Of a stretch of DNA of 52,578 nt, positions 1-52,578 are shown one piece after another. A model generated the notes under the pieces. It was given only the letters and a program-made list of their open reading frames with translations. It was not told the DNA's origin and did not search any database. Source of the DNA: a virus (taxonomy: Duplodnaviria > Caudoviricetes); IMG/VR virus record IMGVR_UViG_3300022918_000015, positions 1-52,578 of that record, one strand, 5' to 3'. The translations under genes and the position numbers were made by a program. Within the stretch, counting starts at the first letter, position 1; the number at the start of each line of letters is the position of its first letter.

Positions 1-810
1 CAACAACCAGTTTTAGTTGGTAAGGAAAATAATTTAAATACAAATAATTTTATTAAAACAATTAAAGTGCCTGGATTAAATCAAGACTTCACTATTAATG
101 AAGATAGTATATTTAACTTGTCTAAAATGTATGAGGATTTTGATTCAGCAACTGATAATCTAAACTCAGAAACTATTGATTTGTTTAAAAAAGAATTAGA
201 AGAAGGAAATTTAAGTGAAAATATAAAAATACAAGGAGATGAAACTTTAGTTAGTGAAGAAGACGAATTGAGTGAACAAGAAACTGCCGACGAAGAGGTA
301 AGAAAACTATTGAAATCAATTGGAGGATTAGACAATAAAAAAGCTAATAAGAAAACAACTAATGAAGAACCGCCTGAAATTAAACCTCCAGGAAATAGTC
401 TGGGAGGGTTATTAGCGGGAGATAGTTTTAATCCTGATTACATTCCTGATTATAATCCAAAGCAAAATAAAATACAAAATTTAATGATAGACAATACTGA
501 AGACGAAATGGATGATAGCTCTAGTAATAATTATGTAGAAACTTTATCACATACAGATGAAGACGAAATACTTGATAATAAAAGCATATTAGATTCCAGA
601 TTGAAAAGATATGTTGAAAAACTAGAGTCTGGAAAACTATCTAAGGAAAAAATAAAATCAAGTTTTGACGATTTTAATGCTAACACTTATGAGAAATTAA
701 TACAATTAATAAATATTCTTTATAGTGATAATTTAGATAATGCAAATAAATTTATTACATTTGCAAATAAAATTTACAATAAACCAGAAGATAATAATAA
801 AAACTGTTAA
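1..810 (+). CDS. 3' part of a large virion/ejection protein (5' end outside window)
   Basis: Frame 1 is open from base 1 to TAA at 808-810, so the GTG start at 67 is not the real start. Acidic linker-rich sequence; TAATG overlap with the RNAP gene; the ejection-protein call rests on position. Confidence 0.7.
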   Translation, partial: QQPVLVGKENNLNTNNFIKTIKVPGLNQDFTINEDSIFNLSKMYEDFDSATDNLNSETIDLFKKELEEGNLSENIKIQGDETLVSEEDELSEQETADEEVRKLLKSIGGLDNKKANKKTTNEEPPEIKPPGNSLGGLLAGDSFNPDYIPDYNPKQNKIQNLMIDNTEDEMDDSSSNNYVETLSHTDEDEILDNKSILDSRLKRYVEKLESGKLSKEKIKSSFDDFNANTYEKLIQLINILYSDNLDNANKFITFANKIYNKPEDNNKNC

Positions 811-3800
811 TGGCACAAATACACTGTAAAGGAAGTTTTCCACAAGGAAGATTAGAAATAGACAAAGAATCAATACTACATAGTAAATTATTAGAATTAT
901 TTCCTCAGCAAAATAAAAAAAATAAAGAAGGAGGAAGTATATTATATGATAGTTTATTTTCTGACTCTTTTAAAGTTTTCATTGGAGGAGACTGGACTAA
1001 TAAAGATCCTAAATCTAAAGATTATAAATACTTTGAAGCTAATCCTGGGTTATTAAATACTCAGGATGAGCCAAAGTTAATTTCTATGTCTGGTAGTCAT
1101 TATTTCGTTAATGCAAAGCAAGAAAGATATTTTATTAATCAAAGAACATTATCTGCCACAGATAAGATAGAAACAATTAATTCATTATCTCTTAAATATA
1201 TTCAGAAAACACAAAATGAAAAAGATTCAGTTGAATTAAAAGCATTTGTTATAAAAGAGCTTGAAGAAAGATATGCAACTATGGATAGTGCTTATAATCA
1301 ATTAGAATCTGATTTAGAAGATGAAATAGATGATTTAGAGGAAGATGAAATCTTAATTAGAGAAAATCAATTAAGAGTTCTTAAAAAATCTATGAAATCT
1401 ATTAAAAAAGACATTTTAGATAATAAAAAATCTCTTGACGGAATAATTAAAATTATACAAAACAATTTAAACGATTTTAATTTAAAGTATATAGATGAAG
1501 CTGATGTAAAAGAAGATGATGATGAAATAAATACTAACAGCGAAATAGGTAATTTTACTAAAGAAGGATCTGAAGTGCGAGACACAAATAATATAGACGC
1601 TGAATTAAAATCTATATTAGCTTCTATTCCAGATTACATAGTAGATGTAGATAATACAGAAACGCCTAAAACAAGTAAACTTTTAATGCTTCCTATGGCT
1701 AGACCAGCCAATGAAGTTAAAAACAGAATAGTAGAAACTCTCAGCAATATAATAGAACTTGAATTAACTGAATCTAATTATATTCAAGATCCATATGATT
1801 TGATGATTGCTAAACTTCAAGAAACATCAAATGAAAATGACGATTCTATTTCGAGAGATTTCTTAGCTAAAATAGAAAGAATATATAATTCAAAAAAAAC
1901 TAAGCTAGATAAGGAGGCTTTTAAAACTAAATTTGTAACAAGTTTTTATAAAGCTCAAAATGTATTTACTATAAGTGAAATAAACGAAAAAGACGGTAAA
2001 TTAACTTTACGTCATATTGATCCAGCTAGCTCTCAAGACAAAGAAGCTTTTATTGGTAATGAATTTGTACGCAATATTTTTAACAAATTTGATTATTCTT
2101 CAGATAATATAAAAAACTCAGAAGACTACAAAGAAGCTAGAAAACTATTGGTAAACTTTAAAACTAAAAACGATATAGTAAAAGGACTTGCAAAACTTGA
2201 TATAAATTTAAACTACAAAACAGTAAATCAATTATATAACAATAGAGAAAATGTTTTTTATAAAATAAGATTAGATAAAAACTTGTCATTACAAGACCTA
2301 TTTAAAAGCATTTTTGAGCAAGAAATTAAATTTAATGATAACGAAGCTGCTGATGATAAGAAAGTCTCTTCAAAGGGCTTAAAATCGATTATAGAGGCAT
2401 ATTCTAAAAGCGATAATGGAACACAAAAAAACATAGTAAGAGCATTGCTTGATAAAGATTTATTTACGCCTTTTAATATTATTGCAAAATATGAGGCTAT
2501 AAATAAAACTGATTTAAGTGATAGTAGTTTGTTTGTTGGTAATAAGCAACGCTGGATGTACAGTTTAGTTTCTGGATTAAATAAAGAAATATTAAATTGG
2601 AAATCTGGTAATTTAACTAGTTTAAAAAATAAATCACATAAAAATCTAATATTTGTTGATTATCTTCTAGATTTAGATAATGTCAAAAAAGGACTGTACG
2701 CTGAGAATTCAAATAAAAATATAGCTGAAAGAAATAGGAGAATATCTAACTTAAAATTAATTATAAATTCAGAACTTAAGTCAACAGGAGATGCCAATCC
2801 TATTCAACACAAAGAAATAGGTGAAGCTGATTTAAATATGGATATCTTCTTTAAGATGTTTAATGATAGAGATGAAATATATACTACTCTAGAAAAAAGT
2901 CAGAATTCACAAAAACAAGAGGCTCTTTCAAGTGATATGAAAGTAATATTTCCTTATTTATTTAGTGCTGATAAATCTGGTAGTTACAGTATGAAAGGAT
3001 TTAGTTCTTTTGAAAATTCAGTTATATTAGACTCAAACGATGAATTAACTTCTTTAGGAGAGGGAAATCAAAAAGTAATTAAAAATTATTTACTTGGAGA
3101 ATTTGAAGTACTAAAAAGAAATAGTGATTTAATTCAAGGATATTTAAATAAAACTACAGCTAAGCAAAAGCAAGATTATTTAATGAAGTATCTGATTCCT
3201 GATTTCCATTACGCAACTAAGTTTAAAAACACAAACGGCAACACTTTAACTTATAACGTAGAAAATGATACTATAACGGAAACCGATAAAGATGATAATT
3301 TTATATCAGAGACTAAAGCAAAAGGATTGAATTCTAATTTTATTAATTCTGGTTCTTGGAATCGTTGGGGATTTTTTAATAGCATATATGAAAAAAATAG
3401 ATCCGAATTTGATTTACTATATAAATTTCAAGAAGGAGTTAAATTAGCAGATCCTAGTCAAGAATCTCATATTGAAGATGTATTATTTAAACTAGCTGAA
3501 GAAGAATTTATGGATGTAGCTAGAGAAAATAAATCATATTTTGATTCAATGATCATTGTCGATAAATTTGGAAACAAAAAATCACTATTTGAAGTAGATA
3601 CTAACATAGAAACATCTAGATTAAAAACAACTCCGTATAATTATGCGATTGCAAGTATTTTTAATAATCTTGAAATGTTTAATTTATTTAATGGAGATTT
3701 AGCATTTTATAAACAAAAAGGAGATAAACTCTCTATGGAAGATGCTTTAAAACGTGGTCCTGCAATTCTAACAGATGGTTTATATATACGTCAAGCATCA

Positions 3801-6800
3801 GTTCCTAATAATCAAAAATATACTACTTTTAATAAAGAAATATTAATTGTAGATAAAAATAGATATGCCACAACAGCAGTTTTAAATGTTCTTGAAAATG
3901 ACATTAGTAAATTTGCTGAACAAATAAAAAAAGGAACTGGTAATAATACTTTAAATTATGGACATGAAATAGCAGATGCTCAAGGTTATATTACTCTTGA
4001 TTTCTATAAAAGAATTATATCTGGAACATACGGTTGGTCAAGCAAAGATAACGCTATATTTGAACGATTAAAAGATAAATCACATAAATATACCGATGAG
4101 GATATTAAATGGCTTAAATCGGCTGGTAGAAGCTTACAAGCCCTTAAATTAACTGGATTCAACCTCGAAGATATTCTAGACGAAAAAGATAATGTTATTG
4201 GTCAATTTCCAGTATATTTAAAATACTCAACAGCAGTATTAGCTCCAGCTATTATTGGAGGAACTGATTTAGAGAAATTAGTTAATCAAATGCAGATTCA
4301 AAATGTTGATCAGGTATTGTTTAAGTCAGGCTCTAAAGCATCTAACAAGCCAGCCACCACTATTTTCAATAAAGATGAAAATGGAATATTTACTGGCCTT
4401 AAAGATGATATGAATTTAAATCCATTTTTATTTAATTTATCAGGATTAAAACTACAAGTAGAATTACCAACTAAATTTGATCATGATGGAGTATTAGGTA
4501 ATCAGCATTTAAAAAACTTAATTGCTAATTTAGACTTAACTGATACAACTACTAAATATAAATGGAGAGATCAAGAATTTACAGCTAGTGAATTACAGAA
4601 TGAATATGATAACACCGTTAAAACAAATCTTCAATATCAATTAAATAATTTTATTGAAAAAATACAAATTAAAGATAAAACATTTGACCAAACTAAATTA
4701 AGAGAATTAATAGTAGATCAACTTGATGAAACAGCAGATGAAGATTTAATTGATATTTTACTAGATACAAGTTTACCACTTGAAACTATACCGGGTATAG
4801 CTCAAAGAGCTTTTCCCATTATATCTAGTTATATACATAAACACGTAGGAAAAGTTAGAACTAATGCTGGTTCTGCTATTCAAGTAGCTAATATAGGTTT
4901 TGACAGAATAGATAGTCCAGATGCCAATCAAATAGTATATCTTACAGAAGATAAAGAACTAAGACCTCCATTGTTAGTTACTAATACAGATGGTTCTAAG
5001 TCTATATCTAAAGCAAGAATCATGATGCCTTTTAGTTCTATTTACGAACAAACAGGTATGAGTTACGAAGATTTTAGAAAAGCATTTGCTTCAGGCAAAA
5101 TAGATAAAAGAATATTTGAAAACATTATAGGTTATCGTATTCCAAATCAAAGTATTTCATCTAATGACAGTATTGAAGTAGTTGGAATATTACCTCCAAG
5201 TATGGGAGATACGGCAATTGTGTATCATGAGATTACGGCTAAAACAGGTAGTGACTTTGATATCGATAAGATGTACTTGATGATGCCTAATTTCAAAATA
5301 GAAGAAAATGGTGAAATCAATTATATTGATGATGTTGAAACGCATAAAGGTCAACAGAATAAATTAATAGAATTGATGTCTAGTATTTTAACTAACACTA
5401 AAACATATGACGATTTAATCTCGCCGCTAGATAGCGATATACAAAAAGATGCGATTAATGAAGTCTTATACATTAAATCTATTTTAAATACAGAAGATTT
5501 TGAAGAGGAATTTAATAAATTTAAATCATTAAAAGGAAAATATAAAACTAAGTTTTTAAAATCATTCTCAGAAAAAAGAAAACTAGATCCTATTAGACAA
5601 TTATCACCAATGGGATTAGTTAAATCCAGAGTAGACATGTTGCAAGCTAAAAAACTAGTAGCAACTATGGCAAATCATATGACTGATATTCCTATGAGTC
5701 AAATAACAAATCAAGTATTTAAATATGATCTTAAAATAGATAGTTTTGAATTTAATAAAATGTTTACTTTAGGGCATGAAAATAACAATGAATACAAACT
5801 AACCAAAATAGTCAGTTACTTGATGAATGCTGCGGTGGATGCTGCGAAAGATAATTATATAATTGAGGGTAATTTCAATAGCTATACAGCTAACGGAGCT
5901 ATGCTAATGATTAGACTTGGTATAGAACCGGTAAATGTATTTAAAGTATTACTTAACGATGACGTATTAAAGCTTTCTAAAATGAAACAAATGCAGACTC
6001 AGAAAGTGGCTAGAATACAAGTAGATGATTACAAACAATCTTTACTTAATGAGTATTCAAGAGAATTAGTTAGTAATTTGCAAGAAAACAAAATAAACTT
6101 TAATGATTTCATACAAAAAAATGAAGATTTTAATTCTAAATTAGTATTAGGATTTTGGAATATAATTCAACTTGCAGGTAAAGAATTAAATAATGACATC
6201 GTCAGCTCTAAGAGTGATAGTAATGGAGCTGGTAAGAATATAGCTGAACATTCTACTCTGTATAATAGAATGGAAAGATTGTCTAAAGAATCAATTGGAA
6301 GTAATATAAATGAAAATTTTGTAAGAGGTAGAAAATTATTCAAATCAGGATTAGATTTAAATAATATAGAATTTAGACCTGAAATTACAGATGATATGAC
6401 ATTCTTAGGGGCTATGATGAATAATAGTTTATTCTTGACTAACTTTATAGCTAAAGAAATGTTTGTTGAAGCTACAGATAATTATAGATACATAGTAAAT
6501 AGAATATCAAACCAACTAGGTGAGCCTTTGCCAATTGCTGCTGACAATATAAAGTTAATAAGCAATCATGTCTATCCATATGTAATGTCTCAATCAGGAC
6601 ATGCATTATATAACATAGAAGAAGATCAAGTTGATTATATGACTAAAGAATTTTTATCTGAAGTAATAAGCAAAAAAGCTGCATTTCCAGATAACCTTAT
6701 GTTAAAGCAATTGTACGTAGATGCAAGTACTAATTTAATATCATTTCCAAATTATAAATATTTCGATACTAACTCTAAAATATTACTTAGAGAAGCAATG

Positions 6801-7637
6801 GAAGAGTTATATAATCAAAAAGATTTAAAAGGCAATCCAACGGGAGTAGAATTTATTCATAAACTAGTTCAATATGCCTTTTTAACTACTGGTTTTAAAC
6901 CAACTTATTTTAACATGAATGAGTTTTTACCGAAGAGTTATTTTTTAAATACTGGTCATGGTTATTTTATGAATAATTTGATAAACAGAATGAACGATGG
7001 ATATAGTGAGTTTATAGAAGATGAAAGTATTGAGAAAATGATGACATTCATGAGTATCAACAATGAGTCTAATTATAAAATAGTAGCTAATATAGAGAAA
7101 CCAGAGGGATTAATTTCAAACAAACCTATCACTAATCAGAAAATGGTTGGTAAGGTAACAATAACTGACACTAATAATTTCTATCCATTCTTTAAAAATA
7201 CTGTTTATAAAAATAATAAGATTAAAGAAAATTTATATATGCTAACTAATATATCTGATGAATTAAATGCAAAAAAAGAATTAATCAGGGTTCCTACTTA
7301 TTCTTTAATTAACTCTAATTCAGAAGAAGTGGATACAGAGAGAAACAATAAGTTAAGAAAGAAAACTAAAGTAAAGCTATTTGATTTAAATACAATAAGA
7401 CCAGAAAACTTATTTAGAGGAGAATCTCGAAATAAAAAGCTATATTTGCAATCTGAAATAGAATATACTTCAGAATTGGCTAATATATTTAAAGATAATA
7501 ACTGGACTGTATTAAATGACGATCTAGATTTACAAAAAGCAAAAAATATGCAAGAAGATAATTTCTACGGAAGAACTGAAGAAGAATGGAATGCTCTATC
7601 TAAAAAACAACAAGATAAAATAAAAGAATGTAACTAA
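810..7637 (+). CDS. Virion-packaged single-chain two-barrel RNA polymerase (crAss-like, phi14:2 gp66 type)
   Basis: 2275 aa; catalytic KTGSDFDIDK (DxDxD, nt 5253-5267) preceded by GYRIPNQ; also ADAQGY, LKYS, SGSK and AVDAAKD motifs typical of this family. Confidence 0.9.
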   Translation: MAQIHCKGSFPQGRLEIDKESILHSKLLELFPQQNKKNKEGGSILYDSLFSDSFKVFIGGDWTNKDPKSKDYKYFEANPGLLNTQDEPKLISMSGSHYFVNAKQERYFINQRTLSATDKIETINSLSLKYIQKTQNEKDSVELKAFVIKELEERYATMDSAYNQLESDLEDEIDDLEEDEILIRENQLRVLKKSMKSIKKDILDNKKSLDGIIKIIQNNLNDFNLKYIDEADVKEDDDEINTNSEIGNFTKEGSEVRDTNNIDAELKSILASIPDYIVDVDNTETPKTSKLLMLPMARPANEVKNRIVETLSNIIELELTESNYIQDPYDLMIAKLQETSNENDDSISRDFLAKIERIYNSKKTKLDKEAFKTKFVTSFYKAQNVFTISEINEKDGKLTLRHIDPASSQDKEAFIGNEFVRNIFNKFDYSSDNIKNSEDYKEARKLLVNFKTKNDIVKGLAKLDINLNYKTVNQLYNNRENVFYKIRLDKNLSLQDLFKSIFEQEIKFNDNEAADDKKVSSKGLKSIIEAYSKSDNGTQKNIVRALLDKDLFTPFNIIAKYEAINKTDLSDSSLFVGNKQRWMYSLVSGLNKEILNWKSGNLTSLKNKSHKNLIFVDYLLDLDNVKKGLYAENSNKNIAERNRRISNLKLIINSELKSTGDANPIQHKEIGEADLNMDIFFKMFNDRDEIYTTLEKSQNSQKQEALSSDMKVIFPYLFSADKSGSYSMKGFSSFENSVILDSNDELTSLGEGNQKVIKNYLLGEFEVLKRNSDLIQGYLNKTTAKQKQDYLMKYLIPDFHYATKFKNTNGNTLTYNVENDTITETDKDDNFISETKAKGLNSNFINSGSWNRWGFFNSIYEKNRSEFDLLYKFQEGVKLADPSQESHIEDVLFKLAEEEFMDVARENKSYFDSMIIVDKFGNKKSLFEVDTNIETSRLKTTPYNYAIASIFNNLEMFNLFNGDLAFYKQKGDKLSMEDALKRGPAILTDGLYIRQASVPNNQKYTTFNKEILIVDKNRYATTAVLNVLENDISKFAEQIKKGTGNNTLNYGHEIADAQGYITLDFYKRIISGTYGWSSKDNAIFERLKDKSHKYTDEDIKWLKSAGRSLQALKLTGFNLEDILDEKDNVIGQFPVYLKYSTAVLAPAIIGGTDLEKLVNQMQIQNVDQVLFKSGSKASNKPATTIFNKDENGIFTGLKDDMNLNPFLFNLSGLKLQVELPTKFDHDGVLGNQHLKNLIANLDLTDTTTKYKWRDQEFTASELQNEYDNTVKTNLQYQLNNFIEKIQIKDKTFDQTKLRELIVDQLDETADEDLIDILLDTSLPLETIPGIAQRAFPIISSYIHKHVGKVRTNAGSAIQVANIGFDRIDSPDANQIVYLTEDKELRPPLLVTNTDGSKSISKARIMMPFSSIYEQTGMSYEDFRKAFASGKIDKRIFENIIGYRIPNQSISSNDSIEVVGILPPSMGDTAIVYHEITAKTGSDFDIDKMYLMMPNFKIEENGEINYIDDVETHKGQQNKLIELMSSILTNTKTYDDLISPLDSDIQKDAINEVLYIKSILNTEDFEEEFNKFKSLKGKYKTKFLKSFSEKRKLDPIRQLSPMGLVKSRVDMLQAKKLVATMANHMTDIPMSQITNQVFKYDLKIDSFEFNKMFTLGHENNNEYKLTKIVSYLMNAAVDAAKDNYIIEGNFNSYTANGAMLMIRLGIEPVNVFKVLLNDDVLKLSKMKQMQTQKVARIQVDDYKQSLLNEYSRELVSNLQENKINFNDFIQKNEDFNSKLVLGFWNIIQLAGKELNNDIVSSKSDSNGAGKNIAEHSTLYNRMERLSKESIGSNINENFVRGRKLFKSGLDLNNIEFRPEITDDMTFLGAMMNNSLFLTNFIAKEMFVEATDNYRYIVNRISNQLGEPLPIAADNIKLISNHVYPYVMSQSGHALYNIEEDQVDYMTKEFLSEVISKKAAFPDNLMLKQLYVDASTNLISFPNYKYFDTNSKILLREAMEELYNQKDLKGNPTGVEFIHKLVQYAFLTTGFKPTYFNMNEFLPKSYFLNTGHGYFMNNLINRMNDGYSEFIEDESIEKMMTFMSINNESNYKIVANIEKPEGLISNKPITNQKMVGKVTITDTNNFYPFFKNTVYKNNKIKENLYMLTNISDELNAKKELIRVPTYSLINSNSEEVDTERNNKLRKKTKVKLFDLNTIRPENLFRGESRNKKLYLQSEIEYTSELANIFKDNNWTVLNDDLDLQKAKNMQEDNFYGRTEEEWNALSKKQQDKIKECN

Positions 7638-10600
7638 TGGCAGGAACATGTGTAAATAAATCAAGTGCTGAATTCATAGCATTAAAAGAACAAACAGGAA
7701 TAGATGAAGTTTTATTGGCAGCAAATGTTAGTATTTGGCAAGACGAAAACGGAATAGATAAATTTCCTACAGAAGAAGAGTTAAATAGTTTTTCTACAGA
7801 AGATGAAATATTATTCAATCAATATACTTCTACAGAAGATGCTATACAAAAATTCTATTCAACTAAAAGCGATAATAATACTTTATCTAGAAAACTTAAT
7901 TTAAATCTATCTGACAGAAGTGAAGATAGTATTAATATTACAGAACGCAAAATAGAAATATTAAAACAATCTTTAAATGCTGAGGTTTTAATAGATGCCA
8001 GTATTCCAGATTCAGGTCAGTTATTACCGGCTAATCATCCATTATCAAAAAGATATGGAAAACCTGTTATTGTAATAAATCCAAACAAGCTATTTTCAGA
8101 CACTGTAATTCACGAATTTGGACATTTGTATATTGACTTACTTAAAGAAGACGATGGTGTCTTAAATCAAGCGTATGGCTTGCTACGCAACACCGAATTC
8201 TACAGTAATATAGCAGCAGAATATCCAGAGTTAAGTTTAGTTGATTTAGATAAAGAGGTGTTAGCTACTGCAATAGGAATTGAGGGAGATAGAATATTTA
8301 ATAGAGATTTGCAGGATTTGTCTAATTGGCAAAAATTGAAAAACTGGATTTTAAATAAACTATCTTCTATATTCTCTGTTCAACCAAATGCTATTGAAAA
8401 ACTAGCAACTGAATTGCTTTCAAATCAAGTTAGAGTTTCCGGTGTTGAAAATTATAATACCATTATTACTCAAAGATCTAAATATAAAATAGATTCTGCT
8501 AGTTCTAATAAACAGCAAGATGTATTAGATTTATTTAAAAAATTAACTAAAGATTTTACAAAACAAACTGTTGATAATGAAAATATCTATATTGACAAAG
8601 AAGGAAATATTCACAATAATTCAGTAACCAAGAATATTAAACAATATCAAAGACGTTTTAACTCAAAAGATAAGGGTGATTATGAAATGGTATTTGACAG
8701 AACCTTATTTAATGTAGATAACATTGAATTTCAGTTAAATCAACCTAGAGTTCCAATGGCATTAACACGTGCGTTGAATGACTTTATGAATGAAAGAATA
8801 GTTTCTATTAGTTTTACTAAAGATGTTTCTGATAAAAACTGGTACGATGCTTATACAAGAGAAATTATAGAAGATGCAACTGGTGAAGTAGATGAAGTTC
8901 AACAAATGGAAGCTAATTTACTTTCTTCTCAAACAGGAGGAGCTATAACATTTAAAGCTAATATATTAAAACATTTAGATTTAATTTTAAATAGAGCTGA
9001 AGAATATCAGTTATCAGCTAATCAAAGACCTATTGTTGGACAGATAATTCACAATGCTTTAGAGAATTACATTAACGAAGAAACTCCATTTCCAAGCAAT
9101 ATATCAGATGAAGATAATGCATTATTAAATTCTATTAAAAATATAATAGATACAGGTATAGCTAATGGTAGTAGATTTGTTACTGAACAAATATTATATT
9201 CAGAAAATAAACAGATTCCAGGAACAGCAGATTTAATTGAAATAACAAAATCTGGTGAAGCTATTATTTATGATTTCAAAACAGTTAATAGTTTCTCAGG
9301 AAAAGATAAAGGAAATGAATATGAGAAAAAACCTCAATCACTTTATTTTGATAAAGGCTATATTCATCAACTACTTTCTTATGGAGCTATATTAAATCAA
9401 TACGATATTAATCTGGCAGATGATCCATATCATATTTTAATGGCTGAAGTTAAGTACTCTAACATAGAAGATTTAGATTCTACTATAACAATAGGTGAAG
9501 TTAGAAATACTTCAATGAGTTCTAAAGAATTATTACCTTTATTAAACTCAGCTAAAACAGCTATATTTAATGAATTTGCAACTAGTTCAGAACTAGAACA
9601 TATTAATATTAAGCCAGATATTCAGAATTTAAATGACTTATCTGAAAAAATTAATAGTGTTATTTCTATATATAAAAGACGAACTAGAAATATAGCAAGT
9701 AATCTTGACACGAGAGACATTGATCAAATACAAAAAGATTTAATTAAAAATCAAGATATAGAAGCAGATATTAATAAATACATTGCAAAAAATAACGAAG
9801 TAATTATTAACTCTTATGTAGATAACTTGTACAATTCATTATCTATTTTAGAACAACAAAAAGAATATATAGGAGAAGTTCCTACACCTGAATTTTTACA
9901 AAGCTTAAATTATGTATTACAATCTACTGAAGCTTTAGAAGATATAAAGAAAATACTTAGTGAAAATATTCCTTTTGAAGATAAAGATAAGTTATTAAAA
10001 ACCATAAATAAAACATTAAAAATAGTTGAAGAAAACAAAAAATACTATAAACAAAAACTACAACGTTTATCTATATCTCAACTTACTGAGAATAGTAATT
10101 TAATGCAAGGGTTATATGCTGAAAAATATCAAAGAGAAGCTAAAAAATTAGGAAAGAAAACTAAAGAAGAAATAACACTATATATAGAGCAAGAGTTAAA
10201 GAAAAATGAAACCATAATAAAAGTAAAAGAAATTCAATATTGGACCAAACAATATGAGGACGGATTTGCTGACTTAAGATTTCTTGAATACTTAATAGCG
10301 GATCCAGGTATGTCTAAATCTCAATTCGTTCAGTTAACTAAAAATATTTTAGATAAAGCAGATCAATCTACCAGAAATAAAATGATGGATGTTATTCCAG
10401 ATATAGCAAACTGGTACAATAATATTTCTTACGAAAAAACTGGAGATCCAAGAAAAGTGTGGGATAGGTTTCTAGAGAAAAATGCTAAAAACGACAATAA
10501 ACCAACAGGAGCGGTTATACCTGAATTTACAAGTAAATTTAGAGAAATGTTTCTTCAATATAGTTATCAATTAAAAGCACTATATAGAGAACTTAATAAA

Positions 10601-12874
10601 TTAAAAAATGCTCCTAAAACAGAATCTAATCAAAAATTAATTGAAGCTAAAAACGAACAAATTAAAGTATTAAAAAAAGAAAGACAGAAAACTATAAAAG
10701 AAAGAACCAGAGATGAAGATGATTTCAGAGATAGTTATATTCATCCTGATTTTGATAAATTAAACGATAAAGAAAAGGAAGATTTAAGATTTATACATAA
10801 AAATCTAACTGATGCAGATAATAGATTATATACAATACCTGAAAAGAAATTAACTCAAGAACTTGAAGACGGAACAATAATTTATAATCTTCCGAAAGAT
10901 AGAATGAGTGGTATTGAAGCAACTTATAAAGCAGGAGGAATTATTGGTACATTTAAGTCTAAGTTTGAAGACTTATTAAGACCGCCAGCAGATGAAGATA
11001 GTGAAAATATAACTAACCAAGAATATGGTTCAGAAAGTAAATTCGGAACTAATGAATTGGATGGATATGGGAATGAAGTATTTTCAGTTCCTGTTTACTA
11101 TAGAAATGATTTAGAAAATGATGAATTACAATCCTATGATATTCCTAGCTTACTAGCAATGAATCACGATACCACTATCACTTATGAAGAAAACAAACTA
11201 GTTGAAGCAGATTTATTTGTTATTGCAGAAAGTTTAAGTTCTAAAAACAATGACAAAATACTTAAAACAGATAGCTTTATTAACAGAAAAATACAAAACG
11301 CTGTTGGAAATAACTTTCAAAAATCTGATCAAAACTTAGTTTATCAAGCTGTAAAATCAAGTATAGATAACAGACTGTATAAACGTGCTTATAATGGAGT
11401 TTATTCAAAACAAAACTACCAGTTAATTAAAGGAGCTGAAGCAGTAAGTAAATATGCAAGTACTCTAGTTCTAGCTGGAAACTTTATGTCTGCTTTGTCT
11501 ACATTTACTCAAGGTAGTATTTATAGATTATTAGAGGCAAGTGTTGGAGAACATTTTACAATTACTGATTGGCAAAATGGAACTAAAAAAGCTTGGTTAG
11601 ATTTTCCAAACATGTTAAAAGATTCTCAAAAATATACTCCCGAAAGCAAAAGTGCATTATTGATTAAGAAATTTGGACTTGAAACACAATCACATGCTTT
11701 GACTAATAAATTTGTTCAGGATAATTTTGTAAAAAAACAATTAGACTCAGGTACTTTATTTTCAGTTACAAGTATGGCAGAAGCGGTTGTTACAAGTAAC
11801 TTGATGTACTCATTATTAAGCAACGTAAAGGTCACAAATGATAAAGGCGAATATATTAATCAAGAGGGAGAGAAAGTGTCTAAAAACGATGCTATGAGCC
11901 TTGACGAAGCATATACCGTAGTAGATGGTAAACTTGAATTAAATAAATTTGTAAAATACACAAGTTTTAATATTACAAGCAAATATAATGACGGTCAAAA
12001 TAAAGATAATACAATTGCAGCTACTGAGATATCAAGATACATAAGAAGCGTCTATGCTGATTTATATGGTCAATATAATCAAGATATGAAATCTGTTATG
12101 CAAAGAAATATTGCCGGTAAATTAATAATGAGTTTGAGGGGATGGTTGCCAAGAGGGGTTAACAGACGTTGGAGAGGTATTACGGATGCTATTGGTAAAG
12201 ATTTCATGAGTTTTGATGAATTAAGAGATGAAGCTAATATAGATAAAAGATTTTATTCTCAAGATCAAAAACAATTTCAAGAAGGACATTATACTACTAC
12301 TATTAGATTTATAAAGAGTTTAAGAAAACTAATGAAACAAAATCAAGAAGGATTATCTGCAAATAGAAAAACCTTAAGAGAATCTATGACAGATCATGAA
12401 ATAGCTAACTTAAAACGTACTCAGTACGAAATGGCTACGATGTTAATAATGATGGCTATGGCTATGTTGCTACGCACTATAGCAATGAGTTCTGAAGGAG
12501 ATGACAAGGATAAAGAAAAAATATATTTTGCAGCTTATTTAGCTTATAGAGTCCAAACAGAATTATCTACGTTTATATCACCTCCTGCTATGATGGAAAT
12601 GTTAACTAATCCAGCAGCAAGTATAAGTGTAGTGCAAAGAGTATTTGATTGGATGTGGCAATTAACTGGAGTAGCTTATTCTAAAGAAGAAGGTTGGGGA
12701 GTTAACATAAATGATGTTTATGATAAAGGAGATAAACAAGATGAAAGCAAAGCTTTACTTAAATCATATGGATTAGTTCCCTTTTATGTTAAAACAAACC
12801 AAATGAAAAGTATTCTAGGATTAGAAAGTAAAAATCCGATATCAGATTCATTTCAATACTCAATAAGTAAATAA
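7637..12874 (+). CDS. Large virion/ejection protein with zincin-like HExxH domain and PD-(D/E)xK nuclease domain
   Basis: 1745 aa; VIHEFGH (nt 8111-8125) with downstream KEVLA; IIHNALE...EQ...GTADLI...IYDFKT...QLLSY; hydrophobic helix near the C-terminus; TAATG coupling to the RNAP gene. Confidence 0.8.
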   Translation: MAGTCVNKSSAEFIALKEQTGIDEVLLAANVSIWQDENGIDKFPTEEELNSFSTEDEILFNQYTSTEDAIQKFYSTKSDNNTLSRKLNLNLSDRSEDSINITERKIEILKQSLNAEVLIDASIPDSGQLLPANHPLSKRYGKPVIVINPNKLFSDTVIHEFGHLYIDLLKEDDGVLNQAYGLLRNTEFYSNIAAEYPELSLVDLDKEVLATAIGIEGDRIFNRDLQDLSNWQKLKNWILNKLSSIFSVQPNAIEKLATELLSNQVRVSGVENYNTIITQRSKYKIDSASSNKQQDVLDLFKKLTKDFTKQTVDNENIYIDKEGNIHNNSVTKNIKQYQRRFNSKDKGDYEMVFDRTLFNVDNIEFQLNQPRVPMALTRALNDFMNERIVSISFTKDVSDKNWYDAYTREIIEDATGEVDEVQQMEANLLSSQTGGAITFKANILKHLDLILNRAEEYQLSANQRPIVGQIIHNALENYINEETPFPSNISDEDNALLNSIKNIIDTGIANGSRFVTEQILYSENKQIPGTADLIEITKSGEAIIYDFKTVNSFSGKDKGNEYEKKPQSLYFDKGYIHQLLSYGAILNQYDINLADDPYHILMAEVKYSNIEDLDSTITIGEVRNTSMSSKELLPLLNSAKTAIFNEFATSSELEHINIKPDIQNLNDLSEKINSVISIYKRRTRNIASNLDTRDIDQIQKDLIKNQDIEADINKYIAKNNEVIINSYVDNLYNSLSILEQQKEYIGEVPTPEFLQSLNYVLQSTEALEDIKKILSENIPFEDKDKLLKTINKTLKIVEENKKYYKQKLQRLSISQLTENSNLMQGLYAEKYQREAKKLGKKTKEEITLYIEQELKKNETIIKVKEIQYWTKQYEDGFADLRFLEYLIADPGMSKSQFVQLTKNILDKADQSTRNKMMDVIPDIANWYNNISYEKTGDPRKVWDRFLEKNAKNDNKPTGAVIPEFTSKFREMFLQYSYQLKALYRELNKLKNAPKTESNQKLIEAKNEQIKVLKKERQKTIKERTRDEDDFRDSYIHPDFDKLNDKEKEDLRFIHKNLTDADNRLYTIPEKKLTQELEDGTIIYNLPKDRMSGIEATYKAGGIIGTFKSKFEDLLRPPADEDSENITNQEYGSESKFGTNELDGYGNEVFSVPVYYRNDLENDELQSYDIPSLLAMNHDTTITYEENKLVEADLFVIAESLSSKNNDKILKTDSFINRKIQNAVGNNFQKSDQNLVYQAVKSSIDNRLYKRAYNGVYSKQNYQLIKGAEAVSKYASTLVLAGNFMSALSTFTQGSIYRLLEASVGEHFTITDWQNGTKKAWLDFPNMLKDSQKYTPESKSALLIKKFGLETQSHALTNKFVQDNFVKKQLDSGTLFSVTSMAEAVVTSNLMYSLLSNVKVTNDKGEYINQEGEKVSKNDAMSLDEAYTVVDGKLELNKFVKYTSFNITSKYNDGQNKDNTIAATEISRYIRSVYADLYGQYNQDMKSVMQRNIAGKLIMSLRGWLPRGVNRRWRGITDAIGKDFMSFDELRDEANIDKRFYSQDQKQFQEGHYTTTIRFIKSLRKLMKQNQEGLSANRKTLRESMTDHEIANLKRTQYEMATMLIMMAMAMLLRTIAMSSEGDDKDKEKIYFAAYLAYRVQTELSTFISPPAMMEMLTNPAASISVVQRVFDWMWQLTGVAYSKEEGWGVNINDVYDKGDKQDESKALLKSYGLVPFYVKTNQMKSILGLESKNPISDSFQYSISK

Positions 12875-12905
12875 CCAATTAAAGTAAAATTTTTTCAAAA
12901 ACAAT

Positions 12906-12937
12906 AAACCCTAAGAAGTTAATTCATCTTAGGGTTT
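12906..12937. terminator. Bidirectional intrinsic terminator between convergent gene blocks
   Basis: Perfect 11-bp inverted repeat AAACCCTAAGA / TCTTAGGGTTT, 10-nt loop, T-rich runs on both strands, located between the convergent stops at 12874 and 12942. Confidence 0.85.
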
Positions 12938-12941
12938 TTAT

Positions 12942-13145
12942 TTATTTTTCAATCATTGGATTTTCTGGAGTAATTATAAATCTCCCTTTTTCCCAATCAA
13001 AACCAGAATTAACTGATTTTACTGCCGTCATACCTCTTGGACCCATTGATGGTTTGTTGTTTAAAATTGTTACATCTTCATCTTCTCCATCTTTAAGTCT
13101 AGATACTCTGGAATCTACCCTTTCTTTTAATTCTCTAAGTGTCAT
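12942..13145 (-). CDS. Hypothetical protein
   Basis: 67-aa ORF, last gene of the - strand block. Confidence 0.7.
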   Translation of the reverse strand: MTLRELKERVDSRVSRLKDGEDEDVTILNNKPSMGPRGMTAVKSVNSGFDWEKGRFIITPENPMIEK

Positions 13146-13158
13146 AATATATTATATT

Positions 13159-13236
13159 TTAATCTCTTGAAACGCACCAAATTATAAAGCAAACCATTGC
13201 AAAATATCCTAACACTAAAATTGTTCCATCTTCCAT
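13159..13236 (-). CDS. 25-aa membrane peptide (not in ORF track)
   Basis: MEDGTILVLGYFAMVCFIIWCVSRD; ATG overlaps the upstream stop (TAATG) and the ORF fills the gap. Confidence 0.5.
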   Translation of the reverse strand: MEDGTILVLGYFAMVCFIIWCVSRD

Positions 13237-13454
13237 TATTTCTGATTTTCTAAATTATTTAATATTGTATCTATTTTAAGTATTTTACTAGGATGTTTAG
13301 CCCCTTGGTTTTTCCATTTATCTTCTACTGTAGCCATTACTTTATTTATTTTAGTAATTTTACCTTGTTCTAATTCAGTACTAGATCCATAACTAGTAGC
13401 AATAATAACCACATTATCACCTACTCTTAATTCTTGTCCTAAAAAATCTTTCAT
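13236..13454 (-). CDS. Small KOW/SH3-like phage protein
   Basis: MKDFLGQELRVGDNVV start; resembles 15769-16020. Confidence 0.6.
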   Translation of the reverse strand: MKDFLGQELRVGDNVVIIATSYGSSTELEQGKITKINKVMATVEDKWKNQGAKHPSKILKIDTILNNLENQK

Positions 13455-13825
13455 TATTCTTTATAAATATATTTTTTAAATTCCTCTATTGTTACTTCTT
13501 GGTAATCTCTTGGCAAATTTTTACCAAATGATTGATTTTCAACTATATCTTCTTTACAAAAATATCCGTTAAACAATATATATTGATCATAATTCTTACT
13601 AGACCAGTAGTGGTCAAATTTTTTATTCAAAATTGGATGTAAAAAATCACCACCCTCTTCATTACCGGCTTTTATTCCCCATTTAGTAGACAGTATAAAT
13701 TCTTCTTTAATTTCATAATTACCAGAAACATCAATAAAATCTTCATCTTTTAAAGAATAAGAATTATCTAGTTTTTCTTGAAGTATTTTAACTAAATTTA
13801 TTAAATCCTTTTTTCTAACTTTCAT
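13454..13825 (-). CDS. Hypothetical protein, paralog family A
   Basis: N-terminus MKVRKKDLINL..LQEK; C-terminus YQEVTIEEFKKYIY. Confidence 0.7.
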   Translation of the reverse strand: MKVRKKDLINLVKILQEKLDNSYSLKDEDFIDVSGNYEIKEEFILSTKWGIKAGNEEGGDFLHPILNKKFDHYWSSKNYDQYILFNGYFCKEDIVENQSFGKNLPRDYQEVTIEEFKKYIYKE

Positions 13826-13836
13826 TTATTTTTATT

Positions 13837-14259
13837 TTAAAAAGGTAATTTCTTTATATAATCTTCATTATCCAAATAAGGTTGAACTATGTATTTTTCA
13901 AATTGCTCGTCTGTAATAATTTGATAATCATTTAAAAGATGTTCTTGACCTCCATTTATTCCCATTCCATATGAAGAATCTCTATACGGCTCCATTGTAT
14001 AATATTGATTATCAAAAAATTCATAACCTTTTTTAAAAACTATTTTATTATGTGTATTAGAATACCAATCTATTGAACTTAATAATTTTTGATTTTCCTT
14101 AGTAGCCAATATGCACCATCTTTCAGGAAGTTTAAATTCATCTTGAACTTCATTTAAATTAAAAGCATTTGATATGTCAATAACTTCGTCTTTATTTTCA
14201 TGTAATATATTGCTTAATGTAATTAATAAATTTTCTAAATCTTTTCTTTTAATCTTCAT
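13837..14259 (-). CDS. Hypothetical protein, paralog family A
   Basis: N-terminus MKIKRKDLENL; C-terminal YQIITDEQFEKYIV. Confidence 0.7.
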   Translation of the reverse strand: MKIKRKDLENLLITLSNILHENKDEVIDISNAFNLNEVQDEFKLPERWCILATKENQKLLSSIDWYSNTHNKIVFKKGYEFFDNQYYTMEPYRDSSYGMGINGGQEHLLNDYQIITDEQFEKYIVQPYLDNEDYIKKLPF

Positions 14260-14632
14260 CTTTATTTACTATATATTTTTCAAAATCTTCAAATGATAAT
14301 AATTCATAATTAGGATCTATATCATTATATCCAATATACTCATCTGAGCCACTCCTAATGTGTAAATGATGACTTGAGGCGAAATCGTGTTCCCAGTGAT
14401 GATTAAAGAATTTTTTATGATTTTTCATAAATTTAAAAATCTCCAGCATTTCATATTCATCATAAGTTTTATTTAAATAATAATTTTTATTATAATCAAA
14501 TTCTTTTTTAAAATCTTCTTTTTTAATTAAAGAAATAGAACTAAAATCTAACTTATCTAAATCAGACATTTCATCGTATTTTTCTTGAAGAGTCTTTAAT
14601 ATTTTGCCTAAACTTTCTTTGTTTATATACAT
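14249..14632 (-). CDS. Hypothetical protein, paralog family A
   Basis: Start moved to MYINKESL (just after the ligase stop, aligns with paralogs); C-terminal YELLSFEDFEKYIV. Confidence 0.65.
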   Translation of the reverse strand: MYINKESLGKILKTLQEKYDEMSDLDKLDFSSISLIKKEDFKKEFDYNKNYYLNKTYDEYEMLEIFKFMKNHKKFFNHHWEHDFASSHHLHIRSGSDEYIGYNDIDPNYELLSFEDFEKYIVNKDED

Positions 14633-14633
14633 T

Positions 14634-15782
14634 TTAACGGTCTTCATGAATACCAACCATTACTGGAAATCTAGGAATACCAGTATTGCTTAATTCAAAA
14701 TACCTGATATTAGCTGTTTTTCCAATATATTGATCAGCATTTATTAATAATTCTTTTCTTGATTCATGTGACATTTTAGTTCCACATGCAAATTGTTTAC
14801 CACTCCACTCTACAACAGGTCTTCCCCATTCTGGTCTTTTTTCGGCAGGTCCAATAGAAATTATTTTACAATCAATATCTAAAAAATCTTTATATTTTAA
14901 TAAGTCAGAACTTCTTCCATTTACTTTATATAATCCAGAACCTCTACGAATCATAGTGCCTTCATAACCCATTGCAAGATAAGCTTCATGAGCTGATTTA
15001 AGCATGTTTTCTGACGTTATCTGATAATCCTTAATAAACTCTAAAGATTCTAATTTTAAGCCCTTAGAAAGCCCTGAAATGTATTGTAAACCTAATCTAC
15101 GATTTTCCCACATTTCTCCAGGATTAATTTTATCGTAAATATTAAATTGAATACGTTCTGTAAGTCCTTTTCTATATTTTTTAATAAACTCCATATTAGT
15201 TTGAAAATCTTCACCATGAACATATAGTTCTCCATCTAAAATATGAGGGAAAGTTTTATTATTTAAATATGGAATTAATCTCATTAAATCAATTTCGATA
15301 TGCATCATATTTGAGATTATTTTGCCGTCACGAGATACCAATTTAATTTCAGGAACTCCATAATTATTAATTGTAATATGAGCAAGACATCTCATTCCGT
15401 CTAATTTAGGCTGAACAAATAATTGACAATTAAATATATCGTCATAATCTAATTTATGTTTTTCATCTTTATAAGATTTAGCTAACATAGGTAATATTAC
15501 TTCTTCAGTTTCAGCTTCTTCAATAGTTTCAAAATAACCTTTAGTTAATTTATCTTTTATTAAAGCTTCAAGTTCAATAATAGATTGTTGAGCCAGACTA
15601 GTTTCGTTTTTCTTACCTATATTTTTTTGTTTACAAATCTTAGTATGAATTATTGGATTTTTACTTTCAACTATACCGGAAGTTTGAGTTAATATTCCGT
15701 CTTCAGGAAAATTACTTTCTACTTTTAAAAATCTAATTTTTCCCTTTGTATCTTTTTTATAAATTGTTTTACTGTAACTCAT
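14634..15782 (-). CDS. lig: ATP-dependent DNA ligase
   Basis: PMLA, QPKLDGMR (motif I), LDGELY, EGTMIR, LLKYK and PRFP motifs. Confidence 0.93.
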   Translation of the reverse strand: MSYSKTIYKKDTKGKIRFLKVESNFPEDGILTQTSGIVESKNPIIHTKICKQKNIGKKNETSLAQQSIIELEALIKDKLTKGYFETIEEAETEEVILPMLAKSYKDEKHKLDYDDIFNCQLFVQPKLDGMRCLAHITINNYGVPEIKLVSRDGKIISNMMHIEIDLMRLIPYLNNKTFPHILDGELYVHGEDFQTNMEFIKKYRKGLTERIQFNIYDKINPGEMWENRRLGLQYISGLSKGLKLESLEFIKDYQITSENMLKSAHEAYLAMGYEGTMIRRGSGLYKVNGRSSDLLKYKDFLDIDCKIISIGPAEKRPEWGRPVVEWSGKQFACGTKMSHESRKELLINADQYIGKTANIRYFELSNTGIPRFPVMVGIHEDR

Positions 15783-16020
15783 ATTTTTTTTCCATTTCTT
15801 TTGTTGGTATAATTTTCATAAACATAGATACTGATTTTGATCCTTCATATTTATAATTAGGAGTAATCAGATCTTTTGGTTTATGGTAATTTAATTGAAC
15901 TTTTGGGCTGCCTGTTTTATTAAAAGATTTAATAATACCAACTTTCATTTCAGCATGACCTGTTACAAACGCAACCCAATCTCCAATATTTACTTCTTGA
16001 TTTAATCTATCTTTTGTCAT
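15769..16020 (-). CDS. Small KOW/SH3-like phage protein
   Basis: KDRLNQEVNIGDWVAF; coupled to neighbours. Confidence 0.6.
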   Translation of the reverse strand: MTKDRLNQEVNIGDWVAFVTGHAEMKVGIIKSFNKTGSPKVQLNYHKPKDLITPNYKYEGSKSVSMFMKIIPTKEMEKKYELQ

Positions 16021-16376
16021 TTTGCCATATTTAATTCTGAAGATAATATTGCATTCACAATAAAACTTTCGTTAATCTTCATTTTCGTTCGATGTAATAC
16101 TTTTGGAATATTTAAACATCTTTTGAAATACTCTTCGTTATTACTCATTTTAGCCATTTTAAGCATGTTTTTAGGAACTATTATGCCATTTCCACTAGAA
16201 TGTGTAATACAATAATAAACGCCTCTAAAACATATCCCTAAATGGCTAAATTTATCTCCTTCTCCAAAACAATTAGAGAAAAGAGATAATGTTAACCATC
16301 TGGGGAATTTCTGCTTTTTTTTACGATTAGGATTTTTCAGGTTCTCCATTTGATTCTTCTGCTTTCGGTTCTTCAA
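16017..16376 (-). CDS. Hypothetical protein (start uncertain, possibly 16349)
   Basis: ORF in tiled - strand array. Confidence 0.55.
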   Translation of the reverse strand: MKNRKQKNQMENLKNPNRKKKQKFPRWLTLSLFSNCFGEGDKFSHLGICFRGVYYCITHSSGNGIIVPKNMLKMAKMSNNEEYFKRCLNIPKVLHRTKMKINESFIVNAILSSELNMAK

Positions 16377-16593
16377 ATTGAGACATTACAAATTCTTTTA
16401 ATTCTTCTTTAGTTTGAAAAACATCGGTTGAATTAAGTTTTGTTGTTTGACTCTTTGAATTCTTTAAAGAATATGATACTTCAGCTTTATCTGTAATGTT
16501 TATATAAACATCCTGTACAGTATATTCTTCTATTTTGTTTAGAAACATACAAAATACTGTTGTTCCTTTTTTATGATAATCTACGTTTAACAT
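16327..16593 (-). CDS. Hypothetical phage protein
   Basis: 88 aa; VFQTKEELKE C-terminal motif common in small phage proteins. Confidence 0.65.
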   Translation of the reverse strand: MLNVDYHKKGTTVFCMFLNKIEEYTVQDVYINITDKAEVSYSLKNSKSQTTKLNSTDVFQTKEELKEFVMSQFEEPKAEESNGEPEKS

Positions 16594-17072
16594 GTTTCTA
16601 AAGTTATTTTTATTTCGTTAATATTTTCTTTTTTAAATAATTCAGTTATTTTATAATAATTAATATTTATTTTCTCTATTTTATGAAAAAAACTTAAATC
16701 GAAAAAAGTATTGTTTTGTTCTCTCCATCCATAAGTATTAACATTTGTTATATAAGAATAATCATAAAATTTGTTTTTTACAAACCAATCTTTTGTAATT
16801 TTAATATAGATTAATTCATGCAAAAAAATAAATTCTTCTCCATCATCATCGTTTTTCAAATGCCTACACTCAATATATGCTATATCATCTAAAAAATAAT
16901 GAAATTCTTTATCAATATGAAGATTTTTTACTTTTATTCCATTATTATAAATATTGTTTTTTCTTTCATAATATTGATATTTTCTAGACAAAGCTCTTTC
17001 GCTCGGAACATAATCGTTATTATTTCTAAACAAATTACTTCTTAATAAATCCTTCTTGTTATTGTATTTCAT
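16587..17072 (-). CDS. Hypothetical protein
   Basis: 161-aa tiled ORF. Confidence 0.65.
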   Translation of the reverse strand: MKYNNKKDLLRSNLFRNNNDYVPSERALSRKYQYYERKNNIYNNGIKVKNLHIDKEFHYFLDDIAYIECRHLKNDDDGEEFIFLHELIYIKITKDWFVKNKFYDYSYITNVNTYGWREQNNTFFDLSFFHKIEKININYYKITELFKKENINEIKITLETC

Positions 17073-17698
17073 TCAAAATAATTAATAAACATTTTATCTT
17101 TGTTATACTTAATTTTTTCTGATTTAACAGGTTTAGGTGACACTACAAATCCTTCTTTAACATTTTTGTCATTTGCAAGAATTACATCATACATATTTGT
17201 TTCAGCTTTATCGGATTTATATATATTAGCTACCATATAATCTTGTACATCTGGATGATTGAATAATTCTTCAGCTGACAATCCTGAATATTTAGCTACT
17301 TCTCTTTCGTGCTCTTCTTTATTATCAGATATTTTAAATAATCCACGAACAAACATAAGCTCTAGAATAGAATGTACAGGGCTATTTTCTTTTTTATTAA
17401 CCGTTCTAACAAGACTCTTCATCATCATTTCACCAACATCAGAATGTAACATTTCAGTATTTAAAGGAGTTAATCCTAAATTACCATCTTCAGTCAACAC
17501 AACAACTGTACTAAAACCAATATCATTGTTATTTACAGCAAATTCTCTAAAATAGCTAATAGTTTTTTCTGTTATACTCTTTAATTGTTTAGGCGATTTA
17601 GATTCTTTTATATCTACATCACTAAATTTATTTTTTAAAATCTCTTCAAAAACATTTACAGCTTTATTCTCTGCTTTATTATCATTATTTTTTGTCAT
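17069..17698 (-). CDS. Hypothetical protein
   Basis: 209-aa ORF with overlap coupling at both ends. Confidence 0.75.
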   Translation of the reverse strand: MTKNNDNKAENKAVNVFEEILKNKFSDVDIKESKSPKQLKSITEKTISYFREFAVNNNDIGFSTVVVLTEDGNLGLTPLNTEMLHSDVGEMMMKSLVRTVNKKENSPVHSILELMFVRGLFKISDNKEEHEREVAKYSGLSAEELFNHPDVQDYMVANIYKSDKAETNMYDVILANDKNVKEGFVVSPKPVKSEKIKYNKDKMFINYFE

Positions 17699-18111
17699 TA
17701 TTTCATATGTTTTATATGTTCAGCTATATCATCTATAGTTAAATTATTATTTTTATATTCTATTAATTTATCTATCAATTTAAAATCTATTTTATTGAAA
17801 TCTTTCTGAAGATCAATTTTTCTTTTATAAAACTCAGTTTCACCTATTATAGCGTAGGTTAGGTAATTAATATTGTTTGAATCTTTTATACAAAAGAAAT
17901 TGTATCTAACATTATCATCAGTAGAATATAATCTTTTCTCATTTTCTTTTATAAAAGGAATCCAATTATACACATTACATTCTAGAATAGATAATTTAGT
18001 AATTAAATCAAAATCAATAATACTTTGATCATTTATATTTTCAAGCTCTATGTATGAATTCTTTAATATAGAATTAATCATAGCTTGTCTAGTTTCTTTA
18101 TTTTCAGTCAT
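17698..18111 (-). CDS. Hypothetical protein
   Basis: 137-aa tiled ORF. Confidence 0.65.
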   Translation of the reverse strand: MTENKETRQAMINSILKNSYIELENINDQSIIDFDLITKLSILECNVYNWIPFIKENEKRLYSTDDNVRYNFFCIKDSNNINYLTYAIIGETEFYKRKIDLQKDFNKIDFKLIDKLIEYKNNNLTIDDIAEHIKHMK

Positions 18112-18397
18112 ATTTATTTATATATTCTTTTATTATTTCCTCCACTTCTAATCTTTGGTTATATATAAGACCTCCGGTAGCAGTATTTATTCTTTTTAGA
18201 AATGAAAAAATAATTACTAATTCTATAAAGTTTTTATTACCAGACTTATAAAACTTTAACAGTGACTCTGTTTTATTATAAAATAAAACTATTTCAGTTT
18301 TTTCATACCATCTTCTGTAGATAATGATTTGACTAGAATAATATTCATATGCCTCTTGAATTTCTTTAGGCAAATCTCTTAACATAATTAGTCCCAT
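18104..18397 (-). CDS. Hypothetical protein
   Basis: 97-aa tiled ORF. Confidence 0.6.
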   Translation of the reverse strand: MGLIMLRDLPKEIQEAYEYYSSQIIIYRRWYEKTEIVLFYNKTESLLKFYKSGNKNFIELVIIFSFLKRINTATGGLIYNQRLEVEEIIKEYINKYD

Positions 18398-18426
18398 TAA
18401 TTTCTATTTTTTCTTATAAATTTTGT

Positions 18427-18816
18427 TTACCACAACTGATTTTTGACTTTATAAGCATATAACACTTCTAAATCTGTTTTAATATCTTCTAAATTAGTTT
18501 CTTCACTAAATAGTTTACGTAATATCTCTAATTCATCATAAGTTAAAGCATCAGATTCCTCATAAATATCTTTAAATAATCCTCTTTTAATTCTTCTGGA
18601 GTTTTTGCCTTTTGATTTATAGTAAATATAATTGCAATTGCAAGCTATACGGTCTATTGCGTCCGCATCACGTAATGCAGCTGAATTGGGATTTTCTCTA
18701 GGATTAAAAACTGTATCTAGAATACTTAATATATCATAGATCTCAAGCCTTAATAAAAAGTTTACATTTATATGTCGATCTGATAATATTTTTTTTAATA
18801 ATTGTTTATTCGTCAT
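18427..18816 (-). CDS. Hypothetical protein
   Basis: 129-aa ORF. Confidence 0.65.
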   Translation of the reverse strand: MTNKQLLKKILSDRHINVNFLLRLEIYDILSILDTVFNPRENPNSAALRDADAIDRIACNCNYIYYKSKGKNSRRIKRGLFKDIYEESDALTYDELEILRKLFSEETNLEDIKTDLEVLYAYKVKNQLW

Positions 18817-18832
18817 TATTTATTATCTATTA

Positions 18833-18907
18833 AAATAATAAGAGAAGATTTCACATGTGCTGACACTTATTTCCGCAGACAACTAGTTAATTTCTTCTCT
18901 ATTATTT
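18833..18907. ncRNA. Stem-bracketed intergenic element (candidate structured RNA or processing site)
   Basis: AAATAAT-A-AGAGAAGA pairs with TCTTCTCT-ATTATTT around a 44-nt, relatively GC-rich core. Confidence 0.45.
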
Positions 18908-19337
18908 ATGCATTTTGTTTACCTTTAATCTTTATAAGATTTGTAACTTCATTTATAAATCCATCTATATTCTTGTCAGTCTGTCTATCGTACGAGATAG
19001 ATTCACACGCATACTTAACGATGCCAAGTTTTTTATTGAAGAATTTACAAAGATCATTCATTGACATTTTAATTGTTTTTCTATTACTAGAAAAAAGAAA
19101 AAAGCAAATATATCTTGGTATTATCAAACTTCTTTTTCTAGATGAACTAAGTAACTCTTTTTTAGAAACATTAAATTCATCACACACTTTATCTATTATT
19201 AAATCTTGATAAGATTTATTTATATCTAAATGAGCATTAAATACAATCTTAGAAACTAATGTTCTAAACTCTCTATTATTTATTAGTATTTCCGCCTGAT
19301 CTTCAGTTAGTTCAAAGTTATTATCTACAGTATTCAT
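18906..19337 (-). CDS. DnaA C-terminal (domain IV)-like HTH protein
   Basis: IIDKVCDEFNVSKKELLSSSRKRSLIIPRYICFFL matches the DnaA domain IV pattern; no AAA+ domain. Confidence 0.7.
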   Translation of the reverse strand: MNTVDNNFELTEDQAEILINNREFRTLVSKIVFNAHLDINKSYQDLIIDKVCDEFNVSKKELLSSSRKRSLIIPRYICFFLFSSNRKTIKMSMNDLCKFFNKKLGIVKYACESISYDRQTDKNIDGFINEVTNLIKIKGKQNA

Positions 19338-19343
19338 AATTAA

Positions 19344-19748
19344 TTATTTTAATTTATTTTCATTTTCAACTTCCTTTATCATTTCAAACAGATCTATTTG
19401 ATTGTTTAATTGTTTTGGTATTTCTACAAATTTAGTATACTCTTTTTTATTTTCTTCATTTTTACCTTCTAAATTCAATCTAGTTTTGTTGTAACATTCA
19501 AATACTTTAACCCAAGCGTCATATTCATTTAACTTTAATCTGTTTTGAAATGATGCTGGAATAGTTGTATTTATCCTCATGTAACTAACATCCTTGTATC
19601 TACTAGGCTTGTATTTTACGATATAGCATTTTTCAGTTTCGGAATCTACTTTTTGTATGCAAAAAGCAATATCTCTTTGAATACAAAATCTAGAATTATC
19701 TAAATCTGTATCTGTTGGAAAGTATTTCTTAGACTCTTTTTTAGCCAT
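19344..19748 (-). CDS. Hypothetical protein
   Basis: 134 aa; contains QIDLF, a possible beta-clamp-binding-type motif. Confidence 0.7.
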   Translation of the reverse strand: MAKKESKKYFPTDTDLDNSRFCIQRDIAFCIQKVDSETEKCYIVKYKPSRYKDVSYMRINTTIPASFQNRLKLNEYDAWVKVFECYNKTRLNLEGKNEENKKEYTKFVEIPKQLNNQIDLFEMIKEVENENKLK

Positions 19749-20051
19749 TTAAACCATCTGTATCAATTTACCATCAGAATCTAACAAATATTGAATATTA
19801 TAATATCCGTCTAATATTTGATATATTTGCTCCAAATCCATTTCTGCCGAAGCATATTCTTGAGTGATAGGATGAAAATATTCGTTAACTGCTTTTAAAA
19901 ACAATCTTTCAAATTGATTTTGAGATAACACATTTTTATTAGTAGTATGATTTAAATAAAAATAATAAGCAGGGAGCGTTGGATACTCCCTGTTTACTAA
20001 ATTACTTAAATAAATTCGTCTAAATTGATCAAACTCCTTTATTTGTGACAT
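19749..20051 (-). CDS. Hypothetical protein
   Basis: 100-aa tiled ORF. Confidence 0.7.
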   Translation of the reverse strand: MSQIKEFDQFRRIYLSNLVNREYPTLPAYYFYLNHTTNKNVLSQNQFERLFLKAVNEYFHPITQEYASAEMDLEQIYQILDGYYNIQYLLDSDGKLIQMV

Positions 20052-20238
20052 TTTGTTCTTCTTTTGTTTTAATTGTATTTTTTACAACAATATCATCTAA
20101 ATCCTTCATAGATGAAGAATCGCCTTTAGTTTCTACTAATTCTTTAACATCAAATATAACATTTGTCATTTGAATGTCAAGTGGTAATCCTATACTATTG
20201 CAAAGTCTACAAAATATTATTTTTTCTTTTTCAGTCAT
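20029..20238 (-). CDS. Hypothetical protein
   Basis: 69-aa tiled ORF. Confidence 0.6.
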   Translation of the reverse strand: MTEKEKIIFCRLCNSIGLPLDIQMTNVIFDVKELVETKGDSSSMKDLDDIVVKNTIKTKEEQNVTNKGV

Positions 20239-20416
20239 TTTTTAATTTTTTTATTTCAAATCCAATATACAACATAGCTGCAAATATTGAATTATACAAG
20301 ATTTCATTTGTTATTTGTTTTTCAAAAAAACATATCTGTACTATAGTTATAATAAAAATTATCAATATAGACATTTGGAAAATTAATCCAATTAAATTAT
20401 ATACATCTTTATTCAT
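20231..20416 (-). CDS. Small two-TM membrane protein
   Basis: Two hydrophobic segments in 61 aa. Confidence 0.6.
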   Translation of the reverse strand: MNKDVYNLIGLIFQMSILIIFIITIVQICFFEKQITNEILYNSIFAAMLYIGFEIKKLKND

Positions 20417-20419
20417 GAT

Positions 20420-20893
20420 TTATTTATTATTAGTACTTCCAAATCCTCCAAGCCCTCTTTCTGTTTCAACAAGTTCTTCAACTTCTTCAAATTCTACTTT
20501 AGGATAAGGCATTATAATCATTTGAGCAATTCTATCTCCAACTTCATAATATTTGCTAAAAGAAGATGCTGTAATTATAGCCAAATCCGTACTAGTATCA
20601 TGATCGGTTGGATTGAGAATTCTTTTAAATCTTATTTTAATAGGACCTCTATATCCGGAATCAACAACTCCAACTGAATTGGACATAATTAAATCTTGAT
20701 TAGAATTACTACTTCTTGGATAAATTAAACCAACATGACCTTCTGGTATTTCAAATGATAATCCAGTATTATATTCTATATAATCTCCAACATGCTTAAT
20801 TGATATTGCTGTTAAATCTAATCCAGCATCACCTGGTTTGGAATAATGTGGTATTACTGCTTTTTGATCTAATTTCTTTATTTTTATCTTCAT
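20420..20893 (-). CDS. dut: Trimeric dUTPase
   Basis: AGLDL, PRSS, GVVDSGYRG, GDRIAQ and RGLGGFGST motifs. Confidence 0.96.
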   Translation of the reverse strand: MKIKIKKLDQKAVIPHYSKPGDAGLDLTAISIKHVGDYIEYNTGLSFEIPEGHVGLIYPRSSNSNQDLIMSNSVGVVDSGYRGPIKIRFKRILNPTDHDTSTDLAIITASSFSKYYEVGDRIAQMIIMPYPKVEFEEVEELVETERGLGGFGSTNNK

Positions 20894-21170
20894 TAATATT
20901 TATTTGAATTTGACATAAATTATATGTTATATCTTGTTGTTGAAATTTACCTGTATAAACCTTACTTTCTACAGTTAGTAAATTTTTCTTTAATTGTTCC
21001 GTGGTGTATAACGCTAAATTAGCATCATTGAGTTTAATTAAGATTCGTTTATTATTCTCAATAACGTCTTGCATTACCCAACTCGGTATTTTAACTATAT
21101 TCTTATTATATAAAGACTTAGTGTTGTAAACTACAAAATCAGTCCTTATTAATATATTCTTTTTCGTCAT
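20829..21170 (-). CDS. Hypothetical protein
   Basis: 113-aa ORF overlapping the dut start. Confidence 0.6.
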   Translation of the reverse strand: MTKKNILIRTDFVVYNTKSLYNKNIVKIPSWVMQDVIENNKRILIKLNDANLALYTTEQLKKNLLTVESKVYTGKFQQQDITYNLCQIQININEDKNKEIRSKSSNTTLFQTR

Positions 21171-21684
21171 CTTTAATGTATTTAAAATTTTCGCATTCTA
21201 AATCAGGAAGTGACGAGAGATCCATTCCTTCGGGAATTTTGATATTTAAGTTTTCTTCTATTTCATGTTTTAATCTAATATCCCTGTTTATTATTTTTAT
21301 TATCTTGTGATCATTGGTTAGTTCAAAATTCTTTTTTAAAAAATTTATTAATAATTCTTTATTAGGAAGGTAGCTGTACTTACCTGATACATATAAATCA
21401 ACAGTCTCAAATAACTCATCTGGTATATCAAAAATATATAATACCTCTTTTTTATTTATGTCAACTGTTCCTTTATAATATTTGTTATTTTCTAATTCTC
21501 TTTCATATTCTGTAAATTCTTTCTTACCTGAATATTCATATCTTAAACAAAAGGCATATTCATTATTATAAAATAAATAAGTATTATTTAATTTTGCTAT
21601 ATACTTAATTTTTATATACTGATTTATATAAGCCAATAAATATGACTTACTTTTATTAAGTTTATTACTTTGGCTTTCAGCCAT
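21139..21684 (-). CDS. Hypothetical protein of the replication block
   Basis: 181-aa ORF next to the nuclease gene. Confidence 0.7.
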   Translation of the reverse strand: MAESQSNKLNKSKSYLLAYINQYIKIKYIAKLNNTYLFYNNEYAFCLRYEYSGKKEFTEYERELENNKYYKGTVDINKKEVLYIFDIPDELFETVDLYVSGKYSYLPNKELLINFLKKNFELTNDHKIIKIINRDIRLKHEIEENLNIKIPEGMDLSSLPDLECENFKYIKDDEKEYINKD

Positions 21685-21726
21685 ATTATAAATTGTTTAT
21701 TTAAAAACAATTGTCATCATTCTTTA

Positions 21727-22716
21727 TTACTTTTTCTTGTAATAATTGTATTCATTTAAAAGAGTATGAACTCCTTTTCTTGGCTTTTTAACAAAAGTTC
21801 CATCCTCTTGTTTTTCTGTTACTTCCCATCCGTTTAATGCAATATGATGCATAGTTTTTGGAACTATAAATTCGCAATGAGAACCATCCATCCTGCTTAC
21901 ATAAACAAATTTAAAAGGATCTACTCTATAATTTTTATATATTGGATGTTTCTTAATTTCTTCTTTAAATAGTTCATAATATAAGGCAGATTGAATATAA
22001 TAATTCCATCCTAAATATCCATTATTTAAAAATTCAGTTGCTGGATAACTACCTGTTTTTAAGTCATAAGGGGTTATGGTTTCACTAATATCGTCTATTA
22101 CGACAAAATCTAACATACCTTTTACCTGACACTTGTTTACTTCTCCTAGCAACTTAACTTGAGCAATTACTTTATTGCCACCAAATCCATCAATAATATA
22201 TGGATATACATCTCTAATTATTTTAACACATTGTTTCGCTTGATAATATAAATAATCACTTATTATAAAGCTATCTTCCGGACTATTTATTAAAACATTA
22301 TAATAATCTTGATAATTTTTTAATCCATCTATGCGCTTTACGCTTCTAGATCCGGAATTATATTTAATTGTATCACAACACTTGTTTATTAAATCATGAT
22401 TATCAGGATGTAATAATTCAGTTTTATTAGGATGATACTGTCTTGTTTTTGCAAGCACTCTTAAAATATCTTTTGCCTTACCTGTAGGTTTCTTTTTTAC
22501 TACATAAAAATTATCTGGAAGCTTATTTTCGGTTAATAAATTATCAACCAACTTTCCAACCATAACTCCATCAAGTTCATTTATATCTGTATTTCTAACG
22601 CCATCAATAGCGCTAGAACCTACCTTACTCATATCTGATAATAAACTATAACTAGGATAAGGTAATTCTCGATATTCTAATTCACTTATTTGCAATCCTA
22701 TAGTGTTTTCATCCAT
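21727..22716 (-). CDS. PD-(D/E)xK exonuclease
   Basis: SYSLLS N-terminus; KGMLDFV...YDLKT; YYIQSALY. Confidence 0.8.
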   Translation of the reverse strand: MDENTIGLQISELEYRELPYPSYSLLSDMSKVGSSAIDGVRNTDINELDGVMVGKLVDNLLTENKLPDNFYVVKKKPTGKAKDILRVLAKTRQYHPNKTELLHPDNHDLINKCCDTIKYNSGSRSVKRIDGLKNYQDYYNVLINSPEDSFIISDYLYYQAKQCVKIIRDVYPYIIDGFGGNKVIAQVKLLGEVNKCQVKGMLDFVVIDDISETITPYDLKTGSYPATEFLNNGYLGWNYYIQSALYYELFKEEIKKHPIYKNYRVDPFKFVYVSRMDGSHCEFIVPKTMHHIALNGWEVTEKQEDGTFVKKPRKGVHTLLNEYNYYKKK

Positions 22717-22739
22717 TATAGTATTTTTAAGAATTATTA

Positions 22740-23213
22740 TTAATAATCAATAATAATTTCTATTTTTCTATTTGTTATATCCTGAACTTCAATAAATTCA
22801 TAAGATATTTTTTTTAATACATCAACATTATCATCTATAATAATACCGTTTAATACTAATGTATCATTCCCAACTTTAATCCACAAAGAAGCTAAATTTT
22901 CAATATCCCAACTAGCTTTATAAGACTTAGTAACGGGTTTCCAACATAATTTACCAGATCTCATAGATATACTTCCATGATTTTTAACGGTATATATTTT
23001 ATAGGTAATTTGTTTAACTACAGTTATATTATGACCAACATATGGAATCATATAACTTGTTAAATACTTATGCAAATCATCTACTATTTTAGCTCTTGTA
23101 AATCTATGTATAGAACCAGAGTATATTCCCTGATTATTTATTTTCTGATATTTATTAGCTGATTTATTACAATGAGTCCAAAATTCAGGTATTTCAATTA
23201 TGATTTTACTCAT
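22740..23213 (-). CDS. RusA-like Holliday junction resolvase
   Basis: WDIENL...KVGNDTL...IIIDDN acidic pattern; start taken at MSKIII. Confidence 0.6.
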   Translation of the reverse strand: MSKIIIEIPEFWTHCNKSANKYQKINNQGIYSGSIHRFTRAKIVDDLHKYLTSYMIPYVGHNITVVKQITYKIYTVKNHGSISMRSGKLCWKPVTKSYKASWDIENLASLWIKVGNDTLVLNGIIIDDNVDVLKKISYEFIEVQDITNRKIEIIIDY

Positions 23214-23518
23214 TAAAAACATTCACCAAATGCACCGCCAAACAATTTAACAACTACATCATATTCTTCTTTTGTTATTTCACTAATTTTTAAAGTTGAA
23301 ATATAATCATTTTCATTTTCAAATTCTACAGCTTCATTGGAACCGAAATAAATTTCCATAGGAAAATCACCTCGCTCGCCAATAAGATTTTGTACGAGTT
23401 CTTTTTTTAATTTTTCTTCTGATTCTGCTTCTTGAATCCAAAAACCTTCCAAATCAAATTCATCAGCATAATTGGTTTCTTGCTCTACCAAATAATATTT
23501 TTTATTCTCCATCTTCAT
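23213..23518 (-). CDS. Hypothetical protein
   Basis: Acidic 101-aa ORF. Confidence 0.7.
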   Translation of the reverse strand: MKMENKKYYLVEQETNYADEFDLEGFWIQEAESEEKLKKELVQNLIGERGDFPMEIYFGSNEAVEFENENDYISTLKISEITKEEYDVVVKLFGGAFGECF

Positions 23519-23708
23519 TATATTCTTTTAGATATAAATCTATTAAAAATTTTGTTTTCTCAAGATCTTCTTTAAATAATCCTTTCTTACGACATCTTAT
23601 AATTCTTTTTAAAATATCGAATTCCCAAGCATTTAAATCATGATCTTCAGCAAATTTATATAAACTTCCTTTTTCGTTATTGTAGTATTCAGGTTCATTC
23701 TGACTCAT
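23502..23708 (-). CDS. DUF3310-like small phage protein
   Basis: PEYY...ILKRIIRCRKKG...EDLEK pattern. Confidence 0.65.
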   Translation of the reverse strand: MSQNEPEYYNNEKGSLYKFAEDHDLNAWEFDILKRIIRCRKKGLFKEDLEKTKFLIDLYLKEYNEDGE

Positions 23709-24072
23709 CTAAATAAGTTATTTCTATTTTTACTTTTCTTTTGTTATAAGTGCCATAATAAACATTATTTTCTTGTTTTTCAATCATAAATTCTTTAGGT
23801 CCTTTATAATCCCAAAAATCTAATACTTCTTGAGAAATAATTACTTCCTCTCCTTGATATAATTCACTCCACATAGTATCTGCATCAGCATATACTGACA
23901 TCTCTAATGATTTATTCCAAGTAAAAGCTGTGTTTATATCTATAAAACCATGAGAATTATTTTCACCTGAAGAAGTTTTACCTAATTGGCTTTTCATATT
24001 TCTATAAACAGCTGATTTTATTGGTTCTGGCAAACACTCTATATTTGATCCAGTTTCTAATCTTATTTTCAT
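23695..24072 (-). CDS. Hypothetical protein
   Basis: 125-aa tiled ORF. Confidence 0.65.
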   Translation of the reverse strand: MKIRLETGSNIECLPEPIKSAVYRNMKSQLGKTSSGENNSHGFIDINTAFTWNKSLEMSVYADADTMWSELYQGEEVIISQEVLDFWDYKGPKEFMIEKQENNVYYGTYNKRKVKIEITYLDESE

Positions 24073-25085
24073 TCTATTAATTCATTTAATACTTTTCTAC
24101 CTTTCTCCTTTCCTCTGTATTTTACTAAATCTGAAAAATCTTTTGCTTTATGTAGATCATCTATTTTAATATTTATCAATTCAGGATATTTTAAACAAAG
24201 CTTTTCAGCCATTTTCTGACCATTATTCTGTTCTTTATGAGTATCATTATCATAAAGTAAATAAACTCTCTTAAAACGCTTTAAAATAGCTTTTAAAACC
24301 ACTTCTTTAGGCATTATACTTTCGGCTTGAAATGAAACACTCGGAATTCCAGAAACATTGATTATGGCTAAAGCATCTTTTCTGCTAGAAGTAATAATTA
24401 ATTTATCTCCAGTTTCAGGTAAGGTGTTCCATAATTCCCATACAGAATAATCGTTTCCAGATATAAACTTTTTGTATTTACTAAAAGGTTGATATATCTT
24501 ATACGTTACCTTATTGTCTTTTTTTTCTATATAAGCATAAGCATATCTATCTGCTCTATAACAAATATCATTAATAAAGAAATAAGATATAGCAACTATA
24601 GTTCCTAATTTTAAATGATCTATATCTACTCCATAACTATTCCAATATTCTAAATCATCAGAATTGAATTCTCTTGATTTTATTTGTATTTTAGAATATC
24701 CTGTAGATAATGTTTTACTTGGATTTCTATATTTTGCTTTTTTAGTTTGTATAAAATAATTTATAGTAGCTATTTCAAATTCACTTCTTAAATTAAAATC
24801 AGTAACAATTTGTATTAAGCACTCATTAAAATTGATATTATATAATTGTTTAACAAAATTAAAACAATTACCTGTATCGCCTGTAGCAAAATCTTTATAT
24901 CTAAAATACCTATTACTTCCACCGATAATAAAACTAGGTTGATTGTCAACCCTGAATGGAGAACTAAATGGTACATTAAATTTAAAATTCTTAGGTAAAT
25001 ACATTTTATAAATATCTTCTTCTGAAATATAACTTAATATATTCTTAACATTTAATTCTTTTAATTCTTTTATTATCAATGTCAT
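24069..25085 (-). CDS. DNA primase (DnaG-like TOPRIM, crAss type)
   Basis: SPFRVDNQPSF, YKDFATG..GNCF, IITSSRKD, YDND, KDFSD; start moved to ATG 25085. Confidence 0.88.
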   Translation of the reverse strand: MTLIIKELKELNVKNILSYISEEDIYKMYLPKNFKFNVPFSSPFRVDNQPSFIIGGSNRYFRYKDFATGDTGNCFNFVKQLYNINFNECLIQIVTDFNLRSEFEIATINYFIQTKKAKYRNPSKTLSTGYSKIQIKSREFNSDDLEYWNSYGVDIDHLKLGTIVAISYFFINDICYRADRYAYAYIEKKDNKVTYKIYQPFSKYKKFISGNDYSVWELWNTLPETGDKLIITSSRKDALAIINVSGIPSVSFQAESIMPKEVVLKAILKRFKRVYLLYDNDTHKEQNNGQKMAEKLCLKYPELINIKIDDLHKAKDFSDLVKYRGKEKGRKVLNELIE

Positions 25086-25094
25086 TAAAATAAA

Positions 25095-25174
25095 AATAAT
25101 TAGGCTGTCTAGTGCATTTACCAAGGCTAATCCTATAACTGTATTTCAAGCTACTTCCAAAGCACCTAATTATT
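25095..25174 (-). ncRNA. Stem-bracketed intergenic structured element
   Basis: Perfect 10-bp AATAATTAGG/CCTAATTATT around a 60-nt core with short internal stems. Confidence 0.45.
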
Positions 25175-25190
25175 AATTTATTTATTTGTT

Positions 25191-25292
25191 ATAAACAACA
25201 TATTTAATTTATATTTTTCCTGGGTAATCTTTGCGGATTGCTATCTTTATTCAAGTCCCTGCAAGCAAATAATTTTAAAATATGTTGTTTAT
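25191..25292. ncRNA. Stem-bracketed intergenic structured element
   Basis: Perfect 15-bp ATAAACAACATATTT/AAATATGTTGTTTAT around a GC-richer core. Confidence 0.5.
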
Positions 25293-25295
25293 TTA

Positions 25296-26168
25296 TTAGA
25301 AAGGCAGATCGTCGTGATCTTCTTCGTTGAATGTAGTATCATCTGGTTTAGGAGAAGAATTTACATCATATTTTTTATATGACAAGTTATCTAGATTAAA
25401 TATAGTATTAGCATAACGTCCATTGTCTTGAGACTCTTTAACGGCTTTTACAATATATTCATTAGAAGAATCATTTCCTACCATGTATTTTCTAAGCGGA
25501 TATTCTTTATACATATCTTGATAAACCTTACCAGAGTCTGCATTTCTAGCTCCCAACAAGAATCCTACATTAGCATCTGGATTACTCATAATAATATTTC
25601 TAATATCTTTGAAATCTCCTTTAAACATTTTTTGTAAGTCAGCTTCGTCAAATTCAGTAATATATTTATCTTTATCTTCTTGAGTTGACTTCATTGTAAT
25701 TTTACTGAAATTTCTCAAAGCTCTGATAAAGTTTACTAAATCTTTTTCACCTCTTTTCATTGGTTTAATACCTTCGTTAACAAACCATTCCATGTTGCTA
25801 GGCATTGTTTTAGCATCAATATGAGATTTTTCCAACCAAGTGTCTGAACCATATTTATTTATAACCGCTAACTTACCTGATGAAGATTCCTGAACGTTAT
25901 CAACAATAGTGTAAGTTACTCTATCTACAATATCAAAATTACTAGGACTTTGTAGATAAACAGTAATATTTGCAAGTTTATAATTAATACCATTAATTTC
26001 ACGTTCTCCAGTATAAACCGGTTCGTCTTCTGGTACAAATTGATTTAATTCTTTTAATTTAGCTTTATCAGGATTAACTGCAACTACTCTATAGTTAGCT
26101 TTACCTTGATAAACTTCTTTAGGAATAAAGTTCCCACCTCTTTCTTCATTTTCATTTGATATGTTCAT
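25296..26168 (-). CDS. Putative single-stranded DNA-binding protein
   Basis: Acidic tail ending DDLPF; VVAVNP motif; located between AAA_24 and primase genes. Confidence 0.6.
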   Translation of the reverse strand: MNISNENEERGGNFIPKEVYQGKANYRVVAVNPDKAKLKELNQFVPEDEPVYTGEREINGINYKLANITVYLQSPSNFDIVDRVTYTIVDNVQESSSGKLAVINKYGSDTWLEKSHIDAKTMPSNMEWFVNEGIKPMKRGEKDLVNFIRALRNFSKITMKSTQEDKDKYITEFDEADLQKMFKGDFKDIRNIIMSNPDANVGFLLGARNADSGKVYQDMYKEYPLRKYMVGNDSSNEYIVKAVKESQDNGRYANTIFNLDNLSYKKYDVNSSPKPDDTTFNEEDHDDLPF

Positions 26169-26192
26169 ATCTTTCTTTCTCTTTATTTATTA

Positions 26193-26780
26193 TTAGGCGT
26201 TTAAATTATCTTTCATTAATTCTGGATTGACGTAATTAACTTCATTAACTACCATTTCCATTCCAGTCTCATAACCATGTTCATCAGCTTCTTTTTGCTC
26301 TTCTTCATCTAGTATATTTGATACTTCTGCGTCAGAATTTTTAAAATCCTCTGTTATTTTTTGATCTTCAGTTTCATTCATCATTTGTAATTCATAAACA
26401 CTATTACCATTAAACTTCTGTTCTGTTTCAACAAAAAATAATTCTAATGTATCGGCATCAGTTAAACCATATTGTCTGGTTTTGATATAACTATAATGTT
26501 TTTTATCAGCAAATCCTTGAGTAGTTTTACCTACTTTTAATCCCGATGTTCCTATACTACCAGAAGTATTTACAATAAATGTTCTACTTCCTGAAAAACT
26601 AAAACTAATCTGATTACTTGCATCAGTTAGATTTAATAACTCAAGAGCTTTGTCATTTAAAATCATTTTTCTACCACCACCTTCTTTCTCTACTGGTAAA
26701 AATGTAATTACTCCCTGATCAGGATATTTTTCTTCTTTTTTAATTCTTAAATTTGGTACACCAAAATTCATGTTATTCAT
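26193..26780 (-). CDS. Hypothetical protein with acidic tail
   Basis: 195-aa ORF. Confidence 0.75.
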   Translation of the reverse strand: MNNMNFGVPNLRIKKEEKYPDQGVITFLPVEKEGGGRKMILNDKALELLNLTDASNQISFSFSGSRTFIVNTSGSIGTSGLKVGKTTQGFADKKHYSYIKTRQYGLTDADTLELFFVETEQKFNGNSVYELQMMNETEDQKITEDFKNSDAEVSNILDEEEQKEADEHGYETGMEMVVNEVNYVNPELMKDNLNA

Positions 26781-26849
26781 TTATATATTTTATATTTCTA
26801 TATAATCTTTGTCAAAAGTGTTTATACTCACTCCCTGAGTTGATATTAT

Positions 26850-27494
26850 TTATTTTACATATTCTTCAATACATTCTTGTACAAATGCACAATCATTATC
26901 AAATTTTGTTTTAGCCATTGGAATTAAATCAGGTGGACATTTACTGGACGAACCTTCTAAAGCGCTATCAAACCATGCTTCGGTTAATCCTTTTTCATTT
27001 TGTTTTCTATCCGAATACAATACAATTGTGAATTCTTTTTCAATCACACCTTCCCATTCTTTTCCTTTAACTTTAACACGCTTTTCTGGAGCGCCTTCAG
27101 GACTTAATATTTCATAATGTGCAGTCATATATACTTCTTTAGGAACTCTCTTAATCATATTAAGAAGATTACCTATTTCTTCGGCATATAAATTCCACAC
27201 ATCAAATCCTTTTTTTGTTTTTCTACATTCATATAAGAGTAAATCTACATAAGCAGAAAAACTATCAAAAAATATTACTTTAATATCAGGATTTTTAGCA
27301 TATTCAATCAACGCTTTAAATGCTTCCTGATAAGTATTACAACGTGTATGATATTTAAATTGACCCTTAAAAGGTAGAGGTTTATTTTCTACATTAATAA
27401 ATCCTGTCGTTTCTCTATCTAAATTTCTTGCAGAATAGGTTTTACCCTTTCCTGATTGTGATACAAGTAATACTTTATAAAAATCTCTTTGCAT
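26850..27494 (-). CDS. AAA_24 / Sak4-like P-loop ATPase
   Basis: SQSGKGKT Walker A, FFDS Walker B, TAH motif. Confidence 0.8.
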   Translation of the reverse strand: MQRDFYKVLLVSQSGKGKTYSARNLDRETTGFINVENKPLPFKGQFKYHTRCNTYQEAFKALIEYAKNPDIKVIFFDSFSAYVDLLLYECRKTKKGFDVWNLYAEEIGNLLNMIKRVPKEVYMTAHYEILSPEGAPEKRVKVKGKEWEGVIEKEFTIVLYSDRKQNEKGLTEAWFDSALEGSSSKCPPDLIPMAKTKFDNDCAFVQECIEEYVK

Positions 27495-27518
27495 TTTATT
27501 CTTTCAATAAAAATTCTT

Positions 27519-27701
27519 TTATTGTTTTGATAATTGTTCTAAATTATCATAATATAATTCTTCGATATATTTATTTTGAGCATCAATATCATAGCTTGTT
27601 TCAGTTAAAAACTGAGTTTTATCAATAGAAAAAGATAAGCATTCTATATATATTTTATCTTTTTTAAAAACTAATTTCTTCTTAAACTCTTCATAAGTCA
27701 T
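27519..27701 (-). CDS. Hypothetical protein
   Basis: 60-aa ORF. Confidence 0.55.
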   Translation of the reverse strand: MTYEEFKKKLVFKKDKIYIECLSFSIDKTQFLTETSYDIDAQNKYIEELYYDNLEQLSKQ

Positions 27702-27717
27702 TATATTAATTTATTAA

Positions 27718-27803
27718 AAAATAGTTAGCAGTTACTGATATTTACAATTAAGTAAAACTATCCCTCCTACCTTAGACTCTTCTCCCTCACTACTAACTAT
27801 TTT
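27718..27803 (-). ncRNA. Stem-bracketed intergenic structured element
   Basis: 11-bp AAAATAGTTAG/CTAACTATTTT, extended to 15 bp by a U-G wobble on the - strand. Confidence 0.45.
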
Positions 27804-27815
27804 AATTACTAACCT

Positions 27816-27980
27816 TTAATCTTCAGATTCTTCACTTTCTTCGGGTGGAAGATTAAAAACAACTTCTTCATCTGTTTCTGATTCTATAGTACAATTTCCC
27901 ATTTCCACATCTTCTTTAATCATAGCCGCAAAAGCATTAGCTTCGTCATGATCGTGAAATTTTAATACAATTCTTTTCAT
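27816..27980 (-). CDS. 54-aa acidic protein (not in ORF track)
   Basis: MKRIVLKFHDHDEANAFAAMIKEDVEMGNCTIESETDEEVVFNLPPEESEESED; abuts the upstream stop. Confidence 0.65.
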   Translation of the reverse strand: MKRIVLKFHDHDEANAFAAMIKEDVEMGNCTIESETDEEVVFNLPPEESEESED

Positions 27981-28376
27981 TTATTTATATTTAGTTATTT
28001 CATATTTCCATTTGTAAAGTTCGGTTCTTTGCAATTTATTAGCTTGTTTTTTATTCCAATGACGATATAGTGTTACTTTATTTAAACCATTTCTATCAGC
28101 TAGTTGATTTAAGTTTGCAGCATAATCTATTTCTTTGCCATCCAGCTTCAAAACAAATACTTCATCTTCACAACCATCACATTTAGAAATAGCTTGTAAT
28201 TTAGCTTTCTCTAAATCTAGTTCCTGAAGATCTTCATCTTTTTTTATAGAATCAACAGGTCCAATATATTCATAATTTTCTCTTTCCCACTTTTCTTGTT
28301 CACAAGATTGGTCTTTATTAGCTTTTTCTATGTTATTAAATATTAAATTAAATAACCAATTAAAAAAAATTCTCAT
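27981..28376 (-). CDS. Hypothetical protein with probable C-terminal HTH (NUMOD1-like)
   Basis: NLNQLADRNGLNKVTLYRH. Confidence 0.55.
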   Translation of the reverse strand: MRIFFNWLFNLIFNNIEKANKDQSCEQEKWERENYEYIGPVDSIKKDEDLQELDLEKAKLQAISKCDGCEDEVFVLKLDGKEIDYAANLNQLADRNGLNKVTLYRHWNKKQANKLQRTELYKWKYEITKYK

Positions 28377-28393
28377 ATTTGTTTAGTTTTAAA

Positions 28394-29368
28394 TTATTGT
28401 TTTTTTACTATATCTAACATTTTAGCTAATATTTCATCACGTTTTTCAGCAGGAACTCTCATAAGTTCTTCTTTAGCAGCTTTATCACCATACTTCAAAT
28501 ATATATCTTTGATTTTCTCAAATGTAATATCCTCAGATTTATCTTCTTTTTTACCAACAAGTTTACTTTCAAGTTCTTTAATGTTTTCCATTATTTTCTT
28601 TTCAACTTCTTTTTTATGATCTTGTTGACTAGTAGCTCCAAGCATATCTCGTTTCTCTTCAGCTTCTTCAATGATATCCCTCATCTTCTCCATATCACCT
28701 TTAAGGTCTAATAATTCAGATGTGGTCATATTTTTTAGAACATCCATATTATTCATATAGACTTTACCTAAAGCCTCGCCAATACTATCATTTTCAGTAA
28801 TAGCACCAGCTGGACAACTACCACTTCTTGAATTAACCGGATCAGGAGTTAAGACGTTTAAGTCAATAACTTCAAGCTTGTTATTATCATATATGGACAA
28901 TGTATGAGCATCTAAAGCCTTTTGATCTCCATTAAAATAATCAAGTCCATTTTTATTATATAATTCAGTTAATGACTTAATTAAGTAAGGTAAAGCTTTA
29001 GTTGGAAACCCTAACGATAATCCATTACATAAATTTAATGTGTGATTTTCAAAAGTTTCATCACTACATAGAATGATAGGCTGCTCAACACGCTTATGTC
29101 CGGTAATTTCATCTATAACAGTAGCTGTCTTGAATTTATTATCAATCTCTTTTTTATCAAGTGAATTAATCAAATCTTGAGCAACTTGATCTAATATTTC
29201 TTGTTCAGCTTTAGTTTTTTTCTTTTTTTTTGCCATTTCTTTATTATTAATATTTTGTTCTTTATTTTTATTTCGGTTATTAATAGATTTTTTAATAGTA
29301 AAAACTTTAATTAAAAAGTATATAGCTAATAATAAAAATATTAATGAAATAATATTTCCTACTGACAT
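28394..29368 (-). CDS. Hypothetical protein (N-terminal TM; possible internal start at 29236)
   Basis: 324 aa; hydrophobic N-terminus, then MAKKKKK; charged helical C-terminus. Confidence 0.7.
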   Translation of the reverse strand: MSVGNIISLIFLLLAIYFLIKVFTIKKSINNRNKNKEQNINNKEMAKKKKKTKAEQEILDQVAQDLINSLDKKEIDNKFKTATVIDEITGHKRVEQPIILCSDETFENHTLNLCNGLSLGFPTKALPYLIKSLTELYNKNGLDYFNGDQKALDAHTLSIYDNNKLEVIDLNVLTPDPVNSRSGSCPAGAITENDSIGEALGKVYMNNMDVLKNMTTSELLDLKGDMEKMRDIIEEAEEKRDMLGATSQQDHKKEVEKKIMENIKELESKLVGKKEDKSEDITFEKIKDIYLKYGDKAAKEELMRVPAEKRDEILAKMLDIVKKQ

Positions 29369-29502
29369 ACTTTAGCGTTTAAACCTCTTGATCTTTTGGT
29401 AAATCTACCAAAACCAACCTTAATTCCATTATCTAACTTGTCACCTTTGCCGCCAATTGATGCGTAAATTGTTTTCTTTCCTGTATTTTTTTCTCCTGCC
29501 AT
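29359..29502 (-). CDS. 47-aa basic Gly-rich protein (not in ORF track)
   Basis: MAGEKNTGKKTIYASIGGKGDKLDNGIKVGFGRFTKRSRGLNAKVCQ; fills the gap. Confidence 0.55.
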   Translation of the reverse strand: MAGEKNTGKKTIYASIGGKGDKLDNGIKVGFGRFTKRSRGLNAKVCQ

Positions 29503-29503
29503 T

Positions 29504-29776
29504 TTAATTTGGTTTTTTAATTATTTTATATTTAAAATTTACTCTTATTGTTTCTTCACAACAAAATAATTCTCCGCTTTTTAATTGTAACATGAATCCT
29601 GGATTACTATCACTATTCCAACAAACATTTTGAGGTACTGTTATAAATAAATCTCCAATTATATATTGATAATAAAAATTAGGATTATTTTTAATCTCAG
29701 TTATTTCTATTATTGTTCCTGGATTTAAATCTCTTATTGGAAATTCATCATTCCATTTTTCTTTCAAAAAAGGCAT
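29504..29776 (-). CDS. Small protein, paralog family B
   Basis: LNPGTIIEI...LKSGE...YKIIK. Confidence 0.65.
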   Translation of the reverse strand: MPFLKEKWNDEFPIRDLNPGTIIEITEIKNNPNFYYQYIIGDLFITVPQNVCWNSDSNPGFMLQLKSGELFCCEETIRVNFKYKIIKKPN

Positions 29777-30889
29777 TTATTTTTCTTTTAATAATTTATA
29801 ATATTCCTTCATCTTAACATTGTAGTCTTTATCTTTCGGAGTAGGCAATTCTTTAAATATATTATGTTTTCCGTCAAAATATAAAGGAAGAGTTACGTTA
29901 GGCATTCCAAATCTTGATTTTAATATAGTTATACTTCTAAAACTATCTCCAAATGATTCTGGAGTATTATTATCAATATCAAATCCTTTAAACGTTTCTA
30001 ATCCAAATCTTTCAGGAGCAAATAATCCTATAACTATTTGATCATCTCTTACAACTATTTTATTATCAGCAACACCGTCTAGAGTAGGTAATATTTTAGC
30101 TAAAATACTATCTCCTTTTGAAGTAAATTGTTGTTTATCTGATTCTAAAGCTTGCTGTTGAATATTTAATACAGTCCATCTCCATTTTTTTGTAATTATT
30201 TTTCTGGCTATTTTAGTATGCCATTTGGATATAGTCTTATGATGATTCAAGAAAGCATCAGTTTCCTTATCATATTGTTCTTCAAGAAGGCTTATATGAT
30301 CACACACAACTAACACAACCTGACTTGGATCATTTGCTATATATTCTTCTTCATTGGTAACTGAATTAATTTCAAACTTACCCATTTTAGAAGCAAATAA
30401 TTTACATTTATTAAATATAGAATCTGGAGTATAACAATTATCAACAACCTTTATATAAGTCATTATTAAACTAACCTCTTTCTGAGCCATTTTAAGCGCA
30501 TCTAAGACAGTTTGATCTAAAGGTGTTGTCTGCATACCCTGAAGTTGAAATATATCAACAGAGACGTTGTATTTACGTTTTAAGATATGAATAAACAATC
30601 CATCTATAAACTCTTGTTCAGATTCTTCTAAAGCAAAATAAATAACCTGAAAATTAATTCCGTATTTAATTGCATAAAATATAGGCTGATATATAAAAGC
30701 ATATTTACTAAAATTAGTTTTGGCTGCCCCAGTACCAGATGTTACTTTATACATTAAACCAGGTATAATTCCAGGTATATATTTTGTCAATCTAGGTAAT
30801 CCAAAAAACGGAATAGGTTTTATTTTTCCTGATATAATATCAGATCTACGTTGCTCGTAGTATTGTATGCGTTTTTCAACTGAATTCAA
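29777..30889 (-). CDS. Replicative DnaB-like (SF4) helicase
   Basis: SGTGAAKT Walker A, FALEES, VVCDHISLL, IQQQ, ILKSRFG. Confidence 0.85.
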   Translation of the reverse strand: MNSVEKRIQYYEQRRSDIISGKIKPIPFFGLPRLTKYIPGIIPGLMYKVTSGTGAAKTNFSKYAFIYQPIFYAIKYGINFQVIYFALEESEQEFIDGLFIHILKRKYNVSVDIFQLQGMQTTPLDQTVLDALKMAQKEVSLIMTYIKVVDNCYTPDSIFNKCKLFASKMGKFEINSVTNEEEYIANDPSQVVLVVCDHISLLEEQYDKETDAFLNHHKTISKWHTKIARKIITKKWRWTVLNIQQQALESDKQQFTSKGDSILAKILPTLDGVADNKIVVRDDQIVIGLFAPERFGLETFKGFDIDNNTPESFGDSFRSITILKSRFGMPNVTLPLYFDGKHNIFKELPTPKDKDYNVKMKEYYKLLKEK

Positions 30890-31675
30890 TTAACTTCTTC
30901 CTTTAAACTCTGGATACAATATATTTCCATTGTCTGATTGCCAAAATTGTTTAGTATCAATATCCATAATAGAAATCTTACCGTGCCAACCACCTCCAGT
31001 GTCTAAATTCCAGATATTAGCAGCATTCATTGGTTCGTCTTTCTTCCAAAATTGAGTACTTGTATGACCTATATAAATTTCATTAAAATCTTCAACCATA
31101 TTAAATTTATCTCCAGGTTTTCTACCCGATTCAAAACTTAATGCTTGCTTCCATAAATCTCTATCCCACCAGAAATTAAATTCTGATTGTTCTTCAAGTT
31201 TATAGTTTCTATCAAATCCTCCGTGAATAAATAAATTATTCTTATCATCTATATAATATGGTATTTGATTTTTAAAAAATTCAATATGAGAATCTGAAAT
31301 ATCATTAGTTCTTATAGATTCAGTAAAGTGTTCACCTCCTCCCGGAGTAAATTGTAATCCATACCAAGAAGTTCCTGGTCTTGAATGATTTAAATAACTT
31401 AATCCAGTTGCCTTTTGACCTTGTTGCCAATTACTAGGATTGTCACCTGTTTCTAACCAAGTATTAAACCAATCATCATGATTACCTTTTACAGCTACTA
31501 AATTCTTTATTTTAAGCAATTCTTCAACTACTTCGAATGATTCACTATGACCATCAACAACATCCCCAAGAGATATTAACGTGTCATTATTATTATCAAA
31601 TCCACATCTTTCTAAAACTTGAACTAATCCTTTATGATTTCCATGTATATCACCTATTACTAGATTTCTCTTCAT
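30890..31675 (-). CDS. Calcineurin-like metallophosphoesterase (Ser/Thr phosphatase type)
   Basis: GDIHG, LGDVVD, KGNHD, FIHGG, IGHT and LDTG motifs. Confidence 0.92.
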   Translation of the reverse strand: MKRNLVIGDIHGNHKGLVQVLERCGFDNNNDTLISLGDVVDGHSESFEVVEELLKIKNLVAVKGNHDDWFNTWLETGDNPSNWQQGQKATGLSYLNHSRPGTSWYGLQFTPGGGEHFTESIRTNDISDSHIEFFKNQIPYYIDDKNNLFIHGGFDRNYKLEEQSEFNFWWDRDLWKQALSFESGRKPGDKFNMVEDFNEIYIGHTSTQFWKKDEPMNAANIWNLDTGGGWHGKISIMDIDTKQFWQSDNGNILYPEFKGRS

Positions 31676-31838
31676 GTTCTTTAATTTTTTCTTTAAGTAA
31701 AGAAATAGGAAAAGTAGCTAGTTGATATTCTCCATCAGCAGTATCAAAACAAACTTTATCACCAATTAATTTCAAACTATGATCTCTAAAATAAGTATCA
31801 TCATCTCCCTTTTCAAAATATACTTCAGTTACATCCAT
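31650..31838 (-). CDS. Hypothetical protein
   Basis: 62-aa tiled ORF. Confidence 0.6.
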   Translation of the reverse strand: MDVTEVYFEKGDDDTYFRDHSLKLIGDKVCFDTADGEYQLATFPISLLKEKIKEHEEKSSNR

Positions 31839-32377
31839 TTCTCTTTATTTATCTCTTTGTTATTATCTTCAAGTAGATATGCATATTTCTCGAAATTAGC
31901 TTGATTAAGCCACGTTTCTGAAGCATTCATATATTCTATGTTTCCAGTTTTTTTACGCCATTTAATCTCAGCATTTAAAACATCAATAGCATTCTTTTGA
32001 AGATTTTCTTTGTTTCTAAATAAGCTATCCCACTTTTTTCTAAGTTTATCTACAGCCATTCCTTTATATTCTCCTCCACTTCCAGAAGGCGATAAATATC
32101 TACCGTTAGGTGTTTTAATGGGAAAAGTGCTTAAAAACGTATAGAATAAATCTTTTGGTAAAAACATATCTATAGCCTTAGATCTAAGTATAATAGCATC
32201 TTCAGTTATTTTTATAAATCCTCTTTCCTGAAGAGAATCTTCGTTAATATTTTCTATTAACTTATATAGATTTTTTATTTTATTATCTTCTCCAACAAAT
32301 AAGTTTCTTAAATATAGATATTCACTTATTGTTAAATTGTTTTTGAATATATCATCTATATTCATTGAAATATCCAT
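31829..32377 (-). CDS. Putative replication initiator / helicase-loader-like protein
   Basis: N-terminal wHTH-like segment (LQERGFIK); FLSTFP and YMNASETWLNQ resemble phage replisome-organiser C-termini; upstream of the helicase. Confidence 0.5.
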   Translation of the reverse strand: MDISMNIDDIFKNNLTISEYLYLRNLFVGEDNKIKNLYKLIENINEDSLQERGFIKITEDAIILRSKAIDMFLPKDLFYTFLSTFPIKTPNGRYLSPSGSGGEYKGMAVDKLRKKWDSLFRNKENLQKNAIDVLNAEIKWRKKTGNIEYMNASETWLNQANFEKYAYLLEDNNKEINKEKWM

Positions 32378-32528
32378 AGTTTTCTATTTTTCTACTTTCT
32401 ATTTCTAATTCTGTTAAATCTAAAAATACTTCTTTAGATTTTTTATATTCTTTTTTATTTCTTAATTTAAAAACAGGCTTAGTTTTATTTCTTTTTTCTA
32501 AACCTGTTTTTATTTTTAATCTAATCAT
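32352..32528 (-). CDS. 58-aa basic protein (not in ORF track)
   Basis: MIRLKIKTGLEKRNKTKPVFKL...; ATGA overlap with the upstream stop. Confidence 0.4.
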   Translation of the reverse strand: MIRLKIKTGLEKRNKTKPVFKLRNKKEYKKSKEVFLDLTELEIESRKIENYGYFNEYR

Positions 32529-32758
32529 TTATTTAAGTCAGTTCTTAATTCAATCAAACTGTTAATAACATCATCTAAATGTTCTATTGGAATTGCAATA
32601 GAAAGATGACTTGTTATGTCATTCATTTTTGGATTTATAGATTCAATTTTTATACAATCTCTAGGATATTCTACTTTAGAAAATGAAATTCCAGATTGAT
32701 TTGGACTTTTACTCATAGCTTCAGAAAAAACAACTCTGTTATATTTTACTATTCCCAT
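32525..32758 (-). CDS. Hypothetical protein
   Basis: 77-aa ORF. Confidence 0.6.
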   Translation of the reverse strand: MGIVKYNRVVFSEAMSKSPNQSGISFSKVEYPRDCIKIESINPKMNDITSHLSIAIPIEHLDDVINSLIELRTDLNK

Positions 32759-32760
32759 AA

Positions 32761-34116
32761 TTAATATCTATTATACATTTGTTCAACAACATACCAACCA
32801 CCAGAAGAAGCACAAAGCTCTTTTAGTCCAGGATTTTCTGTACCAAAGCATAATGCGTTAATTTTAACTCCCTTAGATTTGACCTCTTTAGGATTAACAT
32901 GATCATCTCCATCTAGCATGATTACAATCTCAGGATCGTGAAATGTAGTATCAGTAGCAATCTCATCAATAGTTTCTTGTAAACAATAACCAATATGAGT
33001 ACCACCACCACTAGGTCTTCTCAAGCTTATATCTTTAAATAAATCCTGAGCTTCTTTAAGGGTTTTAACTTCTTTATATCCATATCGTTTAGACTCATAT
33101 AAATAAAAGTTAAGTTTAGCCTTACCTTGCATTACTCCTTCGAGGTAATTCAATAAAGTAGCTCTAACATAAGATTGTTTTTGAATACTTCCCATTGAAC
33201 CAGAATCATCAAGCATTAATGTTACAACTTGCTTTCTTGTTTCAGGTAGTACCTTTTCTTTGATAGTTAATTCTTTTTTTGCAAGCTTATCATCAAAATT
33301 AGGCAATACCATTTGAGTCTTACTAGCCTTCATTACTTGACTATAACTAGACATATTTTTGATACGTTTCTTATTAGATTTATTGTTTTCAACTAACTTT
33401 GTTTCCAAAGAAGTTTCCATTCCAATTTTTTCTTCTAAATAAGTCTTAACTTTAATATCTCTTAATATACCAGGATTAATTGGCATATCAGGAACCTTCT
33501 CAGCAGCATATATATTAGCAATAGTTGGAGATAAATCATAAAGAAAATCTCTAACACATGAAATAACATCTTTTGATAAAGCTTGGTTAGAAGGTTTAGA
33601 TGAACTATCACCTCCATTATCATCAGGAACTCCTTTACTCATCTCTTTAATCAAATCAGATAATGATTGAGGATCTAAAGTAGTTTTACCGTTTCCTTTT
33701 GGATTTTGTTGAGCAGAATTAGTTTCATTAGACTTACTTAAATGCACCATGTACATCAAAGTATTTAATGTTTTATCCATTGGTGAATAACCTGGGCATT
33801 CTGGATAATTTAAACCTTCAAGAAACTTTAAAGTATATCCATAATAAGCTTTTTCAGACTCAGTCAATTCTCTATTCAATACCTCTTTACAAGTATCTAG
33901 TGAAAATACATGATTTTTAAAATCAAAATCAATACTTTCTTCTCTTTCTTGAGTAAATAAATAATATAAATCTTCTATGATTGGTGGGACTTTAATAAAG
34001 CCACCACCAAATTCATAGTTTTTATCACGAGCTAACTCGTTTATATAATCTAACTCAGGCAAAGTAATTGTATTAGTAAGGTTTATAGTAAACCCTTCTG
34101 TTCTTCCATTACTCAT
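32761..34116 (-). CDS. VWA-domain protein (ViaA/CoxE-like partner of a MoxR ATPase)
   Basis: MIDAS LDDSGSM, GGGT, MLDG. Confidence 0.88.
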   Translation of the reverse strand: MSNGRTEGFTINLTNTITLPELDYINELARDKNYEFGGGFIKVPPIIEDLYYLFTQEREESIDFDFKNHVFSLDTCKEVLNRELTESEKAYYGYTLKFLEGLNYPECPGYSPMDKTLNTLMYMVHLSKSNETNSAQQNPKGNGKTTLDPQSLSDLIKEMSKGVPDDNGGDSSSKPSNQALSKDVISCVRDFLYDLSPTIANIYAAEKVPDMPINPGILRDIKVKTYLEEKIGMETSLETKLVENNKSNKKRIKNMSSYSQVMKASKTQMVLPNFDDKLAKKELTIKEKVLPETRKQVVTLMLDDSGSMGSIQKQSYVRATLLNYLEGVMQGKAKLNFYLYESKRYGYKEVKTLKEAQDLFKDISLRRPSGGGTHIGYCLQETIDEIATDTTFHDPEIVIMLDGDDHVNPKEVKSKGVKINALCFGTENPGLKELCASSGGWYVVEQMYNRY

Positions 34117-34125
34117 ATTTTCTTT

Positions 34126-35433
34126 TTATTTCTTTAATTGTTCAATTATTTCTTTAACTTCAGTCTTTTTCTTACCTGCTCTGTCCATATTTTTGGCAGA
34201 CCATTTATGAATATCCATCAATGAAACAACATATTTAAGCTTGTCCATTTTGATTGCAGCAGAAGTTTCATCAATCTCTACCTTAACATCTTCTCCTGTT
34301 CTTGATTTATGTTCTCCAATAATCAAGTCAAGCAATTTTGCATTAGTATCGATTTCTCCTAAATTATTATTTTTAACATAATCAGCAATCATTCTGAACA
34401 TTTCTTCATCAGCCGTTTCTTGTTCTTTATCTTTATTTTCTTTATAATACTTATTCAATATTTCTTTGTCAATATCATAAATATATTTCAAATCTCCACC
34501 ATCACAGTATAATTTTGCAGCGTGAATAGCCGTTCTCGGAGAAACAAAATGTGATTTATCATTCATTCCGTTATTGATAGATAAAATTTCAGATAACTCA
34601 ATAAGTTTACCTTTATTTCTATTGAAGAACGTATCTCCAAATACTTTTTTAAATAAACTTGTAAAATTATTTTTGCTATAAGAATCCCATTCTACTTTCA
34701 AAGTCAATGGAAAACGTTGTGCTAAGGCTTCTAAACTATCATCCTCAGAAAAATCTTCTTTAGACTTATTTGTAAGACCAATAAATATTTTAGTCTTACA
34801 AGGGTGTACTTGATTACCTTTTCTAGCTTTTTTAGATGTCATAACATCTTTAAGAGCCAATAGAACTTGTGGTGGAGCATCAAAGATTTCTTCAAATACA
34901 ACAACCTCATGTTCTAAAAAGCTATTTTTAAATAGATATTCTAATTCACCCGTATCTTTAAATTTCTTAATATTGATGCCGCCAAACAATCCTTCTTCAG
35001 TTAAACCGTCTCCACAAGTTAATACAAATGGTTCTTCTGTAATTAATCCTTCTTTTTTCATTAAGTTAAGAATCAATTCAGTACCTTCTGATTTATTATG
35101 ACCACCACGACCATACAAGATAACATTTTGATTAAGTCTCACACCTCTTGTAAGGGCATCTGCCATATCTTCCATGAATATAGATGATTTACATACTTCT
35201 GCAAGAATTTTTGCGTGAGTTGGATCGTAATTAGCTCCAGTGGCTACTTCAATCAAGTCTTTACTAATCTGAAAAGGATCTACCTTGAAATAACCTTGCT
35301 TTTGAATTTTTTCATATTCACTATCTGGAATAACTAAACTTAAGCCTTCAAGTAATTTATAATCTTGTTCTTCAATAACAGGAAATATTTGTTTTAAATC
35401 TACACTTTCAATACTTTTAAATACTATTTTCAT
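34126..35433 (-). CDS. MoxR/RavA-like AAA+ ATPase
   Basis: YGRGGHNKS Walker A, VVFEEIFD Walker B, LTN sensor 1, ALAQRF arginine finger, SPRT sensor 2. Confidence 0.85.
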   Translation of the reverse strand: MKIVFKSIESVDLKQIFPVIEEQDYKLLEGLSLVIPDSEYEKIQKQGYFKVDPFQISKDLIEVATGANYDPTHAKILAEVCKSSIFMEDMADALTRGVRLNQNVILYGRGGHNKSEGTELILNLMKKEGLITEEPFVLTCGDGLTEEGLFGGINIKKFKDTGELEYLFKNSFLEHEVVVFEEIFDAPPQVLLALKDVMTSKKARKGNQVHPCKTKIFIGLTNKSKEDFSEDDSLEALAQRFPLTLKVEWDSYSKNNFTSLFKKVFGDTFFNRNKGKLIELSEILSINNGMNDKSHFVSPRTAIHAAKLYCDGGDLKYIYDIDKEILNKYYKENKDKEQETADEEMFRMIADYVKNNNLGEIDTNAKLLDLIIGEHKSRTGEDVKVEIDETSAAIKMDKLKYVVSLMDIHKWSAKNMDRAGKKKTEVKEIIEQLKK

Positions 35434-35492
35434 TTTATATAATTTTCTTCTTTTATTATTTATTTTATTTAACTTTATTTCTTATTATTTGA

Positions 35493-35936
35493 TTATAATA
35501 ATCCAGCTTTAATTGTATTAATCAACATATGGGTATCGGTTATATCAATTTGAGCTATTGTAATATCATCTATTACTTTTTGCATCTCTCTTGGCATACT
35601 TTCCCAATCTGAATTTTTAATATGGTAAATTGGTTTAATAGATTTAATTCTTAAATCAACAAGTTCTTTATTAATTTTATTATTAATTATTTCATCTTTA
35701 CTTGATACAGTAAAACCTACTTTTGTTTCGTATTTTGAACCAAACTCAACTTTCAATAACTTTTCAATCTCAGCCTTAACCTTTAAAGTTGGATCTTGAG
35801 ATTTAATTTTTTCTACTTCATCTTGATAGACCTTAGAGTTAATTATTGATTTATTGTATTTTTCATTAACTTCGTTCACTTCTTCAAGTATTCTTTTAGC
35901 TAACGTAACGATCTCTGTTCTATTTAATTTTTTCAT
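35493..35936 (-). CDS. Hypothetical protein
   Basis: 147-aa ORF. Confidence 0.7.
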   Translation of the reverse strand: MKKLNRTEIVTLAKRILEEVNEVNEKYNKSIINSKVYQDEVEKIKSQDPTLKVKAEIEKLLKVEFGSKYETKVGFTVSSKDEIINNKINKELVDLRIKSIKPIYHIKNSDWESMPREMQKVIDDITIAQIDITDTHMLINTIKAGLL

Positions 35937-35954
35937 TCTTTAATTATTATTTTG

Positions 35955-36218
35955 TTAAATGACTTTTTTCATTATTTTATAATTCATGCCTCTAGGCATA
36001 GCTCTTTTAAATGTTTCTCCGGTTTTTAAGCAAACAAATTCACTTCTGTCAGTATTCATTACTAATCTACCATTACGATTTAATTTATCACTTTCTTTAT
36101 AAATTAATTCTATAATAGTCCCAGGAAATAAAGAGCTCATTGAAAAATAATTATCATTTTGATTACCATAATTATTGTGATATTCTTTCTTTAATTTTAA
36201 ATCCTCATATCTATTCAT
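35955..36218 (-). CDS. Small protein, paralog family B
   Basis: LFPGTIIEL...VCLKTGE...YKIMK. Confidence 0.65.
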   Translation of the reverse strand: MNRYEDLKLKKEYHNNYGNQNDNYFSMSSLFPGTIIELIYKESDKLNRNGRLVMNTDRSEFVCLKTGETFKRAMPRGMNYKIMKKVI

Positions 36219-36463
36219 TTTATTTCTTTTATTATTTCATAAGTATAACCTTCTAGAAGATTTCCCCAAAATGTTCCGACATCAAAATCTTCTTTAGAAA
36301 AAATACAGACTCCGACTCTAGTCAAGTCTCCATCATCCTGTACCCTCATTATATATGGATTTAGTGTCACGCTGGTAATTTTAATTACAGATCCTAATTT
36401 CATTTTGTAAAAATAATTATCTATATCGTTATGAGTATTATTTTTAACCACAATCCCAGTCAT
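36215..36463 (-). CDS. Small protein, paralog family B
   Basis: KLGSVIKI...YEIIK. Confidence 0.6.
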   Translation of the reverse strand: MTGIVVKNNTHNDIDNYFYKMKLGSVIKITSVTLNPYIMRVQDDGDLTRVGVCIFSKEDFDVGTFWGNLLEGYTYEIIKEIK

Positions 36464-36986
36464 AATTCATATTTTTTATAGCTTTAAATATATTATATTC
36501 ACTAAAATATTCTTCATATCTATTTATAAAGCAAGTATGATCTTTCTTGTTATCGAATAAATACATACCATATATATCCAAAACTTCTTTCATATTTACT
36601 AATCTATGATCATAAATTGTTACATTTCTAGATTTAATAATTCTATTTATAAAACTATTATTTTTAAAATCAACAAATTCATTTTTAAAAATCATTTCTA
36701 ATTTTTTACGAGTATAGGCTGTTCCTGTATTGATACTAGTGCTTGATGTTAATGGATGATATAATAATTCGGTTTGAATATTTTCTGACTTGCAATTGTT
36801 GACTATACTAAGTAAATTTTTATTGAAATCTTTGTAATTTTCATCACATATTAATGGTACTTCAAGACTAAATATTCTATTATATTTAATATTTATATTC
36901 GAATATATTAAATAAAGTAATCTAATTTGCCATTCCCCTTTAGCTGAAATAATAATGTTCTGACTAAAATCCGGTTGTATATTCAT
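36444..36986 (-). CDS. Hypothetical protein
   Basis: 180-aa ORF. Confidence 0.6.
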   Translation of the reverse strand: MNIQPDFSQNIIISAKGEWQIRLLYLIYSNINIKYNRIFSLEVPLICDENYKDFNKNLLSIVNNCKSENIQTELLYHPLTSSTSINTGTAYTRKKLEMIFKNEFVDFKNNSFINRIIKSRNVTIYDHRLVNMKEVLDIYGMYLFDNKKDHTCFINRYEEYFSEYNIFKAIKNMNYDWDCG

Positions 36987-37200
36987 CTCTTCTTTTTATT
37001 ATTTCAACTGATATTAAATGAGAGTCGTTTAAAGCTGGAGAATCATCATCATAAAGTTGAAAATCATTTATATTTACTAACCAATATTGAATTTCATCTA
37101 AAACAATAAAAACATCTTCATGTATATTGTTAAACCAAGAAAATTTTATTCTTAATATATCGCCTGCTTCATAATCTGATTTATTCAATTTATTAGCCAT
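36964..37200 (-). CDS. Small protein, paralog family B
   Basis: EAGDILRI...LVNIND...VEIIK. Confidence 0.6.
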   Translation of the reverse strand: MANKLNKSDYEAGDILRIKFSWFNNIHEDVFIVLDEIQYWLVNINDFQLYDDDSPALNDSHLISVEIIKRRDEYTTGF

Positions 37201-37414
37201 TTTTTAACCCTCCTCTCATTACTTCAATAACAGTATCCTCTTTTGTATAAAAACTGCTTCTGCAAAATTTTGCGGTAGTTAAATTAATAGCTTGAGCATA
37301 AGTATCTTGAACCTTTACAGGAACTGCAAAAACTAAGTATAATTTATCCTCAACACCTGGTGCTGATATTTTTATTATACTTCCAGCAATATAATCATCC
37401 CATTCTATTTTCAT
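37193..37414 (-). CDS. Small protein, paralog family B
   Basis: IAGSIIKI...AINLTT...IEVMR. Confidence 0.6.
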   Translation of the reverse strand: MKIEWDDYIAGSIIKISAPGVEDKLYLVFAVPVKVQDTYAQAINLTTAKFCRSSFYTKEDTVIEVMRGGLKNG

Positions 37415-37620
37415 TAACTGCCCATATTATAGTATTTTCCTTGAATAAATTGACAATCTTCATCATCAACTGTATTTAAAGCATCTGATCTTCTAACTCT
37501 AGCATTCTCAAATGAGAATTTTCTAAGTTTATTTATTGAATTAGTAACAGCTGCTTTTGTGGCGGTTGTTATATTCTTGTTTTTAGTATTATCTTGACCT
37601 ATATTCATCTTATTGTTCAT
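37414..37620 (-). CDS. Hypothetical protein
   Basis: 68-aa tiled ORF. Confidence 0.55.
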   Translation of the reverse strand: MNNKMNIGQDNTKNKNITTATKAAVTNSINKLRKFSFENARVRRSDALNTVDDEDCQFIQGKYYNMGS

Positions 37621-37939
37621 TTAAAATTTCAATATCAATTAATGTTGTATTGTTTCCATCTTTTGTTTTTAAATATAAAGAAGAGCCAATTAATTGACCT
37701 CTTGTAATATTTACAATGAAAGATGAATTAGAATTTTTAAATCTTGGGTCTGAAGTGTTATTTATAGAAACAAATATATCACCTTCATCTACTACACTAC
37801 TAATTGAAATATTGCTATACAATAGATTTCTATTATAAGCAGTGTCTGATAATTTAAATACAGTTCCCTGTTTTAAATTATTAAAACTAATTTGAAGTAT
37901 TTTCTTTTCTTTCATTATTCTTTTATTTTTCAATATCAT
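37610..37939 (-). CDS. Small protein, paralog family B
   Basis: LKQGTVFKL...IVNITRG...IEIL. Confidence 0.6.
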   Translation of the reverse strand: MILKNKRIMKEKKILQISFNNLKQGTVFKLSDTAYNRNLLYSNISISSVVDEGDIFVSINNTSDPRFKNSNSSFIVNITRGQLIGSSLYLKTKDGNNTTLIDIEILNEQ

Positions 37940-37942
37940 ATC

Positions 37943-38179
37943 TTATCCGTATCTATATATTATAAACTCAAATTCATCTAAATTGTTAGAAAATTCCAAA
38001 TCTCCTGTTTTTAGATTTACACAATAATTATTAGCATTGTTTCTAATTTCAATGCCTTTTATTCTTATATATAGTTTATTATTATATAAGCATTTAAATA
38101 TGGAGCCAATAGGAATATTTAAAATCCTACATTTAACTATTTCATTTTCTTTATTATAATCTTTGCTTAGTTTACTCAT
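37943..38179 (-). CDS. Small protein, paralog family B
   Basis: IPIGSIFKC...CVNLKTGD...FIIYR. Confidence 0.65.
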   Translation of the reverse strand: MSKLSKDYNKENEIVKCRILNIPIGSIFKCLYNNKLYIRIKGIEIRNNANNYCVNLKTGDLEFSNNLDEFEFIIYRYG

Positions 38180-38420
38180 AAGGTAGTCTCATAATTTTAA
38201 AATCAAATCTATATTCTGAAACCGTCCATAGATCAGTTCTACCTGTTTTTACATCAACACCACAACACGTTTGATGTTTATTTCTTTTATAATCTGTGAT
38301 CAAATATAAATCTTTAGGCTTTAATTGTGAATGAGGCGCATCAATAATCTCTATAATAGTACCAGCAGGAAGATTAATAGCCTCGATACTGGTACTTTTA
38401 AAAACATCTCCTTCAGACAC
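38172..38420 (-). CDS. Small protein, paralog family B
   Basis: LPAGTIIEI...GVDVKTGR...FKIMR. Confidence 0.65.
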   Translation of the reverse strand: MSEGDVFKSTSIEAINLPAGTIIEIIDAPHSQLKPKDLYLITDYKRNKHQTCCGVDVKTGRTDLWTVSEYRFDFKIMRLPYE

Positions 38421-38422
38421 GT

Positions 38423-38740
38423 TTACAATGCGTTTAAGCTATTAAAAAATACTTTTCTAACATCTTCTGAAGGTTTTACTTTTCTAATCAACACAGGGCT
38501 TTCTATAGCTCTCTGTAATGCAATTTGTCTACCTACTTTCTTAACAAAATGGTCTTTACTTCCACAAACAGCAATACCAAAAGAAATTACATTATCTTTT
38601 ATTACAGCAGCATATGTTTTGCGCTTTTGATTTTTTGGTTTTCGATTCGGATTATAATCTGTATGTCTAACAAAAGTTCTTTCTGCTTGACTTGTAGTAA
38701 TTACATTCTGTTCTGATTCTGAATTGTTTTTAGTTTTCAT
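38423..38740 (-). CDS. Phage_gp49_66-like small protein
   Basis: FGIAVCGSKDHFVKKVGRQIALQRA matches the G-x-A/S-x-C...F...G-R-x-I-A pattern. Confidence 0.5.
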   Translation of the reverse strand: MKTKNNSESEQNVITTSQAERTFVRHTDYNPNRKPKNQKRKTYAAVIKDNVISFGIAVCGSKDHFVKKVGRQIALQRAIESPVLIRKVKPSEDVRKVFFNSLNAL

Positions 38741-38766
38741 AATATAATAATTAATTGTTATTTTTT

Positions 38767-39069
38767 TTATTCTTGTTGTTGTTGTTTTATTTTCTTTTCT
38801 AATACTTCTTTAAATGAAGTAGATGCTGCTTCAAAACCATCATCTATACCATGTTTATAGCCTTCTTCATATCCATTTAAATTAGCGCTTTCTATTGGTT
38901 TAACTTGTATCATAATGAATGCTACAACAAGTAATATCCAACCAAATGCACCAATTAAATTTTCACATTTAAAACTAAAGGGATTAAATGTAATTTTGGT
39001 ATCAGCTATATAAAAGAAAAATACTATAAAAGCTAATACCCATAACATCGTTGTTATCATTTTATTCAT
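38767..39069 (-). CDS. Two-TM membrane protein
   Basis: Two hydrophobic helices followed by GYEEGYKHG. Confidence 0.7.
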   Translation of the reverse strand: MNKMITTMLWVLAFIVFFFYIADTKITFNPFSFKCENLIGAFGWILLVVAFIMIQVKPIESANLNGYEEGYKHGIDDGFEAASTSFKEVLEKKIKQQQQE

Positions 39070-39418
39070 TTTTTAATTGATTTATTATTTTCTTTAATGT
39101 ATCATAATTTATTTCTCTATCTTCATCTTTAATTTCATATTTTTGTTTCATAGCGATTCCATCTCTCGTTAAATCATTCACATAAGTCACACCAGCTCTT
39201 CTATCTGCGATTACTTTTTCTAATAAATATTTATTATCAATATGAAATATATTATCACCAGACGCCCAAGTTATATCTAAAAAATCAATAACTTCACATA
39301 ATTCATTCATTTCTATTTCATTTGTGAAAGTAAAATAATGATATTTATTTTTAAACACATTTAACAATCTTTTTTTTAAGTAATTTAAATCATCTAATTC
39401 ATTCACATCCATTTTCAA
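39062..39418 (-). CDS. Paralog family C protein
   Basis: NKYHYF...ELCEVIDFLDITW. Confidence 0.65.
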   Translation of the reverse strand: MKMDVNELDDLNYLKKRLLNVFKNKYHYFTFTNEIEMNELCEVIDFLDITWASGDNIFHIDNKYLLEKVIADRRAGVTYVNDLTRDGIAMKQKYEIKDEDREINYDTLKKIINQLKNE

Positions 39419-39877
39419 TAATTATTTTTTGTATATCACTAAAATTTAATATAATTTTATCTAAATTTTCAATTGATGTCTTGTTTTCATACCAAACAAA
39501 TTGTTCTGGGACTAGATATCTTGGTGATTTATAAGCCTTACTTAAACGATATACAATTTTTTCATCTGTTTTATAAGGTGGCAACTGTAACATATAAAAT
39601 ATTTTATCTATTTTTTCAGCAACAATTTCGCTATCGATATATATTACATATTGTTCTGATGTTAATATATTAATCATAATCTCAACAGGAGTCATGTATT
39701 CAATTTTTTCCCAATCAGCTCTATATACATTTGCGTAATAACTGACATCGGAATAACTTTTTCCATTCTTTATAAAAATAAAGTCTTCGTCGTACACTTC
39801 ATTTAATTTGAAATTAGTTATATCACCTGAAGATATATATATCCAGCAGTATTTATTAGTTTGTACCTATTCTTCAT
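39399..39877 (-). pseudogene. Family C gene frameshifted at an (AT)5 tract
   Basis: ATG at 39877 becomes in frame with the 39399-39797 ORF if one AT unit at 39833-39842 is removed; the restored N-terminus resembles that of the neighbouring paralog. Confidence 0.55.
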
Positions 39878-40343
39878 AATATATTCTTTTTATATCAGAA
39901 ATAATATCAGAAAAATTAAGAATATTATCAAAACGATCAATAATAGATAAATTCATAAAAGCATAATTATGATTTTCCCCATAATTAGCAATTAGCAACA
40001 ATCCTTCTGGAATAGAATTTGTGAATTCTTCCATCTTACATAAGGGTTGATTTTCATGAAAATTTAAACACAATTCAACTAATATTTTATGCATTAGAAC
40101 ATACTCATCAGGTTTACAAATAAAATTATATTTTTTAGATAATAATTTATGTTTAAAATCATTTATCTTATCGTTCAATAAATCTTGCTTTTCATAAATA
40201 ATTTCCCATCTATCAGGATGATATAATGCAATTTGTCTTGGACTTGAAATATTTGGGAAATTTATATCTTTATGGTCTGGATCATATATTTCATCTTGTT
40301 TATAATACCCATATCCTCCTTGTTTTGTACACTTATATTTCAT
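39867..40343 (-). CDS. Paralog family C protein
   Basis: MKYKC...YKQDEIYD; LLSKKYNF; ILNFSDI shared with the downstream gene. Confidence 0.65.
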   Translation of the reverse strand: MKYKCTKQGGYGYYKQDEIYDPDHKDINFPNISSPRQIALYHPDRWEIIYEKQDLLNDKINDFKHKLLSKKYNFICKPDEYVLMHKILVELCLNFHENQPLCKMEEFTNSIPEGLLLIANYGENHNYAFMNLSIIDRFDNILNFSDIISDIKRIYYEE

Positions 40344-40704
40344 TGTAAATATCTATTATAGGTTGAATTAAATCTTTAAACAGAATCAATTTAGATTTAT
40401 TTGCAATAAAAGAATTTAAATTTTCATAAAAAAATCCATAATACTCTACTGAAGTATCACTACCATATATTCCCCAACAATCCCAAACATCATCTCTACC
40501 TGATTTGTTAATATAATAACTTTCACCCCAAGCTAATCCAGATATTTCAAATTTTTTTTTCAAAAATTCATCATTTTCAACTATAGAAACTAGTTTATTA
40601 TATTCTTCAATTGATTCTATTTTTACCTTGTAATATTTAGATTTTAATATGTCATAAATTTTAATCAACTCTACCTCTATTCTATATTCTTTACTACCTT
40701 TCAT
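40333..40704 (-). CDS. Paralog family C-like protein
   Basis: ILKSKYYKVKI...LILFKDL. Confidence 0.6.
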   Translation of the reverse strand: MKGSKEYRIEVELIKIYDILKSKYYKVKIESIEEYNKLVSIVENDEFLKKKFEISGLAWGESYYINKSGRDDVWDCWGIYGSDTSVEYYGFFYENLNSFIANKSKLILFKDLIQPIIDIYNEI

Positions 40705-40823
40705 GTCATTCCAAGCTTATCAAAATCAGGTTTTATAGAACCATAAATGTGATCAAACCATAAATTTATTTTGGCATTTTCTTTTTCTCGATCAGTAAGT
40801 TTTTTATCTCTTACAATTTTCAT
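40701..40823 (-). CDS. 40-aa protein (not in ORF track)
   Basis: MKIVRDKKLTDREKENAKINLWFDHIYGSIKPDFDKLGMT; ATGA coupling to the next gene. Confidence 0.5.
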   Translation of the reverse strand: MKIVRDKKLTDREKENAKINLWFDHIYGSIKPDFDKLGMT

Positions 40824-40839
40824 TTTCTGTTTATAATAG

Positions 40840-41175
40840 TTAGATTCCATATTTTATTTTGTATTGTTCTTTTACTAATTCTGTAAATCCTTTTATATTT
40901 ATAACAATTCTTTCTCGTGGATTTCTATAGCTAATTAATCTGTCTCCAAATAAGTATCTAATTGGTTCACCAACACCAGATTGAATTTCTCTTGTTAAAG
41001 AAAATTGTTCAAATGTAAAACGCCTACAGTCATTATGCCAGTGATAATTTAAAAAAACTAAAACGTCATTTATCTCTTCAATATATGGTAAATCTTCTTT
41101 GTCGTTACAAAATTTAATAGCAATATTTGGATTTTTAAATTCTTCAAGAAACACACTTAGAAATTCAACGTTCAT
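40840..41175 (-). CDS. Paralog family C protein
   Basis: EINDVLVFLNYHWHN. Confidence 0.65.
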   Translation of the reverse strand: MNVEFLSVFLEEFKNPNIAIKFCNDKEDLPYIEEINDVLVFLNYHWHNDCRRFTFEQFSLTREIQSGVGEPIRYLFGDRLISYRNPRERIVINIKGFTELVKEQYKIKYGI

Positions 41176-41474
41176 TTGTATTTATTTTTTAACATATCAA
41201 AAAATGTTTTAGTATCTATAATGGTTCTATCTACACATTCTATTCGAAGAGCAATATCCATTTCATCTCCACAGAAACATATTAAAGAAGGATAAGAATT
41301 TAATATTCGAGACAAAGATTGATCAGAAAAACCTACCGTTTTATTATACCATTTATAATCAAAATGAATTAAAATATCATTTAACTCGTTTCTAGTTTCT
41401 TCGTCACTAATATCAAAAGCATATTTATCACTTAACAACGCATTAAATAGTTCGTCATGTAGATCAGCATTCAT
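41172..41474 (-). CDS. Paralog family C protein
   Basis: LLSDKYAF...ELNDILIHFDYKWYN. Confidence 0.65.
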   Translation of the reverse strand: MNADLHDELFNALLSDKYAFDISDEETRNELNDILIHFDYKWYNKTVGFSDQSLSRILNSYPSLICFCGDEMDIALRIECVDRTIIDTKTFFDMLKNKYK

Positions 41475-41479
41475 AATTC

Positions 41480-42277
41480 TTATAAATTTCCTAAAAACAT
41501 ATTAATAATAGATTGATGACCATTTCCTAAACTTGTTAATGATTTAACATTGTTAGAAGCATCTTTATACATAATATCTGAATTTGCATAATCCATAGTT
41601 ATATCAGCTATTTCTAAATTAAATCCATCAAATTTATTTATCATTTCATTTAATTTAGGCAATTCTCCTAACTTTAAACTAGGTTGAGATATAATACCTG
41701 AGTCTATTTTGCGAAATAATAATTCCATGTAAATTATATCATATATTCTATACATATCACATAATTTTTTAAGCTCATCTTCAGTGAATTTACTCATATC
41801 ATTAGAAATACCTAAAGCCTTCTTAAACTTTAAGTAAGCAACAATATTTGTAAACAATCTGATATTAGTACTCATAAATTGAGGTTGACCAGTTGGCTGT
41901 AAATTAGAATTATAAGTACTAATACAGTCTATGATATCTCCTTTCAGCATCTTAATTAATAAAGTACTACCACATTCAAATTCAAAATGAATATCTCCTG
42001 TAATATCTTGATTGGTAAAAGTGTTATCTAATATAAACTTAGCCATTTTAATATCATCACGAACTGGTATTTTGTGAACATCTGATATAATAATATTATT
42101 TAATATTGTACTTAATGCCCAAGTTAGTTTTAATATCAAACTTTTTCCTGATCCGTTATGACCAACTAAAATTATGAGACTATTAAAATCCATATCCAGA
42201 TTTTTAAATTGCTCTAACATGCCTGGACCAGTGTTAGATATCTTCATGTGTTTTACATGTCCTAATGTTTTACTCAT
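41480..42277 (-). CDS. AAA_15/AAA_21-like ABC ATPase ending just after the signature motif
   Basis: ILVGHNGSGKS Walker A; C-terminal LTSLGNGHQS signature-like motif; stop 9 aa later; no Walker B. Confidence 0.7.
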   Translation of the reverse strand: MSKTLGHVKHMKISNTGPGMLEQFKNLDMDFNSLIILVGHNGSGKSLILKLTWALSTILNNIIISDVHKIPVRDDIKMAKFILDNTFTNQDITGDIHFEFECGSTLLIKMLKGDIIDCISTYNSNLQPTGQPQFMSTNIRLFTNIVAYLKFKKALGISNDMSKFTEDELKKLCDMYRIYDIIYMELLFRKIDSGIISQPSLKLGELPKLNEMINKFDGFNLEIADITMDYANSDIMYKDASNNVKSLTSLGNGHQSIINMFLGNL

Positions 42278-42290
42278 AATTATTTTATTA

Positions 42291-42354
42291 AAAGTGTTGA
42301 TCTGACCTTTAACCAGATAGTACCACGGCTTAGAGCTGTCGGTAGCAACACTTT
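42291..42354. ncRNA. Three-way-junction structured element, copy 1
   Basis: P1 AAAGTGTTG/CAACACTTT, P2 ATCTG/CAGAT, P3 TACC-ACGGC/GCTGT-C-GGTA; second copy at 44739. Confidence 0.65.
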
Positions 42355-42359
42355 ATTAT

Positions 42360-43172
42360 TTAACTTCTTAATATATCTTCTCTAATTTTCTTAGACAATT
42401 CTAAATGCTTTTCACCAAAATGCTCCCAAGCTAATCCCATAGCTTTTAAATCATAATGAGATATTATAGTGCTAACTTGATCTTCGGGATTTTCATGTCC
42501 TAAAATATAAATACTATCAGCTAAATTAACAGCTAAGTTAATATCATGAGTTGAAAATATAACTGTATTTAAATCATTAGTTTGAGAAATATGTTCAAAG
42601 CTTTCTTTAAGTTTCTCTATATTACCTACATCTAAACCTGAAGCTGGTTCATCAAAAACAATATACTTCTTTGAAGTAAATAATTGTTCTAGAATAGCAG
42701 TTCTTTGACGTTGACCTCCAGATAGCTCATTTGGATATTGATCCTTTTGAGACAGCAATTTCCATTCATTTAAAGCATCTACAATCATAGTATGTTTTTC
42801 TGCATTAGATAATTTTTGTTTTCTTAATGCAAACTTTAAACATTCATAAACAGTCTTATGTCTAAATAAAGTATAAGCTTGATCAACAAATCCAGCATCC
42901 CCTTCTGATATTATTTTACAGCTATTAGCATTATAATCATCAGATACTAATATTTGACCAGAAATTGGCTTAATTAATCCAGCTAAAGCTTTAAATAATG
43001 TACTTTTACCTCTACCTGATCTACCTAATATTGCAATACATTGACCAGTTATTTTATCTGTTCTGGTAATATTCTTTTCCTCAAGACTAATATCTTTCAG
43101 AATAATTTTATTACCATATCCAATATTTACCTTATCAAGATATAATATTGTATTTTCTAATTTATATTCCAT
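42360..43172 (-). CDS. ABC transporter ATP-binding subunit (TauB/SsuB/NitT-like)
   Basis: GRSGRGKST, LSGGQRQR, VFDEP, STHD. Confidence 0.92.
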   Translation of the reverse strand: MEYKLENTILYLDKVNIGYGNKIILKDISLEEKNITRTDKITGQCIAILGRSGRGKSTLFKALAGLIKPISGQILVSDDYNANSCKIISEGDAGFVDQAYTLFRHKTVYECLKFALRKQKLSNAEKHTMIVDALNEWKLLSQKDQYPNELSGGQRQRTAILEQLFTSKKYIVFDEPASGLDVGNIEKLKESFEHISQTNDLNTVIFSTHDINLAVNLADSIYILGHENPEDQVSTIISHYDLKAMGLAWEHFGEKHLELSKKIREDILRS

Positions 43173-43174
43173 AA

Positions 43175-43384
43175 TTAATTAAAATAAGTATATAAATTTC
43201 TACCAAATATTAGCCAAATAATTCCATCAATTAAAAAGAAACCAGTTAGATAATAAAGTACTACAACAAAATACAAAAAACTATAAATTAAAATCATAGT
43301 TATAAAACTTAAACAAAATATTATTCTTTCCTTAAAATTACTTGGCCTACTATCCCAGTAATTACAAAACTCATTTACTGACAT
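43175..43384 (-). CDS. Small membrane protein
   Basis: Hydrophobic 69-aa ORF between permease and ATPase. Confidence 0.6.
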   Translation of the reverse strand: MSVNEFCNYWDSRPSNFKERIIFCLSFITMILIYSFLYFVVVLYYLTGFFLIDGIIWLIFGRNLYTYFN

Positions 43385-43386
43385 AA

Positions 43387-44166
43387 TTAAAAATTTGAAT
43401 ATCTAAAAAACAACCTTCTTAAACTTATTAAACTATAATCTATAGATTTTCCAATCATTAATATTATAATTTGCAAAGCTATTACTTCACCTTGAGAACC
43501 ATTCTTTTGATTGGTACCAATTAAATAACCTAATCCACCACTAGCAGTATTAATTAATTCTATTACTACAAGCATATTAAATATAATAGCAAGGTTTTGT
43601 CTTACAGCTTCAATAACAAAATCAAAACGACCCTTTATCATTACTTCAAGTATTATCTCCCAACGAGAACACCCTATACTTTTAGCATGATTAATTTCAT
43701 TTTCAATCGATTTCTTTGACAGACTCTGCAATAAACTTGTTATTAAAAATAAACTCATAAATATTACTAATACTGTTACCTGTATATTTCTTGCATTATG
43801 AATTATAATACTAATATATAAACTAATACCAACTAATGGCAAAAATCTAAACGTACTAATTAAATCACAAAATGGCTTAATAACAGGTAGAGGACTTAGG
43901 TATACTACTATACAAGAGATTATAACGCTATATAAACTAGCTTGTAAAAATAATAAGATCGAACTGGAAATATGGGTCATTAACCCTAAATTCCAGGCAC
44001 TAACAAAACCATTAAATACTTGCGTAATTGTTGGAAATAAATGTGTAGTGCCTACAAAACTAGAAATTACCCACCATCCCAGAATAAAAGTTAACCACAA
44101 GAGTATAACTAAATTATTCTGAGATTTGGATAACTCCTCAAAAGGTCTAAATAATTTATTTAGCAT
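43387..44166 (-). CDS. ABC transporter permease (TauC/SsuC-like)
   Basis: About 6 TM segments; FLPLVG; EAA-like loop INHAKSIGCSRWEII; GGLGY. Confidence 0.88.
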   Translation of the reverse strand: MLNKLFRPFEELSKSQNNLVILLWLTFILGWWVISSFVGTTHLFPTITQVFNGFVSAWNLGLMTHISSSILLFLQASLYSVIISCIVVYLSPLPVIKPFCDLISTFRFLPLVGISLYISIIIHNARNIQVTVLVIFMSLFLITSLLQSLSKKSIENEINHAKSIGCSRWEIILEVMIKGRFDFVIEAVRQNLAIIFNMLVVIELINTASGGLGYLIGTNQKNGSQGEVIALQIIILMIGKSIDYSLISLRRLFFRYSNF

Positions 44167-44181
44167 TTTTGAGATAACTAA

Positions 44182-44679
44182 TTAAAAACTATAACTAATA
44201 CTAGGAGACAAGTAATTAACTTCATCCCAGTTACTAAAACTAAGACCTATACTCACGTTTTCATGCGTATAACCAATTCCAACTCCAACTTCTGTAAAAT
44301 AATCATCAGATCCAAAATATCCGCCTGCACCTGCAATTAGGCTACCAGTTAAATTTCCCACTAATTTATAATTTGGTGAAATTTTAGCTTCCCAGAAATA
44401 ATTAGTAATCTGATCTTTGTCAAAAACATCAACTAGATTACTTCTTCCAAATACAGCTCCATAAGAGATGTTATTGCAAGTAACACCACCTTCTACTGTG
44501 GCATATGAATTTTCTTGCCAATCTCCTTGAAGATGCATAGATAATCCAAGACTCACATAATGAGTAAGTGTATTTACAGATTTAGTTTCTACAACATCCA
44601 CTTGAGGTTGTTCAATTGTTTGAGCATTCATGCTCATTGCTCCTAAGAACAACATTCCTACGATTAAGAATTTTTTCAT
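44182..44679 (-). CDS. Small outer-membrane beta-barrel-like protein
   Basis: Sec signal peptide (MKKFLIVGMLFLGAMSMNA-Q), alternating amphipathic strands, C-terminal ISYSF. Confidence 0.7.
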   Translation of the reverse strand: MKKFLIVGMLFLGAMSMNAQTIEQPQVDVVETKSVNTLTHYVSLGLSMHLQGDWQENSYATVEGGVTCNNISYGAVFGRSNLVDVFDKDQITNYFWEAKISPNYKLVGNLTGSLIAGAGGYFGSDDYFTEVGVGIGYTHENVSIGLSFSNWDEVNYLSPSISYSF

Positions 44680-44738
44680 TTTTTTTGTTTTGTGTTTTAA
44701 GTGCTATGCACTATTAATATTAAATTTAATTAAAAAAA

Positions 44739-44803
44739 ATAAGATATTGATCTGACTTGTTTAAACAGATAGTACGACTTGCAAGAACGTAGCAATAGCT
44801 TAT
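44739..44803. ncRNA. Three-way-junction structured element, copy 2
   Basis: P1 ATAAG-A-TATTG/CAATA-G-CTTAT, P2 ATCTG/CAGAT, P3 TACG/CGTA; same core as the 42291 copy. Confidence 0.65.
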
Positions 44804-44853
44804 AAAAGTAAAATGGAAGAGATCGAGAGTTTCCAGTATGCTATTTTACTTTT
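44804..44853. ncRNA. Stem-bracketed element adjoining copy 2
   Basis: 11-bp AAAAGTAAAAT/ATTTTACTTTT around a 28-nt core. Confidence 0.4.
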
Positions 44854-44887
44854 TTATTTTAAAAGAGTTAATTGACTTTATCGCTCT

Positions 44888-45163
44888 TTATAATTTATAA
44901 TGTAATTTATTATTGATAAAATAATTATAATTATCTAATAGAAATCTTTTTCTACATTTAACAGTAGTAGCTTTATAATTTCCAAGATACCAATTACCAT
45001 TTTTATCTAGAATAGCTTTGCTTACATGGTTAAAACATAAATTATTATTAAATATATAAAAATCTTTTTCATTAAAATAAGAAGATTCTCTAAATTTAAA
45101 ATTATGTTCTTTATGATGTAAATAATATAATACTAATCCTGTTATAATAATAAATATATACAT
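44888..45163 (-). CDS. Small protein with N-terminal TM
   Basis: 91 aa; TAATG coupling to the OmpA-fusion gene. Confidence 0.55.
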   Translation of the reverse strand: MYIFIIITGLVLYYLHHKEHNFKFRESSYFNEKDFYIFNNNLCFNHVSKAILDKNGNWYLGNYKATTVKCRKRFLLDNYNYFINNKLHYKL

Positions 45164-47001
45164 TATTTTAAAAGAGTTACTTGAACCCTTCTGTTTTTAT
45201 ACCTACCTTCAGCTGTATTATTATTGCCAATAGGTTTTTTATCTCCCAATCCTTCTACAGATTCAACTGCTTGGAATGGTAAACCTTGATTTTGCAAATA
45301 CTCTAGTACAGCGTTAGCTCTAGATTTAGATAAAATTTGATTTTGATCAGGATTACCGGTATTATCAGTATGGCCTTCAATAATGATTTTAGTTCCCTCA
45401 GCTTGAACAATTAAATTGTATAATTCTTTAAGTTGTTTATCGCTTGAATGCAATATCTCCGAACTACCTGAATTAAAATTGATTTGCCAGCTTCCAGATG
45501 CCATTACAGACGTTAACTTTTTAGAATAGTCTACTTGTTTCACTTCACCTGAATTAATACCTGAAATCGCTTGTAATGACGTCAAATCAACTGCTTTATC
45601 ATAAGGAGTAACTTTTTTAACAGCATCACTGAATCCATTTGGATTAAGATCTGTCAAATAATTAGCAACTTGTTCATAAACAGATTTGTATCTATTAATT
45701 CCATCATCACCTAATCCATAATATTGCAAAGCATCTGCATGATTCATAATTCTAGTACCACCAGCAATTTGACCATTACTTAAAGTTTTACCTTTAAACA
45801 TTTCATACCAATATTGAGGAGATTGATAACCGTAAGTTTTAGCAACACATTGTGAAGCTTTAACTCTCCAATCATCATATAACTTCATTTGATTAGCAGC
45901 AGTATAAGTAGCTTTCAAAATATTAACAACCACGTCTGGGTTAGCATCAGACCATTCTTTTAAGACTATTAAAGTTGTAGTCATTTGATTAGGAAAATCT
46001 TTAGTAGAAGATATAGTTACTGCGTGAGGAACTTTATCAAATATCATTTTATCTCCAGGCAACCAAGTACTACATAAATCAATTTTTCTAGATACAGTCT
46101 TACCTGTTGGCTTACCATCTTTAAGTTCTTTCATGTCATAAACCTTTCCATTTAATTGAGATGCAATATAATCATTTGCACATTCAATAATATTTGGATT
46201 ATGAATAAAGTTTACAGCTTCTGGATCATACGTACCGATGTTTGGATTTACTTTAATACCTTTATTAGCAAATATATAATTCAATGCTACAACCCAGTCA
46301 CCGTCTCCTACAGCAGTTACGATAACAGCTCCTTTAAGATTAGCCGGATTATCAATATATTTTTTATCTCCAATAAGTTTATCTTCTCCATAACTAGCTC
46401 CATAACAAGCCTTAACTACAGCGTGATATTTATCTTCACCAAATTTATCGTCAAGCATTTTATTTAATGTTGATATAAAATAAGGAGCGCCATCACCCAT
46501 AATACTTACTCCGAATGCACTAGTATTGCTTTGTGGATTTAAATTCCCTGAATCAAATTCAGCAGTAAAATTAACCATAGCAGCTTGTAATAGACTAAAA
46601 TCATCCTGACGTCCTATATTAAGATTTACACCATATTTTTCCATTAAACTATTTTCAGAAGTTTGAGGACCGCCATTAGCTACAATCATAGTACTATTAC
46701 CATTCCAAGTATACTCAAGTAAATTATACTTAGTTTTACTTTTTACTTTAGTTGATAAACTGTTTCCTGGCAAATCGATTTTATCTGCTTTAGAAGCGTT
46801 ATCAATTACGGTTCCATCAATTTCCAAATCATTACCTGTAGTAGATTTTAGAAAGTTCATTCCGGGGGCAAAAAAGGCTACTGCTAAATAAGCTATAACG
46901 ATAATAGCTATTACACCCAATACTTTAAGTGTATTACGACCTTTGGGAGTTAGGTTATCCCACCAACTTGTTTTTGTTTGATTTTGATTAAAATTTTCCA
47001 T
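45163..47001 (-). CDS. Membrane-anchored substrate-binding-like protein fused to an OmpA-like peptidoglycan-binding domain
   Basis: N-terminal TM; central region resembling TauA/NMT1-type binding proteins; C-terminal INFNSGS...IEGHTDNTG...NQILSKSRA...NRRVQV. Confidence 0.85.
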   Translation of the reverse strand: MENFNQNQTKTSWWDNLTPKGRNTLKVLGVIAIIVIAYLAVAFFAPGMNFLKSTTGNDLEIDGTVIDNASKADKIDLPGNSLSTKVKSKTKYNLLEYTWNGNSTMIVANGGPQTSENSLMEKYGVNLNIGRQDDFSLLQAAMVNFTAEFDSGNLNPQSNTSAFGVSIMGDGAPYFISTLNKMLDDKFGEDKYHAVVKACYGASYGEDKLIGDKKYIDNPANLKGAVIVTAVGDGDWVVALNYIFANKGIKVNPNIGTYDPEAVNFIHNPNIIECANDYIASQLNGKVYDMKELKDGKPTGKTVSRKIDLCSTWLPGDKMIFDKVPHAVTISSTKDFPNQMTTTLIVLKEWSDANPDVVVNILKATYTAANQMKLYDDWRVKASQCVAKTYGYQSPQYWYEMFKGKTLSNGQIAGGTRIMNHADALQYYGLGDDGINRYKSVYEQVANYLTDLNPNGFSDAVKKVTPYDKAVDLTSLQAISGINSGEVKQVDYSKKLTSVMASGSWQINFNSGSSEILHSSDKQLKELYNLIVQAEGTKIIIEGHTDNTGNPDQNQILSKSRANAVLEYLQNQGLPFQAVESVEGLGDKKPIGNNNTAEGRYKNRRVQVTLLK

Positions 47002-47032
47002 TTGTTTTTAATTATAGTTTTTAAATTAATTA

Positions 47033-48154
47033 TTAAAATATTCCTCCAATTCCACCTGTAGCGTCTTTTTCTTCAGCCGTAAGTTTCAAATCAGGATTAT
47101 TAAATCGTTTAGCACTAGGAATAATATCAGTACCAGCTTTAATATTGGCTACTAATTTATCCAATTGATTGAAAGACTTACTAGGGTCACCAATATTGAT
47201 ATTACCCATAGCGTCTTTAATATCTTGTAAGTTGTTTTTAGTTGTAGCAATATTATTTGCAATAGCACCTAACACTACTTCAGAAGCGAATTGAACTTCC
47301 CATTTATCATTAAAGTTTAATACATTTTTAACAGCATCTGTTCCAGCTCTCATTGCGCTAGTAGCTTCAAAATCATTCTTAAGTATCTGAACTGTTGAGT
47401 CAAAATTCTTAACACGATTTTTGAGATAACTAACAAAATATTTATACTGAGTCTCAAACTTAGTAAATACACTAGCTCTGGTTCCGAATTGAGTAATCAG
47501 ATCTTTAGCTTGTTCATAGTTCATTTCAACACGTTGATATTCCATAGCCAAATCATTTCGTTGAATACACAAATCAGCATACTCAGGATCTTCTTTAGAT
47601 TCTTCTGTAGTAAACTTTTCTATTTCTGTATTTAATTTAACAGCTTCTTCAGATATTTCAATTAATCTATCTTGATATTTTTTAGCGTCAAGTTGATTTT
47701 TAGTAGCATTAGATTTCATAGTCTCTTTACTTTGAGATATAATAGTACCAGCTCCAACAGCATCTTCATATTGTTGTACCAATTCTACTCTTTGTTCTCT
47801 AAATGCTCCAAAAGGATCATTAGTTATCCAAAATTCATGAAACTTACGAATCATAGACTTTACAATACCTTTTAATGGTTTTCTACAAGCATAGATTAAT
47901 AGAATGCTACCAACTATTGCCACAACTTGTCCAATTAGATAAAATCCTGCTGCCAATCCAGCTATAAAAGGTAATAAGATAGTCCATACAACATATCCAA
48001 TACCAATTAATCCAAGTATTCGTACTATGTTAAATACAGGTTTTTCACCTTTTTTCCATTCTTGCGGTATTAATTGTATTTCACTACTGTCAATACCGTT
48101 AAACAAAGGTAATCTACTTATCTTTGTTTGTGCGATCTGTTTAAAGTCACTCAT
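47033..48154 (-). CDS. Two-TM protein with long coiled coil (PspA-like architecture)
   Basis: TM hairpin at about aa 40-90, then DPFG and about 250 aa of heptad-rich helix. Confidence 0.65.
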   Translation of the reverse strand: MSDFKQIAQTKISRLPLFNGIDSSEIQLIPQEWKKGEKPVFNIVRILGLIGIGYVVWTILLPFIAGLAAGFYLIGQVVAIVGSILLIYACRKPLKGIVKSMIRKFHEFWITNDPFGAFREQRVELVQQYEDAVGAGTIISQSKETMKSNATKNQLDAKKYQDRLIEISEEAVKLNTEIEKFTTEESKEDPEYADLCIQRNDLAMEYQRVEMNYEQAKDLITQFGTRASVFTKFETQYKYFVSYLKNRVKNFDSTVQILKNDFEATSAMRAGTDAVKNVLNFNDKWEVQFASEVVLGAIANNIATTKNNLQDIKDAMGNINIGDPSKSFNQLDKLVANIKAGTDIIPSAKRFNNPDLKLTAEEKDATGGIGGIF

Positions 48155-48183
48155 TTTAATTATTTGTTATAGTTGTTAATTAA

Positions 48184-48396
48184 TTATTTTTCGTCTTTTT
48201 TATTGTAAAACAATGTATGCATTAATGCTGCAAACATTATCATCAATCCAATCCAACTAAGTATTGTCATAACTACAGTCGTTCTTTTGTCTTGAGGTTC
48301 ATGTGCATCTACGTGGTTTCTAAGTAAAGCACATATTACAAACATTACTGCGCATCCGGTTAAATAACACCAGAATAAATCAAATAAGCTTATCAT
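48184..48396 (-). CDS. Small two-TM protein
   Basis: Hydrophobic 70-aa ORF. Confidence 0.6.
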   Translation of the reverse strand: MISLFDLFWCYLTGCAVMFVICALLRNHVDAHEPQDKRTTVVMTILSWIGLMIMFAALMHTLFYNKKDEK

Positions 48397-48400
48397 ATTT

Positions 48401-49102
48401 TTATAAATTGTTTTTAATATTATTTTGAACTTTGTTTATTTTATCCATTAATTCACTATATGCTATTTGATTGGCTCCTGATTTAAGTTTAATTTCTCTA
48501 ACTTGAGGATCAAATTTCTCATTAATAGTTGTTAATTGTAATTCTGCTTCAGATATTTTTCTTTTTAATTCACTAATAGTAGCAATTAATGAAGATTCTG
48601 TACTAGACCATTGTGACTTAACTTGTTCAAGTTTGTTTTCTCCTTGCTTTTTAAGTTGATTAAAATTATCCATTAAGGTCTTAGCATACTGATTTGCTTG
48701 AGTATCTAATACTTCTTTAGTAAGATTACCAGAAGTCATTGACAAAGCCATTTTAAGAGCTTCTGCTGATTCTAAATTACCAAACTTACTTAGACCTTGA
48801 AATATCTCAAAGAAGTCTACATCGGGCTTATTTAGCTTTGTAAACTGATCATTATAGGCTTTTCTAAGTTGATCTAAATAAGGATTAATTTCATCTTTAA
48901 AACCTTGAGATTCTTGTTTAAAATCAATAGCTGGTTCTGGAAATCCCATTATCTTAGACTCTTCTTTAGATTCGGGATCAAAAAAAGTAGGCGCTGGATT
49001 TCTTGAAGGGAAAGTTGTTTTTGGATTTTCAACAAAAGGTTTATTTTCTTGAGTTGTTTCATCTGGTTTAACAAAACCCATATTTTGTAAAAAACTTTTC
49101 AT
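48401..49102 (-). CDS. Coiled-coil protein, probable first gene of the envelope module
   Basis: Amphipathic N-terminus MKSFLQNMGFV, Pro-rich linker, PDVDFFE motif, coiled-coil C-terminus. Confidence 0.7.
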   Translation of the reverse strand: MKSFLQNMGFVKPDETTQENKPFVENPKTTFPSRNPAPTFFDPESKEESKIMGFPEPAIDFKQESQGFKDEINPYLDQLRKAYNDQFTKLNKPDVDFFEIFQGLSKFGNLESAEALKMALSMTSGNLTKEVLDTQANQYAKTLMDNFNQLKKQGENKLEQVKSQWSSTESSLIATISELKRKISEAELQLTTINEKFDPQVREIKLKSGANQIAYSELMDKINKVQNNIKNNL

Positions 49103-49332
49103 ATAAATAGTCTATTTTTAGGTAACTCATACCCATTTTTTGTTAAATATTCAGTTATATTTTCTTTCCAATTTTCTTTAGGTTTTTCAATAAAACACTT
49201 ATAATCTTCAGACATTAAATCTTTAGCTTCAGCTATTTTCCAGCCCTCACTATGTGTTTGATCAACGAATAAATCAGATATTTCATTTAATTCTTCTCTT
49301 GTTAATTCTGTTAATTTTTTTAATTTATTCAT
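49099..49332 (-). CDS. Hypothetical protein
   Basis: 77-aa tiled ORF. Confidence 0.6.
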   Translation of the reverse strand: MNKLKKLTELTREELNEISDLFVDQTHSEGWKIAEAKDLMSEDYKCFIEKPKENWKENITEYLTKNGYELPKNRLFI

Positions 49333-49631
49333 ATTTTTTCATTTATAATTTTTTCAAATAGATCATCTACATCAATTATTTTAGCCTCAATAGGTAGTTC
49401 TCCTGAAGAATACATACAAGAATTAATTGCTCTATAATATGTTCTATTGCATCCAAATAGTTCTCTCATCATTTCAGGTTTGATTTTGTGATAATCACTA
49501 AGTTCGTTATTCCAAGTAAATCCTAAATAATCTAAAACTTCGCAAAATCTATCTATATTATTATCATTTACTTTAAAGAAATAATAAGGTTGTTTTAAAT
49601 AGTCAATTACTCTTTGTTCAAAATCATTCAT
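49329..49631 (-). CDS. Paralog family C protein
   Basis: LKQPYYFF...FCEVLDYLGFTWNN. Confidence 0.65.
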   Translation of the reverse strand: MNDFEQRVIDYLKQPYYFFKVNDNNIDRFCEVLDYLGFTWNNELSDYHKIKPEMMRELFGCNRTYYRAINSCMYSSGELPIEAKIIDVDDLFEKIINEKI

Positions 49632-49857
49632 ATTGACATCTTCTTATTATTTTTACTTTATTCTTTTCTAAGCAATTTGATGTAGACTCAAATATTGTAT
49701 TATAATCATGACCAGAAACTCTATTTATTGAAATGACTCCATTTAATCTTCTTTGATATATTTTACCAATATCTTCTTTTTGATGCCATTCTACTGTTTC
49801 AAATAAATCCCCATCGTTTACATACTTTAAACTTATTACCTCTTCATTATCATTCAT
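49624..49857 (-). CDS. Small protein, family B-like
   Basis: Start moved to MNDNEEV to avoid the tRNA; VNDGDLFE...VKIIR. Confidence 0.55.
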   Translation of the reverse strand: MNDNEEVISLKYVNDGDLFETVEWHQKEDIGKIYQRRLNGVISINRVSGHDYNTIFESTSNCLEKNKVKIIRRCQYE

Positions 49858-49880
49858 TTTAACTCTAATTTTAGTTATAG

Positions 49881-49963
49881 CTCCCAGGGAGGGATTCGAA
49901 CCCACACACAAGTGATTGTACTACCTTCACAGATAGCTTGTCTACCAATTTCAACACCCGGGA
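49881..49963 (-). tRNA. Atypical class II tRNA (Leu-like body, 6-nt anticodon loop UGUGAA)
   Basis: Acceptor TCCCGGG/CCTGGGA, D arm TTG-AAATTGGTAGA-CAA, anticodon stem CTATC/GGTAG, variable arm TACAA/TTGTG, T loop TTCGAAT. Confidence 0.75.
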
Positions 49964-49976
49964 ATTTTAATTTATT

Positions 49977-50042
49977 TCGTAGAACGCAAAACATACTAAC
50001 TGATCAGGTTTTCAATTTTGCGTTTTTATTACAAAACTACGA
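49977..50042 (-). ncRNA. Candidate three-way-junction RNA between tRNAs
   Basis: TCGTAG/CTACGA enclosing AACGCAAAA/TTTTGCGTT and a short third stem. Confidence 0.4.
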
Positions 50043-50140
50043 CACTTTTTTATTTTGGACACTACTGGTCGAAAAGTATAAACGACCTCACGCATAGTAT
50101 AACTCTACAAGAATCACCAAGCTTTATTATCTAACTGTCG

Positions 50141-50218
50141 TGGACTTAGAGAGACTCGAACTCTCATGTAACCAAATTACGCTTTCTATTGGTTATGAGC
50201 CAAAGGCGATATAAGTCC
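50141..50218 (-). tRNA. D-armless tRNA-like RNA with CAU anticodon (Met or Ile2)
   Basis: Acceptor GGACTTA/TAAGTCC + A; TTGG-CTCATAA-CCAA; T arm GAGAG-TTCGAGT-CTCTC; only 8 nt between acceptor and anticodon stem. Confidence 0.75.
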
Positions 50219-50227
50219 GATAATTAG

Positions 50228-50311
50228 TACCGAGAACCAGATTTGAACTGGCACGAGCTATTAAGCTCACGGAATTTTAAGTCCCGCATGTCTGCATTCC
50301 ATCACCTCGGC
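50228..50311 (-). tRNA. trnL: tRNA-Leu(UAA)
   Basis: GCCGAGG/TCTCGGT + A; CGGGA-CTTAAAA-TTCCG; long variable arm GAGCT/AGCTC; GCCAG-TTCAAAT-CTGGT. Confidence 0.9.
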
Positions 50312-50346
50312 ATTGAGGTGTAAATATAAATATCTACACCAATTTT

Positions 50347-50426
50347 ATTCAGTCGTTTAAAGTACGAGCCTAGCATATCATTGCTTTCTCAATCTGTTTA
50401 ATTCCCTCTTCTTGTGGAACCTGAAT
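50347..50426 (-). ncRNA. Candidate multibranch RNA upstream of the tRNA cluster
   Basis: ATTCAG/CTGAAT closes three hairpins (TCGT/ACGA, AGCA/TGCT, TTCC/GGAA). Confidence 0.35.
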
Positions 50427-50590
50427 TAATTCTTCTTAAATATTCTCTTAACAATAAAGGAATTTAAATCCTTATGTAAATTAGTTAAGTTAAAAAACTT
50501 AGCAATACTATCTTCTTGCTTGTTTTGCTCTTCAATTTTGCCTTTTAAATAATCCTGATAATCTGCTTGATCTTGTGCACTAAATTTCAT
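50426..50590 (-). CDS. 54-aa protein (not in ORF track)
   Basis: MKFSAQDQADYQDYLKGKIEEQNKQEDSIAKFFNLTNLHKDLNSFIVKRIFKKN. Confidence 0.55.
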   Translation of the reverse strand: MKFSAQDQADYQDYLKGKIEEQNKQEDSIAKFFNLTNLHKDLNSFIVKRIFKKN

Positions 50591-50611
50591 AATATTATAT
50601 TTATTTTTTTT

Positions 50612-51190
50612 TTAATTTATAGTTTGATACTCTGCAACTTTTATATACTCAGAATCTTCTTCTGGATTACATTCAGCTTCCCATTCAACATTAGTAATCC
50701 ATTTTGTATTAGGATGTTGATTCATTTCTAAATAACCTAATTCACCTTCTTCAAAAATATTAGGATTACTAGATTCGTATATTTCATCATTATCATCTAA
50801 TACATCCATTTGTTTTTTAGATAACTTTGGAGCATAACACCATCCTCCATCTCCACCAACACAATATAAATGATTATTTAATGGATTTAAATATATTTCA
50901 TTATAATCATGACCATAATAAAATTTAGCTATTTTTTGAAGTTCTATAATATTATTTTTTAAAATAGATAAATCTGCTTTATACAGCTTAGTACTTTTAC
51001 TCCATTTAGAATCTATAGTAAATACACTTATATAATCATTATTTTTATCTTTAAAAACTCTTATTGAACCTTCAATTAAATTAAACTTAGTTACTCTTTT
51101 CCAATCAGAAACATAATATTCTGAATTAATTAAATCAATACAATCTCTTGTAGATAAAACTTTAACTTTTTTGTATATAAAATCATTCAT
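50612..51190 (-). CDS. Hypothetical protein
   Basis: 192-aa ORF. Confidence 0.7.
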   Translation of the reverse strand: MNDFIYKKVKVLSTRDCIDLINSEYYVSDWKRVTKFNLIEGSIRVFKDKNNDYISVFTIDSKWSKSTKLYKADLSILKNNIIELQKIAKFYYGHDYNEIYLNPLNNHLYCVGGDGGWCYAPKLSKKQMDVLDDNDEIYESSNPNIFEEGELGYLEMNQHPNTKWITNVEWEAECNPEEDSEYIKVAEYQTIN

Positions 51191-51195
51191 AAATT

Positions 51196-51492
51196 TTAAT
51201 TATATAATTGTAATTTACATACATATCCAAGGCTATAATTACCTTGATATTGATTAAAAGTAAAATTTATTGATTGTTTTTTGCCTTCAAATTCGCTAAC
51301 TAATTCTCTGTTAGAATCAATCATTTCGTAATTATGACCCACTTTTGATTTTGATTTCACATCTATTGCGTGAGCGTGTAGCTTCAATCTCTCTTCTTGA
51401 TAACCCACAGGATTTAATCTCAAAGTTTCTTTCCAATCACGTTTTGCGTCTTTAATTTCTTTTCTTCTTTTTAATTGTTCTTTAGTTGCCAT
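51196..51492 (-). CDS. Hypothetical protein
   Basis: 98-aa ORF. Confidence 0.7.
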   Translation of the reverse strand: MATKEQLKRRKEIKDAKRDWKETLRLNPVGYQEERLKLHAHAIDVKSKSKVGHNYEMIDSNRELVSEFEGKKQSINFTFNQYQGNYSLGYVCKLQLYN

Positions 51493-51506
51493 AATTATTT
51501 TTTTAT

Positions 51507-52577
51507 TTATTCTTTATAGATTTTTAGAGTATACTTTTCTTCTTTATTGTAAATCTTAATTATATAAATACCTTTTGGTAAGTTAGATAAATCGTGATTA
51601 TTTTTATTTAATTCTTGACCTAATATATTATAAACATTAAATTCATAATCTCTTATATTAGATATAATTAACTGATCATTATATATAAATGCTTTAACTG
51701 TCAAGTTGTTGATAATAACTGTTTGATTTAAATTATTATAACCTGTACTTTCTTCCCAAGTATTTTCATTAGCACATCTAATTGAATAAATAGGATTTGT
51801 AGGTATATCAATATCAGGTAAGTTTAAATATAATCTATAGTTTCCATTAGGTAAATTATTGTTAATAACATGATAAATTAAGCTACCGTTTACAACATCG
51901 CATTGCCAAAAGTTAGGATCTGTATTTAGTAATATGCTAAATTCCTGACCAGTTGCAATATTTTTATAAACAATATAAGCCTTTCTATCATTAACAAGAT
52001 TACCAAATCCTTTATTCTCTAGAGTAATAGAAATAGCATTGTTATTTATATAACTATTAAGTAATACAAATCTATATCCTAATCTATTAATTATCTCGCT
52101 TTTACAGTTATTTACTTGCCAATTATTCCAAACATCAGGATGATAAGACATATTTAAATAATTAAAATGAAATCTTTCCAATGTTAATAAAGCATTACTA
52201 CAATCTGTGCTTGGTGATATTAATCCACATGATTCTCCACCAGCAATAGTAAATCTCGTTTGACTATCTAAATATGAATATTCATTTGTTGTATTAGTAA
52301 ATCCTTCCCAACCTGTTCTTAAGAAACAATCATTATGATAACTCATCCTAGAAGCATTACTATTATTATACGCCTGTTCATTTGTTATAGCATTATTTCC
52401 TGTAATACTTCTCATTATACTTGGAGTTCTAAAAGCTATATTTCTTTTAGGACATAATTCAAATATTTTATTACCAATTTCAATTCTATTAGCTAATTGT
52501 GTAGCAGTTAAATTATCAGTATTGCCATAATTTGAACTATCATACCACTCACCATACTCACCTATAAATCCAGCTTC
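51507..52577 (-). CDS. DUF4832-type glycoside-hydrolase-like protein with T9SS C-terminal sorting domain (5' end outside window)
   Basis: Frame is open to the window edge (EAGFIGEYGEWY...FRTP); HNDCFL, GGE and RLGYRF motifs; CTD-like VYNILGQ...LSNLPKGIYIIKI...TLKIYKE. Confidence 0.8.
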   Translation of the reverse strand, partial: EAGFIGEYGEWYDSSNYGNTDNLTATQLANRIEIGNKIFELCPKRNIAFRTPSIMRSITGNNAITNEQAYNNSNASRMSYHNDCFLRTGWEGFTNTTNEYSYLDSQTRFTIAGGESCGLISPSTDCSNALLTLERFHFNYLNMSYHPDVWNNWQVNNCKSEIINRLGYRFVLLNSYINNNAISITLENKGFGNLVNDRKAYIVYKNIATGQEFSILLNTDPNFWQCDVVNGSLIYHVINNNLPNGNYRLYLNLPDIDIPTNPIYSIRCANENTWEESTGYNNLNQTVIINNLTVKAFIYNDQLIISNIRDYEFNVYNILGQELNKNNHDLSNLPKGIYIIKIYNKEEKYTLKIYKE

Positions 52578-52578
52578 T

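Follow-up and report, generated by a model that had tools for sequence, protein, structure and literature searches.

Facing terminal cysteines in the giant cargo proteins of crAss-like phages suggest a head-to-tail disulfide thread

Three consecutive giant proteins of a crAss-like phage, here called p1, the RNA polymerase (p2), and p3, carry cysteine only at the termini that face one another, a signature that is conserved across related loci and covaries with fusion and fission of the genes. Based on this pattern, we consider it probable (about 0.7) that head-to-tail interchain disulfides join p1, the polymerase, and p3 into one linear thread. The stretch of DNA analysed (52.6 kb, hereafter the window) represents the entire record, with an estimated completeness of 37%; because the record is such a fragment, the rest of p1 is not visible. 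The relevant features of the window are the following:

1..810, + strand: p1 giant protein gene, 3' part (5' end cut, 269 aa visible)
808..812, + strand: TAATG stop/start overlap of p1 and polymerase (from the sequence)
810..7637, + strand: predicted virion RNA polymerase (p2), 2275 aa (6VR4 match, E 4e-68)
nt 5253-5267, + strand: DFDID catalytic motif, polymerase residue 1482
7560..7634, + strand: polymerase C-terminal tail, last ~25 aa, acidic, helix-like, ending in Cys-Asn (alignment A2)
7635..7639, + strand: TAATG stop/start overlap of polymerase and p3 (from the sequence)
7637..12874, + strand: p3 giant protein, 1745 aa (ORF map)
7649..7786, + strand: p3 N-terminal module, residues ~5-50 (21-row alignment A3)

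The p2 product matched the structure of phi14:2 gp66 (PDB 6VR4) in a phmmer search (E 4.3e-68, query residues 939-1571 to chain residues 871-1461), and a tblastn comparison with phi14:2 gave 31% identity (E 9e-58). The DFDxD motif of the gp66 family is present as DFDID, and the neighbouring block is invariant in alignment A1. Together, these comparisons place p2 among the relatives of the virion RNA polymerase gp66 of phi14:2. According to the ORF map, its gene has a giant gene in the same orientation on either side and lies where the structural block ends; a polymerase with two giant flanking genes is a layout common to phi14:2 and the related loci. Judged by position, p1 corresponds to phi14:2 g067 and crAss001 gp47, and p3 to phi14:2 g065 and crAss001 gp49. 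The last 84 aa of p1 share 56% identity with the C-terminus of the p1 protein (1940 aa) of a related locus, L003 (E 6e-23). Searches of Pfam and PHROGs returned no family for p1, p2, or p3, and p3 had no match among PDB sequences. We propose that p1, virion RNA polymerase, and p3 together make up the cargo that a crAss-like phage carries in its particle; packaging of the polymerase in the particle and its delivery to the host are known for phi14:2 and crAss001 only (phi14:2 preprint; PMC10172136).

The visible part of p1 ends in its single Cys (TGT, 805-807). The polymerase contains Cys6 (825-827) and the penultimate Cys2274 (7629-7631) with no others in 2275 aa, and p3 contains Cys5 alone (7649-7651). 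This amounts to 4 Cys in the 4289 residues of the three proteins (0.09%), each at most six residues from the end facing the next protein. The ORF translations agree in full with an earlier note on this DNA, which had counted and placed these four Cys, had observed that p3, the last protein in the series, has no C-terminal Cys, and had described both junctions as TAATG-coupled. In comparison, the 59 ORFs on the minus strand with a length of 80 aa or more contain 122 Cys in 11046 aa (1.10%). At this background rate, ~47 Cys would be expected in p1, p2, and p3 (P for 4 or fewer = 5e-16). The chance that four randomly placed Cys all fall within the 24 junction-facing terminal positions is ~8e-10, which is a post-hoc figure. 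In L003, the closest among the best 80 of 464 relatives, p1 is available in full (1940 aa), and its sole Cys is again the last residue. The window departs from the Schitoviridae type, in which Cys is close to zero over the whole protein: internal Cys are lacking, but four terminal Cys are present.

True counterparts are found in the cultured phages phi14:2 (g067-g066-g065) and crAss001 (gp47-gp50-gp49), both of which have a three-protein set with the terminal-Cys pattern of the window. In phi14:2, the sole Cys of g067 (1797 aa) is its last residue, g066 contains Cys3 and Cys2179 in 2180 aa, and g065 contains Cys3 only. The crAss001 proteins contain Cys2339 of 2341 aa (gp47), Cys5, Cys1334, and Cys2404 in 2412 aa (gp50), and Cys5 only (gp49). 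Both three-protein sets have been found in particles (phi14:2 preprint; PMC10172136), and in crAss001 particles disulfides connect subunits of the tail and of gp57 (PMC10172136). The word 'cysteine' had no matches in the available texts of the phi14:2 preprint and PMC10172136, and 'disulfide' in the latter refers to the tail, hub, and gp57 only, not to the cargo proteins. A literature search retrieved no report of terminal-Cys linkage of cargo proteins in crAss-like phages.

A bond of the proposed kind has been visualised in another phage. The cryo-EM structure of the pre-ejectosome of cyanopodophage A4 (PNAS 2025) contains a disulfide between gp27 Cys1715 and gp26 Cys5 (PMC12002296), and in the record of Anabaena phage A-4L (KF356198) these are the only Cys of gp27 (1717 aa) and gp26 (1114 aa). 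The window shows the sequence signature of A4, in which the one Cys of the giant upstream protein lies 3 residues from the C-terminal end and the one Cys of the protein after it is residue 5, both proteins being otherwise Cys-free. The A4 proteins gp27 and gp26 are internal ejection proteins encoded by adjacent genes; a disulfide in the particle has been seen for A4 only. Homology to the A4 proteins was not detected by BLASTP (p3 versus gp26, E 0.19; phi14:2 g067 versus gp27, E 0.021), and the cargo set would therefore be A4-like in its working rather than a member of the A4 family. A4 also differs in that it has a single link instead of a series, with no RNA polymerase in the chain, and in that it belongs to the Saffermanviridae and has a cyanobacterial host. 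In the available text, its authors describe a stabilising bond in one structure and do not state it as a rule (PMC12002296).

The breadth of the signature was assessed in related loci, for which the best 80 of 464 relatives were kept. The 87 loci formed 70 clusters at 90% identity, and a junction was scored as carrying the pair when Cys was present within 10 residues on both sides. Across the 70 clusters from these best 80 of 464 relatives, 94 of 102 junctions had Cys on both sides. Eleven ORFs were dropped before this count: the domain-tested ferritin-like ORFs of L004, L017, L038, L046, and L074 and GIY-YIG ORF of L003; ORFs of L011 (167 aa), L057 (69 aa), L052 (153 aa), and L062 (151 aa), dropped without a domain test; and a 243 aa ORF of L046 with no Pfam match. 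When no inserted ORF is dropped, both Cys are present at 88 of 113 junctions. In a comparison set of 217 other ORFs, Cys occurred in the first 10 residues in 7.4% and in the last 10 residues in 8.3%; 0.6 junctions with both Cys would be expected among 102. Chain members contained 0.086% Cys overall, and internal Cys were absent from 47 of the 70 chains. Exceptions were L021 and L038, where the p1 Cys lies further inside (32 and 18 residues before the C-terminus), L016 and L023, where the polymerase is split without Cys, and L010, where the polymerase has its C-terminal Cys and the next ORF has no N-terminal Cys. Gut lineages keep the Cys pairs, yet have 2 to 26 internal Cys, which makes it less likely that every internal Cys would do harm.

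These data bear on the possibility that the pattern is a by-product, i.e., that Cys were purged from ejected proteins and the terminal ones are tolerated leftovers or result from signals in the nucleotide sequence that couple translation. Suppression of Cys among ejected proteins has been documented in Schitoviridae (PMC11445570), and a TAATG overlap is present at both junctions of the window. However, a by-product would hardly place Cys on both sides of 94 of 102 junctions versus 0.6 expected, and the pattern survives where the partners are on opposite strands, as in crAss001, whose gp47 gene runs opposite to those of gp50 and gp49. It also persists where ferritin or GIY-YIG genes lie between the partners in several loci, across gaps of -13 to 1212 nt, with both TGT and TGC codons, with Cys positions ranging from -1 to -7 and from 2 to 7, and at polymerase-core identities down to 24%. 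A nucleotide-level cause and the leftover reading were ruled out by the strands, inserted genes, gaps, codons, and junction counts, and we regard this explanation as having next to no chance of being correct.

Comparison of the loci indicates that the Cys pair follows gene architecture, being present at almost every split point and gone at fused points. Among the clusters of the best 80 of 464 relatives, an N-terminal Cys was present on every polymerase ORF that is split from p1 (41 of 41) and on none that is fused to it (0 of 20). Similarly, the C-terminal Cys of the polymerase was present in 55 of 57 cases with polymerase and p3 split and in 1 of 9 with the two fused, this one being L024, which splits again downstream. 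The fully fused proteins of L066 (5642 aa), L083 (4730 aa), L007, L008, L064, and L051 have zero Cys, and in partly fused architectures the remaining Cys are always the facing two at the surviving junction. Extra pieces, where they occur (L030, 1167 aa; L068 and L071, ~170 aa), bear Cys on both ends. On a tree of the polymerase core, from which 1 of the 70 cluster representatives was left out (core stretch <350 aa), there are at least 8 changes between split and fused genes at junction 1 and no fewer than 5 at junction 2. On well-supported branches, 5 of 5 independent pairs agree at junction 1 (p 0.0625) and junction 2 provides 2 pairs only, so that this comparison is underpowered. The earlier note had suggested that C- and N-terminal Cys pair into a covalent chain from protein 1 to 2 to 3; the orthologue Cys table, with its 41 of 41 split and 0 of 20 fused cases, strongly favours this suggestion, which is partly supported overall.

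Split-point mapping by BLASTP inside one clade found junction regions too diverged to align. The fusion in L040 is collinear with the polymerase and p3 of L014 (junction stretch of 129 aa versus 126 aa, no Cys); in sequence it matches neither the tail nor the head modules of related proteins, and it was dropped as a stand-in for a docked junction.

The architectures further constrain which Cys would bond with which. Each particle probably contains several copies of each cargo protein, and crAss001 gp57 forms a 47-47 disulfide (PMC10172136), both of which would accord with homodimers linked through the same Cys, or with an arrangement in which the polymerase ends bond each other while p1 bonds p3. 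Against such pairings, the Cys remaining in partly fused architectures face each other, and one-sided junctions make up only 5 of 102. Moreover, the outer ends seldom carry Cys: it was found at 2 of 49 chain starts, both of them polymerases at a contig edge, and at 4 of 65 chain ends, two of which have a further member downstream. The extra pieces have one Cys per end, and the A4 bond links two different neighbouring proteins (PMC12002296). Pairings other than head-to-tail are therefore highly improbable in our view, and the order 1-2-3 is the sole order compatible with the partly fused architectures.

Within the window, the Cys at the polymerase-p3 junction belong to short flanking segments that may act as docking modules. 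In alignment A2 of polymerase tails (21 rows), Cys is the sole invariant column. Directly after Cys5, p3 has a conserved module of ~45 aa, and in alignment A3 (21 rows) the Cys and L16 are invariant while N7 and P44 are nearly so. Two short helices are predicted for this module; the AF2 model of p3 residues 1-110 has a mean pLDDT of 68.5 and is confident for residues 11-50 only, where residue blocks exceed 90. A Foldseek search of this model against PDB gave no match at E <=0.001. When the tail of the polymerase (A2 31-80) and the head of p3 (A3 1-60) were co-folded, without controls, the scores were 0.28, 0.31, and 0.28 versus a mark of 0.32, values that speak neither in favour of binding nor against it. 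Judged by eye and without statistics, tail type and head type seem to go together.

The conserved module after the N-terminal Cys of p3, the acidic tail before the C-terminal Cys, and the apparent matching of tails and heads would also be expected if the Cys were part of non-covalent docking modules or of a metal-ion bridge between neighbours, with no disulfide formed. However, the tails have no invariant residue other than Cys and the heads have just one other, which points to thiol chemistry. Each side contributes one Cys and a conserved His or Asp as metal partner is absent, and in the sole solved case with this signature, A4, the Cys form a disulfide (PMC12002296). Docking or metal binding without a disulfide is thus an unlikely explanation.

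N4-like phages (N4 gp50, DEV gp71/gp72/gp73) resemble the window in combining a giant particle-borne RNA polymerase with Cys-suppressed ejected neighbours. The N4-like and crAss-like polymerases are generally regarded as unrelated types. Cys suppression in the N4-like proteins has been ascribed to passage through the periplasm with its disulfide-forming enzymes, and these ejected proteins differ from the present ones in that Cys is absent altogether, with no terminal pairs reported in the available text (PMC11445570).

According to the disulfide-thread model, the C-terminal Cys of p1 would bond polymerase Cys6 in the assembled particle, and polymerase Cys2274 would bond p3 Cys5. The product would be a thread with a ratio of 1:1:1, comprising more than 4300 residues here and ~5400 in phi14:2. 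Since none of the Cys is more than a few residues away from the end of its chain, the thread would be topologically linear. Partly unfolded, it could move through a narrow tail channel as one polypeptide would; with internal Cys purged, loops or branches could not form, and reduction of the bonds in the host cytoplasm would free the polymerase. We infer from the sequence pattern that the bond exists, when it would form, and that threading and release would follow. A point against the model is the setting for oxidation, as conditions are reducing in the cytoplasm of the host and anoxic in the gut. In addition, chain continuity would not be required if fused forms are cleaved into components, as the phi14:2 preprint assumes.

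We give even odds to a broader view, namely that across the crAss-like order the cargo including the polymerase is one covalent linear thread of 5000 to 7000 residues, made either as one gene product or as 2-4 products stitched by end-to-end disulfides. Fission would be tolerated where cognate tail-head connectors, with one Cys each, restore continuity, and the whole thread would enter the cell in one piece, to be severed there by reduction in the cytoplasm.

The finding touches on the question of how three giant proteins, in several copies each, are packed by crAss-like phages and how a functional polymerase is delivered via a narrow tail. For crAss001, the order of extrusion is probably set by protein packing and interactions (PMC10172136). 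If true, a disulfide thread would account for a fixed stoichiometry and a fixed order of exit, as well as for the free fusion or splitting of the genes in evolution. It would also represent a redox switch through which the polymerase becomes active inside the cell only. For annotators, the terminal-Cys rule may help to spot the neighbouring giant ORFs that belong to the cargo set.

The features on which the argument rests are listed below.

1-810, + strand: p1 ORF, open at its 5' end, 269 residues translated
810-7637, + strand: p2 ORF (the polymerase), 2275 residues
7637-12874, + strand: p3 ORF, 1745 residues

The sole Cys in the visible part of p1 is its final residue (269), p2 carries Cys only at positions 6 and 2274 of 2275, and the sole Cys of p3 is residue 5; the Cys codon coordinates and the two TAATG overlaps described in the earlier note agree exactly with the window sequence. 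The 59 minus-strand window ORFs with 80 aa or more contain 122 Cys among 11046 residues (1.10%), a background rate at which ~47 Cys would be expected in the giant proteins (P(≤4) = 5e-16). The post hoc probability that four randomly placed Cys would all fall within the 24 junction-facing terminal positions is ~8e-10. The window is the entire record, a fragment estimated to be 37% complete, and covers only 269 residues of p1. The last 84 residues of this fragment (window 1-807) are 56% identical to L003, the nearest relative of the window among the fetched loci (77% identity over the polymerase core), while no significant match was found for the preceding 185 visible residues. With conservation confined to these 84 residues, the constraint on the visible p1 falls on its C-terminal tail module.

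Pfam and PHROGs assigned no family to p1, p2 or p3. p2 matched the virion RNA polymerase gp66 of Cellulophaga phage phi14:2 (solved, 6VR4; E 4.3e-68), contains a DFDID motif at residue 1482, and is similar to 135 phage records, crAss-like for the most part. The opposite strand encodes, among others, a DNA ligase, a DnaG-type zinc ribbon protein and a MoxR-type AAA protein. The window is a fragment of a crAss-like phage. Also on the minus strand, an ORF at 51507-52415 carries both DUF4832 and a C-terminal sorting domain for type IX secretion (PF18962; 26.6 bits, slightly below the 27-bit cut-off), and a 611-aa ORF at 45163-47001 has a terminal OmpA domain (PF00691, E 4e-21). These two ORFs hint at a Bacteroidota host.

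The same arrangement was found in characterized phages. In phi14:2, g067 (1797 aa) has a single Cys at its final residue, g066 (2180 aa) has Cys3 and Cys2179, and g065 (1421 aa) has Cys3; in crAss001, the corresponding residues are Cys2339 in gp47 (2341 aa), Cys5, Cys1334 and Cys2404 in gp50 (2412 aa), and Cys5 in gp49 (1349 aa). We then compared 85 IMG/VR loci with a polymerase core, for which a second scan gave the best 80 of 464 relatives; ten loci with TAG as the only in-frame stop were read in table 15, and clustering at 90% identity left 70 representatives. Between consecutive members of the chain (the p1, polymerase, p3 series, whole, split or fused), Cys lay within 10 residues of the end on both sides in 94/102 junctions, or 88/113 when no ORF was dropped, with 0.6 such junctions expected by chance. 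Among 217 other ORFs from the same loci, Cys occurred in the first 10 residues of 7.4% and in the last 10 of 8.3%. Chain members have an overall Cys content of 0.086%, and 47 of the 70 chains have no internal Cys. The ORF directly upstream was Cys-free in 45/46 cases and had no terminal Cys, indicating that the chain begins at p1. The terminal-Cys pattern is confirmed, and it is an order-wide rule, not a peculiarity of the window.

The earlier note had proposed a head-to-tail disulfide chain through the terminal Cys, and the comparison of split with fused genes that it had called for came out in its favor: the terminal Cys of the polymerase ORF track the split state.

Terminal Cys on the polymerase ORF according to the state of each junction
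p1/polymerase split: N-terminal Cys in 41/41 loci
p1/polymerase fused: N-terminal Cys in 0/20 loci
polymerase/p3 split: C-terminal Cys in 55/57 loci
polymerase/p3 fused: C-terminal Cys in 1/9 loci

The sole fused exception at the polymerase/p3 junction, L024, has another split downstream with its own Cys pair. Fusions of p1 and polymerase usually lack internal Cys too, and six three-part fusions have none at all (L066, 5642 aa; L083, 4730 aa; L007, L008, L064 and L051). Extra pieces of the chain carry one Cys per end, both in L030 (1167 aa) and in L068 and L071 (~170 aa). The chain lacks Cys at its outer ends: only 2/49 chain starts have one, both being polymerases at a contig edge, and 4/65 chain ends have one, two of these having a further member downstream. 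On the polymerase-core tree, split and fused states switched at least eight times at junction 1 (p1/polymerase) and at least five times at junction 2 (polymerase/p3). On well-supported branches, 5/5 independent pairs agreed at junction 1 (p 0.0625, the minimum attainable with five); junction 2 offers just two such pairs, and the strict test is underpowered.

In partly fused forms, the remaining two Cys always face each other at the surviving junction, and only 5/102 junctions have Cys on one side only. This agrees with C-end to N-end pairing between successive proteins; homotypic Cys pairs, or a polymerase closing on itself through its own Cys, fit neither observation. Across 21 aligned polymerase tails, Cys is the sole invariant column. 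The matching p3 heads form a module of ~45 residues in which Cys5 and L16 never vary and N7 and P44 rarely do, modeled by AF2 as two helices with high confidence. A given type of head can be found at junction 1 in one phage and at junction 2 in another; judged by eye, each seems to be matched to certain types of tail. One domain has changed place within the chain: a block of ~200 aa (51% identical, E 2e-51) lies near the N-end of the L056 polymerase (521-719) and near the C-end of the L067 polymerase (2195-2376).

A nucleotide signal as the cause of the terminal Cys was ruled out by varied strand, spacing, codon and position. In crAss001, gp47 is encoded on one strand and gp50 and gp49 on the other, placing Cys partners on different strands; gaps between partner genes range from -13 to 1212 nt; the codons are TGT (169) and TGC (19); and the Cys occupies positions -1 to -7 at C-ends and 2 to 7 at N-ends. 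Ferritin-like or GIY-YIG genes can intervene between partners. The ferritin-like ORFs (PF00210, ~165 aa, E 7e-14 to 3e-20) lay between or right after giant cargo genes in 6/6 tested:

L004:16219-16722, ferritin-like ORF
L017:14758-15255, ferritin-like ORF
L046:8327-8821, ferritin-like ORF
L074:14285-14776, ferritin-like ORF
L038:6015-6509, ferritin-like ORF
L047:18636-19130, ferritin-like ORF

The window has none; that these ORFs handle iron or redox state for the cargo is no more than a guess. In L003, a 253-aa GIY-YIG ORF (14395-15156; PF01541, E 3e-8) separates polymerase and p3, and it ends in a six-residue repeat of the polymerase tail that differs at one position, as might arise if the polymerase gene's 3' end had been copied by a homing endonuclease gene.

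Several loci depart from the pattern. The single p1 Cys lies 32 residues from the end in L021 and 18 in L038. L010 keeps the polymerase C-terminal Cys, and its following ORF is Cys-rich without an N-terminal one. In L016 and L023 the polymerase is split with no Cys at the break, and their downstream protein set differs. In L016 (11900-12040), the polymerase ORF runs through an A-rich stretch of lysines to a TAATAA stop, 119 residues past the catalytic motif; the next ORF begins 57 nt beyond the stop, with Cys absent on both sides, and this second piece contains a 2OG-Fe(II) oxygenase domain (PF13532, E 8e-13). The break is either a true Cys-less split or an assembly indel. Gut lineages, including TAG-recoded ones, have 2 to 26 internal Cys and retain the junction pairs. 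The ten TAG-recoded loci (L048, L053-L055, L061, L075-L078, L080) have 1 to 7 in-frame TAG and no other stop in the polymerase core, and read-through with TAG as Gln yields fused proteins of 4400 to 4590 aa.

In a cryo-EM study of cyanopodophage A4, the C-terminal helix of gp27 is described as sitting inside gp26, with a disulfide that joins gp27 Cys1715 to gp26 Cys5 (PMC12002296). In the A-4L record, these are the sole Cys of gp27 (1717 aa) and gp26 (1114 aa). The crAss-like chain would work likewise without belonging to the same family, as similarity between the A-4L and crAss-like proteins was undetectable. For crAss001, the sections consulted place gp47, gp49 and gp50 in the capsid cargo zone, propose partly unfolded extrusion, and report disulfides only in the tail, hubs and gp57, the word "cysteine" being absent (PMC10172136). 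Neither "cysteine" nor "Cys" occurs in the corresponding parts of the phi14:2 preprint, where cleavage of fused forms is assumed (10.1101/2020.03.07.982082). Suppression of Cys in ejected proteins is described for N4-like phages in the DEV paper (PMC11445570). Our literature search found no paper on terminal Cys of crAss cargo proteins, and within the literature searched the disulfide chain appears to be unpublished for these phages.

Taken together, the most likely mechanism, to which we assign a probability of about 0.7, is a head-to-tail disulfide chain, p1-S-S-polymerase-S-S-p3, in which the p1 C-end Cys would bond the polymerase N-end Cys and the polymerase C-end Cys would bond the p3 N-end Cys. 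We infer both the bond in crAss-like cargo and its timing; it may serve in stoichiometry and ejection order, and would be reduced in the host.

Follow-up and report, generated by a model that had tools for sequence, protein, structure and literature searches.

A three-way-junction element present twice in one phage contig belongs to a candidate family of small structured phage RNAs with members adjoining tRNA genes

Results

Two copies of the element in one phage locus

The window, by which we mean the whole 52,578-nucleotide stretch of the Caudoviricetes record IMGVR_UViG_3300022918_000015 that was analysed, contains two copies of a short element that flank a block of four genes. In each copy an outer helix (P1) closes two hairpins, P2 and the more variable P3, to form a three-way junction. 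The features of the region, with the bit scores of the covariance models R1 and R2, are as follows.

41480 to 42277, minus strand: gene downstream of copy 1, encoding 265 aa with weak P-loop/ABC-like ATPase matches; start codon 13 nt after P1
42291 to 42354, minus strand: copy 1, whole three-way-junction element (R1 60.6 bits, R2 47.9 bits, minus strand)
42291-42299 with 42346-42354, minus strand: P1 of copy 1, 9 of 9 pairs; this helix covaries family-wide
42300 to 42318, minus strand: P2 hairpin of copy 1, 5-bp stem ATCTG/CAGAT (42300-42304 with 42314-42318) and 9-nt loop
42321 to 42344, minus strand: variable arm P3 of copy 1, TAC..GTA base, longest palindrome 4 nt (AGCT)
42360 to 44679, minus strand: four genes between the copies, encoding 165, 259, 69 and 270 aa
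44739 to 44803, minus strand: copy 2, whole element (R1 66.7 bits, R2 50.7 bits, minus strand)
44741-44749 with 44793-44801, minus strand: 9-bp core of P1 of copy 2, 8 of 9 pairs with one A.G mismatch, extendable to 44739/44803
44750 to 44770, minus strand: P2 hairpin of copy 2, stem ATCTG/CAGAT (44750-44754 with 44766-44770) and 11-nt loop
44773 to 44791, minus strand: P3 of copy 2, 4-bp stem and 11-nt loop with the 8-nt palindrome CTTGCAAG (44778-44785)

Direct reading of the sequence confirmed that both copies lie where a preliminary description of this DNA had placed them, and an exact search of the window for the core TTGATCTGAC..CAGATAGTAC gave two matches, compared with 0.00 expected from 100 shuffles. 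The covariance models match only these two copies; the next best scores in the window were 14.7 bits for R1 and 11.7 bits for R2. A weak R1 match at 7898-7966 was rejected as an extra copy as it lies inside a 1745-aa ORF and was not found by R2. The compensatory differences that had first drawn attention to the pair are genuine: the outer P1 sequence differs between the copies and yet pairs at nine of nine positions in copy 1 and eight of nine in copy 2, and the fourth pair of P3 is C-G in one copy and G-C in the other. Equally, the reported distances to the minus-strand start codons were reproduced, at 13 nt (42277) and 59-61 nt (44679). The invariance proposed for the P2 loop held only in part; the AC at the start of the loop, which is the GU at its 3′ end when read on the gene strand, is invariant in the wider family, whereas the TTTAA is not conserved. 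Single-sequence folding gave z = −4.0 (plus strand) and −1.97 (minus strand) for copy 1, and −0.33 and −0.08, respectively, for copy 2. Such folding is not convincing alone, and the structural support comes from covariation across relatives.

Of the proteins encoded between the copies, that of 165 aa has a signal-peptide-like N-terminus, that of 259 aa is a permease (PF00528) and that of 270 aa is an ABC ATPase (PF00005). The AT skew is near 0 over 42360 to 44679, compared with about −0.12 elsewhere in the window. The earlier observation that the copies flank these barrel-permease-ATPase genes is correct as to position. The flanking appears incidental, because other records carry a single copy among unrelated neighbours, and the element is missing from LR756500.1, the sole phage record whose ATPase gene is similar; a tie to the ABC-transporter cassette was rejected on the latter ground. 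The neighbouring genes in the window include no recombinase, transposase or integrase. A replication origin at the copies was likewise discarded, as the GC/replication skew displayed no change or origin near 42-45 kb of the window.

The element recurs in unrelated phages

Exact-pattern scans and model searches of viral and metagenome contigs yielded a curated set of 51 distinct members, among which phage contigs unrelated to one another share the three-way junction, and P1, P2 and P3 all covary. The carriers include A+T-rich phages, G+C-rich phages and large T4-like phages, and the G+C content of the elements ranges from 24 to 62%. The core is almost identical among these carriers, although the search patterns fixed much of P2 and of the base of P3, and the invariance there is partly imposed by the searches; P1, save its innermost base, lay outside the patterns. 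Among five complete T4-like genomes of 162-173 kb, four contain one copy and one contains none, showing that in large T4-like phages the element is single-copy and dispensable. Other records with the element also have one copy each.

No constant neighbour protein accompanies the element, as an all-against-all BLASTP comparison of flanking ORFs found no gene common to all loci; only an HNH endonuclease was common to three related loci, and one small protein was common to L153 and L155. A blastn search of 50,697 GenBank phage records returned no copy and hence no cultured carrier, while scanning bacterial and archaeal genomes with the exact ATCTG-type pattern only gave five matches, all of which had no P1 and were judged to be chance. 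Chance also accounts for almost all of the matches listed from the first broad pattern scan. Near-identical contigs of the L076 type, together with L013 and L041, carry the pattern inside coding sequence with no P1 and were set aside as chance. A literature search of the full text of articles found no description of the motif.

Covariation supports the fold

For 25 diverse members aligned on the gene strand, RNAalifold returned the same three-way junction unprompted, with compensatory changes in 11 of the 18 pairs. In this alignment 95.6% of cells are paired, compared with 72.9% in shuffles and 27-42% in slid-register controls, and the covariation of 0.649 (0.198 in shuffles) was reached by none of 500 shuffles. 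On the minus strand the RNA would read 5′ P1a, C, P3, CU, P2, P1b 3′, and its junction has joining strands of 0 nt, 1 nt (C) and 2 nt (CU). The closing helix P1 is free in sequence and covaries strongly; it comprises 6-11 bp, and 7 bp in many T4-like members. By contrast, the 5-bp P2, which abuts P1 without a linker in all members, has a near-fixed sequence (RUCUG..GU-CAGRY) that is conserved family-wide, and pairing is retained in its variants through U.G pairs on the minus strand and an A-U to G-C swap at pair 1. The P2 loop contains 6-17 nt. The P3 arm, 13-39 nt across the family, has a UAC..GUA base, is variable, and is joined to the remainder by the single-stranded C and CU. Elements are 45-80 nt long, and only about five unpaired nucleotides are conserved (the C, the CU and the GU in the P2 loop), most of the conservation being inside helices. 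By eye, there is no consistent complementarity between the P2 loop and either P1 or the P3 loop.

Which strand folds

A single G-U pair had been taken in the preliminary description as a hint that the plus strand folds, although the orientation was left open there. Family-wide data do not bear this out. Both the co-orientation of the element with genes and tRNAs and the G-U pairs favour the gene (minus) strand, which is therefore most likely the folded strand. The element is co-oriented with the flanking genes in every intergenic locus examined, and 31 of the 32 loci with tRNAs have only same-strand tRNAs. Within 41 distinct P1 stems (depths 1-7), which contain 259 Watson-Crick pairs and 9 other combinations, G-U pairs number 15 on the gene strand and 4 on the other strand. 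In addition, 28 of 51 rows have U.G as pair 2 of P2 on the gene strand, which would put a mid-helix C.A mismatch on the other strand. G-U pairs are unable to separate RNA from single-stranded DNA. Thermodynamics offers the gene strand no support, the opposite strand being more stable in 17 of the 25 members by a mean difference of 0.28 kcal/mol, and both window copies fold more stably on the opposite (plus) strand. The invariant internal loop of P3 consists of A.C plus A.A on the gene strand and of G.U plus U.U on the other. A thermodynamic choice of strand was dismissed as uninformative.

tRNAs and promoters beside the element

A same-strand tRNA starts 3-6 nt after P1 in 19 of the 51 distinct members (Cys in 13, Pro in 3, and Val, His and Asn in one each), and in none of the 51 does a tRNA end within 12 nt upstream of the element. 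The tails between element and tRNA are mostly 4 nt long, A/U-rich and end in U before the G+1 of the tRNA. Given this spacing, RNase P cleavage at the tRNA would release the element RNA. Such release cannot be general, since 19 of the 51 members, including both window copies, have no tRNA within 3 kb. In an HNH-linked T4-like group the element is found ∼15 nt after the sigma-70-like site TGGATA-16-TATATT, and in relatives that lack the element this promoter-like site stands immediately ahead of tRNA-Cys. Direct reading of another group places the element 3-5 nt after TATAAT/TATAAATA-like words. A sigma-70 promoter formed by the conserved halves themselves was considered and rejected, as the spacing of these halves varies.

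A palindrome in the P3 loop

In 17 of the 18 distinct long P3 arms a perfect 6-nt palindrome is present at one loop position, where six different hexamers occur (CGAUCG, AGCGCU, ACCGGU, CACGUG, CGCGCG/GCGCGC and GGCGCC). The mirrored positions covary and are 100% paired (CG 8, GC 4 and AU 2; next pair GC 7, AU 5 and CG 2). The P3 loop of window copy 2 holds CUUGCAAG, a palindrome length reached by 2.3% of shuffles. Compared with shuffles one sequence at a time, the palindromes do not reach significance (p = 0.02-0.8). Window copy 1 and the five shortest P3 arms have no palindrome or one of only 4 nt. Six palindromes at one site suggest that the RNAs form loop-loop dimers. The signature expected of a kissing-loop homodimer, a self-complementary loop kept by compensatory changes, is found in the sequences of long-P3 members and is missing from short-P3 members and from window copy 1.

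Comparison with known RNAs

Searching the whole window with Rfam 15 (4227 models) at the gathering threshold returned only three tRNA matches. Positions 42100-45000 at E up to 10 gave four weak matches, none over a copy, and in six loci that hold diverse members nothing with E up to 5 coincided with the elements. These zero Rfam 15 matches agree with the preliminary description, in which the element was not recognised as a known riboswitch or ribozyme, and, together with the recurring junction and covarying helices, support its proposal as a new structured RNA class. The ROOL and GOLLD families matched neither the elements nor any other part of the stretches searched.

The hammerhead core comprises CUGANGA, GAA(A) and a cleavage-site UH. 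A three-way junction is common to the hammerhead and the element, but the joining strands of the latter measure 0, 1 and 2 nt, and no hammerhead model gave a score there. At the elements ARAGORN called no tRNA, and RF00005 gave no match at E up to 5. The element nevertheless resembles a tRNA in its size, in the 7-bp closing helix of T4-like members, which is joined directly to a 5-bp hairpin in the manner of an acceptor stem and T arm, and in the 4-nt 3′ tail that would remain on it after an RNase P cut at the next tRNA. It differs in having three arms rather than four, and no T-loop, 7-nt anticodon-type loop or CCA. A tRNA-like minihelix stacks a 7-bp helix on a 5-bp hairpin closed by a T-loop and leaves its 3′ tail single-stranded. 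In the element the 5-bp P2 abuts a P1 that has 7 bp in many T4-like members and 6-11 bp in others, and the P2 loop, at 6-17 nt, differs from a 7-nt T-loop. Integron attC sites have conserved outer boxes (RYYYAAC .. GTTRRRY) and a variable centre, and adjoin an integron integrase. The element, in which the outer helix varies and the centre is conserved, is the reverse, and no integrase is found among its neighbours.

Closer parallels are provided by phage RNAs. The T4 species 1 and 2 RNAs are expected to be excised by the tRNA-processing machinery. Like the element, these RNAs (rnaC and rnaD) are small, lie in a tRNA cluster on the tRNA strand and abut a tRNA, and the T4 cluster also contains a homing endonuclease gene, segB (annotation of NC_000866). 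In contrast to the element, which lies 5′ of its tRNA, they are found on the 3′ side of tRNA-Arg and measure 139 and 119 nt, and rnaC carries a tRNA-type T arm that the element lacks. With filters off, the best R1 match in T4 68000-76000 scored 8.0 bits (E 1.9) and was not at rnaC or rnaD. ROOL and GOLLD are phage or prophage RNAs of unknown function, described as ‘often near tRNA islands’, and they form homo-oligomers through kissing loops with covarying intermolecular pairs (PMC12286853). They are ∼10 times larger than the element (many GOLLD RNAs exceed 800 nt), with many stems and pseudoknots, and for the element oligomerisation is suggested by the palindromes only.

Folds of the HDV type are nested double pseudoknots. 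The element is a plain three-way junction 5′ of the tRNA, with a tRNA end within 12 nt upstream in 0 of 51 members, whereas the HDV-like theta ribozymes, small structured RNAs of uncultured gut phages, lie 3′ of tRNAs, with the cleavage site within 5 nt of the tRNA 3′ end (PMC10879173). For phi29 pRNA there was no Rfam match at the elements. That RNA, of approximately 120-170 nt and not known outside phi29-like phages, has a three-way junction in which a helix of the 5′ and 3′ ends closes two hairpin arms, and its two different, intermolecularly pairing loops join hand in hand into rings. The three-way junction is common to both; the one palindromic loop of the element, by contrast, would pair with itself. 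The HIV-1 DIS kissing hairpin has a 9-nt loop of the same layout as that of the 27-nt P3 arms, where the 9 nt are divided into two nucleotides, a G+C-rich 6-nt palindrome 3′ of them and a single closing A. The system is unrelated and the likeness is of one loop only. The put RNAs of HK022 consist of two hairpins close to the promoter and influence RNA polymerase in cis; the likeness noted between them and the element is in position and copy number.

Discussion

On balance we consider it probable that each copy is a small structured RNA of an undescribed phage family, accessory and likely acting in trans, a reading that draws on sequence comparison. The RNA is probably released by tRNA processing. 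The element would be transcribed, on the gene strand, within the phage's own transcripts. In large T4-like phages, where a sigma-70-like promoter shortly precedes the element and a tRNA follows it after 3-6 nt, an RNase P cut at that tRNA would yield an RNA of tRNA size that keeps a short 3′ tail. The self-complementary hexamer would be exposed in the P3 loop of most long-P3 members, and two molecules probably pair through it, loop to loop. RNase P release, dimer formation and action in trans are what we infer from these arrangements, and such an RNA would be kin in type to the T4 species 1/2 RNAs and ROOL/GOLLD, not an ABC-transporter-specific switch. The near-identical core in A+T-rich, G+C-rich and T4-like phages suggests that its binding partner is likely universal.

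A doubtful, though still credible, alternative is that the element acts in cis, as a leader or ‘punctuation’ signal, a structured block placed early in a transcription unit or between its cistrons, that directs processing, shields the RNA downstream from 5′-end-dependent decay or mediates antitermination like HK022 put. The element is always intergenic and co-oriented with genes, promoter-like words lie shortly upstream in two groups, and the window copies, both in one transcription direction and 13 and ∼60 nt before start codons, occupy the only sizeable gaps in a tightly packed gene array. Promoter-like words, however, are common in A+T-rich DNA (in the window region 32 were found, compared with 23 expected). 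A signal with a general role in processing or stability would hardly occur just once in a 165-kb genome and be missing from one complete relative; the conserved loop palindrome has no obvious role in cis, and the strong conservation of P2 across elements of 24-62% G+C argues for a specific partner rather than mere structure. Copy number also weighs against the element being an elaborate intrinsic terminator, in which P1 plus a U-run would close the preceding operon, as one copy per 165 kb is far too few. Although P1 of copy 2 is followed by AUUUUUUUU on the gene strand, and direct reading found U-rich tracts after several members outside tRNA arrays, we regard this as very improbable. Intrinsic terminators are G+C-rich hairpins with a free U-tract immediately behind them; the terminator scan called neither window copy, many of the U-runs themselves pair with upstream A-runs in an extended P1, and the conserved junction sequence is not needed for termination. 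Furthermore, in the 19 of 51 members where a tRNA begins 3-6 nt after P1 the tail is A-rich and read-through would be required.

Small self-cleaving ribozymes include the hammerhead, twister, pistol, hatchet and HDV-like theta ribozymes. That the element is a new class of these, scattered in phage genomes beside tRNAs, is consistent with its 45-80 nt, with a junction core of invariant nucleotides inside freely varying outer helices and with its presence across unrelated phages without a constant neighbour gene. Its fixed short distance to tRNA 5′ ends also recalls the theta ribozymes at tRNA 3′ ends (PMC10879173). We nevertheless think a ribozyme distinctly unlikely. With only about five conserved unpaired nucleotides and mostly helical conservation, the element differs from known small ribozymes; Rfam ribozyme models gave no score at the elements, even with E relaxed to 5-10, and a 3-6 nt spacer would stay on the tRNA, so that RNase P would still be needed. 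Alternatively, the element could act as DNA, a folded single strand or cruciform used in recombination, priming or binding by a structure-specific protein, maybe spread with homing endonuclease genes. Single-stranded DNA likewise tolerates G-T pairs, and where genes point the same way as the replication fork moves, the gene strand serves as lagging-strand template, an arrangement that would suit such a role. Moreover, of the 36 full-length loci that encode a close relative (at least 71% identical) of an HNH endonuclease of 168 aa, 23 have the element just downstream, as against 0 of 42 loci with distant HNH relatives; a GIY-YIG gene is near the element in L119/L167, and the genes enclosed by the window copies differ in base composition. 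Against this, anything from 17 to about 1100 nt separates the HNH gene from the element, which several HNH loci lack, while in the window no recombinase or transposase adjoins and the GC skew points to no origin near 42-45 kb. The fixed 3-6 nt to tRNA +1, with U at −1, is a feature of an RNA precursor, and conserved halves that lie 13-39 nt apart are a misfit for a duplex-binding protein. The recombination or protein-binding DNA site suggested in the preliminary description is thus not favoured, given a P3 of 13-39 nt, a P2 loop of 6-17 nt and a tRNA 3-6 nt after P1 in 19 of 51 members, and we judge it improbable.

Returning to the small trans-acting RNA, a more specific and speculative form of this reading, which we think unlikely in its full detail, is that a tRNA-sized, RNase P-excised RNA forms a kissing-loop homodimer and serves as a decoy or inhibitor of a host tRNA-handling factor through its acceptor/T-arm-like stack, and would constitute an RNA-only module for counter-defence or host takeover that unrelated phages exchange. 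Candidate targets of such a decoy would be a tRNA-directed defence nuclease or a processing enzyme. The tRNA islands of phages contain RNAs whose roles have been unexplained for decades (T4 species 1/2, ROOL and GOLLD), to which the element is a much smaller and easily synthesised addition. It has a covariation-backed fold, an assigned strand, albeit without thermodynamic confirmation, and a fixed place beside the RNase P site of a tRNA, and its self-complementary P3 loop predicts dimers. For genome annotation, the model of the element names an otherwise blank intergenic feature, which for one sequence variant alone it fills in at least 66 IMG/VR contigs.

Two copies of the element in the window

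Two matches to the core of the three-way junction, TTGATCTGAC..CAGATAGTAC, were found in the 52,578-base window, where 0.00 were expected, and both copies (42291-42354 and 44739-44803) lie where the preliminary description placed them. Their closing helices (P1) are as follows.

42291-42299 with 42346-42354: P1 of copy 1, 9/9 positions paired
44741-44749 with 44793-44801: P1 of copy 2, 8/9 positions paired, two further pairs possible outward

The hairpin P2 (ATCTG/CAGAT) and the base of the arm P3 (TAC/GTA) have the same sequence in both copies. At the fourth pair of P3, C-G in one copy is replaced by G-C in the other, which is the compensatory change originally proposed. All genes near both copies are on the - strand. 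An ABC ATPase gene stops 14 nt before copy 1 and the next gene starts 13 nt after it; copy 2 lies in a gap of 208 nt. Single-sequence folding of the two copies is weak evidence, with z-scores of -4.0 (+ strand) and -1.97 (- strand) for copy 1, and -0.33 and -0.08 for copy 2.

Collection of the family

Exact-pattern scans (ATCTGAC..CAGATAGTAC..GTAGC) picked up 22 stretches of viral and 26 of metagenome DNA. A set of near-identical contigs matched by chance, within coding sequence and without P1, and the matches in L013 and L041 were also set aside as chance. In the other matches P1 is perfectly complementary in entirely different sequences, such as ATAAACAG/CTGTTTAT, ATAACTAGTG/CACTAGTTAT and ACCTG/CAGGT; as the pattern held only the innermost base of P1, this support is independent of the search. 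The same scan of bacterial and archaeal genomes gave five matches, none with P1.

A covariance model, R1, was built from ten sequences, in whose alignment both sides change in 8 of the 9 P1 pairs, in line with the proposal that the outer P1 sequence differs yet still pairs. R1 was then applied to a collection free of the exact-pattern constraint on P2, namely 79 loci encoding relatives of an HNH endonuclease that adjoins three members. The element turned up in 23 loci (16 distinct sequences); the HNH gene always lies upstream of it, and their relative orientation is constant. These 23 loci all fall among the 36 full-length loci with HNH identity of at least 71%, and R1 found the element in 0/42 loci with distant HNH relatives. 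A looser pattern scan (at least 118 stretches) followed by R1 yielded at least 62 matches. Low-scoring matches with poor P1 (L324, L322, L308, L309, L341 and L313) were dropped as chance, and L185 (altered P2) and L286 (lacking the junction G) as aberrant, leaving a curated set of 51 distinct sequences. L180 and L185 (3554-3627 in the latter) carry a variant in which the 5' strand of P2 is altered and the P2 loop is longer, while GGUCAG, the P3 base and P1 are kept; R1 scored the L185 variant low and missed that in L180.

The family spans very different phages. The window is A+T-rich (27% G+C) with DNA ligase, primase and helicase genes; other carriers are G+C-rich contigs with recombination genes, assigned by eye from translated ORFs, and chiefly large phages of 162-173 kb that are rich in tRNAs and encode a T4-type topoisomerase II (phrog_543). 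A single sequence variant is present in 66 IMG/VR stretches, the contigs ranging from 4 kb to 434 kb. Four of five complete T4-like genomes contain the element once and the fifth does not, and other records likewise have one copy each, indicating a dispensable single-copy feature rather than a recurrent signal.

The Rfam search proposed in the preliminary description gave no Rfam 15 match at gathering thresholds, nor when E was relaxed to 10 for the region around the copies. No copy was found by blastn in 50,697 GenBank phage records, the one marginal alignment, of 26 nt (E 0.6), being attributed to chance, and searches of the main text of articles yielded no description of the element. We rate it a new RNA class in a known niche, that of phage tRNA-island RNAs of unknown function.

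Fold and covariation

RNAalifold, applied to 25 diverse members on the gene strand (the - strand in the window), predicted P1, P3 and P2 unaided, with 11 of 18 pairs compensatory. Cells in this alignment were 95.6% paired versus 72.9% in shuffles, covariation was 0.649 versus 0.198, and slid controls were 27-42% paired. P2 exists in five versions, from which it follows that its first pair alternates between A-T and G-C. On the + strand the second pair is T-A or else a C.A mismatch, the latter being U.G on the gene strand.

Versions of P2 (+ strand DNA)
ATCTG/CAGAT: 13 rows
ACCTG/CAGAT: 6 rows
GCCTG/CAGAC: 22 rows
GTCTG/CAGAC: 9 rows
ATCTG/CAGAC: 1 row

A single G-U pair had earlier hinted at the + strand. 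Across 41 distinct P1 stems (depths 1-7), however, 259 pairs are Watson-Crick, 15 are G-U on the gene strand and 4 are G-U on the opposite strand, with 9 further combinations. All intergenic members examined are co-oriented with the flanking genes, and tRNAs are exclusively on the same strand in 31 of the 32 loci that have them. Minimum free energies lend the gene strand no support, the other strand being more stable in 17/25 members, by a mean difference of 0.28 kcal/mol. The invariant internal loop of P3 reads AA/AC on the gene strand and G.U plus U.U on the other. Weighing the P1/P2 wobble statistics and orientation above the free energies, we concluded that the gene strand folds, in the order 5' P1a, C, UAC(P3)GUA, CU, RUCUG(loop ending in GU)CAGRY, P1b 3', and are fairly confident that the element is a genuine structured RNA on that strand.

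A recurrent palindrome in the P3 loop

The P3 hairpin, described at the outset as variable, does vary in sequence but is informative: in the T4-like group it is a covarying two-part helix around an invariant internal loop, with loop palindromes. The 2x2 internal loop (columns 15-16 and 42-43 of A6, the alignment of T4-like members; AA opposite AC on the gene strand, covarying helices either side) is a candidate contact site. The apical loop starts with a perfect 6-nt palindrome in 17/18 distinct versions, and six hexamers occupy this one site: CGAUCG, AGCGCU, ACCGGU, CACGUG, CGCGCG/GCGCGC and GGCGCC. When mirrored positions are taken as pairs, all cells pair and both sides change in two of three pairs (CG 8, GC 4, AU 2 at one; GC 7, AU 5, CG 2 at the other). 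Because neighbouring self-complementary bases are unable to pair inside a single hairpin loop, these sequences are most simply read as P3 loops of two molecules that would pair with each other. Tested one sequence at a time against shuffles the palindromes are not significant; the argument rests on recurrence at one site with different sequences. In the window, copy 2 has CUUGCAAG in an 11-nt P3 loop and copy 1 only AGCU; the five shortest P3 arms contain no palindrome.

tRNA and promoter neighbourhood

A same-strand tRNA starts 3-6 nt after P1 in 19/51 distinct members (Cys 13, Pro 3, Val 1, His 1, Asn 1), 13/51 have a non-adjacent tRNA less than 3 kb away, and 19/51 have none within 3 kb. 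No member (0/51) has a tRNA end within 12 nt upstream; in L272 the element lies between two tRNAs. The spacer to the tRNA is mostly 4 nt and A/U-rich, with U last before tRNA G+1; U is the base at -1 favoured by RNase P.

In members of the HNH-linked group the element begins ~15 nt past the end of a sigma-70-like site (TGGATA-16-TATATT). The same site stands directly before tRNA-Cys in close relatives that lack the element, which is thus an optional insertion separating promoter from tRNA. In L199 the site occurs twice, before the element (3518-3545) and after tRNA-Cys (3731-3758), which, from sequence, looks like a repeated promoter module inside a tRNA array. In L195 the slot between promoter-like site and tRNA-Cys is occupied by another insert, closed by a 10-bp helix, ~80 nt before tRNA-Cys (3624-3696); this is probably the tRNA-Trp placed by ARAGORN immediately ahead of tRNA-Cys. 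It seems that small structured RNAs of various kinds can occupy this slot. In L254, L281, L291, L292 and L310, of which some belong to 234-236 kb records, the element is followed after exactly 169 nt by a tRNA-Pro (anticodon agg) as the next tRNA, a spacer that might hold another RNA.

Interpretation of the element

The covarying fold and lack of an Rfam match make a new structured RNA class, as first suggested, our preferred reading. We lean towards the view that the element is either a gene or a transcript segment from which a small structured RNA, representing a new family, arises. We infer that RNase P would release this RNA where a tRNA follows, that it can probably form dimers, and that it has a conserved partner as its probable target in trans. 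T4 rnaC and rnaD, small stable RNAs abutting tRNA-Arg beside the segB homing endonuclease gene, are a precedent in kind but not homologous. The phage RNAs ROOL and GOLLD, 'often near tRNA islands', oligomerise via kissing loops (PMC12286853), so such behaviour exists in this niche.

A cis-acting leader, processing or antitermination element agrees with the position of the element but not with its copy number or the palindrome, and appears rather unlikely. The fixed distance to tRNA +1 renders a single-stranded or cruciform DNA site improbable, and a new self-cleaving ribozyme, considering how few conserved nucleotides are unpaired, is marginally more so. Least credible is a terminator, as transcription has to continue past the element into the tRNAs.

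Genes around the copies in the window

As the preliminary description noted, the copies flank permease and ATPase genes.

42360-44679: four-gene block (165-aa protein with a signal-peptide-like start, permease, 69-aa protein, ABC ATPase)
45163-47001 (-): 612-aa protein with a C-terminal OmpA domain (PF00691, E 4e-21), just upstream of copy 2
810-12874 (+): two giant ORFs (2275 and 1745 aa), no PHROG match at E up to 1e-5
49880-50311 (-): small tRNA cluster

The arrangement is present, but a specific link was not borne out. AT skew is near 0 in the block and about -0.12 elsewhere in the - strand array, which suggests that the block is a separately acquired cassette. Its ATPase gene has 70.6% DNA identity to part of LR756500.1 (a 462-kb uncultured phage). 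In no other phage record was a gene similar to this ATPase found, and LR756500.1 lacks the element. We therefore regard the flanking as incidental, or at most as marking two transcript boundaries.

The OmpA-domain protein is unusual cargo for a phage. Just past the giant ORFs, ~13 kb into the window, the coding strand switches and GC skew changes sign. Within the tRNA cluster Rfam finds three tRNAs (50228-50311, 50141-50218 and 49881-49963) and ARAGORN two, assigning a four-base anticodon (gtga) to that at 49880-49963. The Rfam alignment of 50141-50218 has 4 nt in place of the 15 model positions of the D arm, so this tRNA may lack that arm.

What the first reader, a model, noticed from the sequence alone, without database searches (positions are those of the whole stretch)
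50141..50218. D-armless CAU tRNA-like RNA with a D-loop-like sequence moved to the variable region
Seen: perfect acceptor and T arms and a canonical CUCAUAA loop, but only UAUCGCCU between acceptor and anticodon stem. The 3' side has AGAAAGCG, which can pair with CGC to extend the anticodon helix, then GUAA-UUUGG-UUAC. The stretch AGCGUAAUUUGGUUA looks like a normal D-arm 5' strand and loop placed after the anticodon arm. Inference: a topologically rearranged tRNA that may rebuild the elbow with the displaced GG, perhaps evading tRNA-targeting defences. Perfect stems argue against decay.
Basis: partly seen in the sequence, partly recalled or inferred. Interest (0 to 1): 0.72.

Follow-up and report, generated by a model that had tools for sequence, protein, structure and literature searches.

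The report
Phage tRNA with rewired D arm
This phage gene encodes a transfer RNA whose D-arm pieces are joined in a different order from the near-universal cloverleaf, and the same unannotated design recurs in many other phages, including cultured ones.

Summary
On the minus strand (50218 to 50141) lies a 78-nt tRNA-like gene. It has a perfect acceptor stem and T arm, a CUCAUAA anticodon loop and no D arm in the usual place. It is not a decayed copy. Relatives also occur in 22 bacterial genome records and, unannotated, in GenBank phages of Streptomyces, Microbacterium and Bacteroides. All four helices covary, including the 3-bp helix that joins the stretch after position 9 to the stretch after the anticodon arm. 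The next strongest covariation matches the R15-Y48 Levitt pair. My reading is that the D/anticodon domain (nucleotides 10-45) is circularly permuted inside the tRNA, so the D stem and a D loop with GG are kept but wired differently. Anticodons are only UAU, CAU, GAU (Ile or Met type) and UCU, CCU, ACG (Arg). Arg-type copies carry A at the displaced position 20, the ArgRS determinant. The window's copy is most likely an AUA-reading tRNA-Ile2; Met is the main rival. There are no expression or charging data. Nine full-text searches found no description.

The parts
50212..50218 (-). Acceptor stem, 5' strand (tRNA positions 1-7)
   Evidence: Pairs 7 of 7 with 50142-50148. In 110 relatives this helix is 97.3% paired and 7 of 7 pairs change on both sides.
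50210..50211 (-). U8 A9 connector
   Evidence: UA here in all 50 loci of the scan, which did not constrain the 5' half. U8 is the canonical partner of A14 (established knowledge).
50206..50209 (-). UCGC, read as D-stem 3' strand (canonical positions 22-25), attached directly to position 9
   Evidence: CGC pairs with GCG at 50180-50182. This helix is 100% paired and all 3 pairs covary in alignment A2. Variants seen include CGG/CCG, CUC/GAG, CAC/GUG, AGG/CCU, CUG/CAG, CCC/GGG and ACC/GGU.
50205..50205 (-). C, read as position 26
   Evidence: C in 109 of 110 aligned relatives, but the pattern allowed only C or A here. In the set, where this position was unconstrained, all rows but one (L055, which has A) carry C. 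The positional assignment is my inference.
50188..50204 (-). Anticodon arm: U.U (27:43), then 4 bp, then the loop CUCAUAA. Anticodon CAU lies at 50195-50197.
   Evidence: The 4-bp stem is 99.8% paired and 4 of 4 pairs covary. All 45 CAU-class members have the loop CUCAUAA.
50183..50187 (-). AGAAA, read as positions 44 and 45 plus an AAA linker that joins old position 45 to old position 10
   Evidence: GAAA was required by every family scan and by the script filters, so its invariance among collected members is forced. The divergent second arrangement, found by covariance model without this requirement, carries other linkers here. The linker role is my inference.
50179..50182 (-). GCGU, read as D-stem 5' strand (canonical positions 10-13), displaced to after the anticodon arm
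   Evidence: GCG covaries with 50206-50208. The U faces U at 50209.
50169..50178 (-). Displaced D loop (A14 R15 Y Y (Y) G18 G19 U20 N A21). The window's copy has one extra U.
   Evidence: Family consensus is A-R-Y-Y-G-G-(U or A)-N-A. The R covaries with the base before the T stem. Position 20 is A in 10 of 10 Arg-type and U in 99 of 100 others.
50166..50168 (-). CAU, read as positions 46-48. The last base is the Levitt partner of R15.
   Evidence: Column 42 with column 54: A-U 82, G-C 15, G-G 9, A-C 3, G-U 1. This is the highest mutual information after the 16 helix pairs that rank above it. The window has A with U.
50149..50165 (-). T arm (5 bp plus a 7-nt loop beginning UUCG)
   Evidence: Fully paired in the window. 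The family helix is 96.5% paired and 4 of 5 pairs covary. Loop positions 54-56 and 58 are nearly invariant.
50141..50148 (-). Acceptor stem 3' strand (66-72) and discriminator A73 (50141). CCA is not encoded; the next base is C.
   Evidence: The discriminator is A in 105 of 110. CCA is encoded in 19 of 124 unique members, and the first trailer base is C in at least 102 of 124.
50227..50311 (-). Neighbouring ordinary tRNA-Leu(UAA), 9 nt upstream on the same strand
   Evidence: ARAGORN. Rfam 42.5 bits.

Best explanation
The element is a working tRNA gene of a widespread, so far unannotated structural class carried mainly by phages. In this class the D/anticodon domain (canonical nucleotides 10-45) is circularly permuted inside the molecule.

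The order of parts is: acceptor 5' strand, U8 A9, the D-stem 3' strand (22-25), position 26, the anticodon arm, positions 44-45 plus an AAA linker, the D-stem 5' strand (10-13), the D loop (14-21, with G18 G19), positions 46-48, the T arm, the acceptor 3' strand, and A73.

All canonical helices can still form, so the RNA should fold into an ordinary L shape although its secondary-structure diagram is not a cloverleaf. The same holds for the main tertiary contacts: D-stem pairs 10-25, 11-24 and 12-23, U8-A14, R15-Y48, and G18G19 with the T loop.

The window's copy has anticodon CAU, A73 and C4-G69. It most likely becomes tRNA-Ile2 after lysidine formation by the host's TilS and reads AUA. AUA is very common in this AT-rich phage, which probably infects a member of Bacteroidota.

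Shown here: the sequence anatomy, the family, the covariation, the restriction of anticodons, and the way anticodon sets complement each other. Inferred: the 3D fold, processing, modification, charging and decoding.
For: (1) Family size.
- A relaxed script filter counts 167 copies, 124 distinct, in 161 loci. Of the 124, 110 are exactly 77 nt.

(2) Structure.
- In 110 distinct sequences, 97.6% of cells pair, against 63.4% in shuffles.
- 19 of 20 pairs change on both sides, and sliding the 3' partners drops pairing to 35-44%.
- The rival minimum-energy fold has no compensatory change in its two private helices.

(3) Tertiary signal. After the 16 helix pairs that rank highest, the strongest mutual information is the Levitt-pair analogue.

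(4) Identity elements.
- C35 goes with A at the displaced position 20 in 10 of 10 Arg-type members. Ile/CAU types have U20 in 99 of 100.
- Table 1 of Giege & Eriani 2023 lists A20, C35 and A/G73 for bacterial Arg, and A73, C4-G69 and U20 for bacterial Ile (passages read).

(5) Anticodons. The 124 distinct members carry UAU 54, CAU 45, GAU 14, UCU 5, CCU 5 and ACG 1. The discriminator is A in 105 of 110.

(6) Complementarity, in 44 deduplicated loci with at least 8 ordinary tRNAs.
- A rewired GAU coexists with an ordinary GAU tRNA in 1 of 13 loci. An ordinary GAU tRNA is present in 24 of 31 loci without a rewired one (Fisher p = 2.5e-5).
- Rewired UAU, UCU and CCU coexist with an ordinary tRNA of the same anticodon in 0 of 8, 0 of 2 and 0 of 3 loci.

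(7) A covariance model separates members from other tRNAs.
- Members score 69.8-98.4 bits: 100 hits and 75.
- Apart from one copy cut off by its locus end (L007, 53.1 bits), every other hit scores 49.3 bits or less.
- Four GenBank copies that were not in the training set score 80.9-89.2 bits.

(8) Ile2 rather than Met.
- The CAU class has C4-G69 in 36 of 45 and U4-A69 in 2 of 45. The UAU class has C4-G69 in 35 of 45. The window has C4-G69.
- In the 15 loci listed with a window-type rewired CAU, the ordinary CAU tRNAs are mostly of a type with a weak or mismatched 1:72 pair. An ordinary C4-G69 type appears in L075 plus one doubtful parse in L063.

(9) Demand. In the window's ORFs, AUA is 39.8 per 1000 codons and AUG 20.9. 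The neighbouring tRNA-Leu(UAA) serves UUA, the commonest Leu codon at 54.9 per 1000.
Against: - There is no evidence of transcription, end maturation, modification or aminoacylation. No RNA run holds the region.
- The collecting patterns fixed some positions (parts of UAU, GAAA, UA-R, GG, ACA), so invariance at those positions is partly forced. Only the stems, the Levitt columns, position 20 and the positions left free in individual scans are informative.
- Loci are parts of contigs and are related to one another. The Fisher test and the shuffle controls therefore overstate independence.
- Redundant cases exist. Locus L168 and Streptomyces phage Yaboi carry both a rewired GAU copy and an ordinary GAU tRNA.
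- The anticodon stem has only 4 standard pairs plus a U.U.
- Some GAU members have acceptor mismatches: Kehishuvirus has two U.U, and L182 pairs only 4 of 7.
- Ile2 against Met rests on E. coli-derived determinants, which are not universal.
- One CAU subtype (acceptor beginning CCCGACA, with G4-C69 and A5-U68) may be Met. One contig (L010) holds both subtypes.
- The L-shaped fold was not modelled.
Confidence: 0.66

Rival explanations
1. Same permuted tRNA, but the window's CAU copy is an elongator tRNA-Met that reads AUG. C34 stays unmodified by TilS and MetRS charges the RNA.
For: MetRS recognises chiefly CAU and A73 (Table 1 read), and both are present. In 9 of 21 deduplicated loci with a rewired CAU, no ordinary CAU tRNA was found in the fetched stretch, so the rewired gene could be the phage's Met tRNA there. 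One contig carries two different rewired CAU genes (L010), so at least one subtype may be Met.
Against: The bacterial Met determinants U4-A69 and A5-U68 are absent. The window has C4-G69 and U5-A68, and the CAU class has U4-A69 in 2 of 45. The same scaffold otherwise carries only Ile and Arg anticodons. Some CAU and UAU members share acceptor and stem sequences, for example the acceptor GGACUUG in L005 and L212 (CAU) and in L221 (UAU). AUA is twice as frequent as AUG in the phage.
Confidence: 0.2
2. A tRNA mimic that is not used in decoding. It could be a decoy or sponge for a host tRNA-targeting nuclease or a modification enzyme, or a processing signal within tRNA clusters.
For: Phage tRNA clusters are known to hold other stable RNAs (recalled, not checked here). 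The architecture is missed by standard finders. Some members have imperfect acceptor stems. In one Cytophagales genome the gene lies about 0.75 kb from an RtcB RNA-ligase gene.
Against: A decoy would not need a rewired GAU to stand in for a missing ordinary GAU tRNA (1 of 13 against 24 of 31). It would not need C35 coupled to A20, A73 in 105 of 110, a covarying 7-bp acceptor and 5-bp T stem, or a canonical 7-nt anticodon loop. No Rfam family other than tRNA matches.
Confidence: 0.1
3. A decaying tRNA pseudogene, or a chance tRNA-like fold peculiar to this window.
For: The Rfam score is low (33.7 bits), and three of five relatives checked fall below the gathering score at 25.1, 24.8 and 22.1 bits. 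ARAGORN is silent.
Against: There are 124 distinct sequences of nearly fixed length with compensatory changes in every helix. They occur in phages of Bacteroidota and Actinomycetota hosts and in marine contigs. The family pattern matched in 0 of 100 shuffles.
Confidence: 0.02

Closest known systems
Canonical bacterial and phage tRNA-Ile2 (anticodon CAU, lysidine-34), and tRNA-Ile(UAU/GAU) and tRNA-Arg(UCU/CCU)
   Same: Shares the 7-bp acceptor stem, the 5-bp T stem with a standard T loop, the 7-nt anticodon loop and A73. Also shares C4-G69 and U20 (Ile) or A20 plus C35 (Arg), the G18G19 motif and R15-Y48 covariation. Lies within phage tRNA clusters.
   Different: The strand order of the D arm differs. 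The 5' strand of the D stem and the D loop lie after the anticodon arm, inside what would be the variable loop. There is no hairpin D arm. An AAA linker is added. The anticodon stem has 4 bp plus U.U.
Mitochondrial D-armless tRNAs (mammalian mt-tRNA-Ser(AGY), nematode mt-tRNAs) and the synthetic D-armless 'mini HisT'
   Same: There is no D hairpin between the acceptor and anticodon stems, only a short connector. Mini HisT shows that E. coli EF-Tu, the ribosome and HisRS can accept a tRNA without a D arm (PMC11551756, passages read).
   Different: Those RNAs have lost the D stem and the GG-to-T-loop contact and adopt a Y or boomerang shape (PMC7609411 and PMC11551756, passages read). Here the D-stem pairs, the GG motif and the Levitt pair are kept, and the RNA has full length (77 nt). 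The 2024 paper states that natural armless tRNAs exist exclusively in mitochondria.
Circularly permuted tRNA genes of Cyanidioschyzon merolae, and split or permuted archaeal tRNAs
   Same: Both involve permutation of tRNA segments at the gene level.
   Different: In those genes the 3' half precedes the 5' half, and processing through a circular intermediate restores an ordinary mature tRNA (recalled; only the title and abstract of PMC3218864 were seen). Here the acceptor ends sit at the gene's ends and the permutation is internal, so it must persist in the mature RNA.
Allo-tRNAs and (8/4) tRNA-Ser and tRNA-His of bacteria and phages (Mukai et al. 2017, PMC5389517)
   Same: These are non-canonical tRNA designs found by metagenome mining, partly in phage tRNA clusters.
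   Different: Those change the lengths of the acceptor and T stems (8/4 or 9/3) and keep the cloverleaf connectivity (passages read). Here the stems are 7/5 and the connectivity is changed.
Bacterial Y RNA (YrlA) tRNA-like domain
   Same: It is a tRNA-like module with D-loop and T-loop contacts in a non-tRNA topology, and is also found in some phages (PMC4201824, title and abstract seen).
   Different: YrlA has no anticodon loop or free acceptor end and carries a Ro-binding stem (recalled). No Rfam family other than tRNA matched here.

Membership tests
tRNA, canonical cloverleaf (Rfam RF00005) | 7-bp acceptor stem with an unpaired discriminator | tested here: met
   7 of 7 pairs and A73 in the window. 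In the family, 95 of 124 have 7 of 7 pairs, 27 have 6 and 2 have 5. All 7 pairs covary.
tRNA, canonical cloverleaf (Rfam RF00005) | T arm: 5-bp stem and 7-nt loop with U54 U55 C56 and A58 | tested here: met
   The loop columns are nearly invariant.
tRNA, canonical cloverleaf (Rfam RF00005) | Anticodon arm: 5-bp stem and 7-nt loop with U33 and a purine at 37 | tested here: inconclusive
   The loop is canonical (CUCAUAA). The stem has 4 covarying pairs plus a U.U at 27:43. Several scans required those two U's. Position 27 was U in every member of the two scans that left it free.
tRNA, canonical cloverleaf (Rfam RF00005) | D arm as a hairpin between position 9 and position 26 | tested here: not met
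   Only 5 nt lie between U8 A9 and position 27. Rfam deletes 15 model positions there.
tRNA, canonical cloverleaf (Rfam RF00005) | Score at or above Rfam's gathering score (29 bits) | tested here: met
   The window scores 33.7 bits. Of five relatives checked, two pass (29.3 and 33.7) and three fail (25.1, 24.8 and 22.1).
tRNA, canonical cloverleaf (Rfam RF00005) | Elbow contacts: G18 G19 in the D loop, the R15-Y48 pair, U8-A14 | tested here: met
   These are present in a displaced segment. GG and the flanking A's are conserved (partly forced by the patterns). The analogue of the 15-48 pair covaries: A-U 82, G-C 15. Physical contact was not tested.
tRNA-Ile2 (CAU read as AUA after lysidine) | Anticodon CAU with A37 and A38, A73, C4-G69 and U20 (bacterial Ile set, Table 1 of PMC9976931) | tested here: met
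   All are present in the window's copy (table read). The CAU class has C4-G69 in 36 of 45, A73 in 45 of 45 and U20 in 44 of 45.
tRNA-Ile2 (CAU read as AUA after lysidine) | Lysidine at C34 made by TilS, and charging by IleRS | not testable with these tools
   The host is unknown and no RNA data exist.
Elongator tRNA-Met | CAU, A73, and U4-A69 with A5-U68 (bacterial Met set, Table 1 of PMC9976931) | tested here: not met
   CAU and A73 are present, but the window has C4-G69 and U5-A68. U4-A69 occurs in 2 of 45 CAU members.
Bacterial initiator tRNA | Mismatched 1:72 and three G-C pairs at the bottom of the anticodon stem (recalled definition) | tested here: not met
   The window has G1-C72, and its anticodon stem pairs are U-A, U-A, G-C, G-C.
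Mitochondrial-type D-armless tRNA | Loss of the D stem and of the D-loop to T-loop contact | tested here: not met
   A covarying 3-bp D-stem equivalent, the GG motif and a Levitt-pair analogue are present.
Permuted tRNA gene (Cyanidioschyzon type) | 3' half encoded upstream of the 5' half, with the mature ends in the middle of the gene (recalled definition) | tested here: not met
   The acceptor strands lie at the two ends of the gene.

The most novel reading that the evidence does not exclude
Bacterial cytosolic translation routinely uses a second, non-cloverleaf tRNA connectivity. This would be an internally circularly permuted tRNA, supplied by phages of at least Bacteroidota and Actinomycetota hosts for Ile and Arg (and perhaps Met) codons. 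It has been invisible to standard tRNA finders and is therefore missing from curated phage genomes. A more divergent second version of the same rewiring also exists, again only for Ile and Arg. The design may persist because it escapes enzymes that recognise the ordinary D arm or variable loop, such as host tRNA nucleases or a phage's own host-tRNA shut-off. That last step is pure conjecture.
Probability: 0.65. Interest if true: 0.9.

Novelty: new variant of a known kind. Interest (0 to 1): 0.85.

Why it matters
Outside mitochondria, the cloverleaf is treated as the universal tRNA connectivity. [quoted passage not shown]

A natural, widespread, length-conserved tRNA with a permuted core would have several consequences.
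- It would show that the L shape, not the cloverleaf wiring, is what the translation apparatus requires.
- It would reveal a blind spot of tRNA finders. Copies sit unannotated in 38 of the 39 GenBank records listed (RefSeq/GenBank duplicates of the same phage included), in cr130_1 and in Microbacterium phage Zooman. Counts of phage tRNAs and codon-supply analyses are affected.
- It would give a natural experiment on which synthetases and modification enzymes tolerate altered core topology; here only Ile and Arg, and possibly Met, are seen.
- It would offer a new scaffold for engineered tRNAs.

Cultured phage-host pairs that carry it (Streptomyces phages such as Yaboi; Kehishuvirus on Bacteroides cellulosilyticus) make the question directly testable.

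Tried and rejected
1. Minimum-free-energy fold of the window's copy: a GCC/GGC mini-hairpin plus a 7-bp helix UAACCAA/UUGGUUA. Rejected, because its two private helices are paired in only 60.0% and 77.9% of cells and have no compensatory change in 15 relatives.

2. It has no pair with changes on both sides, one pair is unpaired in 46 of 110, and when the G changes it follows its partner in the 3-bp helix, not this one.

3. blastn of the 601-nt region against GenBank phages found nothing. The 78-nt element alone found one record. Other family members as queries found the cultured phages.

4. Exact 20-mer and anticodon-freed exact-stem patterns found only L004.

5. Promoter and terminator scan: 7 promoter-like sites against 7.9 expected and 0 terminators. 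Uninformative.

6. Expression: no RNA holder listed for the region, only two DNA runs.

8. Phage typing: PHROGs gave hits for 3 of 10 proteins, none diagnostic. Pfam gave a phage-like replication module and some host-like genes.

9. Literature: nine full-text searches and passages of five papers gave no description of this architecture. The library lacks most subscription journals and supplements were closed, so an earlier description cannot be excluded.

10. Classifying ordinary CAU tRNAs as initiator, Met or Ile2 by simple acceptor rules is heuristic. The first attempt was off by one base at the 3' end and was redone.
Full report
**The observation**

The window is a linear IMG/VR virus record of 52,578 bases, estimated 37% complete, with 25-30% G+C. 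On the minus strand, from 50218 down to 50141, lies a 78-nt tRNA-like gene. Its features are:
- a perfect 7-bp acceptor stem and discriminator A;
- a perfect 5-bp T stem with a standard 7-nt T loop;
- a 7-nt anticodon loop CUCAUAA on a 4-bp stem.

Between the acceptor stem and that anticodon stem there are only 8 nt. Between the anticodon stem and the T stem there are 23 nt.

Rfam's tRNA model matches exactly these coordinates at 33.7 bits (gathering score 29). It does so by deleting the D arm and inserting 19 nt in the variable region. ARAGORN does not report the element. An ordinary tRNA-Leu(UAA) lies 9 nt upstream, and another odd tRNA lies 177 nt downstream, on the same strand.

**It is a family, not a wreck**

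An exact 20-mer from the core found one other viral contig (L004). There the 33-nt core is identical, while the acceptor and T stems are entirely different yet still paired.

I then freed the stems, then the 5' half, then the anticodon. These patterns found 15, 50 and 26 viral loci. A relaxed script filter, which requires the two inner helices and at least 5 of 7 acceptor pairs, counts 167 copies. Of these, 124 are distinct, spread over 161 loci, and 110 of the 124 are exactly 77 nt.

The same general pattern found 22 stretches among the 185,579 species-representative prokaryote genomes. Most are in Bacteroidota records, and most of those lie inside tRNA arrays.

In GenBank phages, blastn with family members found copies in 39 records. 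These are 38 Streptomyces phage records (RefSeq/GenBank duplicates included) and Kehishuvirus 'tikkala' of Bacteroides cellulosilyticus. Further copies are in crAss-like phage cr130_1 and Microbacterium phage Zooman. No feature is annotated under the match in 38 of the 39 records. In the 39th, a partial match overlaps a CDS.
- In Kehishuvirus the element fills the 90-nt gap between the annotated tRNA-Trp and tRNA-Met.
- In phage Yaboi a GAU copy and a CCU copy lie in unannotated intergenic gaps.

**Secondary structure**

On 110 distinct sequences (alignment A2), the proposed structure has four helices: acceptor, a 3-bp helix, the anticodon stem and the T stem. It pairs in 97.6% of cells, against 63.4% in column shuffles. 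Changes on both sides occur in 19 of 20 pairs. Sliding the 3' partners by 1-3 columns gives 35-44% pairing.

The critical 3-bp helix joins the three bases after U8-A9-U to the three bases after GAAA. It is paired in 100% of cells and all three pairs covary. Variants seen are CGC/GCG, CGG/CCG, CUC/GAG, CUC/GGG, CAC/GUG, AGG/CCU, CUG/CAG, CCC/GGG and ACC/GGU.

Two alternative structures fail:
- The minimum-energy fold of the window's copy has no compensatory change in its private helices.

A covariance model built from A2 scores members at 69.8-98.4 bits, with 100 hits and 75. One further copy, cut off by the end of its locus (L007), scores 53.1 bits. All other hits score 49.3 bits or less. Four GenBank copies that were not used for training score 80.9-89.2 bits.

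**Tertiary signals and the wiring model**

After the 16 helix pairs that rank highest, the strongest mutual information in the alignment links two positions. One is the purine that follows the conserved UA after the 3-bp helix. The other is the base just before the T stem. The pairings are A-U 82, G-C 15, G-G 9, A-C 3 and G-U 1. This is the pattern of the R15-Y48 Levitt pair.

The segment in between reads A-R-Y-Y-G-G-(U/A)-N-A, which is the consensus of a D loop from A14 to A21. That consensus is established knowledge. The GG, and the ACA that follows the loop (its first A being A21), were partly fixed by my patterns.

Putting this on canonical numbering gives my inference (note written). The order of parts is:

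1-7 | U8 A9 | 22-25 | 26 | 27-43 | 44, 45 + AAA | 10-13 | 14-21 | 46-48 | T arm | 66-72 | A73

In other words, the D/anticodon domain (10-45) is circularly permuted. Its old ends, 45 and 10, touch in ordinary tRNAs through the 45-(10-25) base triple; here three A's join them. New ends are opened between 21 and 22 and attached to positions 9 and 46, which also lie next to them in ordinary tRNAs.

The following are all kept:
- D-stem pairs 10-25, 11-24 and 12-23, and a U.U at 13-22;
- U8 with A14;
- G45 with G10-C25;
- G18 G19 facing U55 C56;
- the 15-48 pair.

The molecule is 3 nt longer than a standard tRNA, which is the length of the linker. This explains the fixed length of 77 nt. The RNA is therefore not D-armless. 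It has a D stem and a D loop but no D hairpin. The L-shaped fold was not modelled or probed.

**What it decodes**

The 124 distinct members carry only six anticodons: UAU 54, CAU 45, GAU 14, UCU 5, CCU 5 and ACG 1. These stand for Ile (or Met for CAU) and Arg.

All 10 aligned Arg-type members have A right after the GG (position 20). Of the other 100, 99 have U there. The discriminator is A in all 100 CAU, UAU and GAU members, and A, G, C or U in the Arg types. Table 1 of Giege & Eriani 2023 (passages read) lists A20, C35, U/G36 and A/G73 as the bacterial Arg set. It lists A73, C4-G69, U20 and the anticodon loop as part of the Ile set. That the displaced segment carries the position-20 determinant appropriate to the anticodon is independent support for reading it as a working D loop.

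Anticodon sets also complement each other. This was tested in 44 deduplicated loci with at least 8 ARAGORN tRNAs.
- A rewired GAU gene coexists with an ordinary GAU tRNA in 1 of 13 loci. An ordinary GAU tRNA is present in 24 of the 31 loci without a rewired one (Fisher p = 2.5e-5).
- Rewired UAU, UCU and CCU never coexist with an ordinary tRNA of the same anticodon (0 of 8, 0 of 2 and 0 of 3; these are not significant singly).

There are caveats. Loci are contig fragments and are related to each other. L168 and phage Yaboi have both kinds of GAU tRNA.

**The window's copy: Ile2 or Met**

The anticodon CAU fits elongator Met, initiator or Ile2. Initiator features are absent, because the window has G1-C72 and lacks the three G-C pairs.

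Several points favour Ile2.
- The window has C4-G69 and U5-A68.
- In the CAU class, C4-G69 occurs in 36 of 45 and the Met-type U4-A69 in 2 of 45. The UAU class likewise has C4-G69 in 35 of 45.
- Some CAU and UAU members share acceptor sequences.
- In the 15 loci listed with a window-type rewired CAU, the ordinary CAU tRNAs are mostly of a type with a weak or mismatched 1:72 pair. An ordinary C4-G69 type appears only in L075 and one doubtful parse (heuristic).

A distinct CAU subtype (acceptor beginning CCCGACA, with G4-C69 and A5-U68) may be Met. It coexists with ordinary C4-G69 CAU tRNAs in L080 and L086, and with the other rewired subtype in L010.

Codon usage fits Ile2. In the window's ORFs, AUA is used at 39.8 per 1000 codons (46% of Ile codons) and AUG at 20.9. 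The neighbouring tRNA-Leu(UAA) serves the commonest Leu codon, UUA, at 54.9 per 1000.

I put Ile2 at roughly two to one or better over Met for this copy.

**Context**

The window carries a phage-like replication module: an ATP-dependent DNA ligase, a primase zinc ribbon, a DnaB-like helicase, AAA_24 and a metallophosphatase. Near the tRNAs there are some host-like genes:
- ABC-transporter ATPase and permease domains;
- an OmpA-domain protein;
- a DUF4832 protein whose C-terminus matches the type-IX secretion sorting domain just below cut-off, at 26.6 against 27 bits.

The last suggests a Bacteroidota host. This is an inference.

No RNA run holds the region, so expression is untested.

**Novelty**

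Nine full-text searches and targeted reading found no description of this architecture.
- A 2020 review of non-canonical natural tRNAs has no occurrence of the words 'phage' or 'virus'.

The library omits most subscription journals, and supplements were closed. Prior description cannot be excluded.

I rate this a new variant of a known kind: a tRNA with a new connectivity. It is of high interest because it is widespread, conserved, unannotated even in curated genomes, and testable in cultured phage-host pairs.

Noticed in passing
window 49881-49963 (-): A second odd tRNA. It has an ordinary D arm, a long variable-arm hairpin, U1-A72, discriminator G, and an anticodon loop that is either 8 nt (ARAGORN: four-base anticodon GUGA) or 6 nt, depending on one C-G pair. 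Rfam scores it 33.2 bits. It may be a His- or Ser-like tRNA with an abnormal loop.
   Followed up: partly
L014 4361-4438, L063 310-387, L084 3144-3223 and 2248-2327, L100 9907-9987, L079 2084-2163 and 537-613, L010 4872-4949 and 5086-5165, and others listed: A second, more divergent rewired arrangement of 77-90 nt, scoring 29-49 bits with my model. It has the same topology: a short helix joins the stretch after U8-A9 to the stretch after the anticodon arm, and a GG loop follows. The linkers differ and the tail before the T stem is longer. By eye, 20 of 20 inspected carry Ile (GAU 6, UAU 4) or Arg (UCU 6, UCG 3, ACG 1) anticodons. Of the Arg types, 9 of 10 have A after GG. Of the Ile types, 10 of 10 have U.
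   Followed up: partly
G004 regions L049-L054 (360-kb phage) and L040 (G002): Many tRNAs for class-I-type amino acids (Met, Thr, Gly, Lys, Gln, Asp, Val, Cys, Asn, His, Trp, Glu) are 83-97 nt long. Those I folded show a variable-arm hairpin. In G004 many sit beside normal-length copies of the same anticodon.
   Followed up: partly
L004 about 2156-2200 (-) and L204 about 2449-2494 (+): Directly upstream of the rewired gene in two unrelated phages lies what looks like the 5' half of an ordinary tRNA (acceptor strand plus D arm) that then degenerates. These may be remnants of the duplication or rearrangement that created the permuted gene, or chance. Seen by eye only.
   Followed up: no
L004 101-344 and 4425-4795: The related 103-kb phage contig carries a group I intron (75.6 bits) and a tmRNA (50.2 bits) beside its tRNA array.
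   Followed up: no
L205, L207, L208, L211, L213, L214, L216, L218, L225; L229-L233: Several Cytophagales genomes (Chryseolinea, Chryseosolibacter, Flammeovirgaceae, Cyclobacteriaceae) carry a nearly identical rewired tRNA(UAU), some on megabase contigs. The five genomes searched each have exactly one copy and a full-length TilS-type gene, so the rewired tRNA is an extra AUA decoder there. In one genome it lies about 0.75 kb from an RtcB RNA-ligase gene.
   Followed up: partly
family-wide, first base after the discriminator: CCA is encoded in only 19 of 124 distinct members, yet the first trailer base is C in at least 102 of 124, the window included. This suggests selection on position 74.
   Followed up: no
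window 41480-52415 (-): Host-like genes sit inside the viral record: two ABC-type ATPases, a transporter permease domain, a 612-aa OmpA-domain protein, and a DUF4832 protein with a type-IX secretion sorting tail just under Pfam's cut-off. This hints at a Bacteroidota host.
   Followed up: partly
L227 2470-2991 (Streptomyces phage Yaboi gene 110): The rewired GAU tRNA of Yaboi lies 9 nt downstream of a gene annotated as a nucleotidyltransferase-domain protein. Whether this is a CCA-adding enzyme was not examined.
   Followed up: no
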